Part shown: positions 1 through 64,000 of the stretch, piece by piece
How positions within the stretch are numbered: position 1 is the stretch's first letter
How the letters are laid out: the number at the start of each line of letters is the position of its first letter
Assembly: GCA_944371605.1 (NCBI GenBank)
Contig: CALVXU010000024.1
Span: 4,382 to 68,381, forward strand
Length of the DNA: 64,000 nucleotides
Reading direction: 5' to 3'
Source of the DNA: an uncultured Bacilli bacterium
GTDB lineage: Bacteria; Bacillota_I; Bacilli_A; RFN20; CAG-288
Notes under the pieces: generated by a model
Seen by the model: the letters and a program-made list of their open reading frames with translations, nothing else
Told to the model about the DNA's origin: nothing
The model's database searches: none
Position numbers and translations under genes: made by a program

Positions 1-1755
1 TGAAGTGATCTCTACTCGATCAAAAACGGAATTAGCGGTGTCCGGCTTAAAGCTTTCTAGTTTAAAGATGATGTTATCAGCGACGCTAAAAGTCGTCTTA
101 CTAGTCTCTGCTGTATCATTAGTTAAGAAGAATTTTGCTTCAAAGTCACTATAGAAGAAACCATCTGGATCAATCTCTTTTTCAGCATCGACCTGTTTGA
201 CTCCGTTAGATAGTTCAGCATCAAAATGATCATAGGCTCTTGGCGTAGAATCAGAGATCAGATTTCCCTCTTCGTCAAAACAATCTTCGGTATATTCATC
301 TCTTTGATAATGAACCTCTTTGAAATTGTTGTTTTCGAAAATCAACTCTAATCTATAGAGCTCTGAATAATCGTAAGAATCATCTCGATAGTTTAAGATG
401 ATATTTTCGCCTTCAGAAGTGATTTCAACACCGCTTGTAGCTGAATTGAAAAAGATCAGATCTAATAAATCTTGTTTGACATAATTTCCGATGCCATAAC
501 TATAGTTTTGACTATAGCTATAGGGCAAAATTGCTGGTAGAGAAGTATATTCTTTAGCTTCTTCTTCAGAGATATAACCAGTGAAATATGATGAATCAGA
601 AATCAAATATTTCTGTTGTTCGATAGTTTCATCACCATCTTTGCTGATGAAATAAACGCTGTCTTCATACTTGGTGTAATAATCAAGATGTGTGGATCCA
701 TCATAATCGGTGATTTGATTATAGATCACATCGTTATAAACTTGATAAGTGTTTGAAAAAGTCGTTGGATCTGAAAGGTTTCTATTCTTCGAAGAAAAAG
801 TTACTGTCCCACCGGTGATCTTTTCAGACTCATTTTCGATAGCTGCCGAAATATGAGAATTGATTTTATCTTCATTGACGGTGTCTTCATCATCGCTGAC
901 GCTGATAGATATGGCTATAGATGGTATATCAGGATTAGCAACGGAAGAAATCATGATGATCGCCTCTCCTCTTGCTACTCCTTTTAAAATACCATTATTG
1001 ACAGTAGCAACACTCGGATTGCTGCTTAAATATCTCAGCTCTTTATTTGTTGTCTCGGCTGGTGTAAAAATGACATTTATCGGAAGTTCTTCGTTGACTC
1101 CGATGACTTTTCTAACAAAATCTGTCGAAATCTCAGTCGGTAAAATCTCTTGTTGCGTAACAGTGACTTTAATGGTATCGGTTGCACCATTCTTACTTTT
1201 AATTATCAAATCGGTAGTACCAACATCGATTCCAGAAATCTCAATTTTATTAGAATCTAATGTGGCATTGATAATATCTGCATCATATTCTAATGTCAAA
1301 TCATTTTTCGATAATGATTCTGGCTTTACAGTAAAGTTGACCTCTTTAGTCTCGCCGACATTTAAAGTGAGTTCATCCTGCTCGAGCGTTATACTTTCCC
1401 CTTCAGTGATAGTGACTTTTAAGGTTTTTGTAGTCCCATCATCAGTTTTGAGAACTAAATCAGTTTGTCCCTCGCTTAAGCCTTCGATGATGACAGTGTC
1501 TACAGAGATGGAAACTACAGAAATCATCATATTATCGTAATCGAGAGTGATTTTTTGGCCCGTTTTAGAAGAGACGATGGAATACGTGAAAGACGTGGTC
1601 TCACCAACTTGTAAAGTTAAGCTTTCTTTTGATGTTTGAATTATGGTTGTGTCAACTCTATCAGTTGTTTGAGAGCTAGTATTTTGGCAGCTTGTTAGTC
1701 CTAGTCCGAGAGATGATAGACATATCAAGCTGAATAATAAATATTTTTTGTTCAT
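1..1755 (-). CDS. Surface lipoprotein with Ig-like (Big_2-type) domains; 3' end beyond left edge
   Basis: Missing from ORF track (no stop in window). Own translation from ATG 1755: MNKKYLLFSLICLSSLGLGLTSC (lipobox LTSC), Ig-like repeats (LTLQVGET, LTLNVGETKEV, YLSSNPSVATVNNGILKGVARGEAII); frame open to base 1 (LESFKPDTANSVFDRVEITS); AAGGTG SD upstream. Confidence 0.88.
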   Translation of the reverse strand, partial: MNKKYLLFSLICLSSLGLGLTSCQNTSSQTTDRVDTTIIQTSKESLTLQVGETTSFTYSIVSSKTGQKITLDYDNMMISVVSISVDTVIIEGLSEGQTDLVLKTDDGTTKTLKVTITEGESITLEQDELTLNVGETKEVNFTVKPESLSKNDLTLEYDADIINATLDSNKIEISGIDVGTTDLIIKSKNGATDTIKVTVTQQEILPTEISTDFVRKVIGVNEELPINVIFTPAETTNKELRYLSSNPSVATVNNGILKGVARGEAIIMISSVANPDIPSIAISISVSDDEDTVNEDKINSHISAAIENESEKITGGTVTFSSKNRNLSDPTTFSNTYQVYNDVIYNQITDYDGSTHLDYYTKYEDSVYFISKDGDETIEQQKYLISDSSYFTGYISEEEAKEYTSLPAILPYSYSQNYSYGIGNYVKQDLLDLIFFNSATSGVEITSEGENIILNYRDDSYDYSELYRLELIFENNNFKEVHYQRDEYTEDCFDEEGNLISDSTPRAYDHFDAELSNGVKQVDAEKEIDPDGFFYSDFEAKFFLTNDTAETSKTTFSVADNIIFKLESFKPDTANSVFDRVEITS

Positions 1756-1769
1756 AATTCACCTTGTAT

Positions 1770-4700
1770 TTAAGCCTTAGCTGTGATGATGAGTTCAACA
1801 TAGAAATCACTATCAGGAATATTTAGCGAAATAGTGTCTCCAGCATAATTGAATTTATATTCTGATCTAAAGTAATCTTTTGTTTCTCCATCCATCGTAT
1901 AGCCAGTGATAGAGTAGTTGTAGTTAGTCGTATCAGCTGTTTCGTTTAAAAATGCGATAACTCTTGTTCCAGCTTTGACGCCATTCTTTAAATCTACGAT
2001 GTTTGAATAACTGCCATAGCCATCTCTAAAAGTGATATTTTGTTCTACTTCACCGACAAAAGTGGGTGTATAGGTCGGATATTTAGCGGTTGCAGGAGTG
2101 ATGATGACTTCTTCTGCTGGCATGATGAATTTGACATTGATAGTGCTCGATTTTAATGTTGAAATATCGCTGAGTAATTCAACATCTGTTCCTGAGGCTG
2201 TCTGCACTTTGAATTGTGAGCCATCGAGATATTCAGCTTCAGTTTCATCATCTAAACTGATTTCAACATTCATTCTATGTCCGACATAGCCTTGTTCATA
2301 AGTATCGCCCCAACTTGAATCTCCTTCTCTGATGGTCATTGAAATTCTTTCATCAGTGCTATTTAAAGTGATCGGATGCTTTTCTTCTTCGGTCATATCA
2401 AAGACAATCTCAGCATTCTCGCTCGGCATAGTGAAATGATATTCTCCACCAGTCCCTTCAGTGAGAACAGTAGTATCACTTTCAGTAACTAAAGAAACCG
2501 AATTGAGGATGAAACCATTTTCGACTGCTCCCAAGCTGAGAGTTAATTCCTCACCAGCATTTACGGAATCACCGGAATTGATCTTATCTCTATAAGAGTT
2601 ATAAACGTTTACAGTACCGAGACCTTCAGGTTGACTGAATGTTAAAGTGTGAGTGGTCACAGCTTCAGTTGTGACTTTAATGGCGATATCTTTATCTGGC
2701 ATGACAAATGAATATCTTTGATGTGTATATTGATTAGGAATGAGCTCGACAGTTTCATCATCTAAGCTGACGCCGGTGATCTTATAGCCAAGATTATTAT
2801 GAACAGTGAATTCGACTTCATCACCAGGTAAGTAATCAGCATCTAATCCAGTTATCGTATATGCTTCACTAGAAGAATCATAGGTGACTTTTCTTCTTTG
2901 AGTCACTTCAAAGACGATGTTGATCTCGCCTTCTTCGGGATAGTCGAATGTCCAATCGCTCCCTCCTTCATCGCAAGCTTTGCCTTCTTGATAATAAATA
3001 TTTGTAATTTCATATCCTTCCACTGGTTCTGCTTCGATGGATGCTGTATGACCTGGTGCTAATTCGGTGATCTCTGTGCCGCTCCAATCGGCATCGTCAG
3101 TTATTTTATAACTGGCGATAAATTCATTCTCAGTGACATTAATCTGTTTCGGCTGTCCGACGCTAAAGGTGATGATGACGTTTTCTTCAGGCATTTTGAA
3201 TGAGACTTCATCGCCATAACAGCTAGTAGGGACACTACTTCCGCTTTCAGTCTCGACTGTGCAGTCGACATAATACCAGCCCTCATCAGCAGTCACAGTG
3301 AATTCTACTTCCTCACCAGGCGTATAGCTGTCTTTTAGTCCTTCTAAGGTCAAATGCTCATCGTTGACTAGAGTGATGGTCTTGATGCCGACATATTCTG
3401 CGTCGATTTCGATTTTAAAGCTTGTCTCATCAGTGATGGAATAATTATATAAATAGTATAAGTTTGGTGCTGCATATGATTCAGTAGCATAACGACGTGT
3501 TGTGCTGTCGTCTAAATAATAATAAACATCATTGATTTTGGTCCCTGCTTTAGGAATGACGAAGAAATATAAATCTTGTAAAGTATATTTTTCACCAACT
3601 TTTAGACCATAGAAATCGACCAAGGAATTATCGCATTCAATCGCGGTTAAAGTTAAACCATCTTCGGTCGGACTAGAGAGAGGGATGATGGTTAAGTCGG
3701 CATCAGCCGATGGCATTTTAAAAGTCACTTCATATACGTTAGAAGTACCGCTTTCTTCGAAGGTATATCTAGTATCATTAACTAGTAATTCATATGAGGT
3801 GAATCTATGAGTATCACCTTTGCTGATTTGAAGAACAACATCTTCACCTTCGGCATATTCGTCACCAACTTTAACATCGTTTGTGATTTCACAACCTGGT
3901 TCGATAGATGTTATTGAATTGATAGAGTAGGATTGTGCAGAATATTCAGTTGTCAAGCTTATAGTGACAGCTTTAGCAGGCATTTCAAAGATGTATTGTA
4001 CACCTTCGGTCACAGTCGTCAATTTAACTTCGCCATCGTTCACTTTGATTTCTTTGAACAAATAATGAGGTTTTAGCGTGATATTTAAAGTGATAGCTTT
4101 CCCTTCTTTAGCCTTATTTCCTGCTACACCATCGACCAATACTTCAACACTACCACCTGTCACAGGTGCAACAGTGATATTAAAGCTAGGAATCTCAGCT
4201 GTCACCACAGTCACTGTCACATCGCTTGTTCCCATGACGAATTGATAATTCGGCTGTTCGGTTGTCGGGGCTTGTACTCCGCTCCAATTGATAGAGGTGA
4301 AGGTGTGATCTTCATCGATTTCTAGAGCGAACACAACTGTTTGGCCTTCTAAAGCAGTGGTGACCTCTTTACCATCGATAAAGAATTTGCCAGTAGCACC
4401 CGCACCTAATTCAGCAGAGAGTTTATGGGATGGGATATTTTCGACTGTTAAAGCTAATGTGACTTCCTCATCCGGCATCACAAAAGTATAGATGCTAGGA
4501 TCATCATCTGATTGGGTCAAAGCGACATCATCGCTAGTAAGATTTTTGACTCTTTGAGTAGTGCTGGTAGTTGTGATTCTCACTTCGATTTCATCTCTAT
4601 AAACAGCGCTTGTGACTTTTGCATCTTCTTTATAAAATTCAACAGTAAAGCCTTTTATTTGATTGACGGTTATCGCATGAGCAGAATAGACTTTATCTTT

Positions 4701-5051
4701 AAAACTAACCGAGACTGAAACATCTTCATCTGGCATCACGAAGGTATAAGTTTCACCTTCTTTTACAGTTGTGGTTTTTACTTTTCCATCATTGACAGTG
4801 ACACTATCAAATTCTTTATCTTCCATGATATCACTGATAGAAATAGTGACTGTCTCGCCGGCTTTTGCTGATGTTTTATCGACTTTGACTGTGGCATCTA
4901 CTGTCGATACGATAGTTATCGCATGAGTCTCTTGCTGAGCTGTTGATGTAGAAGTGCTTGTGTTATTTTCACAGCTTGTCAAAGTAGAACCAGTCATTAA
5001 AGCGAAGGCGGATAAAGCTAAAAATGCTCCTAGAATTCGTTTCTTTTTCAT
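1770..5051 (-). CDS. Large lipoprotein with ~12 tandem divergent InlB-B/Flg_new-like beta repeats
   Basis: Lipobox LTSC; ~85-aa units ending Y-x-F-x-M-P-x-x-x-V-x-I (YTFVMPDEDV, YIFEMPAKAV, YSFVMPDKDI etc.). Confidence 0.85.
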   Translation of the reverse strand: MKKKRILGAFLALSAFALMTGSTLTSCENNTSTSTSTAQQETHAITIVSTVDATVKVDKTSAKAGETVTISISDIMEDKEFDSVTVNDGKVKTTTVKEGETYTFVMPDEDVSVSVSFKDKVYSAHAITVNQIKGFTVEFYKEDAKVTSAVYRDEIEVRITTTSTTQRVKNLTSDDVALTQSDDDPSIYTFVMPDEEVTLALTVENIPSHKLSAELGAGATGKFFIDGKEVTTALEGQTVVFALEIDEDHTFTSINWSGVQAPTTEQPNYQFVMGTSDVTVTVVTAEIPSFNITVAPVTGGSVEVLVDGVAGNKAKEGKAITLNITLKPHYLFKEIKVNDGEVKLTTVTEGVQYIFEMPAKAVTISLTTEYSAQSYSINSITSIEPGCEITNDVKVGDEYAEGEDVVLQISKGDTHRFTSYELLVNDTRYTFEESGTSNVYEVTFKMPSADADLTIIPLSSPTEDGLTLTAIECDNSLVDFYGLKVGEKYTLQDLYFFVIPKAGTKINDVYYYLDDSTTRRYATESYAAPNLYYLYNYSITDETSFKIEIDAEYVGIKTITLVNDEHLTLEGLKDSYTPGEEVEFTVTADEGWYYVDCTVETESGSSVPTSCYGDEVSFKMPEENVIITFSVGQPKQINVTENEFIASYKITDDADWSGTEITELAPGHTASIEAEPVEGYEITNIYYQEGKACDEGGSDWTFDYPEEGEINIVFEVTQRRKVTYDSSSEAYTITGLDADYLPGDEVEFTVHNNLGYKITGVSLDDETVELIPNQYTHQRYSFVMPDKDIAIKVTTEAVTTHTLTFSQPEGLGTVNVYNSYRDKINSGDSVNAGEELTLSLGAVENGFILNSVSLVTESDTTVLTEGTGGEYHFTMPSENAEIVFDMTEEEKHPITLNSTDERISMTIREGDSSWGDTYEQGYVGHRMNVEISLDDETEAEYLDGSQFKVQTASGTDVELLSDISTLKSSTINVKFIMPAEEVIITPATAKYPTYTPTFVGEVEQNITFRDGYGSYSNIVDLKNGVKAGTRVIAFLNETADTTNYNYSITGYTMDGETKDYFRSEYKFNYAGDTISLNIPDSDFYVELIITAKA

Positions 5052-5073
5052 ACTATTTTTCCTTTCTTAATAA

Positions 5074-7683
5074 TCATCTAATAAAATTTAAAACCAAATT
5101 TCCACTCGCTTGAACAATTTCTAAACTTATTTTACTATTTTCTACTTCTAAAAGATTAATACTTTCGGTCAATTCAGCTGAATCTTCGATGTAGTATTTA
5201 GAAATATTAGTAGCTGAGATATAGTCAGAATCACTTCCATATTGGGATAATGACCAAGTGAAACTGATGGTTCTGTCTCCTATCGTTATCAAAGCTTCTC
5301 CTTGTGATAACGTGCTATTTGTATATGTGAAAGTGATTGAGGCGTCATTTGTTTCATCGATTAAAGTGCCATTATAATAATTTAGTGAGTAGAAAGAGGC
5401 GTAGCTTATATCACTATAGGTGGAGTTTTTAAAGTCACATTTAGTACTGCCCAGCCTATTAGAAGAAACAGCATTTTCTGCTAAATAAACTGTAGCTGAA
5501 AAACTTGAAACATCTGGACTTTCACCATCCAATGTCAATTGATCACCGCTGATTTTAACTTTAAATTGAATCGAAGCTTCATCGATAGTGATTGTGATAT
5601 TTCCTTCTTGATCTAAGTCGAGTTTATTATTGATGGTTCCATCATATTTACAATAAAGATAAGTGCCTGCGATTTCATCCAGAGTGATTGGAGTTAAAAC
5701 ATCATATGTTTGAGTAACAGAGATGCTTTCATTAATTAAAGACGTTGCTTTGATTTTTGCTTCACCCTCTTGCAAGAATGTTACATCAAATGTTGTTTCA
5801 CCAGCTTCATCAGCTTCCTCACTGCTAGCGATATTAGAAATCGTAGCGATGTCTGGAGTTAATGATTCGATTTTCACAGCTTGTGCTGAATAAGCTGGTT
5901 CGACTTCAGCTGTAAAATGATAAGTTTCACCAGCATAATATTTGCTATTATAATTCACATCTTTAATAGTGACTTTTGTTGGATCTGGAGCAGTGATCTG
6001 TATCGGTATTTCAGCTTGTATATCGTTGTAATCATTACCGAAGATGATTGTGGTTGTACCAGGCTTAGTCGCTGAATAGTTACTGTAATTTTTAGTGATG
6101 TGATTCTCATCGTAAGATTTGATATAGAAATTTTTTGTATCAATAGCAGTAGCCGGTAAGAATTGAATGCCGAGATCTGATTCTTCGAAAGTATCACCAG
6201 CTCTTAAGTTAGCTCCGATTCCAAAAACTGTTTGTGTGAAATAAATTGTTGGATCGAAAAGGAAAGTCTCGACCGGTGTTCTTTCACCATAAGAGGCAGT
6301 GAAAGTGAAAATTTCTCTTTTATTGATAGTCGCATCTTCTTTTAAAACATATCGATTAGTCTCTTCATCAAATTCAACATCGTTTGTATCATATTGATCT
6401 TTGATAAATGTCGCAGCGGCTAAATGATTAAAGTCATCAAATTCAATGTTCAAATCATAGTTAAAGATATAAGTCGACGAATAAGATGAGTAATATTCAA
6501 AATTACTAGCTTCAATGATTAAAGCATCACCAACAGTATTTTTATATTCACTATGCAAGTTTAAAGTATTCAAATAATCTTCTAAGCTGCTATCGCTCAA
6601 ATAAGCAGGGTCGATAACTTGCTTCATAGAAGTTTGCAAGAAAACCATGGTCGTACCAGATAAGCTATTGACTTCAGCTTTAGCTTCATCTAATGTCATT
6701 CCGTCTTGTTGACTATCTTCATCGATGATTCTCTCGCTATTTGCATTGCTGCTGTTGCTGCTTTCTACGATGTTGACATCATAAAATTGCTTATCATCAT
6801 AATAATAAGCGTGAGTATCTTCACGAGTTTCCTCGCCGATCATAGTTTTGATTTGTTCATAAGATTGATTGGTGTTATAAGAGGTGATGATCGTCTTTTC
6901 TTCGCTTGTTTCTTCACTATAATCAATCGTTTCGATTTTTAACTCGCTGGAAATGACTTCGTTTGAAAAATTATCGGGTATTATCTCTAATAGAGCTGCT
7001 AATTCATCTGATGTTTCGACTAATGATAAAGGCTGAGAAAAACTAGTCGCTGAAATATTTAAAACATCTGGATTAGAAAAGTCGATTTTAAACGAGAAAG
7101 TTCCTTTGATTTCACTTTTAATCTTGTCTTCATCCTTATAAAAATATCTTTTTATTTCATCGTTTACTGAAAGAGATTCATATGAAAAAATGTCCTCATC
7201 AGCTTTCACATAGAAAGATTCATTATATAGAATTGGCACATCGTTGAGAGTGAAAGTGAAATCGTTGTTTTTAGTGAAAGAATATTCATTTGTATCGGTC
7301 ACGAGACTGATTGAAGCATACGTCGAATCAGTTTTAGTGAAGTCGATTTCGTCAGTTGTTTTGTCTATTTGGATGTCATAAACACCTTCATTAATAACGA
7401 TGATGTTATCAGATTTGCCTTTTTTGAAGTTGGGTTGATCATCTGAAGCGATGTTATCATAAGTGAGAGTTTTATTTCCCTCCAATTTGAAGGAATCATT
7501 TTTTCTAAATATGACATCATTTAGTTCATATGAGGTATCAGTCTCTTCGAAAATATTGTTTGCATTATTATTCCCTATCAATTTATATCCTGAGCCGTTG
7601 GGACTTAGACTGTTTTCACAAGAAACTAGGCATGATGTTAAAAAGAAAAATGCTAAGAATACAATACACCTTTTGTTTCGCAT
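5074..7683 (-). CDS. Multidomain surface lipoprotein (N-terminal beta-sandwich repeats, central domain shared with the 1-1755 protein, Ig-like domains)
   Basis: 869-aa ORF, lipobox LVSC, Ig-like motifs (ATKPGTTTIIF, SLTPDIATI, QEGEAKIKATS). Confidence 0.8.
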   Translation of the reverse strand: MRNKRCIVFLAFFFLTSCLVSCENSLSPNGSGYKLIGNNNANNIFEETDTSYELNDVIFRKNDSFKLEGNKTLTYDNIASDDQPNFKKGKSDNIIVINEGVYDIQIDKTTDEIDFTKTDSTYASISLVTDTNEYSFTKNNDFTFTLNDVPILYNESFYVKADEDIFSYESLSVNDEIKRYFYKDEDKIKSEIKGTFSFKIDFSNPDVLNISATSFSQPLSLVETSDELAALLEIIPDNFSNEVISSELKIETIDYSEETSEEKTIITSYNTNQSYEQIKTMIGEETREDTHAYYYDDKQFYDVNIVESSNSSNANSERIIDEDSQQDGMTLDEAKAEVNSLSGTTMVFLQTSMKQVIDPAYLSDSSLEDYLNTLNLHSEYKNTVGDALIIEASNFEYYSSYSSTYIFNYDLNIEFDDFNHLAAATFIKDQYDTNDVEFDEETNRYVLKEDATINKREIFTFTASYGERTPVETFLFDPTIYFTQTVFGIGANLRAGDTFEESDLGIQFLPATAIDTKNFYIKSYDENHITKNYSNYSATKPGTTTIIFGNDYNDIQAEIPIQITAPDPTKVTIKDVNYNSKYYAGETYHFTAEVEPAYSAQAVKIESLTPDIATISNIASSEEADEAGETTFDVTFLQEGEAKIKATSLINESISVTQTYDVLTPITLDEIAGTYLYCKYDGTINNKLDLDQEGNITITIDEASIQFKVKISGDQLTLDGESPDVSSFSATVYLAENAVSSNRLGSTKCDFKNSTYSDISYASFYSLNYYNGTLIDETNDASITFTYTNSTLSQGEALITIGDRTISFTWSLSQYGSDSDYISATNISKYYIEDSAELTESINLLEVENSKISLEIVQASGNLVLNFIR

Positions 7684-7918
7684 AATATTTTAATCCTTTA
7701 TAGTGAATAATCTACAAAACAGAATCATTTTTGTAAAGAATACTTTATTTAGAAAACTATTCGTCTTTTTAACTATGTTTGTAGCTCTCTTATCAAGAAA
7801 AATAACTTTTGTTCTGCTCATATGAACAAATAAGAAGCAAAAAAATTAAAAAAGAGTAAAAAAAATCAAAGAATTTCAAATATAAAAATCAGAGTATCTC
7901 TATTTAAAGCAATTGTTT

Positions 7919-7932
7919 AGTAAGCGCTTACA
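7919..7932. promoter_or_regulatory. LacI/CcpA (cre)-like operator
   Basis: Perfect 12-bp palindrome GTAAGCGCTTAC (7920-7931) within AGTAAGCGCTTACA, 13/14 match to TGTAAGCGCTTACA, central in the divergent intergenic region. Confidence 0.6.
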
Positions 7933-8153
7933 GTAGAAAGTAGATGACATCACTATATTTATGAATCGGTAGCACAGTTATTATATTTTGCGAATAAAAA
8001 GAGTAATTTTTTGTTAATTTATTTATATAAATTATTATCACTGTGTGATTTTTTTAATCATTTTTTAGCGATGATTGATATGAACTATCATTTTTATAAT
8101 AGTGTGAAATCTTATATACTTTATAAGTTAGTGGACAAAAAGGAGCTGAATTC

Positions 8154-9581
8154 ATGAATAAAATTCTGAAACGAACATTTATTGTTGCTAGTAGTTTTTT
8201 ATTATGCGCTTGTCAATCAAATCGATTGAATAGTTCAACGATTTCACCAGCCACTCAACCAGAGGGCATTTACACTAAATTGATGAGAGCAATATCATCC
8301 TTAAACAATTTCTCTTCATCTGGGACATTAGAATATGCTGCTTATGATTTAGTAGGTGGAACAACTTTAGAACAAGCCATTTATCTTTTAGAAATTGATC
8401 TCGCTGATGAATCATATTATTATTCTGAAAATGATTTGGCGACAGGAGAAGTCATTTTTGAAGAACGTTTCAGTAAGAATGAAAACGGAAAATTTGTTCA
8501 AGAAACACTCGACTATAGCACTAATCTAGTTGACAAGATAGTTTATACAGATGATTATGATGAAGTTATGGATAATCCTCTTTTGGATATCGAAGTTCAA
8601 GATTTAAATCCTATTCAAGGACAATTGAATTGGTATAACCTCACTGATTTTACAATCGCTGATGCAGCCACTTACTTTTTGACCGGTTATGATACGATCA
8701 ACGAAGGTGCTCTATCAGTAGCACAATATGCGATTCATTATGATGGCGAAAAGTTTGATCAAATGAGAATTCTTGTTGAGGGCTATGATGATGAACTGTC
8801 TCCGACTTATTGTGAACAATATCTCTTTACATTGCAACTCAGTCAATTTGGAAATGCAGTGACTAAAGAAATTGAACCATATGAAACCACCAGTGATCAT
8901 TCAGCGCTGCAAATCGGATTAAATGAATTGGCTAGAGCTAAAAACATGACCGTCAAGGTTTCGACTCAATCTATCGATGGTCAAACAATTTATGATGAAC
9001 ATAGTTATATGCTCGATTTTGAAAATTATATTTTCTTAGATCCAATGGTTTTTACTAAAAATATTTATGAAAATGGAGAAGTGGTCAGCACGCATCAATG
9101 CTATTCGGTTTATAAACAAGTCGGAGATAACATCGATCTCGATGATGATAATACAAATAATGATGGAACCTTGATGATTTATGACTTAGATGCTGAAACA
9201 AATGAAATAATAGCCACTAATGATTTCAACAAATATTATGGGACTAACAGTAATTATACCTTTATTTCTTTGATTCCTTATTTCAATCTTGTCGCTGCTG
9301 CTTGCTATAAAAATACAGGTGATATGACATTTAAGCCATATATCACCACTTATGATTATGCGACAGCCGCCTTTATTCCATTCGGAGCCAGTTATGCGAT
9401 GTCTTCCTTAAAGAATAATATGACTATCTATGTGAGCGATAATTCAATCGATAAAGTTGAATTGACTTATTCTGAACAAGATGAATCCGGCTTTGGCACC
9501 GTTAATAAAGCAGATGTTTTGATGTACGAAGATTTAGATTCGACTATCATTCCAGAACATATTTTAAATTTAGGAGAGTAA
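8154..9581 (+). CDS. Lipoprotein of unknown function (two tandem beta-rich domains)
   Basis: AGGAG SD; lipobox LCAC; acidic 475-aa ORF. Confidence 0.8.
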   Translation: MNKILKRTFIVASSFLLCACQSNRLNSSTISPATQPEGIYTKLMRAISSLNNFSSSGTLEYAAYDLVGGTTLEQAIYLLEIDLADESYYYSENDLATGEVIFEERFSKNENGKFVQETLDYSTNLVDKIVYTDDYDEVMDNPLLDIEVQDLNPIQGQLNWYNLTDFTIADAATYFLTGYDTINEGALSVAQYAIHYDGEKFDQMRILVEGYDDELSPTYCEQYLFTLQLSQFGNAVTKEIEPYETTSDHSALQIGLNELARAKNMTVKVSTQSIDGQTIYDEHSYMLDFENYIFLDPMVFTKNIYENGEVVSTHQCYSVYKQVGDNIDLDDDNTNNDGTLMIYDLDAETNEIIATNDFNKYYGTNSNYTFISLIPYFNLVAAACYKNTGDMTFKPYITTYDYATAAFIPFGASYAMSSLKNNMTIYVSDNSIDKVELTYSEQDESGFGTVNKADVLMYEDLDSTIIPEHILNLGE

Positions 9582-9585
9582 CGAT

Positions 9586-11220
9586 ATGAAGAATAGAAAA
9601 TTGTTGAGTATCTGTGCCATCGCTTTTTGTGGATTGGCGCTTGTAAGCTGTCAAAAAAATACTTCTAATAGTTCTAGTTCAACCGAAGAATATACTAAAA
9701 CTGAATATACTGATGGTTTGGTTTTTGAATTGAATGAAGCTAAAGATGGATATGTGGTAACTGACTATTTATCTATTGAAGCTGAGGTCATTATTCCAGA
9801 ATTATATTCCGGGTTGCCAGTGAGAGAAATCGGTGATGAATGCTTTCAATATGATGATATTGTCGATATCGAACTACCAAGGTCATTAAGAAAGATTGGA
9901 AACAACGCCTTCGAAGGGGTGAACGGATTGGCTGAGATTGTCATTCCTGAAGGGGTGGAGGAGATTGGCTCTAATGCTTTTTATTATATTTCCACGATGG
10001 AAAGCATCACTTTGCCATCTACTTTAAAGACTCTAGGTTCAACTGCTTTTGGCTTAGCCTCGGAATTTACTGAAATTGATGTCAATGAAAATAATCAATA
10101 TTTCCAAGATATAAATGGTGTTTTATTCAGCAAGGATGGGACTACTTTATATTGTTATCCTCAAGGAAAAGCGAACACCACCTATGATATTCCAAATACG
10201 GTTAAGACGATTGCCGATCATGCTTTTTATGCGGCGACGAACCTCACTTCTGTCACCATTCCTGAGAATGTAGAAACTATCGGATATAGAGCTTTAGCCG
10301 CTTTAAATAATTGCACACAGATAGTCATCAATCCTACAACCTCTAAATTAAAGACAATCGGTGCTCGAGCATTTAGTGAAAATAGTAGCATTCAATCATT
10401 CATTATTCCCAAATCAGTCACTTCTTTGGGAGAAGGTGTTTTTGCTGGCGATACTTCATTGACTGCTGTTTCATGCTTGAATACGTTGACAAGTATCCCC
10501 GATTCGTTTTTTGATAGCTGTTCTAAGCTTTTGACTTTCAACATGCCTAACACTGTTACTTCTATCGGCAAAAATGCATTTGATGGCTGCGGGTCAATCT
10601 CAATATTGACTTTACCTAATAGTTTAGAAGAGATTGGTGAAGGGGCTTTTAGTGCTTGTAAATCACTAACTAGTGTCACTATTCCGGAGAAAGTAACTGA
10701 GCTTCCTGAAGATGTTTTCAGTTATTGTACATCTCTTTCTAGAGTCGTTTTCCCTGCAGGCTTAAAAACGATTGGGACAAGAGCCTTTGCTGGTACAGCC
10801 TTAACATCTTTAAATTTGGAAGACACTCAAGTTGAAACTATTTCTCAAACCGCATTTTTCCAAGTTGGAACATTGACTGATGTTAATTTCCCAAGCACTT
10901 TAAAAGAGATTGGTAATCAAGCTTTTCAAGGCACGGATATTGCAAATCTCGAACTAAATGAAGGTTTAGAAACTTTGGGGGAATGGGCATTTGGAGACAT
11001 TCATTCATTAGCCAATGTTTACTTACCTTCTACTTTAAAAGAGGTTGGACAGTGCTGCTTCCAGTGGAATCAAATCGGTGAAGGTAAAGTGAATTATTAC
11101 ACTCCTTTAGCGAGTATCCCATCGACTTGGAATGAGAATTGGGTGATTGAAACAGCTGCTAACATCAATCTATCTTCTTCTTTAGAAGAATTCCATAATG
11201 CGATTGCCGCTACAGAATAA
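9586..11220 (+). CDS. BspA-type leucine-rich-repeat (LRR_5) lipoprotein
   Basis: Lipobox LVSC; many LxxIxIPxxVxxIGxxAFxxC repeats; NGVLFSKDGTTLYCYP motif typical of BspA proteins. Confidence 0.92.
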   Translation: MKNRKLLSICAIAFCGLALVSCQKNTSNSSSSTEEYTKTEYTDGLVFELNEAKDGYVVTDYLSIEAEVIIPELYSGLPVREIGDECFQYDDIVDIELPRSLRKIGNNAFEGVNGLAEIVIPEGVEEIGSNAFYYISTMESITLPSTLKTLGSTAFGLASEFTEIDVNENNQYFQDINGVLFSKDGTTLYCYPQGKANTTYDIPNTVKTIADHAFYAATNLTSVTIPENVETIGYRALAALNNCTQIVINPTTSKLKTIGARAFSENSSIQSFIIPKSVTSLGEGVFAGDTSLTAVSCLNTLTSIPDSFFDSCSKLLTFNMPNTVTSIGKNAFDGCGSISILTLPNSLEEIGEGAFSACKSLTSVTIPEKVTELPEDVFSYCTSLSRVVFPAGLKTIGTRAFAGTALTSLNLEDTQVETISQTAFFQVGTLTDVNFPSTLKEIGNQAFQGTDIANLELNEGLETLGEWAFGDIHSLANVYLPSTLKEVGQCCFQWNQIGEGKVNYYTPLASIPSTWNENWVIETAANINLSSSLEEFHNAIAATE

Positions 11221-11225
11221 AGATT

Positions 11226-12890
11226 ATGAAAAAGAATAAAATTACGATTTTAGCATTGTGCTCTTCATTCTTGTTTTCTTTTTGCTTCACTTCTTGTGCT
11301 GATGGTAGCTTGAATACTTCTTCATCTTTTTCGCAAAAAGATGAATTAAAATTGACGATCACTAGCACTGCAGATTATATCGGTCTCAATGAATATGCTT
11401 ATTTGACTACTATTGATCAAAATGGTGATGAAGCAGCTGTTGATTATGTATCTAGTGATGAAAATGTTGCGACGGTTTCTTCAACAGGAACAGTCAAAGG
11501 CATTTCTTTTGGCGAGGTTACAGTCACTGCTATTAGTAAAGTAGATTCAAAGATAACTGATTCTATTGTTATCACTGTCGGAGAATCTTTAACACTCTAT
11601 AATGTTATGAATAGACTGCTGAAGGCTGATTCATATAAAACAACATATACCGGTAGATTTACATATGGTTACACCAATTATAGTTTTAATAATGTTGAAG
11701 AAGTTAATAGTGACACTTATTACTTTGATGCAATCGATGAAAATGATTGGTTTAAAGATGTTGGATATGCTTCGAGAAATTATGAGACGTTTGAATTTTC
11801 GAAAATAGGTGATGAAGTTTCTAATGCTATATATCTAAGAAATTATTATGAGAATTATTCTGATTTCATCTATTTAGCTAAAGAGATGTCAGGAAATTAT
11901 TATTCTTTAACGCCTGATGAAGATGGGCTTTATAATTTGAAAAATGGTGTGGACACTTCGCTTTTCTTAAATCTTGTCTTCCAAAATGCTGATATGCCTA
12001 CCAACTTTAATTTGACTAATGTGTTAAATGATATCACTGGATTAACCGCTGAAGTTTTAGCTGCTGATTCGTTTAAAATCGATATCCATTTTGACAGAGG
12101 TGTTTATACTTCTAATGGATACATCACATTGATATTTTCTGATTTTAATGATGTTGATTTATCATATGTCGATGAATATTTAAAAAATAATCAAATAGCC
12201 GTTCCAGCGACAGACGATAAAATTTTAAGAATTCGTGAATTAATTGCCGATTATAATTACATCTCTAATTTAGGAACATCGATTGTTTATGATGAAAACG
12301 GCGATATTTCTAGTACTATTCCAATTGGAGATTTGCAGTTTACAAAAGATTATCTTTACTTTAACTATTCTGATGAGTATCTCCAACAAAATCAAGATTT
12401 AGTCAGAGGTGGATATATCAATTTATCTGATGGTGTATATACTTTCTTAGTCGATGATGCCCAAAACATCACTCTTGATTCTAAATGGAACTATGTTGAT
12501 GAGGAGGGAAATCCTTATACTCGTTACCAAGACTATTATCCTAATATAACTTTAGTGATGGACATAATCGCTGAAGAGAATAAATTATATTCATTTGTTT
12601 CGGATACGACTAGTATGTTTGATGGCTCTGAATTCAAAAGCGATTCTTATGTTTCATTAAATATTGCTGCTCAGTTAGATGGAGACGCTGTAGAGGCTGG
12701 CGGCACTCCATATGCTTTATATGTAGGACTAAAAGATAGCTCTGTTGATGAAGAGGCGATAGTGGGGATAGGCAGCTCATTTCAATTTGTGGATATGGGA
12801 GGTGTTGTGATTCCCCCAATCTATAAGACATATACTGATTTTGGAAAAGCAAATGTCGATTTTATCGATACGTATTTAGCTTCATTATAG
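11226..12890 (+). CDS. Lipoprotein with N-terminal Ig-like (Big_2) domain
   Basis: Lipobox FTSC; YVSSDENVATVSSTGTVKGISFGEVTVTA Big_2 motif. Confidence 0.82.
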   Translation: MKKNKITILALCSSFLFSFCFTSCADGSLNTSSSFSQKDELKLTITSTADYIGLNEYAYLTTIDQNGDEAAVDYVSSDENVATVSSTGTVKGISFGEVTVTAISKVDSKITDSIVITVGESLTLYNVMNRLLKADSYKTTYTGRFTYGYTNYSFNNVEEVNSDTYYFDAIDENDWFKDVGYASRNYETFEFSKIGDEVSNAIYLRNYYENYSDFIYLAKEMSGNYYSLTPDEDGLYNLKNGVDTSLFLNLVFQNADMPTNFNLTNVLNDITGLTAEVLAADSFKIDIHFDRGVYTSNGYITLIFSDFNDVDLSYVDEYLKNNQIAVPATDDKILRIRELIADYNYISNLGTSIVYDENGDISSTIPIGDLQFTKDYLYFNYSDEYLQQNQDLVRGGYINLSDGVYTFLVDDAQNITLDSKWNYVDEEGNPYTRYQDYYPNITLVMDIIAEENKLYSFVSDTTSMFDGSEFKSDSYVSLNIAAQLDGDAVEAGGTPYALYVGLKDSSVDEEAIVGIGSSFQFVDMGGVVIPPIYKTYTDFGKANVDFIDTYLASL

Positions 12891-13025
12891 GCTGTTTTGA
12901 GTGAGAACTTCATCTGTTTTAAAAAATGTTTTAAGCTTGATATAAATCACAATAATTGAATACAAATCTCTAAAGTAAATATGAGTTATGTTGTATAATT
13001 TAATAGATTAAACGAGGAGAAAATC

Positions 13026-14699
13026 TTGGCATATCAAGCATTTTATAACAAGTATCGACCTCAGACTTTTGATGAAGTGGTCGGTCAAAAAGCGGTTGTA
13101 GCTACTTTGAAGAATGCGATTAAAGAAAATAAAATCGTACATGCTTACCTGTTTTGTGGGCCTAGAGGTACTGGAAAAACTACTATGGCTCGTCTTTTCG
13201 CTAAAGCTTTAAATTGTCAAAATGGTATTGGTAAACAATGTAACAATTGTGATTCTTGCCAAGCTATTATCAAAGGTGAGCATCCGGATGTCGTAGAGAT
13301 CGATGCTGCGTCTAATTCAACTGTTGATAGCGTCAGACAACTCATCGATAGTGTGTCTTATCAGCCTATCATGTCTAGATATAAAATCTATATTATTGAT
13401 GAAGTGCATAACATGTCTAACTCTGCTTTTAATGCCCTGCTAAAGACATTAGAAGAGCCACCATCATTTGTTGTTTTTATTTTAGCGACGACTGAACCAC
13501 AAAAAATTTTACCGACTATTCTTTCTCGTGTGCAAAGATTTGACTTTTCTAAAGTTGTCAAGAATGATCTCATCTTCAATATGGATAGAATTTTAAAAAA
13601 AGAAAACATTTCCTTTGAAGAAGGAGCGTTAGAATTGATAGCTTCTTTATCTGATGGCGGTGTTAGAGATTCTTTGTCTTTGCTTGATCAAGCTGTTTCA
13701 TATAGTGGTGATAATTTGACTGTTCATGATGTTGATACGCTATTTGGACTGATGTCTATTGAAGATGAAATCCATCTCATCAATTTGATTTCTGATAAAA
13801 AGACAGATGAAGTTATAAAACTGATAAAATCTAAATATGATAAAGGCATTGATATTATCAGATTACATAACGATTTAATTGCTCTATATAAAGATGCTCT
13901 TATATATTCAGTAACAAAAGATAGCAGTTTGCTAGAAAAAGCTAATGTCGAACAGATCAAACTGATCAAAGATGATGCCAGCACTTTAAATAATCGCATC
14001 AAAGAGCTGATTGTTTCTAAAAGAGATTATCGCTCTGCTGATAATGTCTTTGCCCATTTTGAACTATCAATATTAGATTTAATGACATCTGAAAACGCCC
14101 ATCCGACTCCGATTCTTCAAAAAGAAAGACCTCTTGAAGTTGCTGGCATGAATAAAAGAGTCCAGGAAACAGAACAATTAAAAACCAAGCCTGTCGTGAT
14201 AACTAAGACGAATATTAAAAAAGGTTTTGAAGCTAAGAAAGTCGAAGAAACTAAAACTGAAGATAAAATCGTTTATAATTCCGATGATATTTTAAATCTG
14301 ATGGAACAAGCCGATAGGGAAGAAAGACTTAAGGTCGAAAGCAAATGGGGTTTATTGCAAAATCTTTTTGCATCAAAGACAGCATATGAAGCTCGAGCGT
14401 TAGCTAGTTGTAAGCTTCGATTAGTTGCTAAAGGTATTTTACTCGTCACTTCTAATATGATGAGTGAAATCAATAAAATTAACAATAAGAGTTCTCAAAC
14501 TATATTGATGGATATAGCTAAAGATGTTTTTGATAAAGCTTATCATGTTTTGCCTATTGCTGATAGAGAATTCAAAGACTGCTATATGAGTTATAAAACT
14601 GGTAAAAAAGTAGAGATGAAAGAACCGAATATCGATTTCGGCGATGAAAAAAAAGAAACTAATTCTACTCAATTCTTTGATGAATTGATGAATGGATGA
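13026..14699 (+). CDS. dnaX: DNA polymerase III subunit gamma/tau
   Basis: KYRPQTFDEVVGQ, GPRGTGKTT, C-C-x2-C-x2-C zinc site, EIDAASN, IIDEVH, LLKTLEEPP; TTG start after GAGGAG. Confidence 0.97.
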   Translation: MAYQAFYNKYRPQTFDEVVGQKAVVATLKNAIKENKIVHAYLFCGPRGTGKTTMARLFAKALNCQNGIGKQCNNCDSCQAIIKGEHPDVVEIDAASNSTVDSVRQLIDSVSYQPIMSRYKIYIIDEVHNMSNSAFNALLKTLEEPPSFVVFILATTEPQKILPTILSRVQRFDFSKVVKNDLIFNMDRILKKENISFEEGALELIASLSDGGVRDSLSLLDQAVSYSGDNLTVHDVDTLFGLMSIEDEIHLINLISDKKTDEVIKLIKSKYDKGIDIIRLHNDLIALYKDALIYSVTKDSSLLEKANVEQIKLIKDDASTLNNRIKELIVSKRDYRSADNVFAHFELSILDLMTSENAHPTPILQKERPLEVAGMNKRVQETEQLKTKPVVITKTNIKKGFEAKKVEETKTEDKIVYNSDDILNLMEQADREERLKVESKWGLLQNLFASKTAYEARALASCKLRLVAKGILLVTSNMMSEINKINNKSSQTILMDIAKDVFDKAYHVLPIADREFKDCYMSYKTGKKVEMKEPNIDFGDEKKETNSTQFFDELMNG

Positions 14700-15058
14700 C
14701 GGAGGAGATAAAGATGGAAGACGAAAATATCAAAAAAGCTGAACAAGCGACAAAGATGGCTATGCTTCAAGATCGCGCTAAAGAGTTTCAAGATAAGAAT
14801 CGCGAATTGCAGAACAAAGAATACCAAGGACGTGTTCAAGGTATAAATATTTCTATGAGAGGCGATTTTGTTGTCAATAATGTTCATATCGATCAAAGCT
14901 TTTATGAAACTGCTAGCAAAGGTCAGATAGAGATAGCGATCACCAAGTGTTTAGCTAATTTACATACTGCTGTTCAAAACGATATCGAGCTATTAGCTAA
15001 ACAATTCCAAGACGAAATCGTACGCATGCAAAAAGATAACGGCGATGGAACATATTGA
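14696..15058 (+). CDS. ybaB: YbaB/EbfC-family nucleoid-associated protein
   Basis: Conserved position between dnaX and recR; helix-beta-helix pattern (EYQG, INISMRGDFVVNNVHID). Confidence 0.75.
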   Translation: MTEEIKMEDENIKKAEQATKMAMLQDRAKEFQDKNRELQNKEYQGRVQGINISMRGDFVVNNVHIDQSFYETASKGQIEIAITKCLANLHTAVQNDIELLAKQFQDEIVRMQKDNGDGTY

Positions 15059-15656
15059 AACAGTTAAAGAATTGATAGCTTGCTATAAAAAGCTTCCTGG
15101 GATTGGAACAAAAACAGCTGAGCGATTAGCATATGCTACTCTTAGGTTATCAAAAATAGATCGTGATGCTTTTCAAGCAGCACTATTTGATTTGGATTCA
15201 AAAGTTAAATTATGTCCGCGATGCGGGACTTTTTTTGAAGATAGGTGCCCTATTTGCTCTGATCCTAAAAGAAATAAACAACTCTTATTAGTTGTCAGTG
15301 ATAGCAAAGATATCTTGGCTATTGAAAGAACTAACACTTATAACGGTTTATATTTCACTTTGAATGGAAACCTTTCACCATTAAAGAATAAAACAGCTAA
15401 AGATATCGGAATAGATGAATTAAAAAAAAGAGTTGAAACCGAGCAGATACAGGAAGTGATTTTAGCACTTCCGACATCCTTAGAAGGTGAGACTACCGCA
15501 TTATATATAACCAATATTTTAAAGGATTTACATGATGTGAAGGTTTCTCGTTTGGCTTATGGTATCCCGATTGGTACTAATTTAGAATATTTAGATGAGA
15601 TGACGATATCTCAATCTCTTAAAGGAAGAGTAGTTATTTCAGGAGAAAACAAATGA
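15045..15656 (+). CDS. recR: Recombination mediator RecR
   Basis: LPGIGTKTAERLA HhH, CPRC-CPIC zinc finger, Toprim EGETTALYI, SRLAYGIPIG. Confidence 0.97.
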   Translation: MEHIETVKELIACYKKLPGIGTKTAERLAYATLRLSKIDRDAFQAALFDLDSKVKLCPRCGTFFEDRCPICSDPKRNKQLLLVVSDSKDILAIERTNTYNGLYFTLNGNLSPLKNKTAKDIGIDELKKRVETEQIQEVILALPTSLEGETTALYITNILKDLHDVKVSRLAYGIPIGTNLEYLDEMTISQSLKGRVVISGENK

Positions 15657-16285
15657 ATACAGGTTTATTTATCACTTTTGAAGGGTGTGATGGCTGTGGC
15701 AAAACTACGGTGATGAATCTAGTATGCCAGCAACTTATCAAAAAAGGCTACGATATTTTACAAACCCGTGAGCCCGGTGGAAGCACTATTGCTGAAGAGA
15801 TCAGAAATATCATTTTAGATAAAAAGAATATTTTGATGGATTCTAGAACTGAAGCTTTGCTCTATGCTGCATCAAGAAGACAGCATTTAGTCGAAGTTGT
15901 TTTACCGGCTTTAAAAGAAAATAAAATCGTCATTTGCGATCGCTATCTAGACTCTTCTTTAGCTTATCAAGGATATGCGAGAGAAATCGGCATCGATGAA
16001 GTCATGTCGATCAACGCATTTGCTATCGATAAGACTTTTCCACAACTGACTATCTATTTGGATTTAACTCCTGAAGAAGGATTGAATCGTATCGCCAAAA
16101 ATGATCAGCGCGAAGTTAATCGTTTAGACTTAGAAAAGCTTTCGTTTCATCAGAAAGTATATGATGGGTATAAAATTTTGATAGATCGTTATCCGGATAG
16201 AATCAAAGTTATCGATGCTAGAAAAGCGATTCAAGAGGAAGTCGATGAATGTTTAAACTTGATATTAGAGAAGATCAATGGATAA
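15653..16285 (+). CDS. tmk: Thymidylate kinase
   Basis: FITFEGCDGCGKTT, TREPGG, CDRYLDSSLAYQG. Confidence 0.97.
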   Translation: MNTGLFITFEGCDGCGKTTVMNLVCQQLIKKGYDILQTREPGGSTIAEEIRNIILDKKNILMDSRTEALLYAASRRQHLVEVVLPALKENKIVICDRYLDSSLAYQGYAREIGIDEVMSINAFAIDKTFPQLTIYLDLTPEEGLNRIAKNDQREVNRLDLEKLSFHQKVYDGYKILIDRYPDRIKVIDARKAIQEEVDECLNLILEKING

Positions 16286-17267
16286 GAAAATATTATTAAA
16301 AGCTGAGCCAAAACTAGCAAAACTGTTTATCAACTCACGTAAGAAAGATCGAGTCGCTAACGCTTATCTTTTATATGGAAATCGCAATGCTCCTTTGAAA
16401 GAAACAGCGGTTTATTTAGCAAAATCTTTAAGTTGTGAACAGGATTTGTTAGCTTGCGATAATTGCCCTAGTTGCAAGAGATTTAACAATGGTATTCGAC
16501 CAGATTTTTATCTTATTGATGGAGAGGAAACCACAATTAAGAAAGATGATATCAAATCATTAGAATCAGCTTTCTCTCTTTCGGCTTTAGAAAAAAATCA
16601 CCGATTGACATATGTGATCAATCGGATTGAGAATATCACTGAAGAAGCATCTAATTCCCTATTAAAATTTTTGGAGGAGCCAAAGGAAGGGCAGGTGGCA
16701 TTTTTGACGACCTATAACATACAAAGAGTTCTTCCTACCATTAGATCTAGGTCTTTGGAAATACGTATTGATCCCGTTTCTCCGATAGACTTTTATGAAA
16801 GCCTATCAAATGAAGAATTTATCTTAGATAAAGATGTTCGTAAACATTTATCTACTACTGAAGCCTTTATCATCAGCCGTTTTTATTCGAATATTTCTGA
16901 GGTTGAGCAAGTTTTAAAAGAAGGCTTTTTTGAAACTGGATTTCTAGCTGCTGAAGAATTCCTTAATGACTTAGTGGTTGATCATAAAAAAGCAGCGTTC
17001 ACTCTTTTAAAATCAACTCAACATATAAAAGAAGCTCAGTGTTATAATTGGTTATATCTGACCATCAATGAAATCTTTACTTTAGCTTTAGTGAATGATG
17101 AATCAGATAATCCATTTCAGGAGATTATCAAATCATTAGCTATGCATGCTGTCGCTATTAAGAATGGACAAAAAGTGATCAGCGAAGCATTAGCGTTGAA
17201 ACAGATTAATCTCAATCCGACATTGGTCATAGCTAGATTAGCTAAAATAATTAATGAGGAATATTGA
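16278..17267 (+). CDS. holB: DNA polymerase III subunit delta-prime
   Basis: NAYLLYG, ACDNCPSC, SNSLLKFLEEP, LPTIRSR; degenerate Walker A; follows tmk. Confidence 0.92.
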   Translation: MDKKILLKAEPKLAKLFINSRKKDRVANAYLLYGNRNAPLKETAVYLAKSLSCEQDLLACDNCPSCKRFNNGIRPDFYLIDGEETTIKKDDIKSLESAFSLSALEKNHRLTYVINRIENITEEASNSLLKFLEEPKEGQVAFLTTYNIQRVLPTIRSRSLEIRIDPVSPIDFYESLSNEEFILDKDVRKHLSTTEAFIISRFYSNISEVEQVLKEGFFETGFLAAEEFLNDLVVDHKKAAFTLLKSTQHIKEAQCYNWLYLTINEIFTLALVNDESDNPFQEIIKSLAMHAVAIKNGQKVISEALALKQINLNPTLVIARLAKIINEEY

Positions 17268-17268
17268 T

Positions 17269-18387
17269 ATGATAACTTTAATCGGAGTGCCTTTTGATTT
17301 TGCTGGTATGACGTACTATTCTACTAGCAAAGACATCGAAATAGGTTCTAAGGTTGTTTGCACCACACCGCATGGGACTTTTATTGGAACTGTAGCAAAG
17401 ATCAGAAAGCCGAGCGAAGAAGAACTAGAGAAAACTGACTTTGATACGATTTTCCCATCGATAGATCGCATAGCAAATTTTCAAGATTTAGCTTTTGATC
17501 GCGAAGCAAAAGTAAAAGAAGCTGAAATCACTAGAGTCACTCAACAAGAATCGGATGAATTGAAGTTGAATATGAATATTCTCAATACTTATTTAGACTT
17601 ATCCAGTGACAAAGCATTGATCACATTCACTTCTGATAATCGCGTCGATTTCAGAGAATTAGTCAAAATCTTAATCGGAATGTTCCACCTTCGCATCGAA
17701 TTGAGACAGATTGGTCCACGTGACCAAGCTAAGCTGATCGGTGGTATCGGTGCATGCGGTCTTCCAATCTGTTGTTCGACATTCTTGAACTCTTTTGATG
17801 GCATATCGATCGCCATGGCTAAAAATCAATTGTTAGCCATCAATATTCCAAAATTATCTGGTCAATGTGGGAAATTGATGTGCTGTTTGAAATTTGAAGA
17901 TGAAGCGTATGCACAACTGAGACCTACTTTTCCTAAAATTGGAGATAAAATCACTTATCGAAAGTCTGAATATGCAGTGACCGGTTTAAATGTTTTAAGC
18001 GGGATTATCACTGCATATAATGGCGATAATTACGAAAACTTCACTAAAGAACAATATGAACGGGTTCAGCAAGGATTGGACAAAGGTGATGAAGATGAAC
18101 TCATCATCGATATGAATTCTGGCGTGGATTTATCGGGCAAAGGAATCGAAGACACCAAGCAGAGAATCGAACAGATAAAAAAATCTGAAGAGAAACATTT
18201 AGAAGATTTGAAGAACAGAGCTAAGAAAGCCAATAATAATCGTAATCGCAATAATCGCAATAATCATAGCGACTATCATCGCTATTCTAAAAATGCAAAA
18301 AAAGACACTGGTTTTATTCCTGTTTCACAAATAGCTGATCGCGAGGTACTAAATGTCAAAGCTGTCAAACACGATGAAAAAAAATGA
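17269..18387 (+). CDS. ricT: PSP1-domain Fe-S protein RicT/YaaT
   Basis: RVDFRELVK, RIELRQIGPRD, GGIGACGLPICC, LSGQCGKLMCCLKFE; start taken at ATG 17269 (GAGG SD) rather than 17254. Confidence 0.93.
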   Translation: MITLIGVPFDFAGMTYYSTSKDIEIGSKVVCTTPHGTFIGTVAKIRKPSEEELEKTDFDTIFPSIDRIANFQDLAFDREAKVKEAEITRVTQQESDELKLNMNILNTYLDLSSDKALITFTSDNRVDFRELVKILIGMFHLRIELRQIGPRDQAKLIGGIGACGLPICCSTFLNSFDGISIAMAKNQLLAINIPKLSGQCGKLMCCLKFEDEAYAQLRPTFPKIGDKITYRKSEYAVTGLNVLSGIITAYNGDNYENFTKEQYERVQQGLDKGDEDELIIDMNSGVDLSGKGIEDTKQRIEQIKKSEEKHLEDLKNRAKKANNNRNRNNRNNHSDYHRYSKNAKKDTGFIPVSQIADREVLNVKAVKHDEKK

Positions 18388-19219
18388 TGCTATTAAGGAT
18401 GGGACTATCGCTTTAGTTTCTACTCCGATCGGAAATCTTGCTGACATAACATATCGAGCAGTTGAATACTTGAGAAACGCTGATGTCATCGCTTGTGAAG
18501 ACACTAGAAACACAAGCATTTTGCTCAACCATTATCAAATCAAGCCTAAAAAACTCATCTCACTTTATGCTCAAACAGAAGCGAAAAACTCTATTTCTTT
18601 AGTGGATGAAGTAAAAGAAAAAAAGTTAAAGTTAGCGTATTGTTCAGATGCTGGCATGCCAGGTATTTCAGATCCTGGATCGTTGCTGATCAAAGAGGCT
18701 ATTAAACAAAATGTCCAGGTGACAGTTTTGCCTGGGCCTAATGCTGCTCTATCTGCACTAGTTTTATCAGGACTAGATACAGCTGATTTTTCCTTTTATG
18801 GTTTCTTGCCTACAAAATCAGGAAATATAAAAACAATACTAAATAGATTGAAAGAAAATCAAGAGACTTTAATCTTCTACGAATCACCTAATAGAGTAAT
18901 AAGCACTTTGCATATTATGAAAGAAATTTTTGGAAATGATAGACAATTTGCTTTAGTTAGAGAATTAACTAAAATCTATGAAGAGGTCATTCGTGGCACT
19001 TTAGGAGAAGTCGATGAATTGATCAAGGAAGTCAGAGGAGAGTGTGTCATCATAGTTGATGGCTATCATGGTGAAAAAGAGATTGATGAACATTTGCTAA
19101 AAAAAGAGATATCGAGATTATTAAAAGAAGGCAAGCCATTAAAAGAATGTGCTAAAGAGTTATCTCTCAAATATAATCTTAAGAAAAATCAAATCTATAA
19201 ATTGGGCTTAGACATTTAA
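18353..19219 (+). CDS. rsmI: 16S rRNA (C1402-2'-O)-methyltransferase
   Basis: STPIGNLADITYRA, ACEDTR, SDAGMPGISDPG, FYESPNR, RELTKIYEE. Confidence 0.96.
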   Translation: MSKLSNTMKKNDAIKDGTIALVSTPIGNLADITYRAVEYLRNADVIACEDTRNTSILLNHYQIKPKKLISLYAQTEAKNSISLVDEVKEKKLKLAYCSDAGMPGISDPGSLLIKEAIKQNVQVTVLPGPNAALSALVLSGLDTADFSFYGFLPTKSGNIKTILNRLKENQETLIFYESPNRVISTLHIMKEIFGNDRQFALVRELTKIYEEVIRGTLGEVDELIKEVRGECVIIVDGYHGEKEIDEHLLKKEISRLLKEGKPLKECAKELSLKYNLKKNQIYKLGLDI

Positions 19220-19221
19220 AG

Positions 19222-20070
19222 TCAGTCGTGAGTGATATCTGCCGCTTGTTTATAGTGTATTTGAGCTAACTGATCTTGAGATGTCATTTTATCTATGATC
19301 AATTTGACAATCTGTTCTAATTTGCTGTTCTCAGAATAATTTGCTTCGCATATGAAATCGACTCTTTCATCTGCGAATAATTTAGAAGCTAAAGGCTTTT
19401 TGCCACGAGAATAAACAGCGATTGATTGACCACCTTTTTCTCTCACCAACTTCATGCAAGGTACATCGGTTAATCCATCAGCGATATATATCATATTTCT
19501 AAATGGAATAGTGCGATCGGCTTCAGGAGTGGATTCGTTGATTTTATCATTGTCAGAAATATCTAAAACACCTTTATTGATGCGGAAAAGGAATTGTGTT
19601 TTAGTCGTGTAATTGATGACGCTTTTCGGCCAAACTGCTATATCATTGATGTATAAAAACTCACAAGCGAAGATTTTTTTGAAATATTTAGAGATAGGGG
19701 AGCCCTCGATGATCTCTTTATTACCTGAAGATATGACATAATGTTGAATTTCAACATCTTTGCCTTCACCATATTCATCGATTCGTTGGAACCAGGAATC
19801 GACTCCTGGGAAAAGCTTGACGTTTGCTCCCATTTGCACAAAGCTTTCACGATTGATTGGAAGGTTCTTTTTTTTAGCCTCGTCAAGCATTAAATACATA
19901 TATGTCAAAAGTGAATCCATATGATATTGTTTTGACATCTCATTACATTTATTCCAAAATTCTGTGGGTTTGATATTTAATGCGGGGATAAAAGAATAAT
20001 TTTGCATGTCTGTTGTGCAAAGTGTTTTATCGAAATCATAGAGGAGAGCTATTTTTGTCTTATAAGCCAT
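19222..20070 (-). CDS. HAD-superfamily hydrolase
   Basis: YDFDKTL motif I, ISSG, KTQFLFRINKG, YIADGLTDVPC; start MAYK chosen from AGGAGA SD. Confidence 0.88.
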   Translation of the reverse strand: MAYKTKIALLYDFDKTLCTTDMQNYSFIPALNIKPTEFWNKCNEMSKQYHMDSLLTYMYLMLDEAKKKNLPINRESFVQMGANVKLFPGVDSWFQRIDEYGEGKDVEIQHYVISSGNKEIIEGSPISKYFKKIFACEFLYINDIAVWPKSVINYTTKTQFLFRINKGVLDISDNDKINESTPEADRTIPFRNMIYIADGLTDVPCMKLVREKGGQSIAVYSRGKKPLASKLFADERVDFICEANYSENSKLEQIVKLIIDKMTSQDQLAQIHYKQAADITHD

Positions 20071-20339
20071 ATGTTCTCCTTGTCTTATCATAACATAGAT
20101 GAAATGTTTTTTCTTATTTTATCATAAATAAACAATAGAATAGAATATTTACTAAATAGTTGATCATATATAATTTGCATTTAATAAGCTTTGATTTTAT
20201 AGATGGATTTTTTAGCTGAATAAATAAAACAAGCAGAAGAAAATTTATTAAAAACTCACAGTGTGAGATAAATATGTTGAAAATTGGATTTTTTGTCTAT
20301 AATATATATGTATGTCTATGAAAGGAGACATTATTCAAA

Positions 20340-21095
20340 ATGGAAACTTTTACTCCTAAAGATGTCCAAGTCACTGAAAATGAAGTTAAACCGATAACTA
20401 ATTCCAACGTTTTCCCGATGATAAAAGTGTTTTTATGGATGGGATTAGGCTTATTGATCACTGGTATCGTTTCATTAGGATTACCCAATCTTTTAGCACT
20501 TATTCCTGCTGAGGCTAGCAATACAACTTATATCGTATTGATGGTGATCTCAGCTATCATCATGTTCCCATGTGTTTTGATTGTCAATTTCAAAAGTTTG
20601 AAACCTAAATCAATAGGGATCAGAATCGCCTATATCCTTTATTCTATTGCTATAGGCGTTATGCTTTCTTCAACCTTCATGACCATTTTAGCTGTCGATG
20701 GGCCTAATGCTATCATGACTATCTCGATGTCGTTTTTAATCTCTGCTGGCTCATTTTTATTGATGGGTCTTATCGGTGCATTGACAAAAAAGAATCTCAG
20801 CATTATTTATCCTTTATTATCGGCGCTATTAATGGGCTGTTTAATCATTTCGCTCGTAAATGTCTTCATCGGCAGTTCAATCGTTTATTGGATAACTGAC
20901 TTTGTGATTTTAGGAGTCATCTTGGTTGTTTCAGCTGTTGATATCAATCGTGTGAAGAAGTTAGCTCAAGCTAAAGCATTAGATGATAATCAAAATTCTT
21001 TAGCCGTTTATTGTGCGTTTAATCTTTATGTCGACTTTATCAATATCTTCATCAGAGTCTTGATGTACGTATTCCTGTTTGCTCGTAGAGACTAA
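20340..21095 (+). CDS. Bax inhibitor-1/YccA family membrane protein
   Basis: About 7 TM segments; KVFLWMGLGLLITG start and AFNLYVDFINIFIRVL C-terminal signature. Confidence 0.9.
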   Translation: METFTPKDVQVTENEVKPITNSNVFPMIKVFLWMGLGLLITGIVSLGLPNLLALIPAEASNTTYIVLMVISAIIMFPCVLIVNFKSLKPKSIGIRIAYILYSIAIGVMLSSTFMTILAVDGPNAIMTISMSFLISAGSFLLMGLIGALTKKNLSIIYPLLSALLMGCLIISLVNVFIGSSIVYWITDFVILGVILVVSAVDINRVKKLAQAKALDDNQNSLAVYCAFNLYVDFINIFIRVLMYVFLFARRD

Positions 21096-21118
21096 TAATT
21101 AAATCGATATTGTTTTTT

Positions 21119-21154
21119 AAGCCTAATGGTGTAAATAAACCGTTAGGCTTTTTT
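21119..21154 (+). terminator. Intrinsic terminator
   Basis: AAGCCTAATGG / CCGTTAGGCTT stem followed by T run. Confidence 0.8.
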
Positions 21155-21208
21155 AAAACATATGTGATGACCAACTAATATTTTTTGTAATAGAATATAA
21201 GACAAGCT

Positions 21209-21715
21209 ATGAATAAAACATTTAAAAAAGAGCCATTTTATTCAAAATTTGTAACTGAAGAGAATCTAGCAAATATCAATTGTGTTAAAACTCGTCGTAA
21301 ATATTTCAATTACACATTTGCTATTTCTGTTTTTGCGATGTTACCATCTCTTTTTGCAACTTTTATCGGATTTAATTTCACTCATCTTTTTCCATTGATT
21401 ATATTTGTCGAGATGATCATATCTGAAGCGATTGCGATATTTTTATTGATAAAATTATATTTATTGGACTCTCATTATCATGTGTTTAAAAAAGCGCTCT
21501 ATTTTTGGTTATTGTATCTAGGCTTTTTTGTGATAGGAATCTGCGCCTGTATATGTGCTGGATTTAATACCAATTTTATCGGAAATGATGACGGCTCGGT
21601 TAAAGTGGTTTTTAATCCAGCATATTTTTTCTTTATATTTTTTCCGATATATTGCGCATATATTATCTATTGTTATTACGCCTTTATGAAATGCTTTGTC
21701 AAATATATGCGTTGA
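21209..21715 (+). CDS. Hypothetical 4-TM membrane protein
   Basis: 168-aa ORF with four hydrophobic stretches; TAGAAT 12 nt upstream, no SD. Confidence 0.7.
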   Translation: MNKTFKKEPFYSKFVTEENLANINCVKTRRKYFNYTFAISVFAMLPSLFATFIGFNFTHLFPLIIFVEMIISEAIAIFLLIKLYLLDSHYHVFKKALYFWLLYLGFFVIGICACICAGFNTNFIGNDDGSVKVVFNPAYFFFIFFPIYCAYIIYCYYAFMKCFVKYMR

Positions 21716-21821
21716 GTTATAAGTCATATTTATATGTTTTAAATAATTTCTTAAGATTTTTAAATAATTTGTAAAAATAATCGATTCAACCTCATAAATC
21801 GTTTAATTGTTTAAAAAAAGT

Positions 21822-21849
21822 TTGACTTTTAAATGTTATCAATTATAAT
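21822..21849 (+). promoter_or_regulatory. Sigma-A promoter of the str operon
   Basis: TTGACT-16 nt-TATAAT upstream of rpsL. Confidence 0.75.
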
Positions 21850-21957
21850 TTTCTTTGTCTATGCACGGGTTTAGCCCGTTCTTTTTATAGAAAGAACAGA
21901 AAACGCCCGGAGCTGTGGACGAAAAAATTAATAATATTTGCATTCGGGAGGAAAGAA

Positions 21958-22383
21958 ATGCCTACTATTAATCAGTTAGTGCGTCATGAAAGACGCCAAC
22001 CCGTCTACAAGTCTAAATCACCTGCTTTAGGCAAGAGATGGGATTCGTTAAACAAGAGAGAAAGATATATTCCTTCTCCACAAAAGAAAGGTGTCTGTAC
22101 TCGTGTCGGTACTATGACTCCTAAAAAACCTAACTCTGCTGCTCGTAAATACGCCAGAGTCAGATTATCCAATGGTTATGAAGTCACTGCTTATATCGGC
22201 GGTGAAGGTCACAACTTACAGGAACACAAAGTCGTCTTGATCAGAGGCGGACATGTTCGTGATTTACCTGGTGTCAGATATCACATCGTCCGTGGTGCCT
22301 TAGAATGTTTCGGCGTTGAAAACCGTAAACAAGGCCGTTCCTTATATGGAACCAAGAAAGACGGCAGCGTCCAGAAGAAGTAG
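21958..22383 (+). CDS. rpsL: 30S ribosomal protein S12
   Basis: [41 protein letters not shown]; Bacilli-type insertion. Confidence 0.99.
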
Positions 22384-22406
22384 TTTGAAGAAGGAGTAAC
22401 TATATT

Positions 22407-22880
22407 ATGCCTAGAAAGAATGGTTCTGTTCAAAGAAGAGATGTCCTCCCTGATCCTATCTATAATTCCAAATTAGTAACAAGACTTATCAACCGTATCA
22501 TGTTAGATGGTAAAAAGGGTACTGCTCAAACTATCCTCTATGGTGCTTTTGATAAAGTCGCTGCTAAAACTGGAAAACCAGCTCTTGAAGTTTTCGAAAT
22601 CGCTTTAGGCAACATCATGCCTGAAGTTGAATTGAAGGCTAGAAGAGTCGGTGCTAGTAACTATCAAGTCCCGATTGAAGTCGCTCCTGAAAGAAAAGTG
22701 ACTTTAGGCCTTAGATGGTTAGTCACTTATGCTCGTTTACGTAATGAAAAGAATATGACTGATAAGCTCGCTGGCGAAATCATCGATGCTGCTAATGGCA
22801 CAGGTGGTGCTGTCAAACGTCGTGATGATATGCATAAGACCGCTGAAGCCAACAAAGCTTACGCTCATTATCGTTGGTAA
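22407..22880 (+). CDS. rpsG: 30S ribosomal protein S7
   Basis: [37 protein letters not shown]. Confidence 0.99.
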
Positions 22881-22906
22881 TTTGTTTTTAAAAGGAGAAA
22901 TCACTT

Positions 22907-25036
22907 ATGGCAATGGATAACGACCAGGCGATGGTTGCGACCTATGAGGCCGTACCTCTTGATCATGTTAGAAACATCGGCATCATGGCTCATATCGATG
23001 CTGGTAAAACTACTACCTCCGAACGTATTCTCTTTTATACTGGAAAAACCCATAAGATAGGTGAAGTTCATGATGGCGGTGCTTCCATGGACTTCGATCC
23101 TCAGGAACAAAAAAGAGGTATCACTATCTATTCTGCAGCTACTACTTGTTTGTGGAAAGATTATCGTATCAATTTGATCGATACTCCTGGACACGTCGAC
23201 TTCACCGCTGAGGTTGAAAGATCGTTGCGTGTTCTTGATGGTGCTGTCTGTGTTCTTGATGGTAAAAATGGTGTTGAACCTCAAACCGAAACTGTTTGGA
23301 GACAAGCTGATAAATACAACATCCCTAGAATTGTTTTTGTCAACAAATTAGATGCGACTGGTGCTGACTTTGAAATGTCAGTCGAATCTATCAAAACTAA
23401 ACTTGGTGGCAATGGTGTTGCTATCGCCTATCCTGTCGGTTTAGAAAATCGTTTATTAGGTTTGATCGACTTGATTGAAATGAAGGCATGGTTATGGGAT
23501 TTAGATCCTAAAAAGTCTTCTCTCATGGCGCCTAATATCGTTGATTTAGATCAGATTCCAGCTGGTTATGAACATGATATCGAACAAGCCAAGCTCTATA
23601 GAAGTCATATGTTAGAGCAATTAGCTAATTTCGATGATGATATCATGGCTTGCTTATTAGAAGAGACTGAACCTAGCCCTGAGGCTATTAAGAATGCAAT
23701 TAGAAAATGCGTCTTAGCTGGTTCTATCTATCCTTGTATTCCTGGCTCTGCTTATAAGAATAAGAGCGTTCAATATCTCTTGGATTCCGTCACAGAATAT
23801 TTACCTTCACCATTAGATGTCAAACCTTCTGTCGGTAAAGATCCTCAAGGAAATGATGTTGTCTGTTCTCCTGATCCGAAGGGACCATTTGTCGCTTTAG
23901 CTTTCAAAATCACCACCAATCAATTCGGCAATATGTGCTTCTTCCGTGTCTATTCTGGTACTATCAAATCTGGCTCTTATGTCTATAACGTCAGAAAAGG
24001 TGCTAAAGAACGTGTCTCTCGTTTGATTCTAGTCAATGCTTCTTCATCTGAGACTATCAGTGAAGCTAAAGCTGGTGAAATCGCCGCTGCTATCGGCTTC
24101 TCTTCGACTAGAACCGGTGATACTTTAGTCGGTGAAAATGATCCACATACCACTCTTGAATCCATCAAATTCGCAGATCCTGTCATTTCTGAGGCTATTG
24201 AACCAGTCTCTAAAAATGATCAAGATAAGATGGCTACAGCTCTTATTAAATTCACTGAAGAAGATCCTACTTTCCACTATTATACTGATAAGGAAACTGG
24301 ACAAGGCATCATCGCTGGTGTCGGTGAACTTCAACTCGACGTCAACGTCACTCGTTTGAGAAATGATTATAAGATCGCTTGTAAGGTTGGTGCTCCACAA
24401 GTCGCCTATAGAGAAACCATCAAAACCACCGCTGAATGCGAAGGTAAATACATCAAGCAATCTGGTGGTCATGGTCAATATGGTCATGTCGTCTTCCGTA
24501 TGGAACCCAATCCTGGTAAGGGTATTGAATTAGTCGATGCTATCACCGGTGGTGCTATTCCTAAAGAATTCATCAAGCCTTCTTTAGATGGTTTGAAAGA
24601 CGCTATGGAAAGAGGTATGATCGCTGGTTATCCAGTCATCGATGTCAAGGCTACTTTATTCTATGGTTCTTACCACGATGTCGACTCTTCTGAAGCCGCT
24701 TATAGATTAGCTTCTCAACAGGCTTTAAAGGTTGCTGCTGAAAAATGTCAACCCGTCATCCTTGAACCGATTGTCAGAGCTGATATCACCACTCCGCTCG
24801 ACTATGTCGGAACTGTTATGGGAGATATTTCTTCTAGAAGAGGCTCGGTTGAAGGTATGATTCAAAAAGCTAATGCTCAAGTCATCACGGCTAAGATTCC
24901 ATTAGCTAACATGTTCGGTTATATCTCAGATTTGAGATCTATGACTCAAGGTAGGGGTATCTACAACATGGAATTCGATCACTATCAAGAAGTCCCTCGT
25001 TCTGTTCAAGAAGAGATTGTAAAGAAGAGAGGTTAA
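22907..25036 (+). CDS. fusA: Elongation factor G
   Basis: [43 protein letters not shown]; str operon position. Confidence 0.99.
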
Positions 25037-25047
25037 TACCTCCCTTC

Positions 25048-25076
25048 TTGCAAATTACACTTAAAAAGTGTATAGT
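25048..25076 (+). promoter_or_regulatory. Internal tuf promoter
   Basis: TTGCAA-17 nt-TATAGT in the fusA-tuf gap. Confidence 0.7.
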
Positions 25077-25111
25077 CATTAAGAATCTATTTTGGAGGAA
25101 AAATAAAAATT

Positions 25112-26296
25112 ATGGCTAAACAAAAATTCGACCGTTCCAAGCCGAATGTTAACATCGGCACTATCGGTCACGTTGACCACGGAAAAACTACTCTTACTGC
25201 TGCTATTACTCAAACCTTATCAAAACAAGGCTTAGCTCAAGCTATGCGTTATGATCAGGTTGATGCTGCTCCCGAAGAAAAAGCTCGTGGTGTCACCATC
25301 AATGCTGCTCATATCGAATACGAAACTGCTTCTAGACATTATTGCCACGTCGACTGCCCTGGACACGCTGACTACATCAAGAACATGATCACTGGCGCTG
25401 CTCAAATGGATGGCGCTATCTTAGTCGTCGCTGCTACTGATGGTGTTATGCCTCAAACTAGAGAGCACGTCTTATTAGCTCGTCAGGTCGGTGTTCCTTA
25501 CATCGTCGTCTTCTTAAATAAATGTGATGCTGTTGATGATCCTGAACTCATCGACTTAGTCGAAATGGATGTCCGTGATTTGTTATCCAAATACGGTTAT
25601 CCGGGTGATGAAGTCCCTGTTATCAGAGGTTCTGCTTTAAAGGCTTTAAACGGCGATGTTGAAGCTCAAAAATCTATCCTTGAGCTCATGAATGCTGTTG
25701 ATAGCTATATCCCAACTCCTGCTAGAGAAAATGACAAACCATTCTTGATGGCTGTCGAAGATGTTATGACCATCACTGGTCGTGGCACCGTTGCTACTGG
25801 TAGAGTTGAAAGAGGCATCATCCGTCCTAACGATGAAGTCGAAATCGTCGGTATCAAAGATACCCGTAAATGTGTCTGCACTTCCTTAGAAATGTTCCGT
25901 AAGACTCTTGACTACGCTGAGGCTGGTGATAACGTCGGTGCCTTATTAAGAGGTGTTGATCGTGATCAAATCGTTCGTGGCCAAGTCTTATGCAAACCTG
26001 GTTCAGTCACTCCTCATAAGAAATTTAAGGCTCAAGTCTATGTCTTAAAGAAAGAAGAAGGTGGCCGTCATACCGCTTTCACTAACAACTATAGACCTCA
26101 GTTCTATTTCAGAACTACTGATGTCACTGGCACCATCACTCTTCCTGAAGGCACTCAAATGGTCATGCCTGGCGATAACGTTGAAATCACTGTTGAATTG
26201 ATTCACCCTATCGCTATCGAAGCTAACACCAAGTTCTCCATCCGTGAAGGTGGTCACACTGTTGGTGCTGGTACCGTTTCTGCTTTACTTGACTAA
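25112..26296 (+). CDS. tuf: Elongation factor Tu
   Basis: [42 protein letters not shown]. Confidence 0.99.
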
Positions 26297-26316
26297 TATT
26301 TAAAAAGTTGATTAAT

Positions 26317-26347
26317 AAAAGGCGTCCAATAATCGGGCGCCTTTTTT
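26317..26347 (+). terminator. Intrinsic terminator after tuf
   Basis: AAAA-GGCGTCC / GGGCGCC-TTTTTT. Confidence 0.88.
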
Positions 26348-26396
26348 GCTTTGATTAGGAAATTGTATTTTTAGCAAAATAATTTTATGAAAGAGA

Positions 26397-26872
26397 TTGA
26401 AAATCATTGTAAAAAATCAAAACAAACTATATTCAAGTCCTTTTGTTTTCATGATTTTTGATGAAGCAGCTTTTTTAATCTTCTTCATTTGGCTTATATG
26501 TTGTTTGTTTGACTCACAAGCAATGGAAGGATACATGACATCTGTAATCGTTTGTTCCATTGCTTTGGGTTTTAATTTGATTTCGATTATTTATTTGTTT
26601 TTTGCCCATGCTATTTAAAGGCATGTCATGATGACATCGAAATTAAACTCTTTAGAAAGAAGTATTATCTAAAGAAGAATCAGATCTTTTCAATCGGGCA
26701 TTATACTTGCAGTTTTATTCAAACGATTCTGTATTGGTTTATTGAAAATGGCCCGTTAAATACATATATAAAATATCGTGATGAAAATGGTAACACTAAA
26801 AAAGTATTCTTTACATGTTCAACAAAAACAATAAAAAATATTTTTCCTAATGCAATAATCAATAAAAAATAG
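26397..26872 (+). pseudogene. Frameshifted 2-TM membrane protein (~158 aa if repaired)
   Basis: Stops at 26618; adding one T to the T6 run at 26598-26603 continues it as CPCYLKACHDDIEIKLFRKKYYL...NAIINKK to TAG 26870-26872. Confidence 0.6.
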
Positions 26873-26915
26873 ACCGCCTAACCCTACTATCATCAATAGG
26901 ATCAAGCGGTCTTTT
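26871..26915. terminator. Probable bidirectional terminator between convergent genes
   Basis: AGACCGC / GCGGTCT outer stem with inner CCTA/TAGG, A run before and T run after. Confidence 0.6.
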
Positions 26916-26959
26916 CTTGGACCATATTTTTAATGTTTTTTAGTTCAGATTAATTGTTT

Positions 26960-29632
26960 TTATATATCGTATTTAGTCAGTATCTTATGAGGTGTTTTTA
27001 GAAGCAATATCGCTAAAGGAATCAATATAGCGATGAAGACTAAGAGATATCCAGTTAATGCACCTAAGACGATTGCACTAGCTGGAGCTATTTCAGACGT
27101 TATCATAAAAATTAAAGCGATCATTAATAAATAAGGGATGAGAAATTGTGTCGTCAATGTGACAAAAGTATTGATCACATAATGCATTACTATTTGACTT
27201 CTTCGCATGCCCAATGAGCGATAGATGCCGATCATTTTTAAGTCGGTAGTCATCTTAGATCTGAATAATAGCGCATATAGGAGTAATTCAATACCGACAA
27301 TAATTGATATCATTATATAAATAGGAGTGTAGCTATCTATTTTAAATTGAGACAGAATGCTAGTATTACTGGCTTTTATTTGAGTATTGTCACGGTAATA
27401 AGAGAGAGATTTAGAAAGATTATCAGTCATGAAAATATAGTAGGTTGTCGATACTCCTAATAGAGTGCGATAAGTGACGGTTTTAACACTAGATCCGATA
27501 TATAAATCTACTGGATAATGCTCATCTTCATAGATTAAAACAGCATCGCTATCAGTAAAGGTGCCGATGACATGATAGTCATTTAAAACGAATGATTGAT
27601 CTGGCTGATAATCATCAACTAGGTACTTTACATTTGGTAAAAAAGCTTGATTGATATAGATTTTTGGATGGTTGAAAACGTTGCTGATCGTATTGAAGTC
27701 TTTTACCGACACAGAATCTTTTTTTCGATTAGAGATAGTAGGTGCATTGTCAAACAAATAGTCAAAGAATAGACCTATATATGTGGTGTCTTCTTCTGGA
27801 ATATAGACGCGGTATTCTTCTTCAGAAGTGACATTATTGTATAATTCTTGCAAAAATGCGGTATTTTTCTCGCTATCTAAATCGTTGTTGATGTCCAATG
27901 AAGTCTTATAAGTTAAGAAATAATTTAAGACTCCTTGTGATATCTTGATATTTGTGACACTTGAATCTTCGATGATTTGTAAATTTGATAGTAAATTAAC
28001 TAAATTTTGCTTTTCCGTTATTTTGCTTTTTGTTTGTGTGTTGTTTATAGAGTCATTGAAATAAGCGAACCAAAAAGTATCTAAATAATTATTCAAGCCA
28101 CCGACGATGAGAAGATTTCTTGAATAGTCGATGATGTCTTTGATCAAATAGTTTTTTAAATCTCCATATTCATCATAAAAGGCGATGGTCGTTCCTATCA
28201 ATGACTCTGCATTTGGATGAGTAGAATCGACTAGATTTAAAGCGAAATCTAAACTGATGACTACTTCATCGTCTTTGATATCTTGCATATGCTGGTAGTT
28301 GATGAAAGAGAGATTTAAATCTTCACTGCCGAAGAGCTCACATACATTGTTATTTAAATATACTGGTGTAAATGTTAAATTTGTGACACCATTTATATTG
28401 TTATCAGGATTAAATATGATTTCTTTTAACTCTCTCTCAGAAAAATTGGATCCTTCTTTGTAAAGTACAACATTGGTAGTGGGATCATATTGAGAAGAAA
28501 AGCTTCGCTTAGAGCTTTGATTAAGAATACCGATCACTGTTGAGCTAATCGCTAAGGAAATCGCAATAAAAATAGATAAAATCAGCGTTAATCGCCGTTG
28601 TCTTTTTGTGATATTATTTTTGAAGAATCCAGTGGTGAAGAAGACGTGCTTTCTATTCTCTTTAAAATCAGAAGTATCATAAGTATCCACTTGAGAAAGC
28701 GATCGCTTTCTTTTTATCTCATTTTGTTTTGATTTGATCTTATTAAGATCAGAAGTTAAATCGACTTTAGTAACCTGAAAGTTATCAGGTATGTATATAT
28801 AATTTTTACCATCTTTGACAAAGATTTTAATCTCTGTAGAGGTAGTATCAGTCTCATCGCTCAGCAATGACACATTGATATTTTTAACTGATGATGAATA
28901 ATTTTTGATAGATGTTTCTTCAAATTCTTCTTCTAGATGAGTGAGTTTTGCTTGATTGTTTACTTCTTTAAGATCTAATTTACCATCTTGAATGTGATAG
29001 ATGATATCGGCATAATTATTGGCGAGACTTTCATTGTGGGTAACACAAATGATCAGTATTTTTTGAGAAAGCTTTTTAAGAATGTCCATAATAGCAGAAC
29101 TATTTTCACTATCTAAGTTTCCAGTCGGTTCATCAGCCAGTAATATTTTCGGCATGATTGAGATGGCTCTAGCTATTGCTACTCTTTGTTTTTGACCTAG
29201 TGATAAAGAAGAAGCCATTCTTCTTTTATATAGGATTAGGCCAACCGCTTTTAAAGCTGCATCAATACGTTTTTTTTGTTCCTCTTTATCGGTTATACCG
29301 GCGATGATGAGACCTCGTTTAATATTTTCAATGATGGATACATCTTCATCGATGTAAAAATCTTGGAAGACATAACCGATATTAGCCGCGCGATATTTAT
29401 CAAATACAAATGGTTTGTAACCAGAGACGGTCGTGGAATCATCATAACTTATTTGACCTTTGTAATCATCTAAACCACCTATGATATTTAAAAGTGTTGA
29501 TTTACCTGATCCAGACTTTCCTAATAAAACGATTAGACCGCTTTCGGGCAATTCCAATGATAGAGAGCTGACAGCATGAATTGTTTGAGCTCCATTTTTG
29601 AATTGTTTATCGATATTTGCTAGTCTAATCAT
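26960..29632 (-). CDS. MacB/FtsX-like ABC ATPase-permease fusion
   Basis: GKSGSGKST, variant signature LSLGQ, LADEPTGNLDS, VTHN; 1 TM, large external loop, 3 C-terminal TMs with IGIYRSLG FtsX motif. Confidence 0.9.
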   Translation of the reverse strand: MIRLANIDKQFKNGAQTIHAVSSLSLELPESGLIVLLGKSGSGKSTLLNIIGGLDDYKGQISYDDSTTVSGYKPFVFDKYRAANIGYVFQDFYIDEDVSIIENIKRGLIIAGITDKEEQKKRIDAALKAVGLILYKRRMASSLSLGQKQRVAIARAISIMPKILLADEPTGNLDSENSSAIMDILKKLSQKILIICVTHNESLANNYADIIYHIQDGKLDLKEVNNQAKLTHLEEEFEETSIKNYSSSVKNINVSLLSDETDTTSTEIKIFVKDGKNYIYIPDNFQVTKVDLTSDLNKIKSKQNEIKRKRSLSQVDTYDTSDFKENRKHVFFTTGFFKNNITKRQRRLTLILSIFIAISLAISSTVIGILNQSSKRSFSSQYDPTTNVVLYKEGSNFSERELKEIIFNPDNNINGVTNLTFTPVYLNNNVCELFGSEDLNLSFINYQHMQDIKDDEVVISLDFALNLVDSTHPNAESLIGTTIAFYDEYGDLKNYLIKDIIDYSRNLLIVGGLNNYLDTFWFAYFNDSINNTQTKSKITEKQNLVNLLSNLQIIEDSSVTNIKISQGVLNYFLTYKTSLDINNDLDSEKNTAFLQELYNNVTSEEEYRVYIPEEDTTYIGLFFDYLFDNAPTISNRKKDSVSVKDFNTISNVFNHPKIYINQAFLPNVKYLVDDYQPDQSFVLNDYHVIGTFTDSDAVLIYEDEHYPVDLYIGSSVKTVTYRTLLGVSTTYYIFMTDNLSKSLSYYRDNTQIKASNTSILSQFKIDSYTPIYIMISIIVGIELLLYALLFRSKMTTDLKMIGIYRSLGMRRSQIVMHYVINTFVTLTTQFLIPYLLMIALIFMITSEIAPASAIVLGALTGYLLVFIAILIPLAILLLKTPHKILTKYDI

Positions 29633-29633
29633 C

Positions 29634-31949
29634 TCATTTTCCCCCTGCGTCCTTTAAAATTTGTCTCATGCTTCTCTTCTTTTCTTTCAGATAGAAATTC
29701 AAGCAGAGGATAAAAGCAAAGAAGAGGACCAAAAAGCTGATAATTACAAAGATATACCAATATGCCCTATAACTATTATTATCAACGTTTATAAAAATGG
29801 TTGGAATGATAATACTTGATGTTATCAAGTAAGTGATGATCAAGGGTATTTCAATCAAAAGCAGTCTTATTGAAAAGAGGATTTTTTGTGAAAATCCTAG
29901 TGTCTGCATGACACCGAAATCAGGATTGTATTTTCTTAATACCATGTTTAAGATCGGGCTTGTTAAGGAAAGAATTACAACTAAGAAAATGATTAAGCCA
30001 AAGATTAATTCACAAGTTGATACCATCACATAAAGGTCAGGGCTATCGTTGATTTCAGATACTTGATAACGGCTATTATAACTATACATTTCATATCGAT
30101 CACGATAATTGTTATAAAAAGCATTTGCTTCTTTGCTTGAATCGAAATAGACTGTGCTCAAAAGATTGAACTTATAAGAAACATAATTTAAAAAGGCGGC
30201 AGGATAATCTGATAAATAGATGATACAGCTTGAAGTCGAATCAGAATCAATGAATATATCGTTAGAAGGAGTAGTCGTTGATACTTCATAGCTCACATCA
30301 CCATAATAGTCGTTTAACTGTTCATAATAAGATTTAATTGAAAAGATTTTGTTTAATAGTGTTATTTCTATATCATCCACAAAATTTGCATATATTTTAT
30401 TAAAAAGAATATTTGGTCTTTGAGAAAGATATGTATTTGTTGATAATGTGAATGGAATCTTCTCGCCATTGATAGAAATGGAAATAGATTCTTCTAACGA
30501 TAGATTTAATGGGAAAGTACTTATATCTTTCTTTATCAAATGGTCTTTTAAAAATGGTTCAATATTATCACTTATGATTTGATAAGCAGCATCATTGAAA
30601 ACAATGATAACTTTTCCATAGTCTGAACAATCACATGTTCCGTAGCCGCTTAAAGTAAATTCTCTTAATGGAGAAACTGTATAATCTGATAAACCGAGAA
30701 GATTGGTGACTTGATTTTTTAAAGCATAAGAAAAGAATGCCCTATAGTCATCGGCTTCTAATTTTGTGAGATTACTTTCATCATAAAATACTTGGAAACT
30801 AGGAGTCTCAATATCTTTTTGTTCTATTATTTTAGCACTTTGTGGCTTTACTAAGCTTGGTATTGCTGATTCATAAAAAGTTATCATATCACCGTTTTGA
30901 TATGATATATAGAACTCTAAATAGTTCAGAGAACTTGATTTATCAACAATAGCATTTTCAGAATACACATCCAAATCGTTGTTATTGCTATTAACTATTA
31001 ATAGTGATTGATCAATCAAGTTGTTTGTAAAAGGTCTAAATGCACTAGATATGTTTGACTCAATATTAGACTGAATTCTATCTGCGCAAAAAACGAAGCC
31101 AAAAGAAACACCAATAGCAGCAAAAGCTAGCAGAATTTGGGCTAAGCAAGTAAGAATGAATTTTTTTGGAGAAGAAATTATTATTTGAATGCTTGAGTAA
31201 AGAGTGGAAGCAAAGCTTGGATTTTTAATAGATGTGCTTTTTTCGGTTTCTTCAGAAATATATTTTTCTTTTAGTATTTCATCTTTTTCAACATGACCGT
31301 CTTTCATCGTTATATGTCTAGTAGCTAAATCTTTGATCAAATCATATTCGTGTGTCACAAAAAGAATGAGGTGATTAGCTTTTATTTTATCTATAAGTTT
31401 AATGATTTCTTCAGAAGTTTTAGAGTCGAGATTGCCAGTCGGTTCATCAAAAGCGATGACTGGTGAGTTGATAGCTAGCGCTCTAGCGATGACTACTCTT
31501 TGTCTTTCGCCACCAGAAAGCCTTGCTACTCTTTCATGCATACGGCTTTCTAAGCCACATTCTGTCAAACGTCTTTTAGCTATTTCAAGCGCTTCTTTAT
31601 GTTTGTATCCTCTATTTCTTAAGGCGATGATTAAATTGCTCAATGGTGTTAATGATTGAAATAGATTGTATTCTTGAAAAACAAAAGACACATATTCACG
31701 TCTGAATTCTTTTATTTCTTTATCAGTAAAATCAGCAGTGCTTTTATCATTAAAGATTATGTCGCCTTCATCATAGTTATCCATCAAGGTGATCGTGTTT
31801 AAAAGTGTTGTCTTGCCTGATCCTGATTCACCTGTGATAGCGACGAATTCACCTTTATCAAAAGTTAAATTGATGTCTTCGATTCCTTTAGAAGAGGTGG
31901 TTCCGTCACTATAGTATTTTGAAACATGTTCAATTTTGATCAATGACAT
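29634..31949 (-). CDS. MacB/FtsX-like ABC ATPase-permease fusion
   Basis: GESGSGKTT, LSGGERQR, FDEPTGNLDS, VTHE; FGVMQTLGFS FtsX motif. Confidence 0.9.
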   Translation of the reverse strand: MSLIKIEHVSKYYSDGTTSSKGIEDINLTFDKGEFVAITGESGSGKTTLLNTITLMDNYDEGDIIFNDKSTADFTDKEIKEFRREYVSFVFQEYNLFQSLTPLSNLIIALRNRGYKHKEALEIAKRRLTECGLESRMHERVARLSGGERQRVVIARALAINSPVIAFDEPTGNLDSKTSEEIIKLIDKIKANHLILFVTHEYDLIKDLATRHITMKDGHVEKDEILKEKYISEETEKSTSIKNPSFASTLYSSIQIIISSPKKFILTCLAQILLAFAAIGVSFGFVFCADRIQSNIESNISSAFRPFTNNLIDQSLLIVNSNNNDLDVYSENAIVDKSSSLNYLEFYISYQNGDMITFYESAIPSLVKPQSAKIIEQKDIETPSFQVFYDESNLTKLEADDYRAFFSYALKNQVTNLLGLSDYTVSPLREFTLSGYGTCDCSDYGKVIIVFNDAAYQIISDNIEPFLKDHLIKKDISTFPLNLSLEESISISINGEKIPFTLSTNTYLSQRPNILFNKIYANFVDDIEITLLNKIFSIKSYYEQLNDYYGDVSYEVSTTTPSNDIFIDSDSTSSCIIYLSDYPAAFLNYVSYKFNLLSTVYFDSSKEANAFYNNYRDRYEMYSYNSRYQVSEINDSPDLYVMVSTCELIFGLIIFLVVILSLTSPILNMVLRKYNPDFGVMQTLGFSQKILFSIRLLLIEIPLIITYLITSSIIIPTIFINVDNNSYRAYWYIFVIISFLVLFFAFILCLNFYLKEKKRSMRQILKDAGGK

Positions 31950-32029
31950 TTTGACTCCTTTTTATTGATTATCGCACAATTGTGCCTCATGTTTAAACAT
32001 TATTTTTGATATAATACTTTAGTTATAGT

Positions 32030-33334
32030 ATGAAAAAAGAAGAAAGAGAAAACTATATATTTCAAAAGAAGTGTTTGCTAGTTTTACTTTTTTTGTTCTA
32101 TTTAAATGATGTCAGTTATGATGCTATCACCTTAAGATCTTTTGGATTTCATTTTGACCCTTCATGTAACTTTAAAGCCATCGTCAGGTCTAAAAAAGAT
32201 CATATTCATAAATATGTCTGTCATATCTTCAATTCCACTAGCGGCGTAAATTATGAAAAGTTAGATGAAATGGGAAATGTTAATATCATCAAAGTAAAAA
32301 AGATTGATGGACAAGAGTTTGTTTTCCCAGAGGCTTCCTTAAATATTTATCTCGATGGCGCTGGCTTTGTAGCGCTTGGCTATATAGAAGGAAAGCAGAT
32401 TGAATATAGGTTAGTAAAAAACAAAAAAGAAATCACTGATAATCTTTTATATACACTTTCTAGTGATGTTTCTTTAGACAATAAAAATACCACAGCTTTT
32501 TCCTTTTTATTATGGTTATTAAAATTTTATACTACAAAATTACATACAGATTTAGTCATGGGAGCTGGTATTAACGAAGACTACGGCGCTAAAAATTGGC
32601 CTGGGCTTATCGATGCATTAAACAATGATTTTTATAAAGGTGATTATAAGTTTGCTTCTGAAATTAAACATTATGTAGGCAAAGAATTATTCACAGATCC
32701 GATGGTGATGAAAACAAGTGGATTTGACCCATATAAGTCTTTGAATAGAGAGCTCTACCTATTTAAGGAAGCTAAGAGTTTTAATGATTCTGATTCTACT
32801 CTATCTCATTGTGTTGACTATATCAAAGCGCATCCTCACACTTCCGTCATAACCTATAATTATGATACTAATTTAGAATATCTTTTAAAAAAGCGTGATA
32901 TTCATTACAACACCACTTATGATGATAATTCCTTTGTCAATCAAGATGCTAATGTTGACATCTATCATGTTCATGGATTATTGCCATATGATAAATATGA
33001 TCAAAAGAAGTTTACGGATTCGCTGATTTTTAATGAAAGCGAATATTACTATTTATATAATAATCCTTATTCTTGGAACATCGCGAAACAATTACATGAT
33101 TTTAAATTTAACACTTGTCTTTTTATCGGGATTTCTCTTACTGATCCAGATATGAAAAGATTATTGGAATTAGCTAATAATTATTTAAAGTTCAATTTTA
33201 TCTTTTTAAAGAAAGGAAGAGATTACTCTCCGACAGTATTTAAAGATTTGACATCTTATTATTTCACATTTGATCTCATTGTGATTTGGATAGATGAATA
33301 TGAAGATATCGCTAAGTATTTAGAGGCTTTATAA
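32030..33334 (+). CDS. SIR2-like (SIR2_2) domain protein, probable NADase, with unknown N-terminal domain
   Basis: LVMGAGIN...NW, VITYNYDTNLE, IYHVHG, LIFNESEY, CLFIGISLTDPDM. Confidence 0.85.
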   Translation: MKKEERENYIFQKKCLLVLLFLFYLNDVSYDAITLRSFGFHFDPSCNFKAIVRSKKDHIHKYVCHIFNSTSGVNYEKLDEMGNVNIIKVKKIDGQEFVFPEASLNIYLDGAGFVALGYIEGKQIEYRLVKNKKEITDNLLYTLSSDVSLDNKNTTAFSFLLWLLKFYTTKLHTDLVMGAGINEDYGAKNWPGLIDALNNDFYKGDYKFASEIKHYVGKELFTDPMVMKTSGFDPYKSLNRELYLFKEAKSFNDSDSTLSHCVDYIKAHPHTSVITYNYDTNLEYLLKKRDIHYNTTYDDNSFVNQDANVDIYHVHGLLPYDKYDQKKFTDSLIFNESEYYYLYNNPYSWNIAKQLHDFKFNTCLFIGISLTDPDMKRLLELANNYLKFNFIFLKKGRDYSPTVFKDLTSYYFTFDLIVIWIDEYEDIAKYLEAL

Positions 33335-34447
33335 ATGGAAAAAGCAGATCAAATCAATCCGAAATATTTAGATGTTTCACCGATTACTAAAGGCAAGAGA
33401 ATGCTCATTTATCTCGCTGACCTTTTCTTGAATTTTATCATTGCTGTAACCTTGTTTGCAGCGATGGTTTATCCTATAGCTAGGGTTATTGCTTCATCTG
33501 ATGATATAGATCAAGATAGAAATATAAATGAGCAGCAGAGAATCGATATTCTTTATAGCAACGATTTATTAGATTATGATGAAAATGCTGATACTAAATA
33601 CAATATTAACGAGTCTTTGCAATATAGCGCAAATCTCTATTTATTAGGCTTTTTAAACGAATCGTTTAAACCGGATTATTTCAACACGTTTTATGTGGAG
33701 TATTTAGAAAATGATTATCAATACTTGAAAGATATTATTCATAAACAGGATAATTACGGTTTTTTTGATTATGAGCAAGACAGATTAGTTTTAGCGGCTG
33801 AATATAAAGATAAATTTCTCCCGTTGCTCGATGACAACGATCAATTATCAAATACAGCTCAGGCGGACTATGATTATTTTATAAATAGTTTTTTTGCTCA
33901 TATCTATGCTGACTTGTTAAATGAAATGCTGACATCTAGACTCATCACTGAGGCGTCACCATTATATGAGTATCGCATATTAGACTCTGAGAACAAGCGG
34001 ATGACAAATGCTGAAAATATGGTAGCTGTTTATTCGACATATGTTTCTTATCTTTTGTCATCAATAATCTATTTTCTTATCATTCCATTAATTTCTAGTC
34101 ATGGCAAAACAATCGCTATGATGGCTATGAGAATCGAAAGAATCGGTGACAACAATTTTCAGGTGCTATCACGTAAAGAACGAATTATTAATTCTTTATA
34201 TCAATTAGTATTTGCACTGCCTTTGATCATGTTTATCCCTGTTATGTATATACCTATCACCACGATTTTTAGCCTCCCGCATTTGTTATATCTCTCTTTG
34301 ATTTCAACAGGTTTTGTCTTAATATCTTTCGTGTTTATTTTCATCAATAGACTCCATCGCAGTTTAATTGATTTTCTATCGAGAACCATTTTGATTTCAA
34401 AAGATATTTTAGAGCAGATTTATACTATTAAAGGATACATGAAATAA
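33335..34447 (+). CDS. RDD-family membrane protein with large external loop
   Basis: KRMLIYLADLFL, GKTIAMMAMRIERI, HRSLIDFLSRT pattern. Confidence 0.7.
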   Translation: MEKADQINPKYLDVSPITKGKRMLIYLADLFLNFIIAVTLFAAMVYPIARVIASSDDIDQDRNINEQQRIDILYSNDLLDYDENADTKYNINESLQYSANLYLLGFLNESFKPDYFNTFYVEYLENDYQYLKDIIHKQDNYGFFDYEQDRLVLAAEYKDKFLPLLDDNDQLSNTAQADYDYFINSFFAHIYADLLNEMLTSRLITEASPLYEYRILDSENKRMTNAENMVAVYSTYVSYLLSSIIYFLIIPLISSHGKTIAMMAMRIERIGDNNFQVLSRKERIINSLYQLVFALPLIMFIPVMYIPITTIFSLPHLLYLSLISTGFVLISFVFIFINRLHRSLIDFLSRTILISKDILEQIYTIKGYMK

Positions 34448-35511
34448 TGTCAGAGATGAGTGTTTATGATGTTAACCAAAATCGTGAAAAGCAAGTTGGT
34501 TTACATATACAATATGTGCAAGCTAGAACTTATAAAAAGGTCTTTGCTAAAATCATAGACCTCTTATTGCTAGCGGTATTAGGGATTTTATTTTTTGTAG
34601 CTACTAGAGCTACGGTTCAGGCTTTTCCAGGATATCAAAAGATTCAAGAGCGAGTAAACACGACATTAGAGGATAGTGGCATCTATATCAGAGATGGAGG
34701 AGAGTTAGTTGATGCGGTGGATTATTATAATAATAAGAAAGACGATTTATCCTCTAGCGCTTTGATGAATGAAATAGAAGGTGTTATCGATAAATTCTAT
34801 TCTTATGTTGATTCATTAGTAGATGAAGGCGAAATAGAAGAAACAGATTATCAAAAAATGTTATCTGATTATGACGATTTTAGAGAACAGATAACTTATA
34901 GTGAAACACATCTTTTCATAAGAGATGGTGATATTTTGATTAAAAATCCTGATTTTAGTCGTGGAGAAGAGACATACACAATTTATGTTGAAAATGTTTA
35001 TATTCCATTTATTGATTCGCATTTGAGAGGATATTTACTCAATTATTTTCCACAATATTTGAAAGATACTGATTTTATGAGCAAGATGATTTTATTAGTC
35101 GAATTGCCCATCGCTGTTTTTTTATCAGCAATATTAGTTTATCTAGTTCCTCCGTTAATCTTCAGGAGAAATAGACAAACAATAGGTCGTTTGATTTATA
35201 AAATCGGGTTAGTAAACAATGACTTATTCGCTGTTCCTTTAAAAAAGTTTTTAGTATATGTTTCCATCGTTATTGTTTTAGAAATCGCTTTATCATTTTT
35301 GACGTTAGCTATTCCGCTCATCATATCGATATCCATGATGGCTTTTTCCAAGAGAAAACAAGATTTTGCCGAGTATATGGTGCAAATACAACAAGTGGAT
35401 ATCTCAAAAGAGAAAATATATCGAAACAAAGAGGAATTAGAAGTGGCTCATTTGAAGCTGAATCGCACTCCTGTTCAGTTTAAAAACATCACATTTGATG
35501 AAAATCAGTAA
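34447..35511 (+). CDS. RDD-family membrane protein with large external loop (paralog)
   Basis: KKVFAKIIDLLL, RQTIGRLIYKIGLV, KQDFAEYM; TAATG overlap with the previous gene. Confidence 0.7.
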   Translation: MSEMSVYDVNQNREKQVGLHIQYVQARTYKKVFAKIIDLLLLAVLGILFFVATRATVQAFPGYQKIQERVNTTLEDSGIYIRDGGELVDAVDYYNNKKDDLSSSALMNEIEGVIDKFYSYVDSLVDEGEIEETDYQKMLSDYDDFREQITYSETHLFIRDGDILIKNPDFSRGEETYTIYVENVYIPFIDSHLRGYLLNYFPQYLKDTDFMSKMILLVELPIAVFLSAILVYLVPPLIFRRNRQTIGRLIYKIGLVNNDLFAVPLKKFLVYVSIVIVLEIALSFLTLAIPLIISISMMAFSKRKQDFAEYMVQIQQVDISKEKIYRNKEELEVAHLKLNRTPVQFKNITFDENQ

Positions 35512-35582
35512 AAAACGACTAAACATTTGTGTATTTTATTAAATATGCGCTAAAATTCTATGCGCTTACATTGTGACAAAAC

Positions 35583-35610
35583 AGCAGTTGTGTCTAAAGG
35601 AACTGCTTTT
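35583..35610 (+). terminator. Probable terminator of the Sir2-RDD-RDD unit
   Basis: AGCAGTT / AACTGCT stem followed by a short T run. Confidence 0.5.
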
Positions 35611-35730
35611 CTGTAAAAAGTCCGTAAAATCAGGTTTTAAAGATTTATAAAAAACGTTATAATATTACGAGAAATACCTTCTTCATCTCAGCGAGTCTTA
35701 TAGTTATCTTTATTTATGAGGGATTAGTCA

Positions 35731-37257
35731 ATGAAACGAAAAAAGAACGTGTTGTCCTCAATTCGTCTACTGTTAGTTTCTCTGCTGCTGATTTGTTTTT
35801 TACCATTTGGTCTTTCATTTTCCGACTCTGGTGTTCGTATTGAAACTGGAAGTGCGATAAGAAAGGCTAATGAATCTGATTCTGATGTTAACGGCCCTCA
35901 AGACAATGCGTTGCCATTGACCGATTTAGATTCTAATTTTATGGCTACGATCACAAACCGTTCTTTTACAGATACTTGCCAGTCTTTTTCTTTTACTTTT
36001 TCTACATCAAGCCCTACAGTCGACTATACTTTAGGATTTTATGGCAGCGATGAATTAGATTTGCCATTGACACTCCAATATGATGTGACTCTTGAAAATG
36101 GATCTATTGAAACTCGTTTAATAGAACTCGCTAATACTAACAAAAATGGTAATTATCAACCATTAGGTGTCAGCTTTTCTAATAGAATGCCTTTGACAGT
36201 CGATATTTTATTAAATCCTGGTGAGGCTGTAGTTCAAGACAGCCTACTCTTTTTTAATATATTCACGATTGCAAGAAAAGATTCTACTCCTGGTTCTCCT
36301 TATATTCCGGGAGAGCAGCCATATTATTTCGATGAATTCGTCTATGATTATTTTGCTGAAACCAATGTCGATTTAAATCAATATCTCGATATTCAATTAG
36401 ACAATATCTCGACATTTTTAGGGTATGCTTCAATCACTGCTACTGTTTTTAATAATAGTTCTCCTTTATATGAGGAACAAATGATTTCTTCTCCAGGCTT
36501 TACCCAAAATCAAAACCGCATAGAAAGTGGAGAATTCAGATATGATTATCAATTTACAAATTTGATAAATTCTTATTTCATTTTCTATTATGATGATGGA
36601 AGACAATTAAATGTCTCTCTTTTGAATGATTCTTTAAACACTTCTTTTAGAATAAATGATGGAAAGAGTACTATTCATTTATTAGTTCAAAATATTGATT
36701 TTAATGGATTGACTGGGATCTCTCTTTGTGCGACTGATTTCAGCATCGGCATCGTGAATAAAGAGACTTTGAAAGACATAACAAATGCTACTTTTTCTAT
36801 TCGTCTCGGCTCACTTTATTTTAATCTTCCTGAAGGTCAATCAATCTCATATATCAACATCGGTATGATTTTATTGATCACATTATTATGTTTCTCAGCT
36901 GTTTATCTATCAGGAATTGTCGGAGCATATTTCTTCTTCAAAAACAAATATAAAAATGATGAATTCAAGAGAATCAATACTAAAGAATTCTTTAAAATAA
37001 ATATCTTAGGCTATTTGGCTGTCATTGTTTTATTGATGGATATTATGATAATTTGCTTTAGAGCATGTCTATTAGGAAGCGAATTAGCTATGTTTAATCC
37101 ATTAGATAATTATATTGTCTGCTTATCGATCATCGGAATTCTTTTCATCGGATACTTTATTAAACATTTTGTTACTAATATCAAAGCTTATCTAGAGAGA
37201 AAAGCTATAAACAAGTTACAACTTGATAAAGATAAAGCAGATGATGGCACAAATTAG
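35731..37257 (+). CDS. Uncharacterised membrane protein (signal/TM, ~340-aa external beta-rich domain, 3 C-terminal TMs)
   Basis: 508-aa ORF, hydropathy pattern; first gene of the ABC operon. Confidence 0.8.
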   Translation: MKRKKNVLSSIRLLLVSLLLICFLPFGLSFSDSGVRIETGSAIRKANESDSDVNGPQDNALPLTDLDSNFMATITNRSFTDTCQSFSFTFSTSSPTVDYTLGFYGSDELDLPLTLQYDVTLENGSIETRLIELANTNKNGNYQPLGVSFSNRMPLTVDILLNPGEAVVQDSLLFFNIFTIARKDSTPGSPYIPGEQPYYFDEFVYDYFAETNVDLNQYLDIQLDNISTFLGYASITATVFNNSSPLYEEQMISSPGFTQNQNRIESGEFRYDYQFTNLINSYFIFYYDDGRQLNVSLLNDSLNTSFRINDGKSTIHLLVQNIDFNGLTGISLCATDFSIGIVNKETLKDITNATFSIRLGSLYFNLPEGQSISYINIGMILLITLLCFSAVYLSGIVGAYFFFKNKYKNDEFKRINTKEFFKINILGYLAVIVLLMDIMIICFRACLLGSELAMFNPLDNYIVCLSIIGILFIGYFIKHFVTNIKAYLERKAINKLQLDKDKADDGTN

Positions 37258-37270
37258 GAGATAGGAAATT

Positions 37271-39190
37271 ATGGAAATTAAACTTAAGAATCTCACCAAA
37301 ATCTTCCCAGGCAACCCCAAGAAAAACATCAGGGATACTATCGCTGTAAATAATTTGGATTTTGAAGTTCCAGATGGAAAATTAGTGGGATTATTAGGCC
37401 CTTCTGGCTGTGGTAAATCCACCACTTTATACATGATTTCCGGCTTATTGAAGCCGACATCTGGTGAAGTTTGGTTTGGAGATCAAGAGGTCACTAATCT
37501 CCCGCCAGAAAAAAGAGGTATCGGTTTAGTTTTTCAAAACTATGCTTTATATCCTCATATGACCATTTATAAAAATATCGAATTTCCTCTTACTAATTTG
37601 AAGGTTGAAGTTCCTTTAGTCGCTTTTTATAAATATGAAATACATTATACATATACAATGCAGCCTGATGACGATGTCAAAGGTATAACCTATGCTATCA
37701 ATCAACTCATCAGTCGTATCGGATTGAAGAAAAAGACATGTCATGTCTCTTCTTGTGAAGTGGTGGATGGCAGATTGAATCTTGTTATTCTTTTAGATGG
37801 TGTTTCACCAGAAAACAAAGATGTTTTCTTAGAGAACGCTAAAAAGATTGTCGCTTTCGATACTGTTGAGATTCAAACTGATCCGGTTTCAGACGCATTA
37901 TTTGATGCTAAAATCAGAGCGGATGTTGCTAGAGATTCAAATCCTGATGAAATAACCACTATCAATTTTATCGGGCATTTACCAGACACGTTCACAACTG
38001 ATAAGATCGATGAATATATCAAGACTGAAACAGCTGTCATGTCTAAATTTGGGCATGTAGAATCTATAACTATTTTTAAATCCAAGACTTGTTATGAGAT
38101 TGTCGCTCGTATCAAGAACGTAAAAACAATAACATTAGATCAATTTAAAGCTGAAGTTCAAGAAGCTATTGAATTTACGCAAGTCAGCTTTGGTATCAGC
38201 GATGTTTCAAGCAAGAGTTTTGAAAAAGATATAAAACTCAAGTTGAAACAGAAAAAATATATTTATTCTGATTTAAAACTTTATTACGAAAATGAAAAGC
38301 TTCATTTCTTCATCATCATTAAGAAAACTCCTCGTAATATCATCGATGAGGCTATTGCCTTTATGACGGAGAATTTTGGTTTATCTAACGTCAGTGCTGA
38401 TATCAAAACAGCAATCACTCATCGTAAGCTCACCAAAGAAGAGAGAAAAGAAATTGTTTATGAAACAGCAAAATTAGTGCAAGTTGAAGAATATTTAGAG
38501 AGAAAGCCTTCTCAATTATCAGGCGGTCAACAACAGCGTGTCGCTATCGCTAGAGCGCTTGTTAAAAAACCTAAAGTCTTACTATTAGATGAACCTTTAT
38601 CCAATCTCGATGCCCGTCTAAGATTACAGACCAGAGAAGAGATTAAGAGAATTCAAAGAGACACAGGCATCACAACTGTTTTCGTCACTCATGATCAAGA
38701 AGAAGCTATGTCTATCTCTGATAAAATCGTTGTTATGAAATTAGGCGAAGAGCAGCAGATTGATACTCCGCAAAATGTTTATAATTCACCTGCTAATTTA
38801 TTCGTCGCTCAATTCTTAGGAACACCACCTATCAATGTTTATAAAGGTCGCGTAGAAAACAAAGTTTTGTATTTAGGTTCTGAGCCTGTTTATAAGTTGG
38901 AAAAAGATATCGCTGATCAACCAGTCTATATCGCTATTCGTCCAGAAGGCATGAATGTCTATCAAGAAAAGCAAGGTGAATATGGTTTCCATGCTGATGT
39001 AGAGATGATTCAAGTTCTTGGTAGAGATCTTTTCATTGTCGCTAAGAATGAAAATTGCACTAAGCCAACATTTAAGGCTATCATCTCTGCTGAACAGCAG
39101 GTCGCTCATGGTAGTATTTTCATCACTCTTAAGCCGAACAAATTTTTCATCTTTGATGAAAAGAATGAGCAGAGAATCTATTTGGATTGA
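37271..39190 (+). CDS. CUT1/MalK-UgpC-type ABC ATPase with ~274-aa insertion
   Basis: GPSGCGKST, VFQNYALYPHM, LSGGQQQR, LLLDEPLSNLDA, VTHDQEEA, C-terminal TOBE-like region. Confidence 0.95.
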   Translation: MEIKLKNLTKIFPGNPKKNIRDTIAVNNLDFEVPDGKLVGLLGPSGCGKSTTLYMISGLLKPTSGEVWFGDQEVTNLPPEKRGIGLVFQNYALYPHMTIYKNIEFPLTNLKVEVPLVAFYKYEIHYTYTMQPDDDVKGITYAINQLISRIGLKKKTCHVSSCEVVDGRLNLVILLDGVSPENKDVFLENAKKIVAFDTVEIQTDPVSDALFDAKIRADVARDSNPDEITTINFIGHLPDTFTTDKIDEYIKTETAVMSKFGHVESITIFKSKTCYEIVARIKNVKTITLDQFKAEVQEAIEFTQVSFGISDVSSKSFEKDIKLKLKQKKYIYSDLKLYYENEKLHFFIIIKKTPRNIIDEAIAFMTENFGLSNVSADIKTAITHRKLTKEERKEIVYETAKLVQVEEYLERKPSQLSGGQQQRVAIARALVKKPKVLLLDEPLSNLDARLRLQTREEIKRIQRDTGITTVFVTHDQEEAMSISDKIVVMKLGEEQQIDTPQNVYNSPANLFVAQFLGTPPINVYKGRVENKVLYLGSEPVYKLEKDIADQPVYIAIRPEGMNVYQEKQGEYGFHADVEMIQVLGRDLFIVAKNENCTKPTFKAIISAEQQVAHGSIFITLKPNKFFIFDEKNEQRIYLD

Positions 39191-39200
39191 GGAATAGAAC

Positions 39201-40271
39201 ATGCAAGAGCCAATGCTTCGAGAGCAAAAAAGCTTAACAGCGGTAAATGATTTCTTTGAAGAACGACCTCAATTTGAGGAAAGTTTTAATCAAGAGAGCA
39301 ATACCATTATCAGGCTTGTCGCTCCTATCAAGGAGAACGCTAAGCCTTATAAGGTGACCGGTATACAGGACACAGCTTCTAACAACAATTGGAAAGCTTG
39401 GTTATATTTAGGGCCCGTCCTCATTTTATTAGTTGTTTTCTTACTTTATCCATTGATCAATACTATCTGCATCTCTTTCATGGACAATTATAGTCAAATC
39501 ACTGGACATTCAGATGGATTTACTTTGAATAACTTCGGAGTTATTTTTGGTATCACTGAAACTGCCTGTGGTGGTATTGAGCAGAACTTTTCTCAATATG
39601 CTATCCCTAATACTTTCATTATTGTTGTATTGACTGTTCCTATTTCAACCTTGATCGCTCTATTGATTTCTGTAGCTTTAAATTCATTAAAGTGGTTTAA
39701 AAAATTCTTACAGACTGTTTTCTTCTTGCCATATGTCACTAATGCTATCGCTATCGGTATGGTCTTCTCAGTCATGTTCGATAACCATGGTATCATCAAC
39801 ACCATTTTCCACACTGATACGACATGGATTGTCGGAGCTGATAGGGCTACTGCTATGGTGCCTCTTTGCATTTATATCGTTTGGTCATCGATTCCATTTA
39901 AAATTTTAGTTTTCTTATCTGGTTTACAAGGTATCGATGCTCAGTATTATAATGCCGCTAAAATCGATGGTGCTTCTAAAGCCAAGACGCTTTGGAAAAT
40001 CACAGTTCCGTTGATGTCACCTCAAATTCTTTATATCGTTGTCACTTCTTTCATAGGTGCTTTTAAGGAATATTCTTCCATCGTCGGTTTATTCAATGGA
40101 CCGGGTACGATCAACGGTTCTCATAATATGTATACAATTGTTTACTATATTTATGATAACCTCGCTACGCATACTTCTTATGCGGCTGCAGCTGCTGTCT
40201 TCTTATTTGCGGTCATCCTAGTCTTCACAGCTTTACAATTATTCGTTTCTAAGAAGAGAGTCTATTATTGA
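39201..40271 (+). CDS. CUT1 ABC permease (MalF/UgpA-like)
   Basis: FFLPYVTN, GLQGIDAQYYNAAKIDGAS EAA-type loop, 6 TMs. Confidence 0.93.
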   Translation: MQEPMLREQKSLTAVNDFFEERPQFEESFNQESNTIIRLVAPIKENAKPYKVTGIQDTASNNNWKAWLYLGPVLILLVVFLLYPLINTICISFMDNYSQITGHSDGFTLNNFGVIFGITETACGGIEQNFSQYAIPNTFIIVVLTVPISTLIALLISVALNSLKWFKKFLQTVFFLPYVTNAIAIGMVFSVMFDNHGIINTIFHTDTTWIVGADRATAMVPLCIYIVWSSIPFKILVFLSGLQGIDAQYYNAAKIDGASKAKTLWKITVPLMSPQILYIVVTSFIGAFKEYSSIVGLFNGPGTINGSHNMYTIVYYIYDNLATHTSYAAAAAVFLFAVILVFTALQLFVSKKRVYY

Positions 40272-41272
40272 TGGAGGGGAAAAGAATGTCAGAAACTACA
40301 AATTCTTTAACTATGAAAACCTATATTGATTTCTCCGAAGTCAAAATAAATAACAATATAACTTTATCATTAGCTGATTCGGGTCAAACTGTTGAAGCTA
40401 TGAGAAAAAGAGAGAAAGTCACATCTATCGTTTCTACGATTATTCTTTATGCTGTCGTTCTTTTCTTAGCTCTTCTTATGATTTTTCCATTCTATTGGAT
40501 GATCATCACTTCTTTGAAGAGTAAAGTCGAAATCGATTATATTGAACAAACTCTTTATCCTTCTGTCATCATGTGGTCGAACTATGTATATGTCTTCCAA
40601 ACATTTGACTTTTTACAATATATGGGAAATACGATCATCGTCGCAATCTTTTCCACTATCGGTACGCTTATAACTACTATTATCGCTGCTTTCGCCTTTG
40701 CTAGATTGCAATTTAAAGGACGTGAAGCTATCTTCTTAATCTTCTTGATGACGATGATGATTCCAGGTGAAATGATGGTTATTTCTAACTATATAACAGT
40801 CGCCAGTTTCGGTTGGATAGGAAATGGACAGACGAGAGTTGAAGCTTATGCTGCTATGATTGTTCCTTTCTGGATTTCTGTTTTCTATATTTATTTGTTA
40901 AGACAAAACTTCAAACAGATCCCTAATGAATTATATTTAGCGGCTAAAGTGGATGGTAAGTCAGATTGGTCATTTTTATGGAAAGTGATGGTACCATTAG
41001 CTATGCCGACATTGATTTCTATCACCATCTTAAAATTCATGGGAACTTGGAACTCTTATGTTTGGCCAAACTTAGTCACTAATGATGTTGACTTCCGCTT
41101 GATATCTAATGGTTTGAGAGGTTCAGCCTTCACCGATGCTGATACCGGTCAAACTTCATATGGTTATCAAATGGCAGCTACTGTTCTCGTCACTGTTCCT
41201 CTCTTCTTATTATTCATCTTCTTTAGAAAGTATATTATGAGAGGTGTTGGACGTGCAGGTATCAAAGGTTAA
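40268..41272 (+). CDS. CUT1 ABC permease (MalG/UgpE-like)
   Basis: FPFYWMIITSLK, FKQIPNELYLAAKVDG, WNSYVWP; true start may be the ATG a few codons downstream (GGAGG SD). Confidence 0.93.
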   Translation: MMEGKRMSETTNSLTMKTYIDFSEVKINNNITLSLADSGQTVEAMRKREKVTSIVSTIILYAVVLFLALLMIFPFYWMIITSLKSKVEIDYIEQTLYPSVIMWSNYVYVFQTFDFLQYMGNTIIVAIFSTIGTLITTIIAAFAFARLQFKGREAIFLIFLMTMMIPGEMMVISNYITVASFGWIGNGQTRVEAYAAMIVPFWISVFYIYLLRQNFKQIPNELYLAAKVDGKSDWSFLWKVMVPLAMPTLISITILKFMGTWNSYVWPNLVTNDVDFRLISNGLRGSAFTDADTGQTSYGYQMAATVLVTVPLFLLFIFFRKYIMRGVGRAGIKG

Positions 41273-41337
41273 GGTTTGATTTCTCATATCGAGAATTAAA
41301 CATATATTGAAAATGATTTCAAAAAGGAGGAAATCAG

Positions 41338-42822
41338 ATGAAAAATCTACTCAAAGTGTTGCCTCTTCTTTCTGTTTTAGTTCTTGCTGGATGTGATACT
41401 TCTTCTAGTGATAATCACACAGCTAACCCAGGTGAAGATTATGTGAGTGTAATCGATACTCCGGTCACAATTGACATTTGGACGACTATCGGTTCTGGTA
41501 ATCAAACAGCTTTTGATACTATGATTGATCGTGTTAAACAGCTCGAGCCGAATATCACCATCAATAACACCTATCAAAATAGTATGGGTTATGATGAACT
41601 TCATACTGCTATCGTCAATGGTTTCCCAGCTGATAACTATCCTGATTTAGCATATTGCTATCCTGATCACGTCGCTGACTATATCAACGCTGGTAAAGCT
41701 GTCGATTTAGACCAATTTATCAACGACCCTATCGTTGGATTATCTGAAGAAGATAAAGCTGACTATTTTGCTAAATTTATGGCTGAAGGTCAAGAATATT
41801 CGATTCCTGGCACTTATTCTGTTCCTTTTGCAAAATCCACAGAAGCTTTATATTATAGCGGTGCTTTGCTCGGTATTGATTTGAGTTCTATCGATTCTAC
41901 TATCAATGCAGGTAAACCTTTAAATGAAGCTTATTTCAATAATTTATCTTGGTCGGAATTGTTCGATAAACTTTGCCCAGCTCTCATCGAATATAATGAA
42001 CAATTAGCAAATGATGGAAAGGATGAAACAACTCCTCTTATCGATTTAGATTCTAACACTAACGCTGGTATCGTCGGTTATGACTCAGATGATAATCTTT
42101 TCATCACTTTAGCTCAACAATATGGTTATGAATATACTGGAATCGATGAAACAGGTAAGGGAAAAATCCTTTTCAATAATGATGGAATGAAAGAATTGTT
42201 GATGAAATTCCATAATTGGGCTAATAAGCGTTATATCGTTTCTCAAGGTACCACCGGTTCTTATACCTCGAACCTTTTCACTGCTAACCAGTGTTTATTC
42301 AGTGTATCTTCCACTGCTGGTGTTACCTATTTATGGAATCAAAATAATCCTAGAGTTGAAGTCGCTCCAATCCCTCATGCTGAAACTGAATCTGAGACTT
42401 ATAATGCTCAAATCTCTCAAGGACCTTCTTTCTGCGTCTTAGATCATGGCAGTGCTGAAAGACGTAAAGCGGCTTGGGTCGTCTATAAATTATTGACTGA
42501 TACTGTTAATAATACCGAATGGTCTATCAACACTGGTTATATGGGTATCAGACAATCTTTCTATGAGACTGATCAATATAAAGCTGCCTCTAGATTACCT
42601 TCTAGTGATGAAACTGAAGCAGCTTTATTAGCTAAGAACTGGCAATATTTACCTACTGTTAGTGATAGAGTTTATACTTCACCTGTTTTCAAAGGATCTG
42701 CAACTGTCAGAGATGTAGCTGGCGGTTTGATGACCACTGCTCTCACCAGAGGTGAATTGACTGAAGAAAAGCTTGAAGAAGCTTTTGTCAAAGCTGAAAA
42801 TGAGGCGAAGAACGCTCTCTAA
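41338..42822 (+). CDS. Extracellular solute-binding lipoprotein 1 (SBP family 1-like)
   Basis: Lipobox LAGC; YPDLAYCYPDHVADY, VPFAKSTEALYY, TGYMGIRQS; AGGAGG SD. Confidence 0.9.
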   Translation: MKNLLKVLPLLSVLVLAGCDTSSSDNHTANPGEDYVSVIDTPVTIDIWTTIGSGNQTAFDTMIDRVKQLEPNITINNTYQNSMGYDELHTAIVNGFPADNYPDLAYCYPDHVADYINAGKAVDLDQFINDPIVGLSEEDKADYFAKFMAEGQEYSIPGTYSVPFAKSTEALYYSGALLGIDLSSIDSTINAGKPLNEAYFNNLSWSELFDKLCPALIEYNEQLANDGKDETTPLIDLDSNTNAGIVGYDSDDNLFITLAQQYGYEYTGIDETGKGKILFNNDGMKELLMKFHNWANKRYIVSQGTTGSYTSNLFTANQCLFSVSSTAGVTYLWNQNNPRVEVAPIPHAETESETYNAQISQGPSFCVLDHGSAERRKAAWVVYKLLTDTVNNTEWSINTGYMGIRQSFYETDQYKAASRLPSSDETEAALLAKNWQYLPTVSDRVYTSPVFKGSATVRDVAGGLMTTALTRGELTEEKLEEAFVKAENEAKNAL

Positions 42823-42873
42823 AATTTGTTGATTGGAAGTAAGCCCATCTAAAGATATAGGAGGATATAGCTT

Positions 42874-44286
42874 ATGAAACATGCAAAATTATTATCAATG
42901 GTAGCTTTTCTACCTGTTTTAGGTGGGCTAGCTTCTTGTACACGTACTGTTGATAACACCATCTATTTTTGGCACACTTGTGGTCAAACAGTCGCCGCTG
43001 AATTACAAAATAGAATTGATGAATTCGAACAATTAGTTTTAAAAAATGAAGGCAAAGAGATCAACATTAAACTGAGTTATCGCGGAAGTTATGATGATAT
43101 TTTAAAAGCCGTCAGAACCGCTTTTTCTGCTGGCAAGCAGCCGACATTAGCTATCGCTTATCCTGACCATGTCGCTGAATATTTAGCTAGCGAGAATACT
43201 CCTGGTCAATATGTTGTAGATTTGTCTAAATACATCAATGATCCTGAGATCGGTTTTGGTAAGGAAGCTTGGATTGGTGATGGTGATACATCTGATTTTG
43301 TAGAAGCTTTCTATGAGGAAGGTTCTTCTTATGGTAGAGAAGGTATTTATTCTTTGCCTTTGATGAAGTCTACTGAAGTCATGTATTACAACAAGAGCAT
43401 TGTTTTACCACTTGTCACTGAATATAAGCCAGAATTAGATACTACCCAAAAAGCTGAAGATTGGATCGCTAATCTTTCTTGGGATGAGTTCATGGACTTC
43501 TGCTATTACATCAAAGATAATTATAATCCAGGTGGTGTTTCAGATTTTTGGCCAGCGTTTTATGATTCGGATTCTAATATGTATATCACTGCTTCCATGC
43601 AAGATAATATTCCTTTCTTAGGCTATGATTCTGAAAATAATGGAGAAGTGTTATTCAACAATCCTCAAGCTAAAGAGATGGTGCAACAATTTAAAACTTG
43701 GTATGATGATGGTCTTTTCAGCACCAAAGGTGTGACTGGCAAATATGGATCTAATTATTTTACAAACATAAGTTGTTTGTTCGATATCGGTTCTTCAGGT
43801 GGAGCTGGTTATAACTATCCTGCTGGTGGCAGTTTTGAGGTTGGAATTTGCAAAGTACCAGCATTTAATAAAGATAATCGCTTATATGTCACACAAGGTT
43901 TGACCGCTACTGTTTTAAAGGCCGGTGATGATTATGATGGCGAAAAAGCCTTATATGGATATAAATTTTTGAAATATCTAACTTCCACAGATGTCAACAC
44001 AGAATTATGTATCAATGGTTCGGAGGGTTATATCCCTGTGAGACAGTCTTGTTATGAGACAGATTTATTTAAAGATTTTTCTAGCAATACTAGCCTGATG
44101 GTAGGGCAAGTCGCTAACATCGTTGCTAGTGAGATACAAGGGAATTATTTCAATACTCCTTGCTTCAAAGGATCTGCATATGCTAGAGATGCTGTCGGCG
44201 GTATTTTATCGCAAGTCTTCACAAATAATCGTTCTATCGATGAAGCTTTTACTTTTGCTGAAAACGAGACTAAGAATCAGATGTAG
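42874..44286 (+). CDS. Extracellular solute-binding lipoprotein 2 (paralog)
   Basis: Lipobox LASC; PTLAIAYPDHVAEY, LPLMKSTEVMYY, GYIPVRQS. Confidence 0.9.
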   Translation: MKHAKLLSMVAFLPVLGGLASCTRTVDNTIYFWHTCGQTVAAELQNRIDEFEQLVLKNEGKEINIKLSYRGSYDDILKAVRTAFSAGKQPTLAIAYPDHVAEYLASENTPGQYVVDLSKYINDPEIGFGKEAWIGDGDTSDFVEAFYEEGSSYGREGIYSLPLMKSTEVMYYNKSIVLPLVTEYKPELDTTQKAEDWIANLSWDEFMDFCYYIKDNYNPGGVSDFWPAFYDSDSNMYITASMQDNIPFLGYDSENNGEVLFNNPQAKEMVQQFKTWYDDGLFSTKGVTGKYGSNYFTNISCLFDIGSSGGAGYNYPAGGSFEVGICKVPAFNKDNRLYVTQGLTATVLKAGDDYDGEKALYGYKFLKYLTSTDVNTELCINGSEGYIPVRQSCYETDLFKDFSSNTSLMVGQVANIVASEIQGNYFNTPCFKGSAYARDAVGGILSQVFTNNRSIDEAFTFAENETKNQM

Positions 44287-44299
44287 TGAGGTATAAAAA

Positions 44300-45694
44300 A
44301 TGAAAAAAAATATCTTGAGCTCCTTATTGATAATCCCGGTGATTGCTGTATCCATCACCACTAGTTGCACCAAGACAGGCGATGAACTTCCTGAGTGGGT
44401 TGACTATATAAATGATCCTTTAGTCAAGTTGAATCTCGACTATAATAACCATACCTTTGTCAAAGATGGTATCGAAGAAGTATCTTTAGCGACTGCTATC
44501 GATGGGGATACCGCTCATTTTAGAACAGCTGATAACGATTTGATCAAAGCTCGTTATTATGGTATTGACACTCCCGAGAGCACGGGTAAAGTTCAACCTT
44601 TTGGTAGAGGTGCTTCTAATTTCAATAAAGAAAAATTGCATGAGGCTGATGAGCACGGGACAATTGTCATCACCAGTGTCAGTGTCGATGAATATAAGGC
44701 TCCTAGTTTTGACTCTACTGGTGAGCGTTATGTTTCTTTGATTTGGATCAATACTGAAAAAGAACATGCTTCTTCTTCTGAATTGACACTTTTAAATTTA
44801 TGGATTGTTCAAGAAGGTTGGTCTGATGTCAAAAATGTCAATGATTTACCTCAATATCAAAATATCTTCTTTGCTGCTAATGAACAAGCTAGAATTTATA
44901 AAAAGAATCTCTATTCTGGAGTTGATGACCCATTATTCAATTATGGTGGTTATGAAGAAGCCATCATCCCAGATATCAGTAAAGAAATTATAGCATCCAT
45001 GCAAGATGAAACTCATGTCAATGAGTTTGATGGTAGAAAAGTCAGATTTAATGGAACTGTGGCTGGTTGGTCCAATAATATTCTTTATTTAACGACTTAT
45101 GATGAAGAAACAGACGAAAATTACGGCGTCAACTTCTTCACTGGCATGGGTGGAATTGATGATAGATATATTCAGCCGGGTGCTTATTTGGAAGTCTATG
45201 GATTATGTCAAGATGATGAAAACTTTGGTTTCCAACTCACCGATGGCAATTTCAATATTTATTCATCTGCTGATTCAGCGGCTCAAGTTGTTATCGAAGC
45301 GAGTGAAAACACCGCCTATCCGCTTCATGTCAATGAATTCATTCCTAGTGAATTAGGAGCAGCTAATTATGATGTGCTCAATTGTGCCGTCTCTTTGACT
45401 GAAGAGGTTGTTGTCAGCGATTGTTATATCAACAACAATACTTACACCTTATATTTAGAAGATACGGAAGGTAAACCTTTAGATTTTGATATCTATATTC
45501 CTTTTACTTATTATTTGGAACCTGGTAATTACAGTACACGTGTTGTTGATGAAAGTGTTATGATCGGTAAAAAATTCAACCTTTCTCATGGTGTTTACAC
45601 ATTCCATAAGACCACTTCCGGTAAAATCAATTGGCAGATCACTATCTGTAATAACAAAGATTTCTTAGTCGTAAATGAGGAAAATGAGGGCTAA
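44300..45694 (+). CDS. Thermonuclease (SNase-like) lipoprotein with C-terminal OB-fold-like region
   Basis: Lipobox TTSC; IDGDT, RYYGIDTPE, QPFGRGAS, DSTGER, LNLWIVQEGWS, EQAR...NLY: full SNase catalytic and metal-binding motif set. Confidence 0.92.
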   Translation: MKKNILSSLLIIPVIAVSITTSCTKTGDELPEWVDYINDPLVKLNLDYNNHTFVKDGIEEVSLATAIDGDTAHFRTADNDLIKARYYGIDTPESTGKVQPFGRGASNFNKEKLHEADEHGTIVITSVSVDEYKAPSFDSTGERYVSLIWINTEKEHASSSELTLLNLWIVQEGWSDVKNVNDLPQYQNIFFAANEQARIYKKNLYSGVDDPLFNYGGYEEAIIPDISKEIIASMQDETHVNEFDGRKVRFNGTVAGWSNNILYLTTYDEETDENYGVNFFTGMGGIDDRYIQPGAYLEVYGLCQDDENFGFQLTDGNFNIYSSADSAAQVVIEASENTAYPLHVNEFIPSELGAANYDVLNCAVSLTEEVVVSDCYINNNTYTLYLEDTEGKPLDFDIYIPFTYYLEPGNYSTRVVDESVMIGKKFNLSHGVYTFHKTTSGKINWQITICNNKDFLVVNEENEG

Positions 45695-45699
45695 AAATT

Positions 45700-46173
45700 A
45701 TGTATTGTTGTCATTGCGGATACGATTTAAATATCGATAAGGTGGAAAAGAGCGTAGATTCTCATACTTTATTTGAAGAGGCTAATATTGATACTGATGT
45801 GAAGTATGTCTGTCCGCGCTGCGGTCATTTGATTCATAAAAATGTCGATGAACAAGAAATTAAAACTTTATCTGCAGCTAGCCATGCTGAGATTCAAAGA
45901 GGTCGCAATTTCTTTGCTAACGGCATGTCTCTTAATCTTGTCGGTGCCATCATTCTTATACTAGCTATCATTTTTTTAGTATTATCACATAAACCAGCTA
46001 ATAATTTTGCTTTGGTCACCGATTGTCCAGAATTCTATGTTTCTGTCGTCGCCTTTGTTATCAGTGGGATTCTTATTGGAGTTGGGTTGGTACTGACTAT
46101 TATTGGTGTTCTTAAGAAAACCAAGTATCAGCAACTTCTTAAGGATATACAAAATCAAGTTTTCTTCCAGTAG
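45700..46173 (+). CDS. Zinc-ribbon + 2-TM membrane protein
   Basis: CCHCG and CPRCG pairs followed by two hydrophobic helices. Confidence 0.8.
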   Translation: MYCCHCGYDLNIDKVEKSVDSHTLFEEANIDTDVKYVCPRCGHLIHKNVDEQEIKTLSAASHAEIQRGRNFFANGMSLNLVGAIILILAIIFLVLSHKPANNFALVTDCPEFYVSVVAFVISGILIGVGLVLTIIGVLKKTKYQQLLKDIQNQVFFQ

Positions 46174-46216
46174 TGTTGTTTTTTTACATGAGATATCAAA
46201 AAAAGGAGGATAAATC

Positions 46217-49200
46217 ATGAAAAAGAAGTTCTTGTTGTCTCTCGTTGGTCTCTTATCTTTAGTCGGTATGGTTGGTTGTACCGAAACCTCTAGTCCAACC
46301 TCATCAATTGTTGAACCTATTGAATTAACTTCACTGTCAATCGCAAATAAAGAAAAATTACAAGAAAGATGGTTAACTACTGATGATTATCGTACAATCG
46401 AACTCACCAGTAATCCAGCAATTTTACCTCCTCAGGCACTTCAATCTGGTCTATTAACAGTTACTTCTTCAGATTCTACGATCATCGCTGTCACCGGTTT
46501 AACAATCACTCCTCAAAAAGCTGGTAAAGCTACTATCACTGTTAAATATGGCGACAAATCTGACTCAGTTGAAATAACTGTTTATGATGATATCACTATG
46601 ATTCCTACTAATGATGTCATCGCTTTATCTGAAGCAGATAAAACAATAACTTTTGAAATCAGTTCAACCAGTAATAGAAATAGTTTGACTGATTATGAAT
46701 GGTCTTCTAGTGATAATTCTATAGCTACTGTTAAAGATGGCGTCGTCACTGGTCTTAGCGCAGGCGAAGTTACAATCAAAGTCATAGATAAGGCCTTTGA
46801 GGGAAACGTAGCTGAATACAATATCACTGTTTTGGCTGATAAAGAAGTCATCACTCCTATCAAGGAAGTTGATTCTAATAAGATAAAAGCTGCCTTTACT
46901 GTTGATGGTGAAGTAGTCGCTAAAACTACAAAGGGATTCTTACTTTCTGATGGTGAAGCTGCTATTTATGTCTATTTGAACACTGCTCCTACATATGCTA
47001 TCGGTGATCATGTTAAAGTAAGAAATGTTGAATATGAAACAGGCAAATTTTCTAGCAGCACTTATAACGGGTTGCCTCAATTTACTGCTGATGCTGAAGT
47101 TGTGTTATTGAGCTCTGAATTTGATGGAACTATTCCTGAAGCGAAAGATTTAGATGTTTCTACTGCTAATTCATTTGGTGGAACCATCACTACTGCTTCT
47201 GTTCAAAAATACAAATGGTCGACAGTCACATCTGAATTAGATGATTATACAACTATCAATTTAGATGGTTCTAGCATGGTTATGGAACCTTCTTATATGC
47301 CAGACGAATTTAAGATTAGCCCATTTGGTTATTATGAAGTTGAGGCTTATTTCGGTGGCTATTCTTCTAGTCATGGTTATGCTGCTATGTATATCACCAA
47401 AGTCACTCAAAAAGATGTGACCGAAAACCTTTTATCTGTCAGCAGCACTGATGTGAACGTTTATGTTGAAAATTCAACAGATATTAATATCGTAGGGCTA
47501 GTTCCTGATGACTCTAAAGATAAAGTAGTTGTCAAATCTAATGATGAAAAGATTGCGACTATCGCTGCTGATGAAAAAGAAGAAACTGTTTATACCATCA
47601 CTGGTGTTGCTGAAGGTAATACAACTATCACTGTCACTTTAGGCACTGTTACTAAGACTATTAATGTAACTGTTTCTAAGAAGCTTGATGTGACTGCTAT
47701 TAAGGATATTGTGCCTCCATCAGATTATAATCAAACTGTTGGTGCCAAAATTAGGGCTGTCGTTGTCGCAGCAGATTCATATAATAGTGTTATTGTAGAT
47801 GATGGTACTGGTGCTATATTTATCGATAACAGAAATGATGGCAATCAAGATGGTGGAATAGTAGATGAAATGGAAGTTGGAAAGTATTATGAAATCACTG
47901 GAGAAGTGAATAGTAATTTTGGAACTCCATCGTATAAATCTGTTACTAGCGTTGAGAAACTTTCTGAAAAAGCACCAACTACTCAAACTGCTACTGAATT
48001 GACTGCCGAAGCTGCTGCTGCTTTTGCTGCTAAAGGCACTTATAAGACCACTGATCTTAAACCTTATACATTCACTGGTACTGGACATGTTGATGGCAAA
48101 TATAAGCAAATACAATTGGGTAGCACTACTATTCAGTTGATGAATTTGCCAAATAGTTTTAAAGTTGAGGAAGGAAAATCATATAAAGTAAGTGCATATT
48201 TATATGGATACAATTCGAGTTATTCATATATTCAAGCAATTGCAACTTCTGTTGTAGAGGATACTACAGGGGGAGGAGAAGAGCCTGAACCAGAGCCCAC
48301 ACCTCTCCCAACGCCCACTGAAACAACTATTGCTGAGTTGATTGCCAAAGATACTACTGATAACACAAATTTGTATAAAGTGTCTGGTATATTAGAAGAT
48401 AAGAAGAATACTGACAGATATGGAAATGGTTATTTGACTGATCCAGAAACTGGCGATAGTATTAAGATTTATGGATCTACTACCTCTGCTGTTGAAGATG
48501 TATTCAGCAATGTTGGTGGTGCATTAGATTTTGAAAACCCTGAAACAGCCGTTGAAGAATTAGCAGATATCAATAATGGCGACTATATCACTATGACCGT
48601 CAAATATGAATGCTATAACGGAACAGATGAAATCATGGGTGTTATTACTTCACATGAAACTTCAGATAGAAAGTATAGTGTTAATATTGCACCTACTGAA
48701 AATGGTTCAGTTACATCTGATAAAGAAGAATATGCTTATGGTGAAACTGTATCTTTAGCAATTAGTCCAGCAGAAAATTATCGTATTGGTAAAGTTACCG
48801 TAACAAATGCATGGGGAGGTGCAGTGACTACAACTATCGGCGAAAATAACACTTATACTTTTGCTGCTACTGCTATAAATAATGTTACTGTCACTTTTGA
48901 AAGCTCTACTGCACAAGCTTCTAATTATGTAATTAAATCTATAGATTTAGGCTTGGGTGCTTATCCTGATGAAGAACAAAGTAAAGATTTATTAGTTTCA
49001 GGCACAACAATAACATTTAAGTATTATAATTTAGGCGATTATGGTAATGGCATCCAATCAAAGCAGGACGGAGTTTTAAGAAATACAACTGCATTGCCGT
49101 TAGCTATTGATAGCATTGAATTCCATTATAATTCTAAGCAAGTTAGTACTAAATCAGGTATTGCTGTTACATTTGGCACTGAGGAAATTTCTTCTAAAGG

Positions 49201-49348
49201 TTCTACAACTAATGTTCAATTTGCTACTGGTGAAACAGTCGATATTGTTGATTGTGATGTTAGTGATGCTACATTTTTCCGTATAGATCATATTGAAAGT
49301 GGTGCTTTCTACTTTGATTCTATTGTAATTAATTTTGTTGTTGCTTAA
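46217..49348 (+). CDS. Large lipoprotein with Big_2 domains, OB-fold-like domains, Pro-rich linker and an InlB-B-like repeat
   Basis: Lipobox MVGC; WSSSDNSIATVKDGVVTGLSAGEVTI; three G-x-V...D-G-x-x-I...G-D-x-V OB patterns; EPEPEPTPLPTP linker. Confidence 0.85.
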   Translation: MKKKFLLSLVGLLSLVGMVGCTETSSPTSSIVEPIELTSLSIANKEKLQERWLTTDDYRTIELTSNPAILPPQALQSGLLTVTSSDSTIIAVTGLTITPQKAGKATITVKYGDKSDSVEITVYDDITMIPTNDVIALSEADKTITFEISSTSNRNSLTDYEWSSSDNSIATVKDGVVTGLSAGEVTIKVIDKAFEGNVAEYNITVLADKEVITPIKEVDSNKIKAAFTVDGEVVAKTTKGFLLSDGEAAIYVYLNTAPTYAIGDHVKVRNVEYETGKFSSSTYNGLPQFTADAEVVLLSSEFDGTIPEAKDLDVSTANSFGGTITTASVQKYKWSTVTSELDDYTTINLDGSSMVMEPSYMPDEFKISPFGYYEVEAYFGGYSSSHGYAAMYITKVTQKDVTENLLSVSSTDVNVYVENSTDINIVGLVPDDSKDKVVVKSNDEKIATIAADEKEETVYTITGVAEGNTTITVTLGTVTKTINVTVSKKLDVTAIKDIVPPSDYNQTVGAKIRAVVVAADSYNSVIVDDGTGAIFIDNRNDGNQDGGIVDEMEVGKYYEITGEVNSNFGTPSYKSVTSVEKLSEKAPTTQTATELTAEAAAAFAAKGTYKTTDLKPYTFTGTGHVDGKYKQIQLGSTTIQLMNLPNSFKVEEGKSYKVSAYLYGYNSSYSYIQAIATSVVEDTTGGGEEPEPEPTPLPTPTETTIAELIAKDTTDNTNLYKVSGILEDKKNTDRYGNGYLTDPETGDSIKIYGSTTSAVEDVFSNVGGALDFENPETAVEELADINNGDYITMTVKYECYNGTDEIMGVITSHETSDRKYSVNIAPTENGSVTSDKEEYAYGETVSLAISPAENYRIGKVTVTNAWGGAVTTTIGENNTYTFAATAINNVTVTFESSTAQASNYVIKSIDLGLGAYPDEEQSKDLLVSGTTITFKYYNLGDYGNGIQSKQDGVLRNTTALPLAIDSIEFHYNSKQVSTKSGIAVTFGTEEISSKGSTTNVQFATGETVDIVDCDVSDATFFRIDHIESGAFYFDSIVINFVVA

Positions 49349-49370
49349 TTAATTCTGTTAAATTGATTAT

Positions 49371-49402
49371 GTGTCCTGCCGTAAAGGCAGGACACTTCTT
49401 TT
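49371..49402 (+). terminator. Strong intrinsic terminator ending the ABC/nuclease operon
   Basis: Perfect 10-bp stem GTGTCCTGCC / GGCAGGACAC followed by TTCTTTT. Confidence 0.9.
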
Positions 49403-49403
49403 C

Positions 49404-49432
49404 TTGACTAATCGGTGCGAAAATAAGATAAT
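49404..49432 (+). promoter_or_regulatory. tRNA promoter
   Basis: TTGACT-17 nt-GATAAT, 16 nt before the tRNA. Confidence 0.7.
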
Positions 49433-49448
49433 ATTTAAGCACCTTTTT

Positions 49449-49536
49449 GGAGTGATACTCAAGTTGGTGAAGAGGAGTCCCTGCTAAGGACTTAGGGGGA
49501 GCAATCCCCGCGAGAGTTCAAATCTCTCTCACTCCG
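49449..49536 (+). tRNA. tRNA-Ser(GCT), CCA not encoded
   Basis: Acceptor GGAGTGA/TCACTCC + G discriminator; anticodon arm AGTCC-CTGCTAA-GGACT; long variable arm GGGGA-GCAA-TCCCC; T arm GAGAG-TTCAAAT-CTCTC. Confidence 0.97.
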
Positions 49537-49552
49537 TATTTGACTGAAATAT

Positions 49553-49574
49553 GCCCTAATTCTAGGGCTTTTTT
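49553..49574 (+). terminator. Terminator after the tRNA
   Basis: GCCCTA / TAGGGC stem followed by T6. Confidence 0.75.
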
Positions 49575-49869
49575 ATTTTCTGTTTGAACTTTGTTTGCAC
49601 TTTTTATCAAGTTTTCTAAATTTAAGACTGCTGCATTTATATTATGTGGATACAAATGACTATGTAATTTAGTGATCAGTATTTTATAGATATATCAGTT
49701 GTATATATAGTAGTTTATTTCTCAGTTTAAAATGTTATTCTCTTTTATAAAAGTCCTAAACTCTCTTATTCATGACTATATCTATCAGAGGATTTTTATG
49801 CTCGATATAAAATTTATTTTATTTTATTAATTGTGTATAAGAATCGAATTTGGTTTTAAGGAGAACAGC

Positions 49870-50541
49870 TTATTTAAGCTCTAGTGGTATCATTTCAATA
49901 TTCGCGTCACCATTATTGCAGTTCACATGTAATATTTTTTCACCATTTTCCTTCTTTGATGGGAGGTTGGTGTTTCCTTTTTTAATATCACATTTTATTG
50001 AGTAATCATCATAGCTTCCTACAATTGTCCCATTTATATTTTCATTTTTTGTGGTTAATTCAATCTTGTTAGATCCATAAATATCAATCAACTCAATATC
50101 TCCATATATAGTATTTAGCATTATATAATTAGATATTGTCAGATTATCTGCATTAATGTTTTCATTAGTTGTGCTGATTTGTAACGAAGATATCGTAGAA
50201 GGAAGATATAGATTTATTATTCGATATTGACTATCACTTTGAATACCGATGAAATCATACCATTGCTTATCTATTCCGAGTGATATATCGATTATCGAAT
50301 CATTTTCAGTGATGTTTAAATATTCTTTATCACTGTCATAATATTCAATCATGAGTTTATCATCCATAGACTTTTTGATATTGACAGTTCGATTTTCAAC
50401 TGTCATTGTAAGTGATGTGAGGGAGCTACTACTAGTATAGGTTTGAGCATTAAATTCAGTATCTCCACAGCTTGTTAAGCCGAATAATGTTGAAGCTAAA
50501 ATTCCTAAACTAAATAATTTATTTAAAATATACTTATTCAT
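49870..50541 (-). CDS. DUF4097 (beta-strand repeat, putative adhesin-like) lipoprotein
   Basis: Lipobox LTSC; STTNENI / NTIYGDI / TTKNENI / NCNNGDA repeats; GGAGG SD. Confidence 0.85.
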   Translation of the reverse strand: MNKYILNKLFSLGILASTLFGLTSCGDTEFNAQTYTSSSSLTSLTMTVENRTVNIKKSMDDKLMIEYYDSDKEYLNITENDSIIDISLGIDKQWYDFIGIQSDSQYRIINLYLPSTISSLQISTTNENINADNLTISNYIMLNTIYGDIELIDIYGSNKIELTTKNENINGTIVGSYDDYSIKCDIKKGNTNLPSKKENGEKILHVNCNNGDANIEMIPLELK

Positions 50542-50567
50542 ACTTTATTTTTACCTCCTTTGGAATA

Positions 50568-50598
50568 ATGATAAAGATTTGTGTTACACAAAGGTCAA
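50568..50598 (-). promoter_or_regulatory. MerR-type promoter/operator of the DUF4097 gene
   Basis: Minus strand TTGACC-19 nt-TATCAT with dyad TTTGTGT-N-ACACAAA (50578-50592) inside the spacer. Confidence 0.85.
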
Positions 50599-50605
50599 TA
50601 AAAAG

Positions 50606-51383
50606 ATGAAAAAATTATATAGTATCAGTGAAGCGGCTAAAGAGACTGGATTCACAGCTGAAACCCTGCGCCACTATGATCGTATTTTGCTCGTAAAACC
50701 ATCATACGTTGGCAAAGAGAACTATTATAGATACTATTCTCAAACAGATATCGTTGTTTTAAAAGCTATTAAAACTCTTAAAACGTTAGATGTTAGTTTG
50801 GATAAAATAAGAACTCTACTAGCTTATAAAGATTTAAATCAGTTAATTGTTTCATTATCAAAATTAGATAAAGACATCGATGACAAAATCAGTGCGATGA
50901 AGGAAGCTAAAGTTCATCTGGAAAGAGCTAGGCATCATTATGAAAATATGTTAAAAGAAAAAAATAAGTGATGTTCCTAGTATCAAATATATTAAGAAAA
51001 GAATTGTTTTACTTTCTCATGATGGAGAACCTAGATTAGAAAATTTATATAGTTATTTTGATCAATTTTATGAAAAATTACCAAAGGAGCAAAGGGATGA
51101 ATTTGCCTTTGATGACAAGGCAGGACTATATATTCAAGAGCGTTCTTGTTCGCTTTTTGCGACATGTAAAAAATATGTCAACAATAAAAATTTAGTTCAC
51201 ATAAAAGGAGGAGATTTCCTCTGTGCAGCTTGTGAGCAAAATGAGATGAATGATACTATCGTAAAATTAAGACAAGAAATTTATGCTAAATATAGTATGA
51301 AACCTAAGTTTGTTTTAGCCATAGTTCATTTAACAGGAATACTAGCATGGAAATATGAGATACAGGTGCCGATATTTTATTGA
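50606..51383 (+). pseudogene. MerR-family regulator split by a frameshift in an A7 run
   Basis: YSISEAAK...TLRHYD...YYRYY HTH; removing one A at 50958-50964 joins a ~140-aa C-terminal domain (FAFDDKAG, GGDFLCAAC, WKYEIQVPIFY) ending TGA 51383. Confidence 0.8.
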
Positions 51384-51482
51384 TAAATCTATTTATATTA
51401 AAAACTATTTCCAAAATTTAAAAGAATGAAAAAAGTATCGCAAAAAGTGTGTTTGTCTAGTGACAAAATTTTAAATCATTAA

Positions 51483-51728
51483 ATAAATGTTGATCATCAA
51501 TTACAATTGGCTGGATTTTTTAAAGACCGATTATTTTATACTCAAGGAGATTATGGATTATTTCAATGCGCGACCACTTGTCACCATAAAACTTATGATA
51601 GTAAAGAAATGAATTCAAAAATGCATTCTATATCTCTATCAATAAATAATTCTTATGTTCCAGAAAAAATTAAGTCTAAGTCTTTTATGATTGCAGAGGA
51701 CTTAGCAAAAGTGATTGAAACTATGTGA
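51483..51728 (+). pseudogene. Relic of a class M sirtuin (SirTM)
   Basis: NVDHQLQLAGFFKDRLFYTQGDYGLFQCATTCHHKTYD core joined to a C-terminal SYVPEKIKSKSFMIAEDL segment; N-terminus and middle missing. Confidence 0.75.
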
Positions 51729-51841
51729 TTTTTTTGATTTATAAATGTTTCGAAATGATTAAAATAACAGACATTGATTTAAATGTTCCAACAATATGTT
51801 ATTTCTCTTATATAATATCTATACGATGGAGAGTGACTGTT

Positions 51842-52828
51842 ATGGATTTGAAACATATCTTACTTACTCTGACAAATATTCCGTTATCACTAAGTTATTT
51901 ACGTTATAAAAAAGTCAGTTCATATCGAAGATTAAATGAAGATGAAACAGATGTTAAAAAATTTATTAAGGCTAGTGAATACAAAGAAAAATATTGGCTT
52001 TCTATGTATAAATACCTTGATAAGCATTATTCATATATTTTTAATAAAAAATACCCAACGAGCTACAATACGCTATCCAATAGAAAAAACGTTTATGTTC
52101 TTTGGCTTCAAGGAGAAGATAAATTACCATTGGTATCACAGATTTGTTTAGAAAGATTAAAATTACTAAACCCTGATATTAATGTTATTATTTTAACTTT
52201 TGAAAACTTAAAGGAGCATAACATCAATATTCCAAATTATATTATAGAGAAATATTCAAAGGGATTGATTTCAGCGACATCCTTATCAGATTTGATCAGA
52301 CTTGATCTATTAGCGAATAATCAAGGGTTATATTTGGATTCTACAGTGTATTGTCTTTCCTCACTTCCTGATTGGTATTTTAAAGTACCATTCTTTTCTT
52401 TAAATTCACGTAATTTGTTTGAAACAGTCGGAAATATTATTCGGTTTGATAATTATGAGTTTGGTGAAGTATATGCTTTAGGTGGAACTTCCTCTCTGAT
52501 TTATTCGATGGCCAAAGATATTTATTTCGATTATTTGAAAAATCATGACGTTGTTCTATGCTATGAACTAACTTATTATATTTTCCGCTTTTTGTATTAT
52601 AAATATAAGCCTGTAAGAGAGATTATTAATCAATTGCCTAGCAATAATAAACATGCTGAATGTTTAGCGAATTATTTTAGTGATGGTGATCTCGAAAAGA
52701 AAACAACATTACAATTTGATAAAGATGATGTCTTTATTAAATTATCTAATAAATGGGAATATTCGACTAAATATGATAAAGCAACTTTAAGATGTCTACT
52801 TGAAGATTTAGTAAGAAAACATTCATAG
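51842..52828 (+). CDS. Capsular polysaccharide synthesis glycosyltransferase (Caps_synth/GT32-like)
   Basis: VLWLQGEDKLP, SDLIRLDLL, GLYLDST, KLSNK; start moved to ATG 51842 (GGAGA SD). Confidence 0.88.
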   Translation: MDLKHILLTLTNIPLSLSYLRYKKVSSYRRLNEDETDVKKFIKASEYKEKYWLSMYKYLDKHYSYIFNKKYPTSYNTLSNRKNVYVLWLQGEDKLPLVSQICLERLKLLNPDINVIILTFENLKEHNINIPNYIIEKYSKGLISATSLSDLIRLDLLANNQGLYLDSTVYCLSSLPDWYFKVPFFSLNSRNLFETVGNIIRFDNYEFGEVYALGGTSSLIYSMAKDIYFDYLKNHDVVLCYELTYYIFRFLYYKYKPVREIINQLPSNNKHAECLANYFSDGDLEKKTTLQFDKDDVFIKLSNKWEYSTKYDKATLRCLLEDLVRKHS

Positions 52829-52919
52829 TTATTTTCTTTTATAAATGAACTGAATATCGCTCTATTTAATAGCTTTAAAATAATAGCTTTTATATTGTTT
52901 TAAAAGTATAATTTAAGAG

Positions 52920-53360
52920 ATGAAACAATTATATGATATCAATTCTTTAGCCAGTGTATTATCTGTTCCACCATCTGATATTTTTAGAATAGAAATTTCA
53001 GAGGTGAATAGAGTTTTACCTGGGCAAATAGGAGACAGATATTACTGTGTTATTAAACCAGATCGTTTTATTTGTTATTATCTTAAAAAAGGTATCATCA
53101 ACAATCAGGTCAGTTTATTATTTAAAGATTTTCAAGAAGCAAAATTTTATTGTAAAAGAGGGAAATTATATTTCGAGAGTAATTTTAAAGGATATTTCTT
53201 TCCTTTCTATGCTAAAAGAACTTCTTGGAAGTCTAATGCTGGAAGATCATTTATAAATCATTTGAGCAAACATCTGAGTATAAGTAATTTTAAAGATTAT
53301 AAGTTATATACTGGGAAGGCTTTTTTTCTTTCTTATTTTAAACATATTTCTGGCAAATAA
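52920..53360 (+). CDS. Hypothetical basic protein
   Basis: 146-aa ORF, TATAAT 7 nt before ATG, 6 nt upstream of the flippase gene. Confidence 0.6.
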   Translation: MKQLYDINSLASVLSVPPSDIFRIEISEVNRVLPGQIGDRYYCVIKPDRFICYYLKKGIINNQVSLLFKDFQEAKFYCKRGKLYFESNFKGYFFPFYAKRTSWKSNAGRSFINHLSKHLSISNFKDYKLYTGKAFFLSYFKHISGK

Positions 53361-53366
53361 TCAAAT

Positions 53367-54881
53367 ATGAATACAACTACTAAAATAACAAAAAGACATT
53401 CATTTAAAACTAACGCTCTTTTCTCTATCATCTATCAAGTTGTAAAAATTATTGTGCCATTTATTACAGCACCATATATTTCCCGTGTACTTGGCAGTAT
53501 AAACGTTGGTACTTATTCTTATGCTAATTCTATATTCTATTTCTTTTCCATTGTAGCTGCTTTTGGATTCACTGATTATGGTAATCTAGCTATTTCACAG
53601 GTTAGAGAAGATCCAATGGCTAGGAGCAAGAAATTTTATGAGATTATGGTAGCTAAGGCTTTATTGACAACGTTAACTATCGTAGTTTATATTCCATTGA
53701 TCTTCTCTATTCCTGATTTATCAGCTTCTATTCTTTTATATTTAACAATAGGAAGTAGTTTAATCGGTACTATCTTAGATGCTAGCTTTATGCTTATGGG
53801 AGAAGAAGAATATGTTTCAATCGCTATTAGAGATATCATAGTAAGAGTAGTTTCTACTATTTTAATTTTTGTTTTGGTTAGAGATAATAGCCAAACTTCT
53901 TTGCTACTTTATGCAGGAATTCTTGCTTTAAGCACAATTTTATCTGCTATGATAGTTATTTGGCCCTGTAAGAAATACTTAGTTAAAGTCAATTATAAAG
54001 AATTAAATATTTTAGAAACATTTAAACAGGGTTTAATATTTTTTATTCCGACATTAGTTTCATCCATATATATGAATCTGAATAAAACTTTTATTGGACT
54101 TTTTGGCGGCGGAGAAATTGAAAATGCCAATTATGAACAAGCTACTAAAACTATAACGTTTGTTACTACTGCATTAGGCGCTATCAACTCTGTTATCACA
54201 TCAAGAATTGCTAATATATATGCCAAAGAAGGACTGCCAGGAGTAAAAAATAAAATTGAAGAAGTTGTGCATATGGTTTTTGTTTGCGCATTTCCTTGTT
54301 TAGCTGGAATTATTATTATCACTCCATATTTTGTTCCAGTTTTTTATGGTAGTGGTTATGATGGGGCTATTGATGTAATCTATGCTTTATCACTGAATAT
54401 TGTAACTATTCCTCTAGCATGGTTATTATTAGCGGCCTATTTTATTCCCACTAATAAACGTGGCAAAGCGAACTGGATTAATTTGATAGCGGCTATTGTT
54501 AATTTGATTCTTTGTTTAAGTTTACTACCGACTCTTAAAGCTGTTGGAGCAGGTATAGCTTATGCTGCCGCTGAATTAGTTCAAATGGTTTTATTTATTA
54601 TCGCATCTAGAAAAGATATTGATTGGAAGAAAATGTTTAAAAAATATTTCGTTAAACCCTTTGATGCCACTTTGATTATGTCAGTTATGCTAATTCTTTT
54701 TTTAACTATGGCTAAGGGATTAAGTGATACTATTTTAGTTTTCTTGATTGTTCTAATCGGTGCAGTAGTTTATATCGGATGTATGTTTTTATTTAGAGAA
54801 GAGCTTGTTATAAAATATAGTAAATTCTTCTTTGGTAAATTGAAGGGTTTAGTGAAGAAATTTAGAAAGAAAAAAATATGA
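53367..54881 (+). CDS. wzx: Polysaccharide flippase (Wzx-type)
   Basis: YQVVKIIVPFITAPYISRVLG, ~12-14 TMs, LKAVGAGIA. Confidence 0.93.
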   Translation: MNTTTKITKRHSFKTNALFSIIYQVVKIIVPFITAPYISRVLGSINVGTYSYANSIFYFFSIVAAFGFTDYGNLAISQVREDPMARSKKFYEIMVAKALLTTLTIVVYIPLIFSIPDLSASILLYLTIGSSLIGTILDASFMLMGEEEYVSIAIRDIIVRVVSTILIFVLVRDNSQTSLLLYAGILALSTILSAMIVIWPCKKYLVKVNYKELNILETFKQGLIFFIPTLVSSIYMNLNKTFIGLFGGGEIENANYEQATKTITFVTTALGAINSVITSRIANIYAKEGLPGVKNKIEEVVHMVFVCAFPCLAGIIIITPYFVPVFYGSGYDGAIDVIYALSLNIVTIPLAWLLLAAYFIPTNKRGKANWINLIAAIVNLILCLSLLPTLKAVGAGIAYAAAELVQMVLFIIASRKDIDWKKMFKKYFVKPFDATLIMSVMLILFLTMAKGLSDTILVFLIVLIGAVVYIGCMFLFREELVIKYSKFFFGKLKGLVKKFRKKKI

Positions 54882-57094
54882 GGGCTTGTATATTAACTAT
54901 TACTGATTACAATGTTGGTAATCGTTTACAAAATCTAGCTGTACAAGAATATTTAAAAAGTCAAGGAATTGAAGAGGTTTATACTTTAACTCCTTTAGCG
55001 TTTGATTTCAGAGAAAAACAATTACCAACTCTTTTTCAGACGTTATCAAATAAAATAAAATCTTTTCATAATAAAAGGCTCGGTTTTCGGCGTGCTGTAA
55101 AAAAGAAAGATAATGAAAATATCAGCGCTTATGATGAATTTAATAAACATATTAATTTTTATACATATAAATACAATAGCCATTCGAGTCTTTATTTTTT
55201 GAATGACTTATTTGATATCTTTATAACTGGATCTGATCAAGTCTTTAATCCTGATTTTTTTTCGGATGATTTAACTAATTTGATGTTAGGCTTTGTTAAT
55301 GAAAGCAAAGTGAAAATAGCAATGTCTCCATCAATTGCTATTGATAACTTGAATGATGACTTTAAATGTAGTGTAAAAAAATATTTGCCTAGTTTTGATG
55401 GTTTGTCATGTAGGGAAACACAAGGTAGTAAATTGATAGAGCAAGTGACTGGTAAGAAATGTCAAACTTTAATTGATCCGACTTTTATGTTTGATGCTAA
55501 TTTTTATAAAACTCTTGAAAAGAAACCAGATAATATTCCAGATAAACCATATATTTTTGTTTATTCTCTTGGTCAAGATAACAGAAAAATATATAAGAAA
55601 ATTGAAAAAATCGCCCAAAAAGAAAATTTAGCTGTTGTAGAATTACAAAGTAATTATGGTCCTAGTCAATTTTTGTATGCTATCTCTCACGCGCAAATAG
55701 TCATTACTAATTCTTTTCATGGTTGCGTTTTTTCTTTTATATATCATCGGCCACTTTATATTTTTAAAAGGATTGATTCGTCAAATATGTTTTCAAGAAT
55801 CGAAACATTGTTTGAAACACTCAATTTAGACTATCGTGATTATTTGGTAGATAATAAAAATTTATTTCAATACTTATCACACTCAAATTTTTTTGATGCT
55901 ATTGATAAACGTAGGGATGCTTTGAAGAAAAAATATGATCAATATTTTTCTGAATCTTTAGAAAAAGGATTAGAAAGAATTAAACACGTAAACTTTGATA
56001 ATCATTCATTTAATAATCCGCTAGTTATTCGGCATAAAGAAGAGTGCTGTGGATGTTTTGGATGTGTTCAAGCCTGTCCAGTTTCAGCTATCTCTATGAT
56101 AAAAAATAGTGATGGATTTTCTTATCCACAAGTCAATTTAGAAGTATGTATTCATTGTGGTAAATGCAAACAAGTTTGTCCTATGTATCACCCACTTACG
56201 CAAGTAAAGCCATTAAATATTGGTTATTTAGCATACTCAAAATCAGAAGAGGTTCTTAAACATTCTTCATCAGGTGGCTTGTTTTATGAAATGGCTTTAG
56301 AAGTGTTAAATAAAGGCGGATATGTATGTGGATGTGTTTCGGATAATAATGGATTAGATGCAAAACATATCATTACAAATAAAAAAAATGAAGTGGAGAA
56401 AATGTGCTTTTCTAAATACATTCAAAGTGATATCAATGATTGTTACAATCAAATCAAAGATTTATTGAAACAAAATAAATTGGTACTTTTTTCTGGGACG
56501 CCTTGTCAATGTGTTGCTTTGCAACGGGTGTTGAATGATAAACCACATAATTTGATAATTGTAGATCTATTTTGTCATGGTGTAGCCTCTAAAACAGAAC
56601 TTGATAGGTTAAATAAAAAAGGTATATCATCTATTCAATTTCGTCATAAAGAAAAAAATTGGCAGAATGTATCTAACATGAAAATAAACGGAAAATTAAC
56701 AAAGCGTTCCGACTTTTTAGATTTATTTCATGGCGATGTGATTATGATGGATGCTTGTAGTTATTGTGCGATAAAAGGGACGAAAAGAGTATCTGATATT
56801 ACGATTGGTGATTTTTGGAATATCGAAGAAGTTTTGCATATACCATCCGATAAAGGAAAGTCTCTTGCTATAGTGAATACGATAGCTGGACAAGAGTTAT
56901 TAAATCACTTAGTTGGAAGAGTCTGTTTTCAAAAATTATCTGACCAAGAATTAGAAACAGCATTAAAATTCAATCCTAATTATAATGTGGCTATTTCTGG
57001 TATTAATATATATGACTATGATATTTCCTTCAGTAAAACTTATAGAAAAAGATTTTTGCTTAGAAAGCGTATCAAAAGATTATTGCGGAGATGA
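54878..57094 (+). CDS. Fusion: polysaccharide pyruvyl transferase + 2x[4Fe-4S] + FrhB/FdhB-like domain
   Basis: NVGNRLQ, TGSDQVFNP, LSCRE, IDPT, TNSFHG; CCGCFGCVQACP, CIHCGKCKQVCP; SSSGG, SKYIQS, GTPCQ, CHGV, SDITIGDFW. Confidence 0.9.
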   Translation: MRACILTITDYNVGNRLQNLAVQEYLKSQGIEEVYTLTPLAFDFREKQLPTLFQTLSNKIKSFHNKRLGFRRAVKKKDNENISAYDEFNKHINFYTYKYNSHSSLYFLNDLFDIFITGSDQVFNPDFFSDDLTNLMLGFVNESKVKIAMSPSIAIDNLNDDFKCSVKKYLPSFDGLSCRETQGSKLIEQVTGKKCQTLIDPTFMFDANFYKTLEKKPDNIPDKPYIFVYSLGQDNRKIYKKIEKIAQKENLAVVELQSNYGPSQFLYAISHAQIVITNSFHGCVFSFIYHRPLYIFKRIDSSNMFSRIETLFETLNLDYRDYLVDNKNLFQYLSHSNFFDAIDKRRDALKKKYDQYFSESLEKGLERIKHVNFDNHSFNNPLVIRHKEECCGCFGCVQACPVSAISMIKNSDGFSYPQVNLEVCIHCGKCKQVCPMYHPLTQVKPLNIGYLAYSKSEEVLKHSSSGGLFYEMALEVLNKGGYVCGCVSDNNGLDAKHIITNKKNEVEKMCFSKYIQSDINDCYNQIKDLLKQNKLVLFSGTPCQCVALQRVLNDKPHNLIIVDLFCHGVASKTELDRLNKKGISSIQFRHKEKNWQNVSNMKINGKLTKRSDFLDLFHGDVIMMDACSYCAIKGTKRVSDITIGDFWNIEEVLHIPSDKGKSLAIVNTIAGQELLNHLVGRVCFQKLSDQELETALKFNPNYNVAISGINIYDYDISFSKTYRKRFLLRKRIKRLLRR

Positions 57095-57097
57095 AAT

Positions 57098-57859
57098 ATG
57101 AACATAAAATTATTAGTTATATGTCATAAAAAAGCGAATATTCCTCATAGCGAGATTTATTTTCCATTAGAAGTGGGTGCTTTATTAAGAACTGAGCATT
57201 TTCTAGAGAACTTAGATGATTCTGGTGAAAATATTTCTGAGAAGAATCCGAGTTTTTGTGAGCTGACTGGACTTTTTTGGGCGTTTAAGAACTTAGATTA
57301 TGATGTCTTAGGTTTGATGCATTATCGCCGCTTATTTATGAAATCTGCTTTTTGTATAACTAGGAAATTAAATAATGTTATTACTGAAAAACAAATTGAT
57401 AAATATTTAGCATCATATGATATTATTTTGCCTAAGAAACGTCATTATTACATAGAGACTAATTATTCCCATTATATTCATGCTCATAATAAAGAAGCTT
57501 TAGATAAAACAGGGCAAATTATTTTAAAAAACTATCCTGACTACTATGATTCATTTAAAGATCATATGCAAAAAAGATCTGGTCATTATTTCAATATGTT
57601 TATAGCTAAAAAAGAAATTATCAACCCTTTATTAGAGTGGATGTTCGATATTTTATTTAAATTAGAAAAAGAAATTGATTTAAATTGTTATCAAGGCACT
57701 GAGAAACGAGTGTTTGGGTATATCTCTGAATTATTATTTGATGTATACTGTGCGAAGAATAATTTGAAAATTAAAAATCAAAAATATTTGTTTTTTGAAA
57801 AACAAAATTGGGCGAAAAAGATTTTTAATTTCATCAGGAGGAAATTTCAAAAGCAGTGA
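57098..57859 (+). CDS. DUF4422 glycosyltransferase (WciB-like)
   Basis: ICHK, DDSGENISEKNPSFCELTG, GLMHYRR, RVFGYISE. Confidence 0.9.
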   Translation: MNIKLLVICHKKANIPHSEIYFPLEVGALLRTEHFLENLDDSGENISEKNPSFCELTGLFWAFKNLDYDVLGLMHYRRLFMKSAFCITRKLNNVITEKQIDKYLASYDIILPKKRHYYIETNYSHYIHAHNKEALDKTGQIILKNYPDYYDSFKDHMQKRSGHYFNMFIAKKEIINPLLEWMFDILFKLEKEIDLNCYQGTEKRVFGYISELLFDVYCAKNNLKIKNQKYLFFEKQNWAKKIFNFIRRKFQKQ

Positions 57860-58848
57860 ACAAAATAGATGTTACACTTTGTATTGTAAATTATAATAAA
57901 TCACAATATTTACCGCATTTGTTTGAAACATTGTGCAGTCAAACTGATAGTGATTTTCAAGTCCTTTTTGTAGATAACAATTCAACTGATAATTCAATTG
58001 AGATAGTATCTAAATATAAAAATAAGTTAAACTTAACCTTACTTATTGAAAAGAGGCAAGGAGTGCAATTTGCTAGAAATACTGCATTAAAACATGTGAA
58101 AACAGATTATTTCACTTTTGTAGATGCCGATGATGTTATAGCAAAACACTATGTTTCATTTATCAATAATTCTATAGGAAACGCTGATTTGCTGATGTTC
58201 GCCTTCAATACATTTAAACAGCTCGGAGATATAAAAAACGATTTAAATGATGTGCAGAGTTTTGAAATTAAAAAGATTGTCCTAAAAAACAGAATATATT
58301 CATTTCAATCATTAGATGGGATCGAAATGACTTATCTATGGAATAAGGTCTTTAAAAAATCAATTTGTGATACTTTTAATATCTCATTTGATAAAGATGT
58401 CAGCATAGGTGAAGATTGCTTTTTTATTGATAAGTATATGGAGCATGTATCTATAGTTTCTACCTGTCAACAAGCTCTTTATTTTTATAGAAAATCTGAA
58501 GAATCACTGATGAATTGCACTAAAATAACTGATGAAGTTATTGACAGATTTTTATCTGAAACTAAGCGTTGCAAATATATGAATGAACTTTTGGATATCT
58601 CATCAAAAGAATATTTGGAATGGCTAACACATGAGATTTGGATATATAGAAATATTTATCAATTATTGATTCGAAAAGGAGAGATTGAAACTGCTAATAC
58701 TTTCCTCAATGATTACTTGTTTTCTGTTGAGCAAAAATTGAAAAAAAACAAAGTATATTCTTTCTTAAGATTGAAACTAATCATCAAATTAATCGGAAAG
58801 AAAAAATATTTTGGGATTGTTTCTAAAACGCCCCAAAAGAATAGATAA
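57856..58848 (+). CDS. GT2 glycosyltransferase
   Basis: VNYN, VDNNSTDNS, ARNTAL, FVDADD, LWNKVF, GED. Confidence 0.92.
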   Translation: MNKIDVTLCIVNYNKSQYLPHLFETLCSQTDSDFQVLFVDNNSTDNSIEIVSKYKNKLNLTLLIEKRQGVQFARNTALKHVKTDYFTFVDADDVIAKHYVSFINNSIGNADLLMFAFNTFKQLGDIKNDLNDVQSFEIKKIVLKNRIYSFQSLDGIEMTYLWNKVFKKSICDTFNISFDKDVSIGEDCFFIDKYMEHVSIVSTCQQALYFYRKSEESLMNCTKITDEVIDRFLSETKRCKYMNELLDISSKEYLEWLTHEIWIYRNIYQLLIRKGEIETANTFLNDYLFSVEQKLKKNKVYSFLRLKLIIKLIGKKKYFGIVSKTPQKNR

Positions 58849-59992
58849 ATGCATCATTGAAATTATGTAGTCCAAAAGCTCCGACGATGAACAATGCTAA
58901 ATATGATATTAAAATAAGTGATTTATTAATTTTATAATTTTTACTGTTTTTGAGAATAACTGGTACTATTAATATTCCGACACAAGAGAAAATTGACGCT
59001 AATCTATTCATAATCCACCAATTGATTTTTAGAAGCGAAAAACATGCTGAAACAATAATAGAGTAGAATGAGATGCTCTGCGCGGTTGATAACTCTGCGG
59101 TTTTAACTTTATCAACATATAGAATCAGTTGCATGCTATTTGTATTGTTAGAATTTATATTAGACGCAGGCACTAGCAACTGCTTATACACGATATTTTT
59201 GCGGTTATACGAATTTAAAATTAAAACTAAACATATTAATGGGAACATCAAATCAAATAGTGCATTCATCGTCCCCCATGAGGTAAAGAACACACTCGTC
59301 AAGTAGAAGTCATAATTGAGCAGTCTTATTATCGGAACAAGGATATTATCACCCAAAACGAATACAGCAAACGCTCCGCAAGCAATCACTACAAACAGAG
59401 GAATATTTTTCTTAATGAATGGACATAAAACTAATAAAATCAGAACAATATTTATCTTATGGAAGAGAACAGATATGAAACAACCTATTATATAAATAAG
59501 ATAATGCTTTTTCTTTAAACAAGGTATGAACATTAATGCAATTGCAGTACCAAGATATTGTCTCATAAGATTAAAACTTATAAAATAATTAAAAGAAAGT
59601 AAATATAATAATATGGAAAACGACGGATCTGGTGACATTTTAAATATGAAATACAAAACGCCGAAATTGATTATGAAACTTGTCACTAATAACATGAATT
59701 GAGGGCTAGAACTGATTTTATAGCAAACATTAAATAGTAGAGAAAAGCCGAATTCATACCTCACATTAGTGAATGGAAATGATGAATGTCCTATTTCTTC
59801 ATAAGCGTCGATATACATTTGAGTATCAGTACCAACTTCAGCTGATCTTAATCCAGATATCAAAGTTAAAACAATTAAAGAATAACTGAATAACCATGCT
59901 CTGTGATGTCTTGAATTTTTGGTCACTAAAGAAACTATAAAAATAGATAAAATAGTTGCTAGATAAAATAATATTGTTTGTATTAGTGTCAT
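58823..59992 (-). CDS. EpsG-family (Wzy-like) polysaccharide polymerase
   Basis: SGLRSAEVGTDTQMY, EFGF, NLMRQ, FHK; ~10 TMs. Confidence 0.88.
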   Translation of the reverse strand: MTLIQTILFYLATILSIFIVSLVTKNSRHHRAWLFSYSLIVLTLISGLRSAEVGTDTQMYIDAYEEIGHSSFPFTNVRYEFGFSLLFNVCYKISSSPQFMLLVTSFIINFGVLYFIFKMSPDPSFSILLYLLSFNYFISFNLMRQYLGTAIALMFIPCLKKKHYLIYIIGCFISVLFHKINIVLILLVLCPFIKKNIPLFVVIACGAFAVFVLGDNILVPIIRLLNYDFYLTSVFFTSWGTMNALFDLMFPLICLVLILNSYNRKNIVYKQLLVPASNINSNNTNSMQLILYVDKVKTAELSTAQSISFYSIIVSACFSLLKINWWIMNRLASIFSCVGILIVPVILKNSKNYKINKSLILISYLALFIVGAFGLHNFNDAFIYSFGAF

Positions 59993-60033
59993 GCAAAAAT
60001 ATTATACTACAGTACTTTCTATTTGCTTTTAAG

Positions 60034-60969
60034 TTAAGCCATTACTTTAGAGTACAAATAATTTATGAGTGATGTACTTTTCAACTTTTCGATATCGATG
60101 CGCCAATTTAATTTTTGAGGTATAGCTTCTACCTTTTCTAAATGCTTTTCTGACATTTTGCAGTTCAAATGATTCGTTAAATAATAGATATCCTCTGGAG
60201 AGGTGTTGTGCTCGGCAAAGTTTAATATCAAATTATTATCTATTTTATTAGTGGCACAAAGCATCAATGTGATGTCAACTAAAAAATAAGGTTTTTCATG
60301 TAATTCCTCTATGCTTTTAATCATCATCTCTAGAAAACAATTGAATAATATTGATCCTTTATTAGCACCTAATAAAAAAGACGACCAACTGCATGGAGTC
60401 CCCTTATATGAAAAGAAAGCTTTTGTGTTTTGGGTCACTAGTGTGAAGAACTGAAAATCAGTTAGATATTTCGTAAAGTCAATCTTTTTAGGTATATATA
60501 ATGTTGAATCAATCCATATACCGCCGATTTGAGATATACAGGCTGCTCGGACAAGATCGCTAAACATTTGAATTGTTAAATCACTTGTTTCTAGTTTGCT
60601 ATAAATAGAAGCGGGGAGATTAATCAAAGATTTAATGTTATGTTTGTCTATCAATAGAATGTTGTAATCTTTTTCATATAATTTTTTGAGTTGTGTGTAA
60701 CACATTTGAACTATTTTAGGTGCACTTTCAATACCATCATACCAAAAGAAAAATAGATTATTACTAGGTATATATTGAGCTTGTTGTTCAAGATACTTTT
60801 CTAAAATCGGTTTATTTATTTGTTCGCAAATCGGCAAAAGCTTTTCGATTTCTTTAATTGATTTGCTATGTGCTCGATTTCTTTTAGCTATAATGTTTAA
60901 TCCTTTTATTAGACCATAAGTTTGTATATAATTTGCGATTTTATTTAATATGCTCATATTCATCACCAT
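60034..60969 (-). CDS. Capsular polysaccharide synthesis glycosyltransferase (Caps_synth), second copy
   Basis: FFWYDGIESAP, FSDLVR, GGIWIDST, YFLVD, QKLNWR; exact start uncertain among three ATGs. Confidence 0.88.
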   Translation of the reverse strand: MVMNMSILNKIANYIQTYGLIKGLNIIAKRNRAHSKSIKEIEKLLPICEQINKPILEKYLEQQAQYIPSNNLFFFWYDGIESAPKIVQMCYTQLKKLYEKDYNILLIDKHNIKSLINLPASIYSKLETSDLTIQMFSDLVRAACISQIGGIWIDSTLYIPKKIDFTKYLTDFQFFTLVTQNTKAFFSYKGTPCSWSSFLLGANKGSILFNCFLEMMIKSIEELHEKPYFLVDITLMLCATNKIDNNLILNFAEHNTSPEDIYYLTNHLNCKMSEKHLEKVEAIPQKLNWRIDIEKLKSTSLINYLYSKVMA

Positions 60970-60990
60970 TTATTGTAAAATATTATAGCT

Positions 60991-61770
60991 ATGAACGAAC
61001 AAAAGTTAAAAATATTTATTGTCACTCATAAACAGTTTAACAAGCCTGCATACGACTGCTATTATTCTTTAGGTGTTGGTGACAATCAAAATAATATCGT
61101 CACTGATTTTCACGATAACACTGGTGATAATATCACTTCTAAAAACAAAAGTTTTTGTGAATTGACTGCTTTATATTGGATTAATAAAAATATTGATTGC
61201 AAAACAGTTGGACTAGTGCATTATAGAAGATATTTTTATCACCGATATTTAAGTTTATTTAAATATAAATTATATTCAGCTACTGAAATCAACCAAATAT
61301 TGACGAAATTTGATGTGATTCTGCCAGTCCCATCTATTCAAGCAGATAAATCATGGAAAACTGTTTATGAGCATTATTCGCATTTTCATTATAAAAAGGA
61401 TTTGGATGCGACGATTGATGTCATCAAAGATATTTGTCCAGAGTATTATGAAACATGCTTAAAGGTTTTTAATGGTAAACAGATATCATTATGTAATATG
61501 GTGATAACATCAAAAGAGATATTGAGTGAATATTGTGACTTTTTATTTAAAATTTTATTTGAACTTGAAAAGAAGATAGATATCTCAACCTATGATGAAT
61601 ATCAAACGCGCATATATGGTTTTTTAGGTGAATTATTGATCAATGTTTTTTTTGCATATCACAAAGACTATAAGATTAAATATCTACCTATTTGTACTTA
61701 TGATATTTCACCGATAAAAACTTATTTCATGAAATTTTTCGGTTCTATTAGAAGAGCATTAATCAAATGA
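60991..61770 (+). CDS. DUF4422 glycosyltransferase, second copy
   Basis: VTHK, DNTGDNITSKNKSFCELTA, GLVHYRR, RIYGFLGE. Confidence 0.9.
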   Translation: MNEQKLKIFIVTHKQFNKPAYDCYYSLGVGDNQNNIVTDFHDNTGDNITSKNKSFCELTALYWINKNIDCKTVGLVHYRRYFYHRYLSLFKYKLYSATEINQILTKFDVILPVPSIQADKSWKTVYEHYSHFHYKKDLDATIDVIKDICPEYYETCLKVFNGKQISLCNMVITSKEILSEYCDFLFKILFELEKKIDISTYDEYQTRIYGFLGELLINVFFAYHKDYKIKYLPICTYDISPIKTYFMKFFGSIRRALIK

Positions 61771-61788
61771 TTTGAATGGTGAGTTAAA

Positions 61789-62790
61789 ATGATTTCAATT
61801 ATTATTCCTTGTTATAATGCAGAAAAAACTATTATTAGGGCAATCTCTTCTTTAGAGAACACATCTTTTAATGATTATGAAATTATAGTTGTAAATGATG
61901 GGTCTACTGACAATAGTCGTCAACTGATTGAAGATTATAGTAAAACACATCAACGTGTGAAATTGATCAATCAAAAGAATTCAGGTGTGACGATTAGCAT
62001 ATCAAATGGTATAAGACATGCTAGCGGTGAATATCTTACTTTTTTAGATTCTGACGATTTTGTTGATTTTGATTATTTATCACGCGTAAATAATGAATTA
62101 AACGGAAGAGACATTTTAGAACTTAGTTATAGGTTGGTTGATACTGAAGGAAAATTGCTTCAAACAAATATTAAACAAAAACAAGAATTCAACACTCCAG
62201 ATGATATGAAGCAATTGATCAATAAGCTTTATTTCGACAATCATTCATTTTCTGGGTTTAAATATGTTTCCATATATAAATGGACCAAAGTTATCAAAAC
62301 TGATATCGTTTTAAAAATTTTAAATGAATATGAAAAAGAAAACTTCACATTGTATGAGGATATGTGTTTTATCCTATTGAGTGTGGCGAATGCTAGCAGC
62401 TTAAAAATCAGTGATTATTGTGGTGTTAATTATGTGCAGCAAGCTAAGACACATTCAAGGAGCCATCAAACATCATATGAAGATTTGTTAAAATTAAGAC
62501 AGAAGCTCAATAGTTTTTTAGATGTTTATTGTAAGACATATCAGCTCGATAGATCTGTTTTTGATACCATTGATTTTGATGTTTCCAAATTTTATTTTTC
62601 TAGATATATTAAAAGCCACAGCTTTAAAGAATCTAAACTGTTCTTTAAAAATATGAAAAATGATGACGGATATAAATACGGCCAAAAGCTTACTAATCCT
62701 AAAGGTGAATCATTTAAAAGAAAAATTTATTGTTTTTTGCTAAAACATAATTGCTTTTTGCTTATCTATCTTACATTTAAATATTTATAA
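61789..62790 (+). CDS. GT2 glycosyltransferase
   Basis: SIIIPCYNAE, VNDGSTDNS, FLDSDD, YED. Confidence 0.93.
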   Translation: MISIIIPCYNAEKTIIRAISSLENTSFNDYEIIVVNDGSTDNSRQLIEDYSKTHQRVKLINQKNSGVTISISNGIRHASGEYLTFLDSDDFVDFDYLSRVNNELNGRDILELSYRLVDTEGKLLQTNIKQKQEFNTPDDMKQLINKLYFDNHSFSGFKYVSIYKWTKVIKTDIVLKILNEYEKENFTLYEDMCFILLSVANASSLKISDYCGVNYVQQAKTHSRSHQTSYEDLLKLRQKLNSFLDVYCKTYQLDRSVFDTIDFDVSKFYFSRYIKSHSFKESKLFFKNMKNDDGYKYGQKLTNPKGESFKRKIYCFLLKHNCFLLIYLTFKYL

Positions 62791-62796
62791 ATATAA

Positions 62797-63201
62797 TCAA
62801 TAAAACAACCTGTCTAATTCAACAACAGTTGATTTATTTCTATTATGATTTATATAGCTAGCTTTATATACTATTTTTCCTTTTGCGATATCTTCTGGGA
62901 TGCCATCTAAATTAGTTATTTTTTCTAATAATTCTTTGAATGAAGTCTGTGAATCATGAAAAGACTTTGTGACAAAATCTTTGAATATTTGTATGCTACT
63001 ATCTGCATTGTTTTGAGCATCCTTTTCATGTGTTTCTTCTGATTTGTGTTCAGCATCTGAAACGCTGATGATATCGACGATGCTATCAAAAATCGTTTTT
63101 GTCTTTTTTTCGTTGCTGTTGAAATTTGAGACGGCGGTTTGATCAGTCACTTTATTAATTGACATCTGTTTTTGTCTTTGTTCTTTACGCATAGTGTTCA
63201 C
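62797..63201 (-). CDS. Hypothetical protein
   Basis: 134-aa ORF, no recognisable motif, start uncertain. Confidence 0.5.
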   Translation of the reverse strand: MNTMRKEQRQKQMSINKVTDQTAVSNFNSNEKKTKTIFDSIVDIISVSDAEHKSEETHEKDAQNNADSSIQIFKDFVTKSFHDSQTSFKELLEKITNLDGIPEDIAKGKIVYKASYINHNRNKSTVVELDRLFY

Positions 63202-63316
63202 CTTATCCCATGAGATAAATTATTTTATATTTGGCATTAATATTATATTCTTGCTTTTAAATTGTAAAAGCACTTTATCATTAAGATTAATATATGATGA
63301 AATAATTTATTTACTT

Positions 63317-64000
63317 TTATCTTTTTTTATACGTGTTATCTTCATCTAAATCCATCGAAAAATTACATTTTGGATAACGAGAACAACTATAAAATGGTCC
63401 GCGTCTACCAGCTTTTATAACTAATGGCGCCCCGCAACGTGGGCAAGTCATCGAAGCTTTTATCTTATTGATTTTTTCTTTTGCCTTATTTACTAGTTCT
63501 TCGGATGATATTTTATCGCTCAAGTCATGCGTATGTAATATTTCATAGATGTATTTAATATCGTTTGGTGTATAAAGAGGGTATATTTTCTTGTTGTTTA
63601 TATAGCTCGCTAAGTTGTCAATTTTGAGGACGCCATCTGCAAAAACATTTAATTCACCACGTGTGAAAACTACTATCCCATCAAAATAATAGCTGTCATT
63701 GTTTACCACCTCTTTAATAGCTAATAAATGACTATAATTTTGTCTTAATGGATTCATGATATTAGAAACGTTTCTAGTATATGGATTGTGAATAACCCAT
63801 CTAGAGTCATCATATTTGCCATAGATATTTCCGGCATAATTTTTGGTTTCAATGCAGAACAGACCATTGCTTTTTAGAAGAACGTGATCGATTTGATGGT
63901 AATAGCCATCTGTTCTTTTTAAAACAAGACCATTTAGCAAAGCATCTCCCTTTGATAAAAGACCATTCAAGACTTCTTTGACTTTGTTTTCTCCTTGTCT
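63317..64000 (-). CDS. NERD-domain nuclease-related protein with C-terminal topoisomerase-type C4 zinc ribbon; 5' end beyond right edge
   Basis: Frame open to the edge (RQGENKVKEVL); QIDHV, IETKNYAG, NPLRQN; CPRCG...FYSCSRYPKC. Confidence 0.9.
   Translation of the reverse strand, partial: RQGENKVKEVLNGLLSKGDALLNGLVLKRTDGYYHQIDHVLLKSNGLFCIETKNYAGNIYGKYDDSRWVIHNPYTRNVSNIMNPLRQNYSHLLAIKEVVNNDSYYFDGIVVFTRGELNVFADGVLKIDNLASYINNKKIYPLYTPNDIKYIYEILHTHDLSDKISSEELVNKAKEKINKIKASMTCPRCGAPLVIKAGRRGPFYSCSRYPKCNFSMDLDEDNTYKKR

Follow-up and report, generated by a model that had tools for sequence, protein, structure and literature searches.

The locus described here raises the question of what a bacterium takes up through a CUT1-type ABC transporter, likely to be annotated as a sugar importer, when a surface nuclease is encoded directly beside it. 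The locus lies in the window, the whole 64,000-nt stretch of an uncultured Bacilli genome that was analysed, and comprises nine genes, g1 to g9 (Table 1). We think it fairly probable that together they form a surface system for breaking extracellular DNA or RNA down into phosphorylated fragments and importing these.

Operon layout

The nine co-oriented genes (35731-49348, + strand) are separated by gaps of -4 to 65 nt (13, 10, -4, 65, 51, 13, 5 and 43 nt from g1 to g9), and every gene except g4 has a Shine-Dalgarno-like motif ahead of its start (eight of nine); the listed TTG start of g4 gives the 4-nt overlap with g3 and is followed one codon further on by an ATG. Between g1 and the gene upstream of the operon lie 219 nt, and the promoter-like site includes a TATAAT at 35658-35663. 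The hairpin beyond g9 is the strongest terminator-like one of the region; a weaker one lies within g1 (36224-36245). The gene positions, gaps, TATAAT and single strong terminator listed in the initial annotation were all confirmed in the sequence. Over the region, however, neither promoter-like sites (61 versus 56.3 ± 6.7 in shuffles) nor terminator-like sites (9 versus 7.1 ± 2.4) exceed chance, so that the signals fit one transcription unit without proving it, and we infer that the nine genes probably share a single transcript. A tRNA-Ser(GCT) gene follows the hairpin at 49448-49537. A domain family search matched none of the nine proteins to glycoside hydrolase families, as initially noted, and found no nucleotidase, phosphatase or Pst genes among the nine.

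Table 1. Features of the locus, with positions numbered along the window
Feature	Position	Strand	Evidence and remarks
Promoter-like TTTAAA-16-TATAAT	35636-35663	+	10/12 matches, best on + strand; 67 nt ahead of g1
g1, 508-aa membrane protein	35731-37257	+	No known family; AF2 model and hydropathy
g2, UgpC/MalK-type ABC ATPase, 639 aa	37271-39190	+	ABC_tran; best NCBIfam match UgpC (3.3e-105)
g2 orphan insert, ~250 aa	37607-38356 (residues ~113-362)	+	Between the ABC_tran pieces
g3, ABC permease	39201-40271	+	BPD_transp_1; best match UgpA
g4, ABC permease	40268-41272	+	BPD_transp_1; best match UgpE
g5, substrate-binding lipoprotein, position-1 paralogue	41338-42822	+	SBP_bac_8 (1.4e-25); UgpB-related branch of CUT1
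g6, substrate-binding lipoprotein, paralogue of g5	42874-44286	+	SBP_bac_8; UgpB-related branch of CUT1
g7, surface SNase lipoprotein	44300-45694	+	PF00565, 34.4 bits (cut-off 21); NucI 1.1e-12
g8, 157-aa protein, N-terminal four-Cys zinc ribbon and two TM segments	45700-46173	+	CxxC...CPxC; hydropathy
g9, modular surface lipoprotein, 1043 aa	46217-49348	+	AF2 model (pLDDT 87.2); structure alignment
Intrinsic-terminator-like hairpin	49371-49395	+	10 pairs, 7 G-C, T tail; 22 nt past g9 stop

The nuclease and its conserved neighbourhood

The nuclease domain of g7, the sole PF00565 match in the genome, spans residues ~60-210. Its catalytic motifs, initially reported as intact, proved invariant in 14 relatives (D68 G69 D70 T71, R85, T91 P92 E93 and R143). 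Staphylococcal nuclease releases 3'-phosphorylated mono-, di- and oligonucleotides. In hhalign, the C-terminal region of g7 aligns with residues 209-289 of g9 (E 3.9e-5, probability 70%), relating the C-terminal domain of the nuclease to the first of g9's OB-like domains.

The association of nuclease and transporter extends well beyond this genome. Related loci, each counted once, were taken as informative where at least 8.6 kb of upstream sequence was available. Of these 99, 94 have the ATPase, two permeases and at least one substrate-binding protein (SBP) directly upstream of the SNase on the same strand, the remaining five being short SNase ORFs of low score. The 94 include all 17 informative loci contributed by ten other families of the class. 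A gene-neighbourhood search, proposed at the outset as a check, thus found the nuclease conserved beside the transporter, and all nine genes together in 46 of the 54 loci with enough flank. Relatives of the organism are labelled as animal-gut MAGs. The nine-gene form marks one clade: g1 is present in 62/62 loci with an insert-type ATPase versus 0/32 without the insert, and g8 in 54/54 insert-type loci (at least 3 kb downstream) versus 4/32 insert-less loci. The nine-gene locus is an elaboration of a cassette made up of an insert-less ATPase, two permeases, one or two SBPs and the SNase; such a five- to six-gene cassette is widespread among non-mycoplasma relatives.

Binding proteins and transporter

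The paralogy of the two binding lipoproteins was borne out: g5 and g6 are 31% identical (E 3e-62), each has a signal sequence ending in Cys (lipobox LAGC in g5), and the paralogues form sister clades inside the nine-gene clade. Against the PDB, the g5 profile (A3) matched the 7c0x/7c0f family best (3.8e-29), then UgpB (7.5e-27), with sugar binders at 3e-13 or weaker; the g6 profile gave 4.6e-31 for 7c0x, 9.4e-29 to 1.9e-26 for UgpB and 1.6e-09 for maltose-type proteins. In both profiles, phosphate-ester binders lead sugar-binding SBPs by 16 to 22 orders of magnitude. The 7c0f entry is named 'Sugar ABC transporter, periplasmic sugar-binding protein', and we take 7c0x/7c0f to be the dinucleotide (U3G)-binding protein of Thermus thermophilus. 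The best PDB matches are the UgpB-branch proteins, namely E. coli UgpB, the GPC-binding UgpB of M. tuberculosis and the T. thermophilus U3G binder (Chandravanshi et al. 2021, as cited in PMC12718374).

In an alignment with E. coli UgpB, Y65, S144, S270, Y346 and R397 are conserved in all 14 SBPs. Two Trp are not: at W192 (E. coli precursor numbering) the 14 proteins have Ser, Asp, Glu or Ala, and at W195 13 of them have Phe or Tyr and one has Ile. PMC12718374 describes two Tyr and two Ser that coordinate the phosphate in UgpB, GPC-binding and U3G-binding proteins and are absent from glucose binders, together with a Trp pair of its own UgpB that clamps the glycerol moiety. The Tyr and Ser pairs kept here sit at the positions of those phosphate-coordinating residues, and W192/W195 probably correspond to the glycerol-clamping pair. 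The SBPs thus have the phosphate-coordinating Tyr/Ser and the Arg in common with the UgpB branch; they differ from it in the replaced Trp pair, in being lipoproteins ~60-90 aa longer with extra segments, and in an identity to E. coli UgpB of 17-24%. Judged by sequence, g5 and g6 belong to the UgpB, phosphate-ester-binding branch of CUT1 and are not sugar binders, in agreement with the earlier view that this is no sugar transporter despite its likely label.

Because the ABC_tran match of g2 comes in two pieces (residues 26-152 and from ~362), the ATPase has an insert of ~250 aa, whose relatives are confined to the same ATPase family, with 22 hits in one search and 15 among 1.84 billion representatives. 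The permease g3 is 71-94% identical across same-genus loci.

By family, the transporter parts match the glycerol-3-phosphate system best, which speaks against nucleotide import. An importer of glycerophosphodiesters, glycerol phosphate or another non-nucleotide organophosphate, as in classical Ugp systems, with the nuclease serving a separate purpose such as phosphate release, biofilm remodelling or escape from DNA traps, would account for the best NCBIfam matches to UgpC, UgpA, UgpE and UgpB, for UgpB structures scoring nearly level with the 7c0x family, and for phosphate-site residues that G3P and GPC binders have in common. We nevertheless consider it unlikely: none of the NCBIfam Ugp models reaches its cut-off for the transporter proteins, the Trp pair of UgpB is lost throughout, no GDPD glycerophosphodiesterase was found in the 89.9%-complete genome, and the adjacency of the SNase in 94/99 loci would be left unexplained.

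Nucleotide supply

Whether the genome lacks de novo purine and pyrimidine synthesis had been posed as a check. In a pathway-gene search whose controls were positive in 13-14 of 14 cases, purH, purF and pyrB were not found in this genome and pyrE gave sub-threshold hits only; the host seems to be a small-genome gut bacterium unable to make nucleotides de novo. Five DHHA1 matches occur in the genome, among them ORFs of 333 and 361 aa. A Bmp-type binding protein is also encoded; this family binds nucleosides and serves nucleoside import, so nucleoside salvage may be independent of the operon.

That independence would suit a harvest of phosphorus, in which nucleic-acid fragments, whether taken up or processed at the surface, would mainly supply phosphate rather than feed nucleotide salvage. 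The SBPs are predicted to recognise a phosphate group, and extracellular DNA is treated as a phosphorus source for DNA degraders in the part of PMC8289736 concerned. The missing de novo genes, however, imply that nucleotides themselves are needed, and phosphatase, nucleotidase and Pst genes are all absent from the locus; we rate this reading, which overlaps and is compatible with nucleotide import, as improbable.

Accessory proteins

The initial assignment of g9 as a multi-OB-fold lipoprotein agrees with structure comparison of its AF2 model, in which g9 is predicted to contain at least two OB folds (~490-590 and 700-815). In VIA-align, residues 491-586 align with the RPA domain 3e0e (Z 10.8, rmsd 2.5 over 82 aa) and residues 700-812 with the DnaE1 OB domain 7pu7 (Z 9.2), Z values against RPA, PolC, DnaE1 and tRNA-synthetase OB domains being 9.2-10.8; PF01336 is matched at 26-27 bits in three homologues. 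Further parts are Big_2 Ig domains (~124-207 and 401-490), a B-repeat-like domain, an OB-like stretch (227-298) and, at the C terminus, a CBM-like beta-sandwich (900-1043) whose residues 900-1042 align with the 8x8h CBM (Z 10.6) and which also matches CBM36 (Z 8.9). Wide conservation is limited to residues 1-122.

The modelled Ig-like and CBM-like domains could bind glycans, and an OB fold by itself does not establish a function. An ordinary CUT1 oligosaccharide importer with a glycan-binding g9 and an inconsequential nuclease is still very improbable: it would fit these domains, the matches of the CUT1-type parts to MalK, MalG, GlcU and GlcV (NCBIfam) and one homologue annotated 'multiple sugar transport system ATP-binding protein', but the sugar SBPs score far worse, the phosphate Tyr/Ser reportedly absent from glucose binders (PMC12718374, in part) are invariant here, no protein matches a glycoside hydrolase family, and the SNase linkage persists in ten other families.

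In g8, two hydrophobic segments (70-102 and 108-142) were found and C3, C6, C38, C41 and H62 are invariant in 24 relatives, which upholds its description as a zinc-ribbon protein with two TM segments. For g1, Pfam and NCBIfam gave no match and fold searches returned generic matches only; its AF2 model (pLDDT 80.5, pTM 0.71) and hydropathy place a beta-sandwich ectodomain (~60-376) between one N-terminal and three C-terminal TM helices, and the cytoplasmic loop KNKYKNDEF and the tail DDGT are conserved. Together with the ATPase insert, g1 and g8 are accessory parts, clade-specific or associated with the import system.

Proposed mechanism

For nucleic-acid import, we suggest that the lipid-anchored SNase g7 would cut nucleic acid into 3'-phosphorylated mono-, di- and oligonucleotides while the OB folds of g9 would keep the polymer tethered to the cell. 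The products would be bound by g5 and g6 through the conserved Tyr/Ser/Arg phosphate site and passed to the permeases g3 and g4, with the ATPase g2 as power source; once imported, the fragments would become nucleotides through the action of NrnA-size DHH/DHHA1 enzymes and of salvage enzymes. That the nuclease products are the transported substrate, and that g9 acts as a tether, are the steps we infer. Against this reading, the operon has no nucleotidase or phosphatase, and we know of no CUT1 system experimentally shown to take up nucleotides or oligonucleotides.

Relation to known systems

Bacillus subtilis YhcR is a wall-anchored, sugar-nonspecific nuclease with OB folds and thus, as here, combines an SNase domain and OB-fold domains on the cell surface; in the present locus, by contrast, the OB folds are mainly on the separate g9, the nuclease is tied to an ABC importer, and a fused nucleotidase domain is missing.

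Two kinds of published locus come close, the SNase-ABC loci of mycoplasmas and the DNA-degradation loci of Izemoplasma. According to PMC3585158, the genes of mycoplasma P80-SNase-ABC loci are co-transcribed, and import of nucleic-acid precursors is their suggested role; the present operon extends this idea, put forward mainly for mycoplasmas until now. Like the operon, these loci (MAG_5030-5070, MPN133-136 and mhp379, among others), as portrayed in parts of PMC3585158 and PMC9740415, are co-oriented clusters of a lipoprotein SNase, an SBP-like lipoprotein, an ATPase and two BPD-type permeases in hosts dependent on nucleotide salvage. The initial proposal that the operon directly extends the mycoplasma module did not hold, however: the gene order there is SBP-SNase-ATPase-permease-permease, versus ATPase-permease-permease-SBP-SBP-SNase here; g1, g8 and g9 are missing from mycoplasmas; and the mycoplasma binding protein is of the Lipoprotein_X/Lipoprotein_10 (P68) family, found in TGA-recoded genomes only (21/399), below whose cut-off g5 and g6 fall (32 versus 200 bits). 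A P68 protein aligns weakly with the SBP profile, KST and GST motifs included (E 2.9e-4). Nor is the ATPase insert an addition relative to mycoplasmas, as had been supposed. In four code-4 genomes (L149-L152), ATPases of 650-738 aa, with cores 43-60% identical to g2 and accompanying permeases 24-33% identical to g3 and g4, have a large insert at the same site, unrelated in sequence to that of g2 (hhalign probability 0.1%).

The sections of PMC8397711 and PMC8289736 on Izemoplasma describe DNA-degradation clusters, with a thermonuclease and ABC transporters in strain zrk13, and compare them with PULs; as in the operon, extracellular nuclease and transporter genes are co-localised, and the clusters are read as loci for the use of extracellular DNA. 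The operon lacks several of their parts, namely EddB, other DNases/RNases, phosphohydrolases and phosphate (Pst-type) transporters, whereas the cluster text in those sections names no CUT1/UgpB-type importer with paired SBPs, OB-fold lipoprotein, g1 or g8, although the ABC part may overlap. The claim of an undescribed PUL-like DNA/RNA locus therefore does not hold for nuclease/ABC clusters or for the comparison with PULs, both already in print.

Conservation of the cassette across relatives

Mapping the nine window proteins by tblastn onto loci gathered by similarity to the nuclease lipoprotein g7 (from related genomes and a public collection), we find that the nine-gene operon described in the initial annotation is real and strongly conserved. 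The search returned 125 SNase-match loci, 121 of them unique and 99 with at least 8.6 kb of upstream sequence; in 94 of these 99, the same-strand genes immediately preceding the SNase encode the ATPase, the two permeases and one or more substrate-binding proteins (SBPs), the five exceptions being short, low-scoring SNase ORFs. Sixty-two of the 94 linked loci carry an insert of ~250 aa in the ABC domain of the ATPase g2, and 32 do not. The membrane protein g1 is found in 62/62 insert-type loci versus 0/32 insert-less loci, and two SBPs are found in 62/62 versus 10/32. Where an insert-type locus extends at least 3 kb downstream (n=54), the zinc-ribbon protein g8 is always present and a relative of the modular lipoprotein g9 is present in 46, which then hold all nine genes. 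Because the loci were selected by their nuclease and the relatives are not independent, the pairing of g1 with the insert may reflect a single ancestral event. The insert-less five-gene cassette keeps the same gene order in 17/17 informative loci sampled across ten further families of the class, and the SNase-lipoprotein profile matches 237 of 399 sampled class genomes (E <= 1e-10).

The relatives are gut and rumen MAGs named Candidatus Enterosoma, Ca. Onthovivens, Ca. Caccosoma and 'Bacilli bacterium', which we take to belong to GTDB order RF39. Many nine-gene loci vary in layout: relative to the window, g7 and g8 are ~1.1-1.4 kb farther apart in L053-L055, L058-L060, L062, L064, L066, L067, L069, L071, L084, L086, L089, L091, L096 and L137, and in four of these (L058, L059, L066 and L137) the space is taken up by another, weak match of SNase type (26-29% identity to g7 32-215), giving a ten-gene variant with two nucleases. 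A further locus (L040:15079-20060) has a second, insert-less cassette of ATPase, two permeases and one SBP a few kb downstream of its nine-gene operon.

Binding proteins and predicted ligand

The transporter is a CUT1-type ABC importer (TC 3.A.1.1), with an ATPase of UgpC/MalK type in which ~250 residues interrupt the ABC domain (g2, ABC_tran), two BPD-type permeases with UgpA and UgpE as best matches (g3 and g4, both BPD_transp_1) and two cluster-B SBP lipoproteins sharing 31% identity (g5 and g6, both SBP_bac_8). Its best NCBIfam matches (UgpC, UgpA, UgpE, MalG and GlcU) all fall below the equivalog cut-off. When profiles of the SBPs (23 sequences for the g6 type, 18 for the g5 type) are compared with all PDB chains, both find the 7c0x/7c0f family first (4.6e-31 for the g6 type, 3.8e-29 for the g5 type), followed by UgpB structures (9.4e-29 to 7.5e-27) and then mycobacterial UgpB, while chains named as sugar binders appear only from 1.6e-09 and 3e-13. 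The entries 7C0F-7C19 bear only a generic database name; we take them to be the dinucleotide (U3G)-binding protein of Thermus thermophilus.

PMC12718374 describes the U3G binder as a close relative of UgpB, and states that the two Tyr and two Ser coordinating the phosphate are kept in UgpB, GPC and U3G binders, not in glucose binders, and that a Trp pair occurs only in G3P/G1P binders. When the SBPs are aligned to E. coli UgpB (precursor numbering), Y65, S144, S270, Y346 and R397 are kept in 14/14, Y65/Y346 and S144/S270 being equated with the Tyr64/342 and Ser143/266 named in PMC12718374 by position rather than by direct alignment to 9LFF. These phosphate-site residues place the 14 proteins among the UgpB-related, phosphate-ester-binding SBPs. 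The Trp pair, conversely, is lost: at W192 all 14 have Ser, Asp, Glu or Ala, and at W195 13 have Phe or Tyr and one has Ile. We therefore reject the identification of g5 and g6 as UgpB proper, a G3P/G1P binder, since the Trp pair that clamps the glycerol is absent and the UgpB NCBIfam model reaches 25-49 bits against a cut-off of 411.

Since the phosphate site is kept, the Trp pair lost and the match to sugar binders far poorer, the ligand is very probably a phosphate ester, and is predicted to be neither a neutral sugar nor G3P bound in the classical UgpB manner. Enzymes of the SNase class release 3'-phosphorylated mono- and oligonucleotides; given these known products, the fixed linkage to the SNase, and a genome search in which no GDPD gene was found, the products of the nuclease are the most likely ligands. 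In a UgpB-rooted FastTree phylogeny, which carries no support values, the SBPs of the nine-gene clade separate by gene position (1 or 2) into two sister clades. This suggests that the g5/g6 pair arose by one old duplication and has been kept since, as would be predicted if the two SBPs were specialised for different fragments.

Surface nuclease and accessory proteins

The lipoprotein g7, the sole SNase match in the genome, belongs to the staphylococcal nuclease family (PF00565, 34.4 bits against a cut-off of 21), and all 14 sequences compared share its D68, G69, D70, T71, R85, T91, P92, E93 and R143. We take the motif (DGDT, Arg, D/N-T-P-E, Arg) to comprise the metal-binding and catalytic residues, by reference to S. 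aureus nuclease.

The neighbouring g8 has two membrane segments and a four-Cys zinc ribbon that is invariant in 24 relatives. Its ESM Atlas matches are confined to clusters that are probably its own family and have no Pfam family; we did not adopt their automatic name, 'Phage holin family protein'. In L102, L105, L106 and L111, insert-less cassettes are accompanied by distant g8-like membrane proteins with the zinc ribbon (28-32% identity, all four Cys retained), encoded 5' of the ATPase or 3' of a g9-like gene; the association of g8 with the system, unlike that of g1, therefore reaches beyond the nine-gene clade.

In g9, wide conservation is limited to the first 122 residues; the remainder is modular, and homologues range from ~400 to 1230 aa. 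VIA-align of its structural model (pLDDT 87.2) matches residues 491-586 to the RPA-type OB domain 3e0e (Z 10.8, rmsd 2.5, 82 aa), residues 700-815 to the OB domains of DnaE1, CST and AsnRS (Z 9.1-9.2; 7pu7, Z 9.2 at 700-812), residues 124-207 and 401-490 to Big_2 Ig domains, and residues 900-1043 to a CBM-like beta-sandwich (Z 10.6), the matches listed covering no part of 210-400. Residues 209-289 resemble the C-terminal domain of g7 (hhalign E 3.9e-5, probability 70%). The OB family PF01336 has no match in g9 itself and is borderline in three of five homologues scanned (26.3-27.3 bits against a cut-off of 27). The model thus has OB folds in g9, from which nucleic-acid binding is predicted. 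Pfam searches with separate pieces (g9, the C-terminal part of g7, the g1 ectodomain and the g2 insert) gave nothing usable, the best being RMI2 (E 0.16) and CBM_4_9 (E 0.046).

The ATPase insert and the membrane protein g1

A search of 1.84 billion representatives found no relative of the window's insert beyond its own ATPase family. The model of its constant companion g1 (pLDDT 80.5) starts with a helix, continues with two beta-sandwich ectodomains and ends in three long helices. This topology (TM1, large ectodomain, TM2-4) fits the FtsX/MacB pattern; identification as a type VII permease of that kind is unsupported, with no MacB/FtsX chain among the fold-search rows, which barely cover the ectodomain and of which the best is a coiled coil (PcsB, Z 8.8), and with no Pfam match. 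The g1 fold search returned no informative match, Foldseek of the whole g1 and g9 models returned only generic Ig-chain, S-layer, arrestin-like and scFv structures, and the ESM Atlas held no usable match to g1. Complex prediction for the insert (105-372) with the membrane part of g1 (368-508) scored 0.00 against a mark of 0.32, with the controls unfolded, and speaks neither for nor against binding.

Relation to mycoplasma and Izemoplasma loci

Co-transcribed P80-SNase-ABC loci have been described, and import of nucleic-acid precursors proposed for them, in PMC3585158 and PMC9740415. We located mycoplasma-type loci through the lipo_P68 family in TGA-recoded (code-4) genomes of the class: of 399 class genomes, 21 match NF045826, all with TGA codons within the matching stretch, and none of them belongs to the window's own order. 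Three of the four ABC-bearing loci (L149, L151 and L152) begin with the P68 gene, continue with one for a small lipoprotein (312-321 aa, DGDT...IDTLE motifs) and one for a large ATPase (650-738 aa), and end with those of the two permeases; the fourth, L150, is without the small lipoprotein. Between the SNase profile and the small lipoprotein of a code-4 locus the hhalign score is non-significant (E 0.12), and the motifs line up. The code-4 ATPase aligns to g2 at 22-109 and from 396 onward, and therefore has its insert at the same site. In these ATPases (e.g. the ORF at L150:4373-6445) the insert is Lys/Glu-rich, ~300-370 aa long and without sequence relationship to that of the window (hhalign probability 0.1%). 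Insertion into this one site of the ABC domain happened twice independently, or one insertion was later replaced. Together with the strict pairing of g1 and insert, the unrelated insert at the same position suggests that ABC ATPases have a regulatory or mechanical site that is yet to be explored.

The window shares with the mycoplasma module an SNase lipoprotein adjoining, and co-oriented with, an ATPase and two permeases. In contrast, its binding proteins fall outside the P68 family (g5, 19.6 bits for PF03305 with a cut-off of 25 and 32.6 for NF045826 with a cut-off of 200; g6, 31.8 for the latter), and the mycoplasma order SBP-SNase-ATPase-permease-permease differs from the window's ATPase-permease-permease-SBP-SBP-SNase. 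Because both binding-protein family and gene order differ, the operon is a distant relative of the mycoplasma module, or a form parallel to it, and does not belong to it; the earlier view that it directly extends that module does not hold.

The DNA-degradation clusters of Izemoplasma, as set out in PMC8397711 and PMC8289736, combine a thermonuclease, other nucleases and phosphohydrolases with ABC and phosphate transporters, and are likened there by their authors to polysaccharide utilisation loci. The window's operon differs in having one nuclease only and no phosphohydrolase, nucleotidase or Pst component. Our literature search, which covered text rather than figures and supplements, found no description of this cassette beyond mycoplasmas and Izemoplasma.

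Nucleotide physiology and proposed function

As the initial annotation had suggested checking, de novo purine and pyrimidine synthesis appears to be missing: purH, purF and pyrB were not found in the 89.87%-complete genome by searches that were positive in 13-14 of 14 control genomes, and the pyrE search gave only sub-threshold phosphoribosyltransferase matches. A Bmp-type binding protein, of a family we take to be nucleoside-binding, is encoded elsewhere, and the operon is therefore not the sole salvage route. Of five DHHA1 matches in the genome, two are in ORFs of NrnA size, whose products could break down short oligonucleotides after import.

Four lines of evidence, from the binding proteins, the OB folds, gene synteny and the biosynthetic genes that were not found, together favour, with some confidence, the functional idea of nucleic-acid foraging: that the operon imports the products of its own surface nuclease is the best available reading, and a rather probable one. 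More tentatively, as a possibility that we would not yet expect to hold in full, we posit that the ATPase-permease-permease-SBP-SNase cassette might be a dedicated importer of 3'-phosphorylated nucleotides and di-/oligonucleotides that is shared by many of the small-genome relatives within the class, and that the nine-gene form might be a true nucleic-acid utilisation locus, with an OB-fold capture lipoprotein, two SBPs each specialised for its own fragments and, in g1, a new membrane subunit that works with the orphan domain inserted in the ATPase.

The nucleotide supply of wall-less and genome-reduced bacteria is usually ascribed to nucleases together with nucleoside and nucleobase transporters. 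To our knowledge, no CUT1 transporter has yet been demonstrated to carry 3'-phosphorylated nucleotides or oligonucleotides, and the substrate of the suspected mycoplasma nucleotide ABC importer has never been shown. The SBPs of a related, far more widespread cassette are now placed in the phosphate-ester-binding CUT1 branch and their likely phosphate-holding residues identified, which opens the question of the substrate to a direct test on two soluble proteins. If the proposed import is true, many 'sugar' or 'glycerol-3-phosphate' transporter genes of gut Bacilli encode nucleotide importers, which would bear on gut cross-feeding on host or microbial DNA or RNA and on the cultivation of these as yet uncultured lineages.

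Operon layout and genomic surroundings

The nine co-oriented ORFs are separated by 13, 10, -4, 65, 51, 13, 5 and 43 nt, a spacing from which a single transcription unit is predicted as likely; promoter-like and terminator-like matches occur region-wide at chance density. The stop codon of g2 and g3 is TGA, which therefore indicates the standard bacterial code. Rfam at gathering thresholds gave zero matches in the window, at the tRNA-Ser(GCT) gene as elsewhere.

Features of the operon and its neighbourhood in the window
Feature	Position	Strand	Remarks
Large putative surface proteins (cluster)	1-12890		Big_2, Flg_new_2 (InlB B-repeat), BspA-type LRR_5
Two adjoining ABC proteins	26960-31949	-	890 and 771 aa; each with N-terminal ABC ATPase domain and long C-terminal part without family match
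Three tightly packed genes	32030-35511	+	just 5' of operon; SIR2_2-domain protein (434 aa), 370-aa protein without family, 354-aa protein with weak RDD match
Promoter-like TTTAAA-16-TATAAT	35636-35663	+	within 219-nt spacer 5' of g1
Nine-gene operon (g1-g9)	35731-49348	+
Terminator-like hairpin	49371-49395	+	region's strongest; 3' of g9, then tRNA-Ser gene
tRNA-Ser(GCT)	49448-49537		ARAGORN
Terminator-like hairpin of tRNA gene	49553-49568
Capsule/exopolysaccharide cluster	51725-62790		Caps_synth x2, Polysacc_synt, PS_pyruv_trans, DUF4422 x2, GT2 x2, EpsG

At least half of the operon's sampled words were recovered in five DNA runs from two studies and in no RNA run listed; one of the studies contributes two of the DNA runs, both labelled chicken gut metagenome. 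The operon's neighbours are housekeeping, surface-protein and capsule genes, none with an evident link to it. The trio immediately upstream may be a defence-type cluster, and the domain types of the surface-protein cluster reappear in g9 and its homologues. The capsule cluster has a G+C content of 0.28-0.29, below the 0.33-0.37 of the operon.
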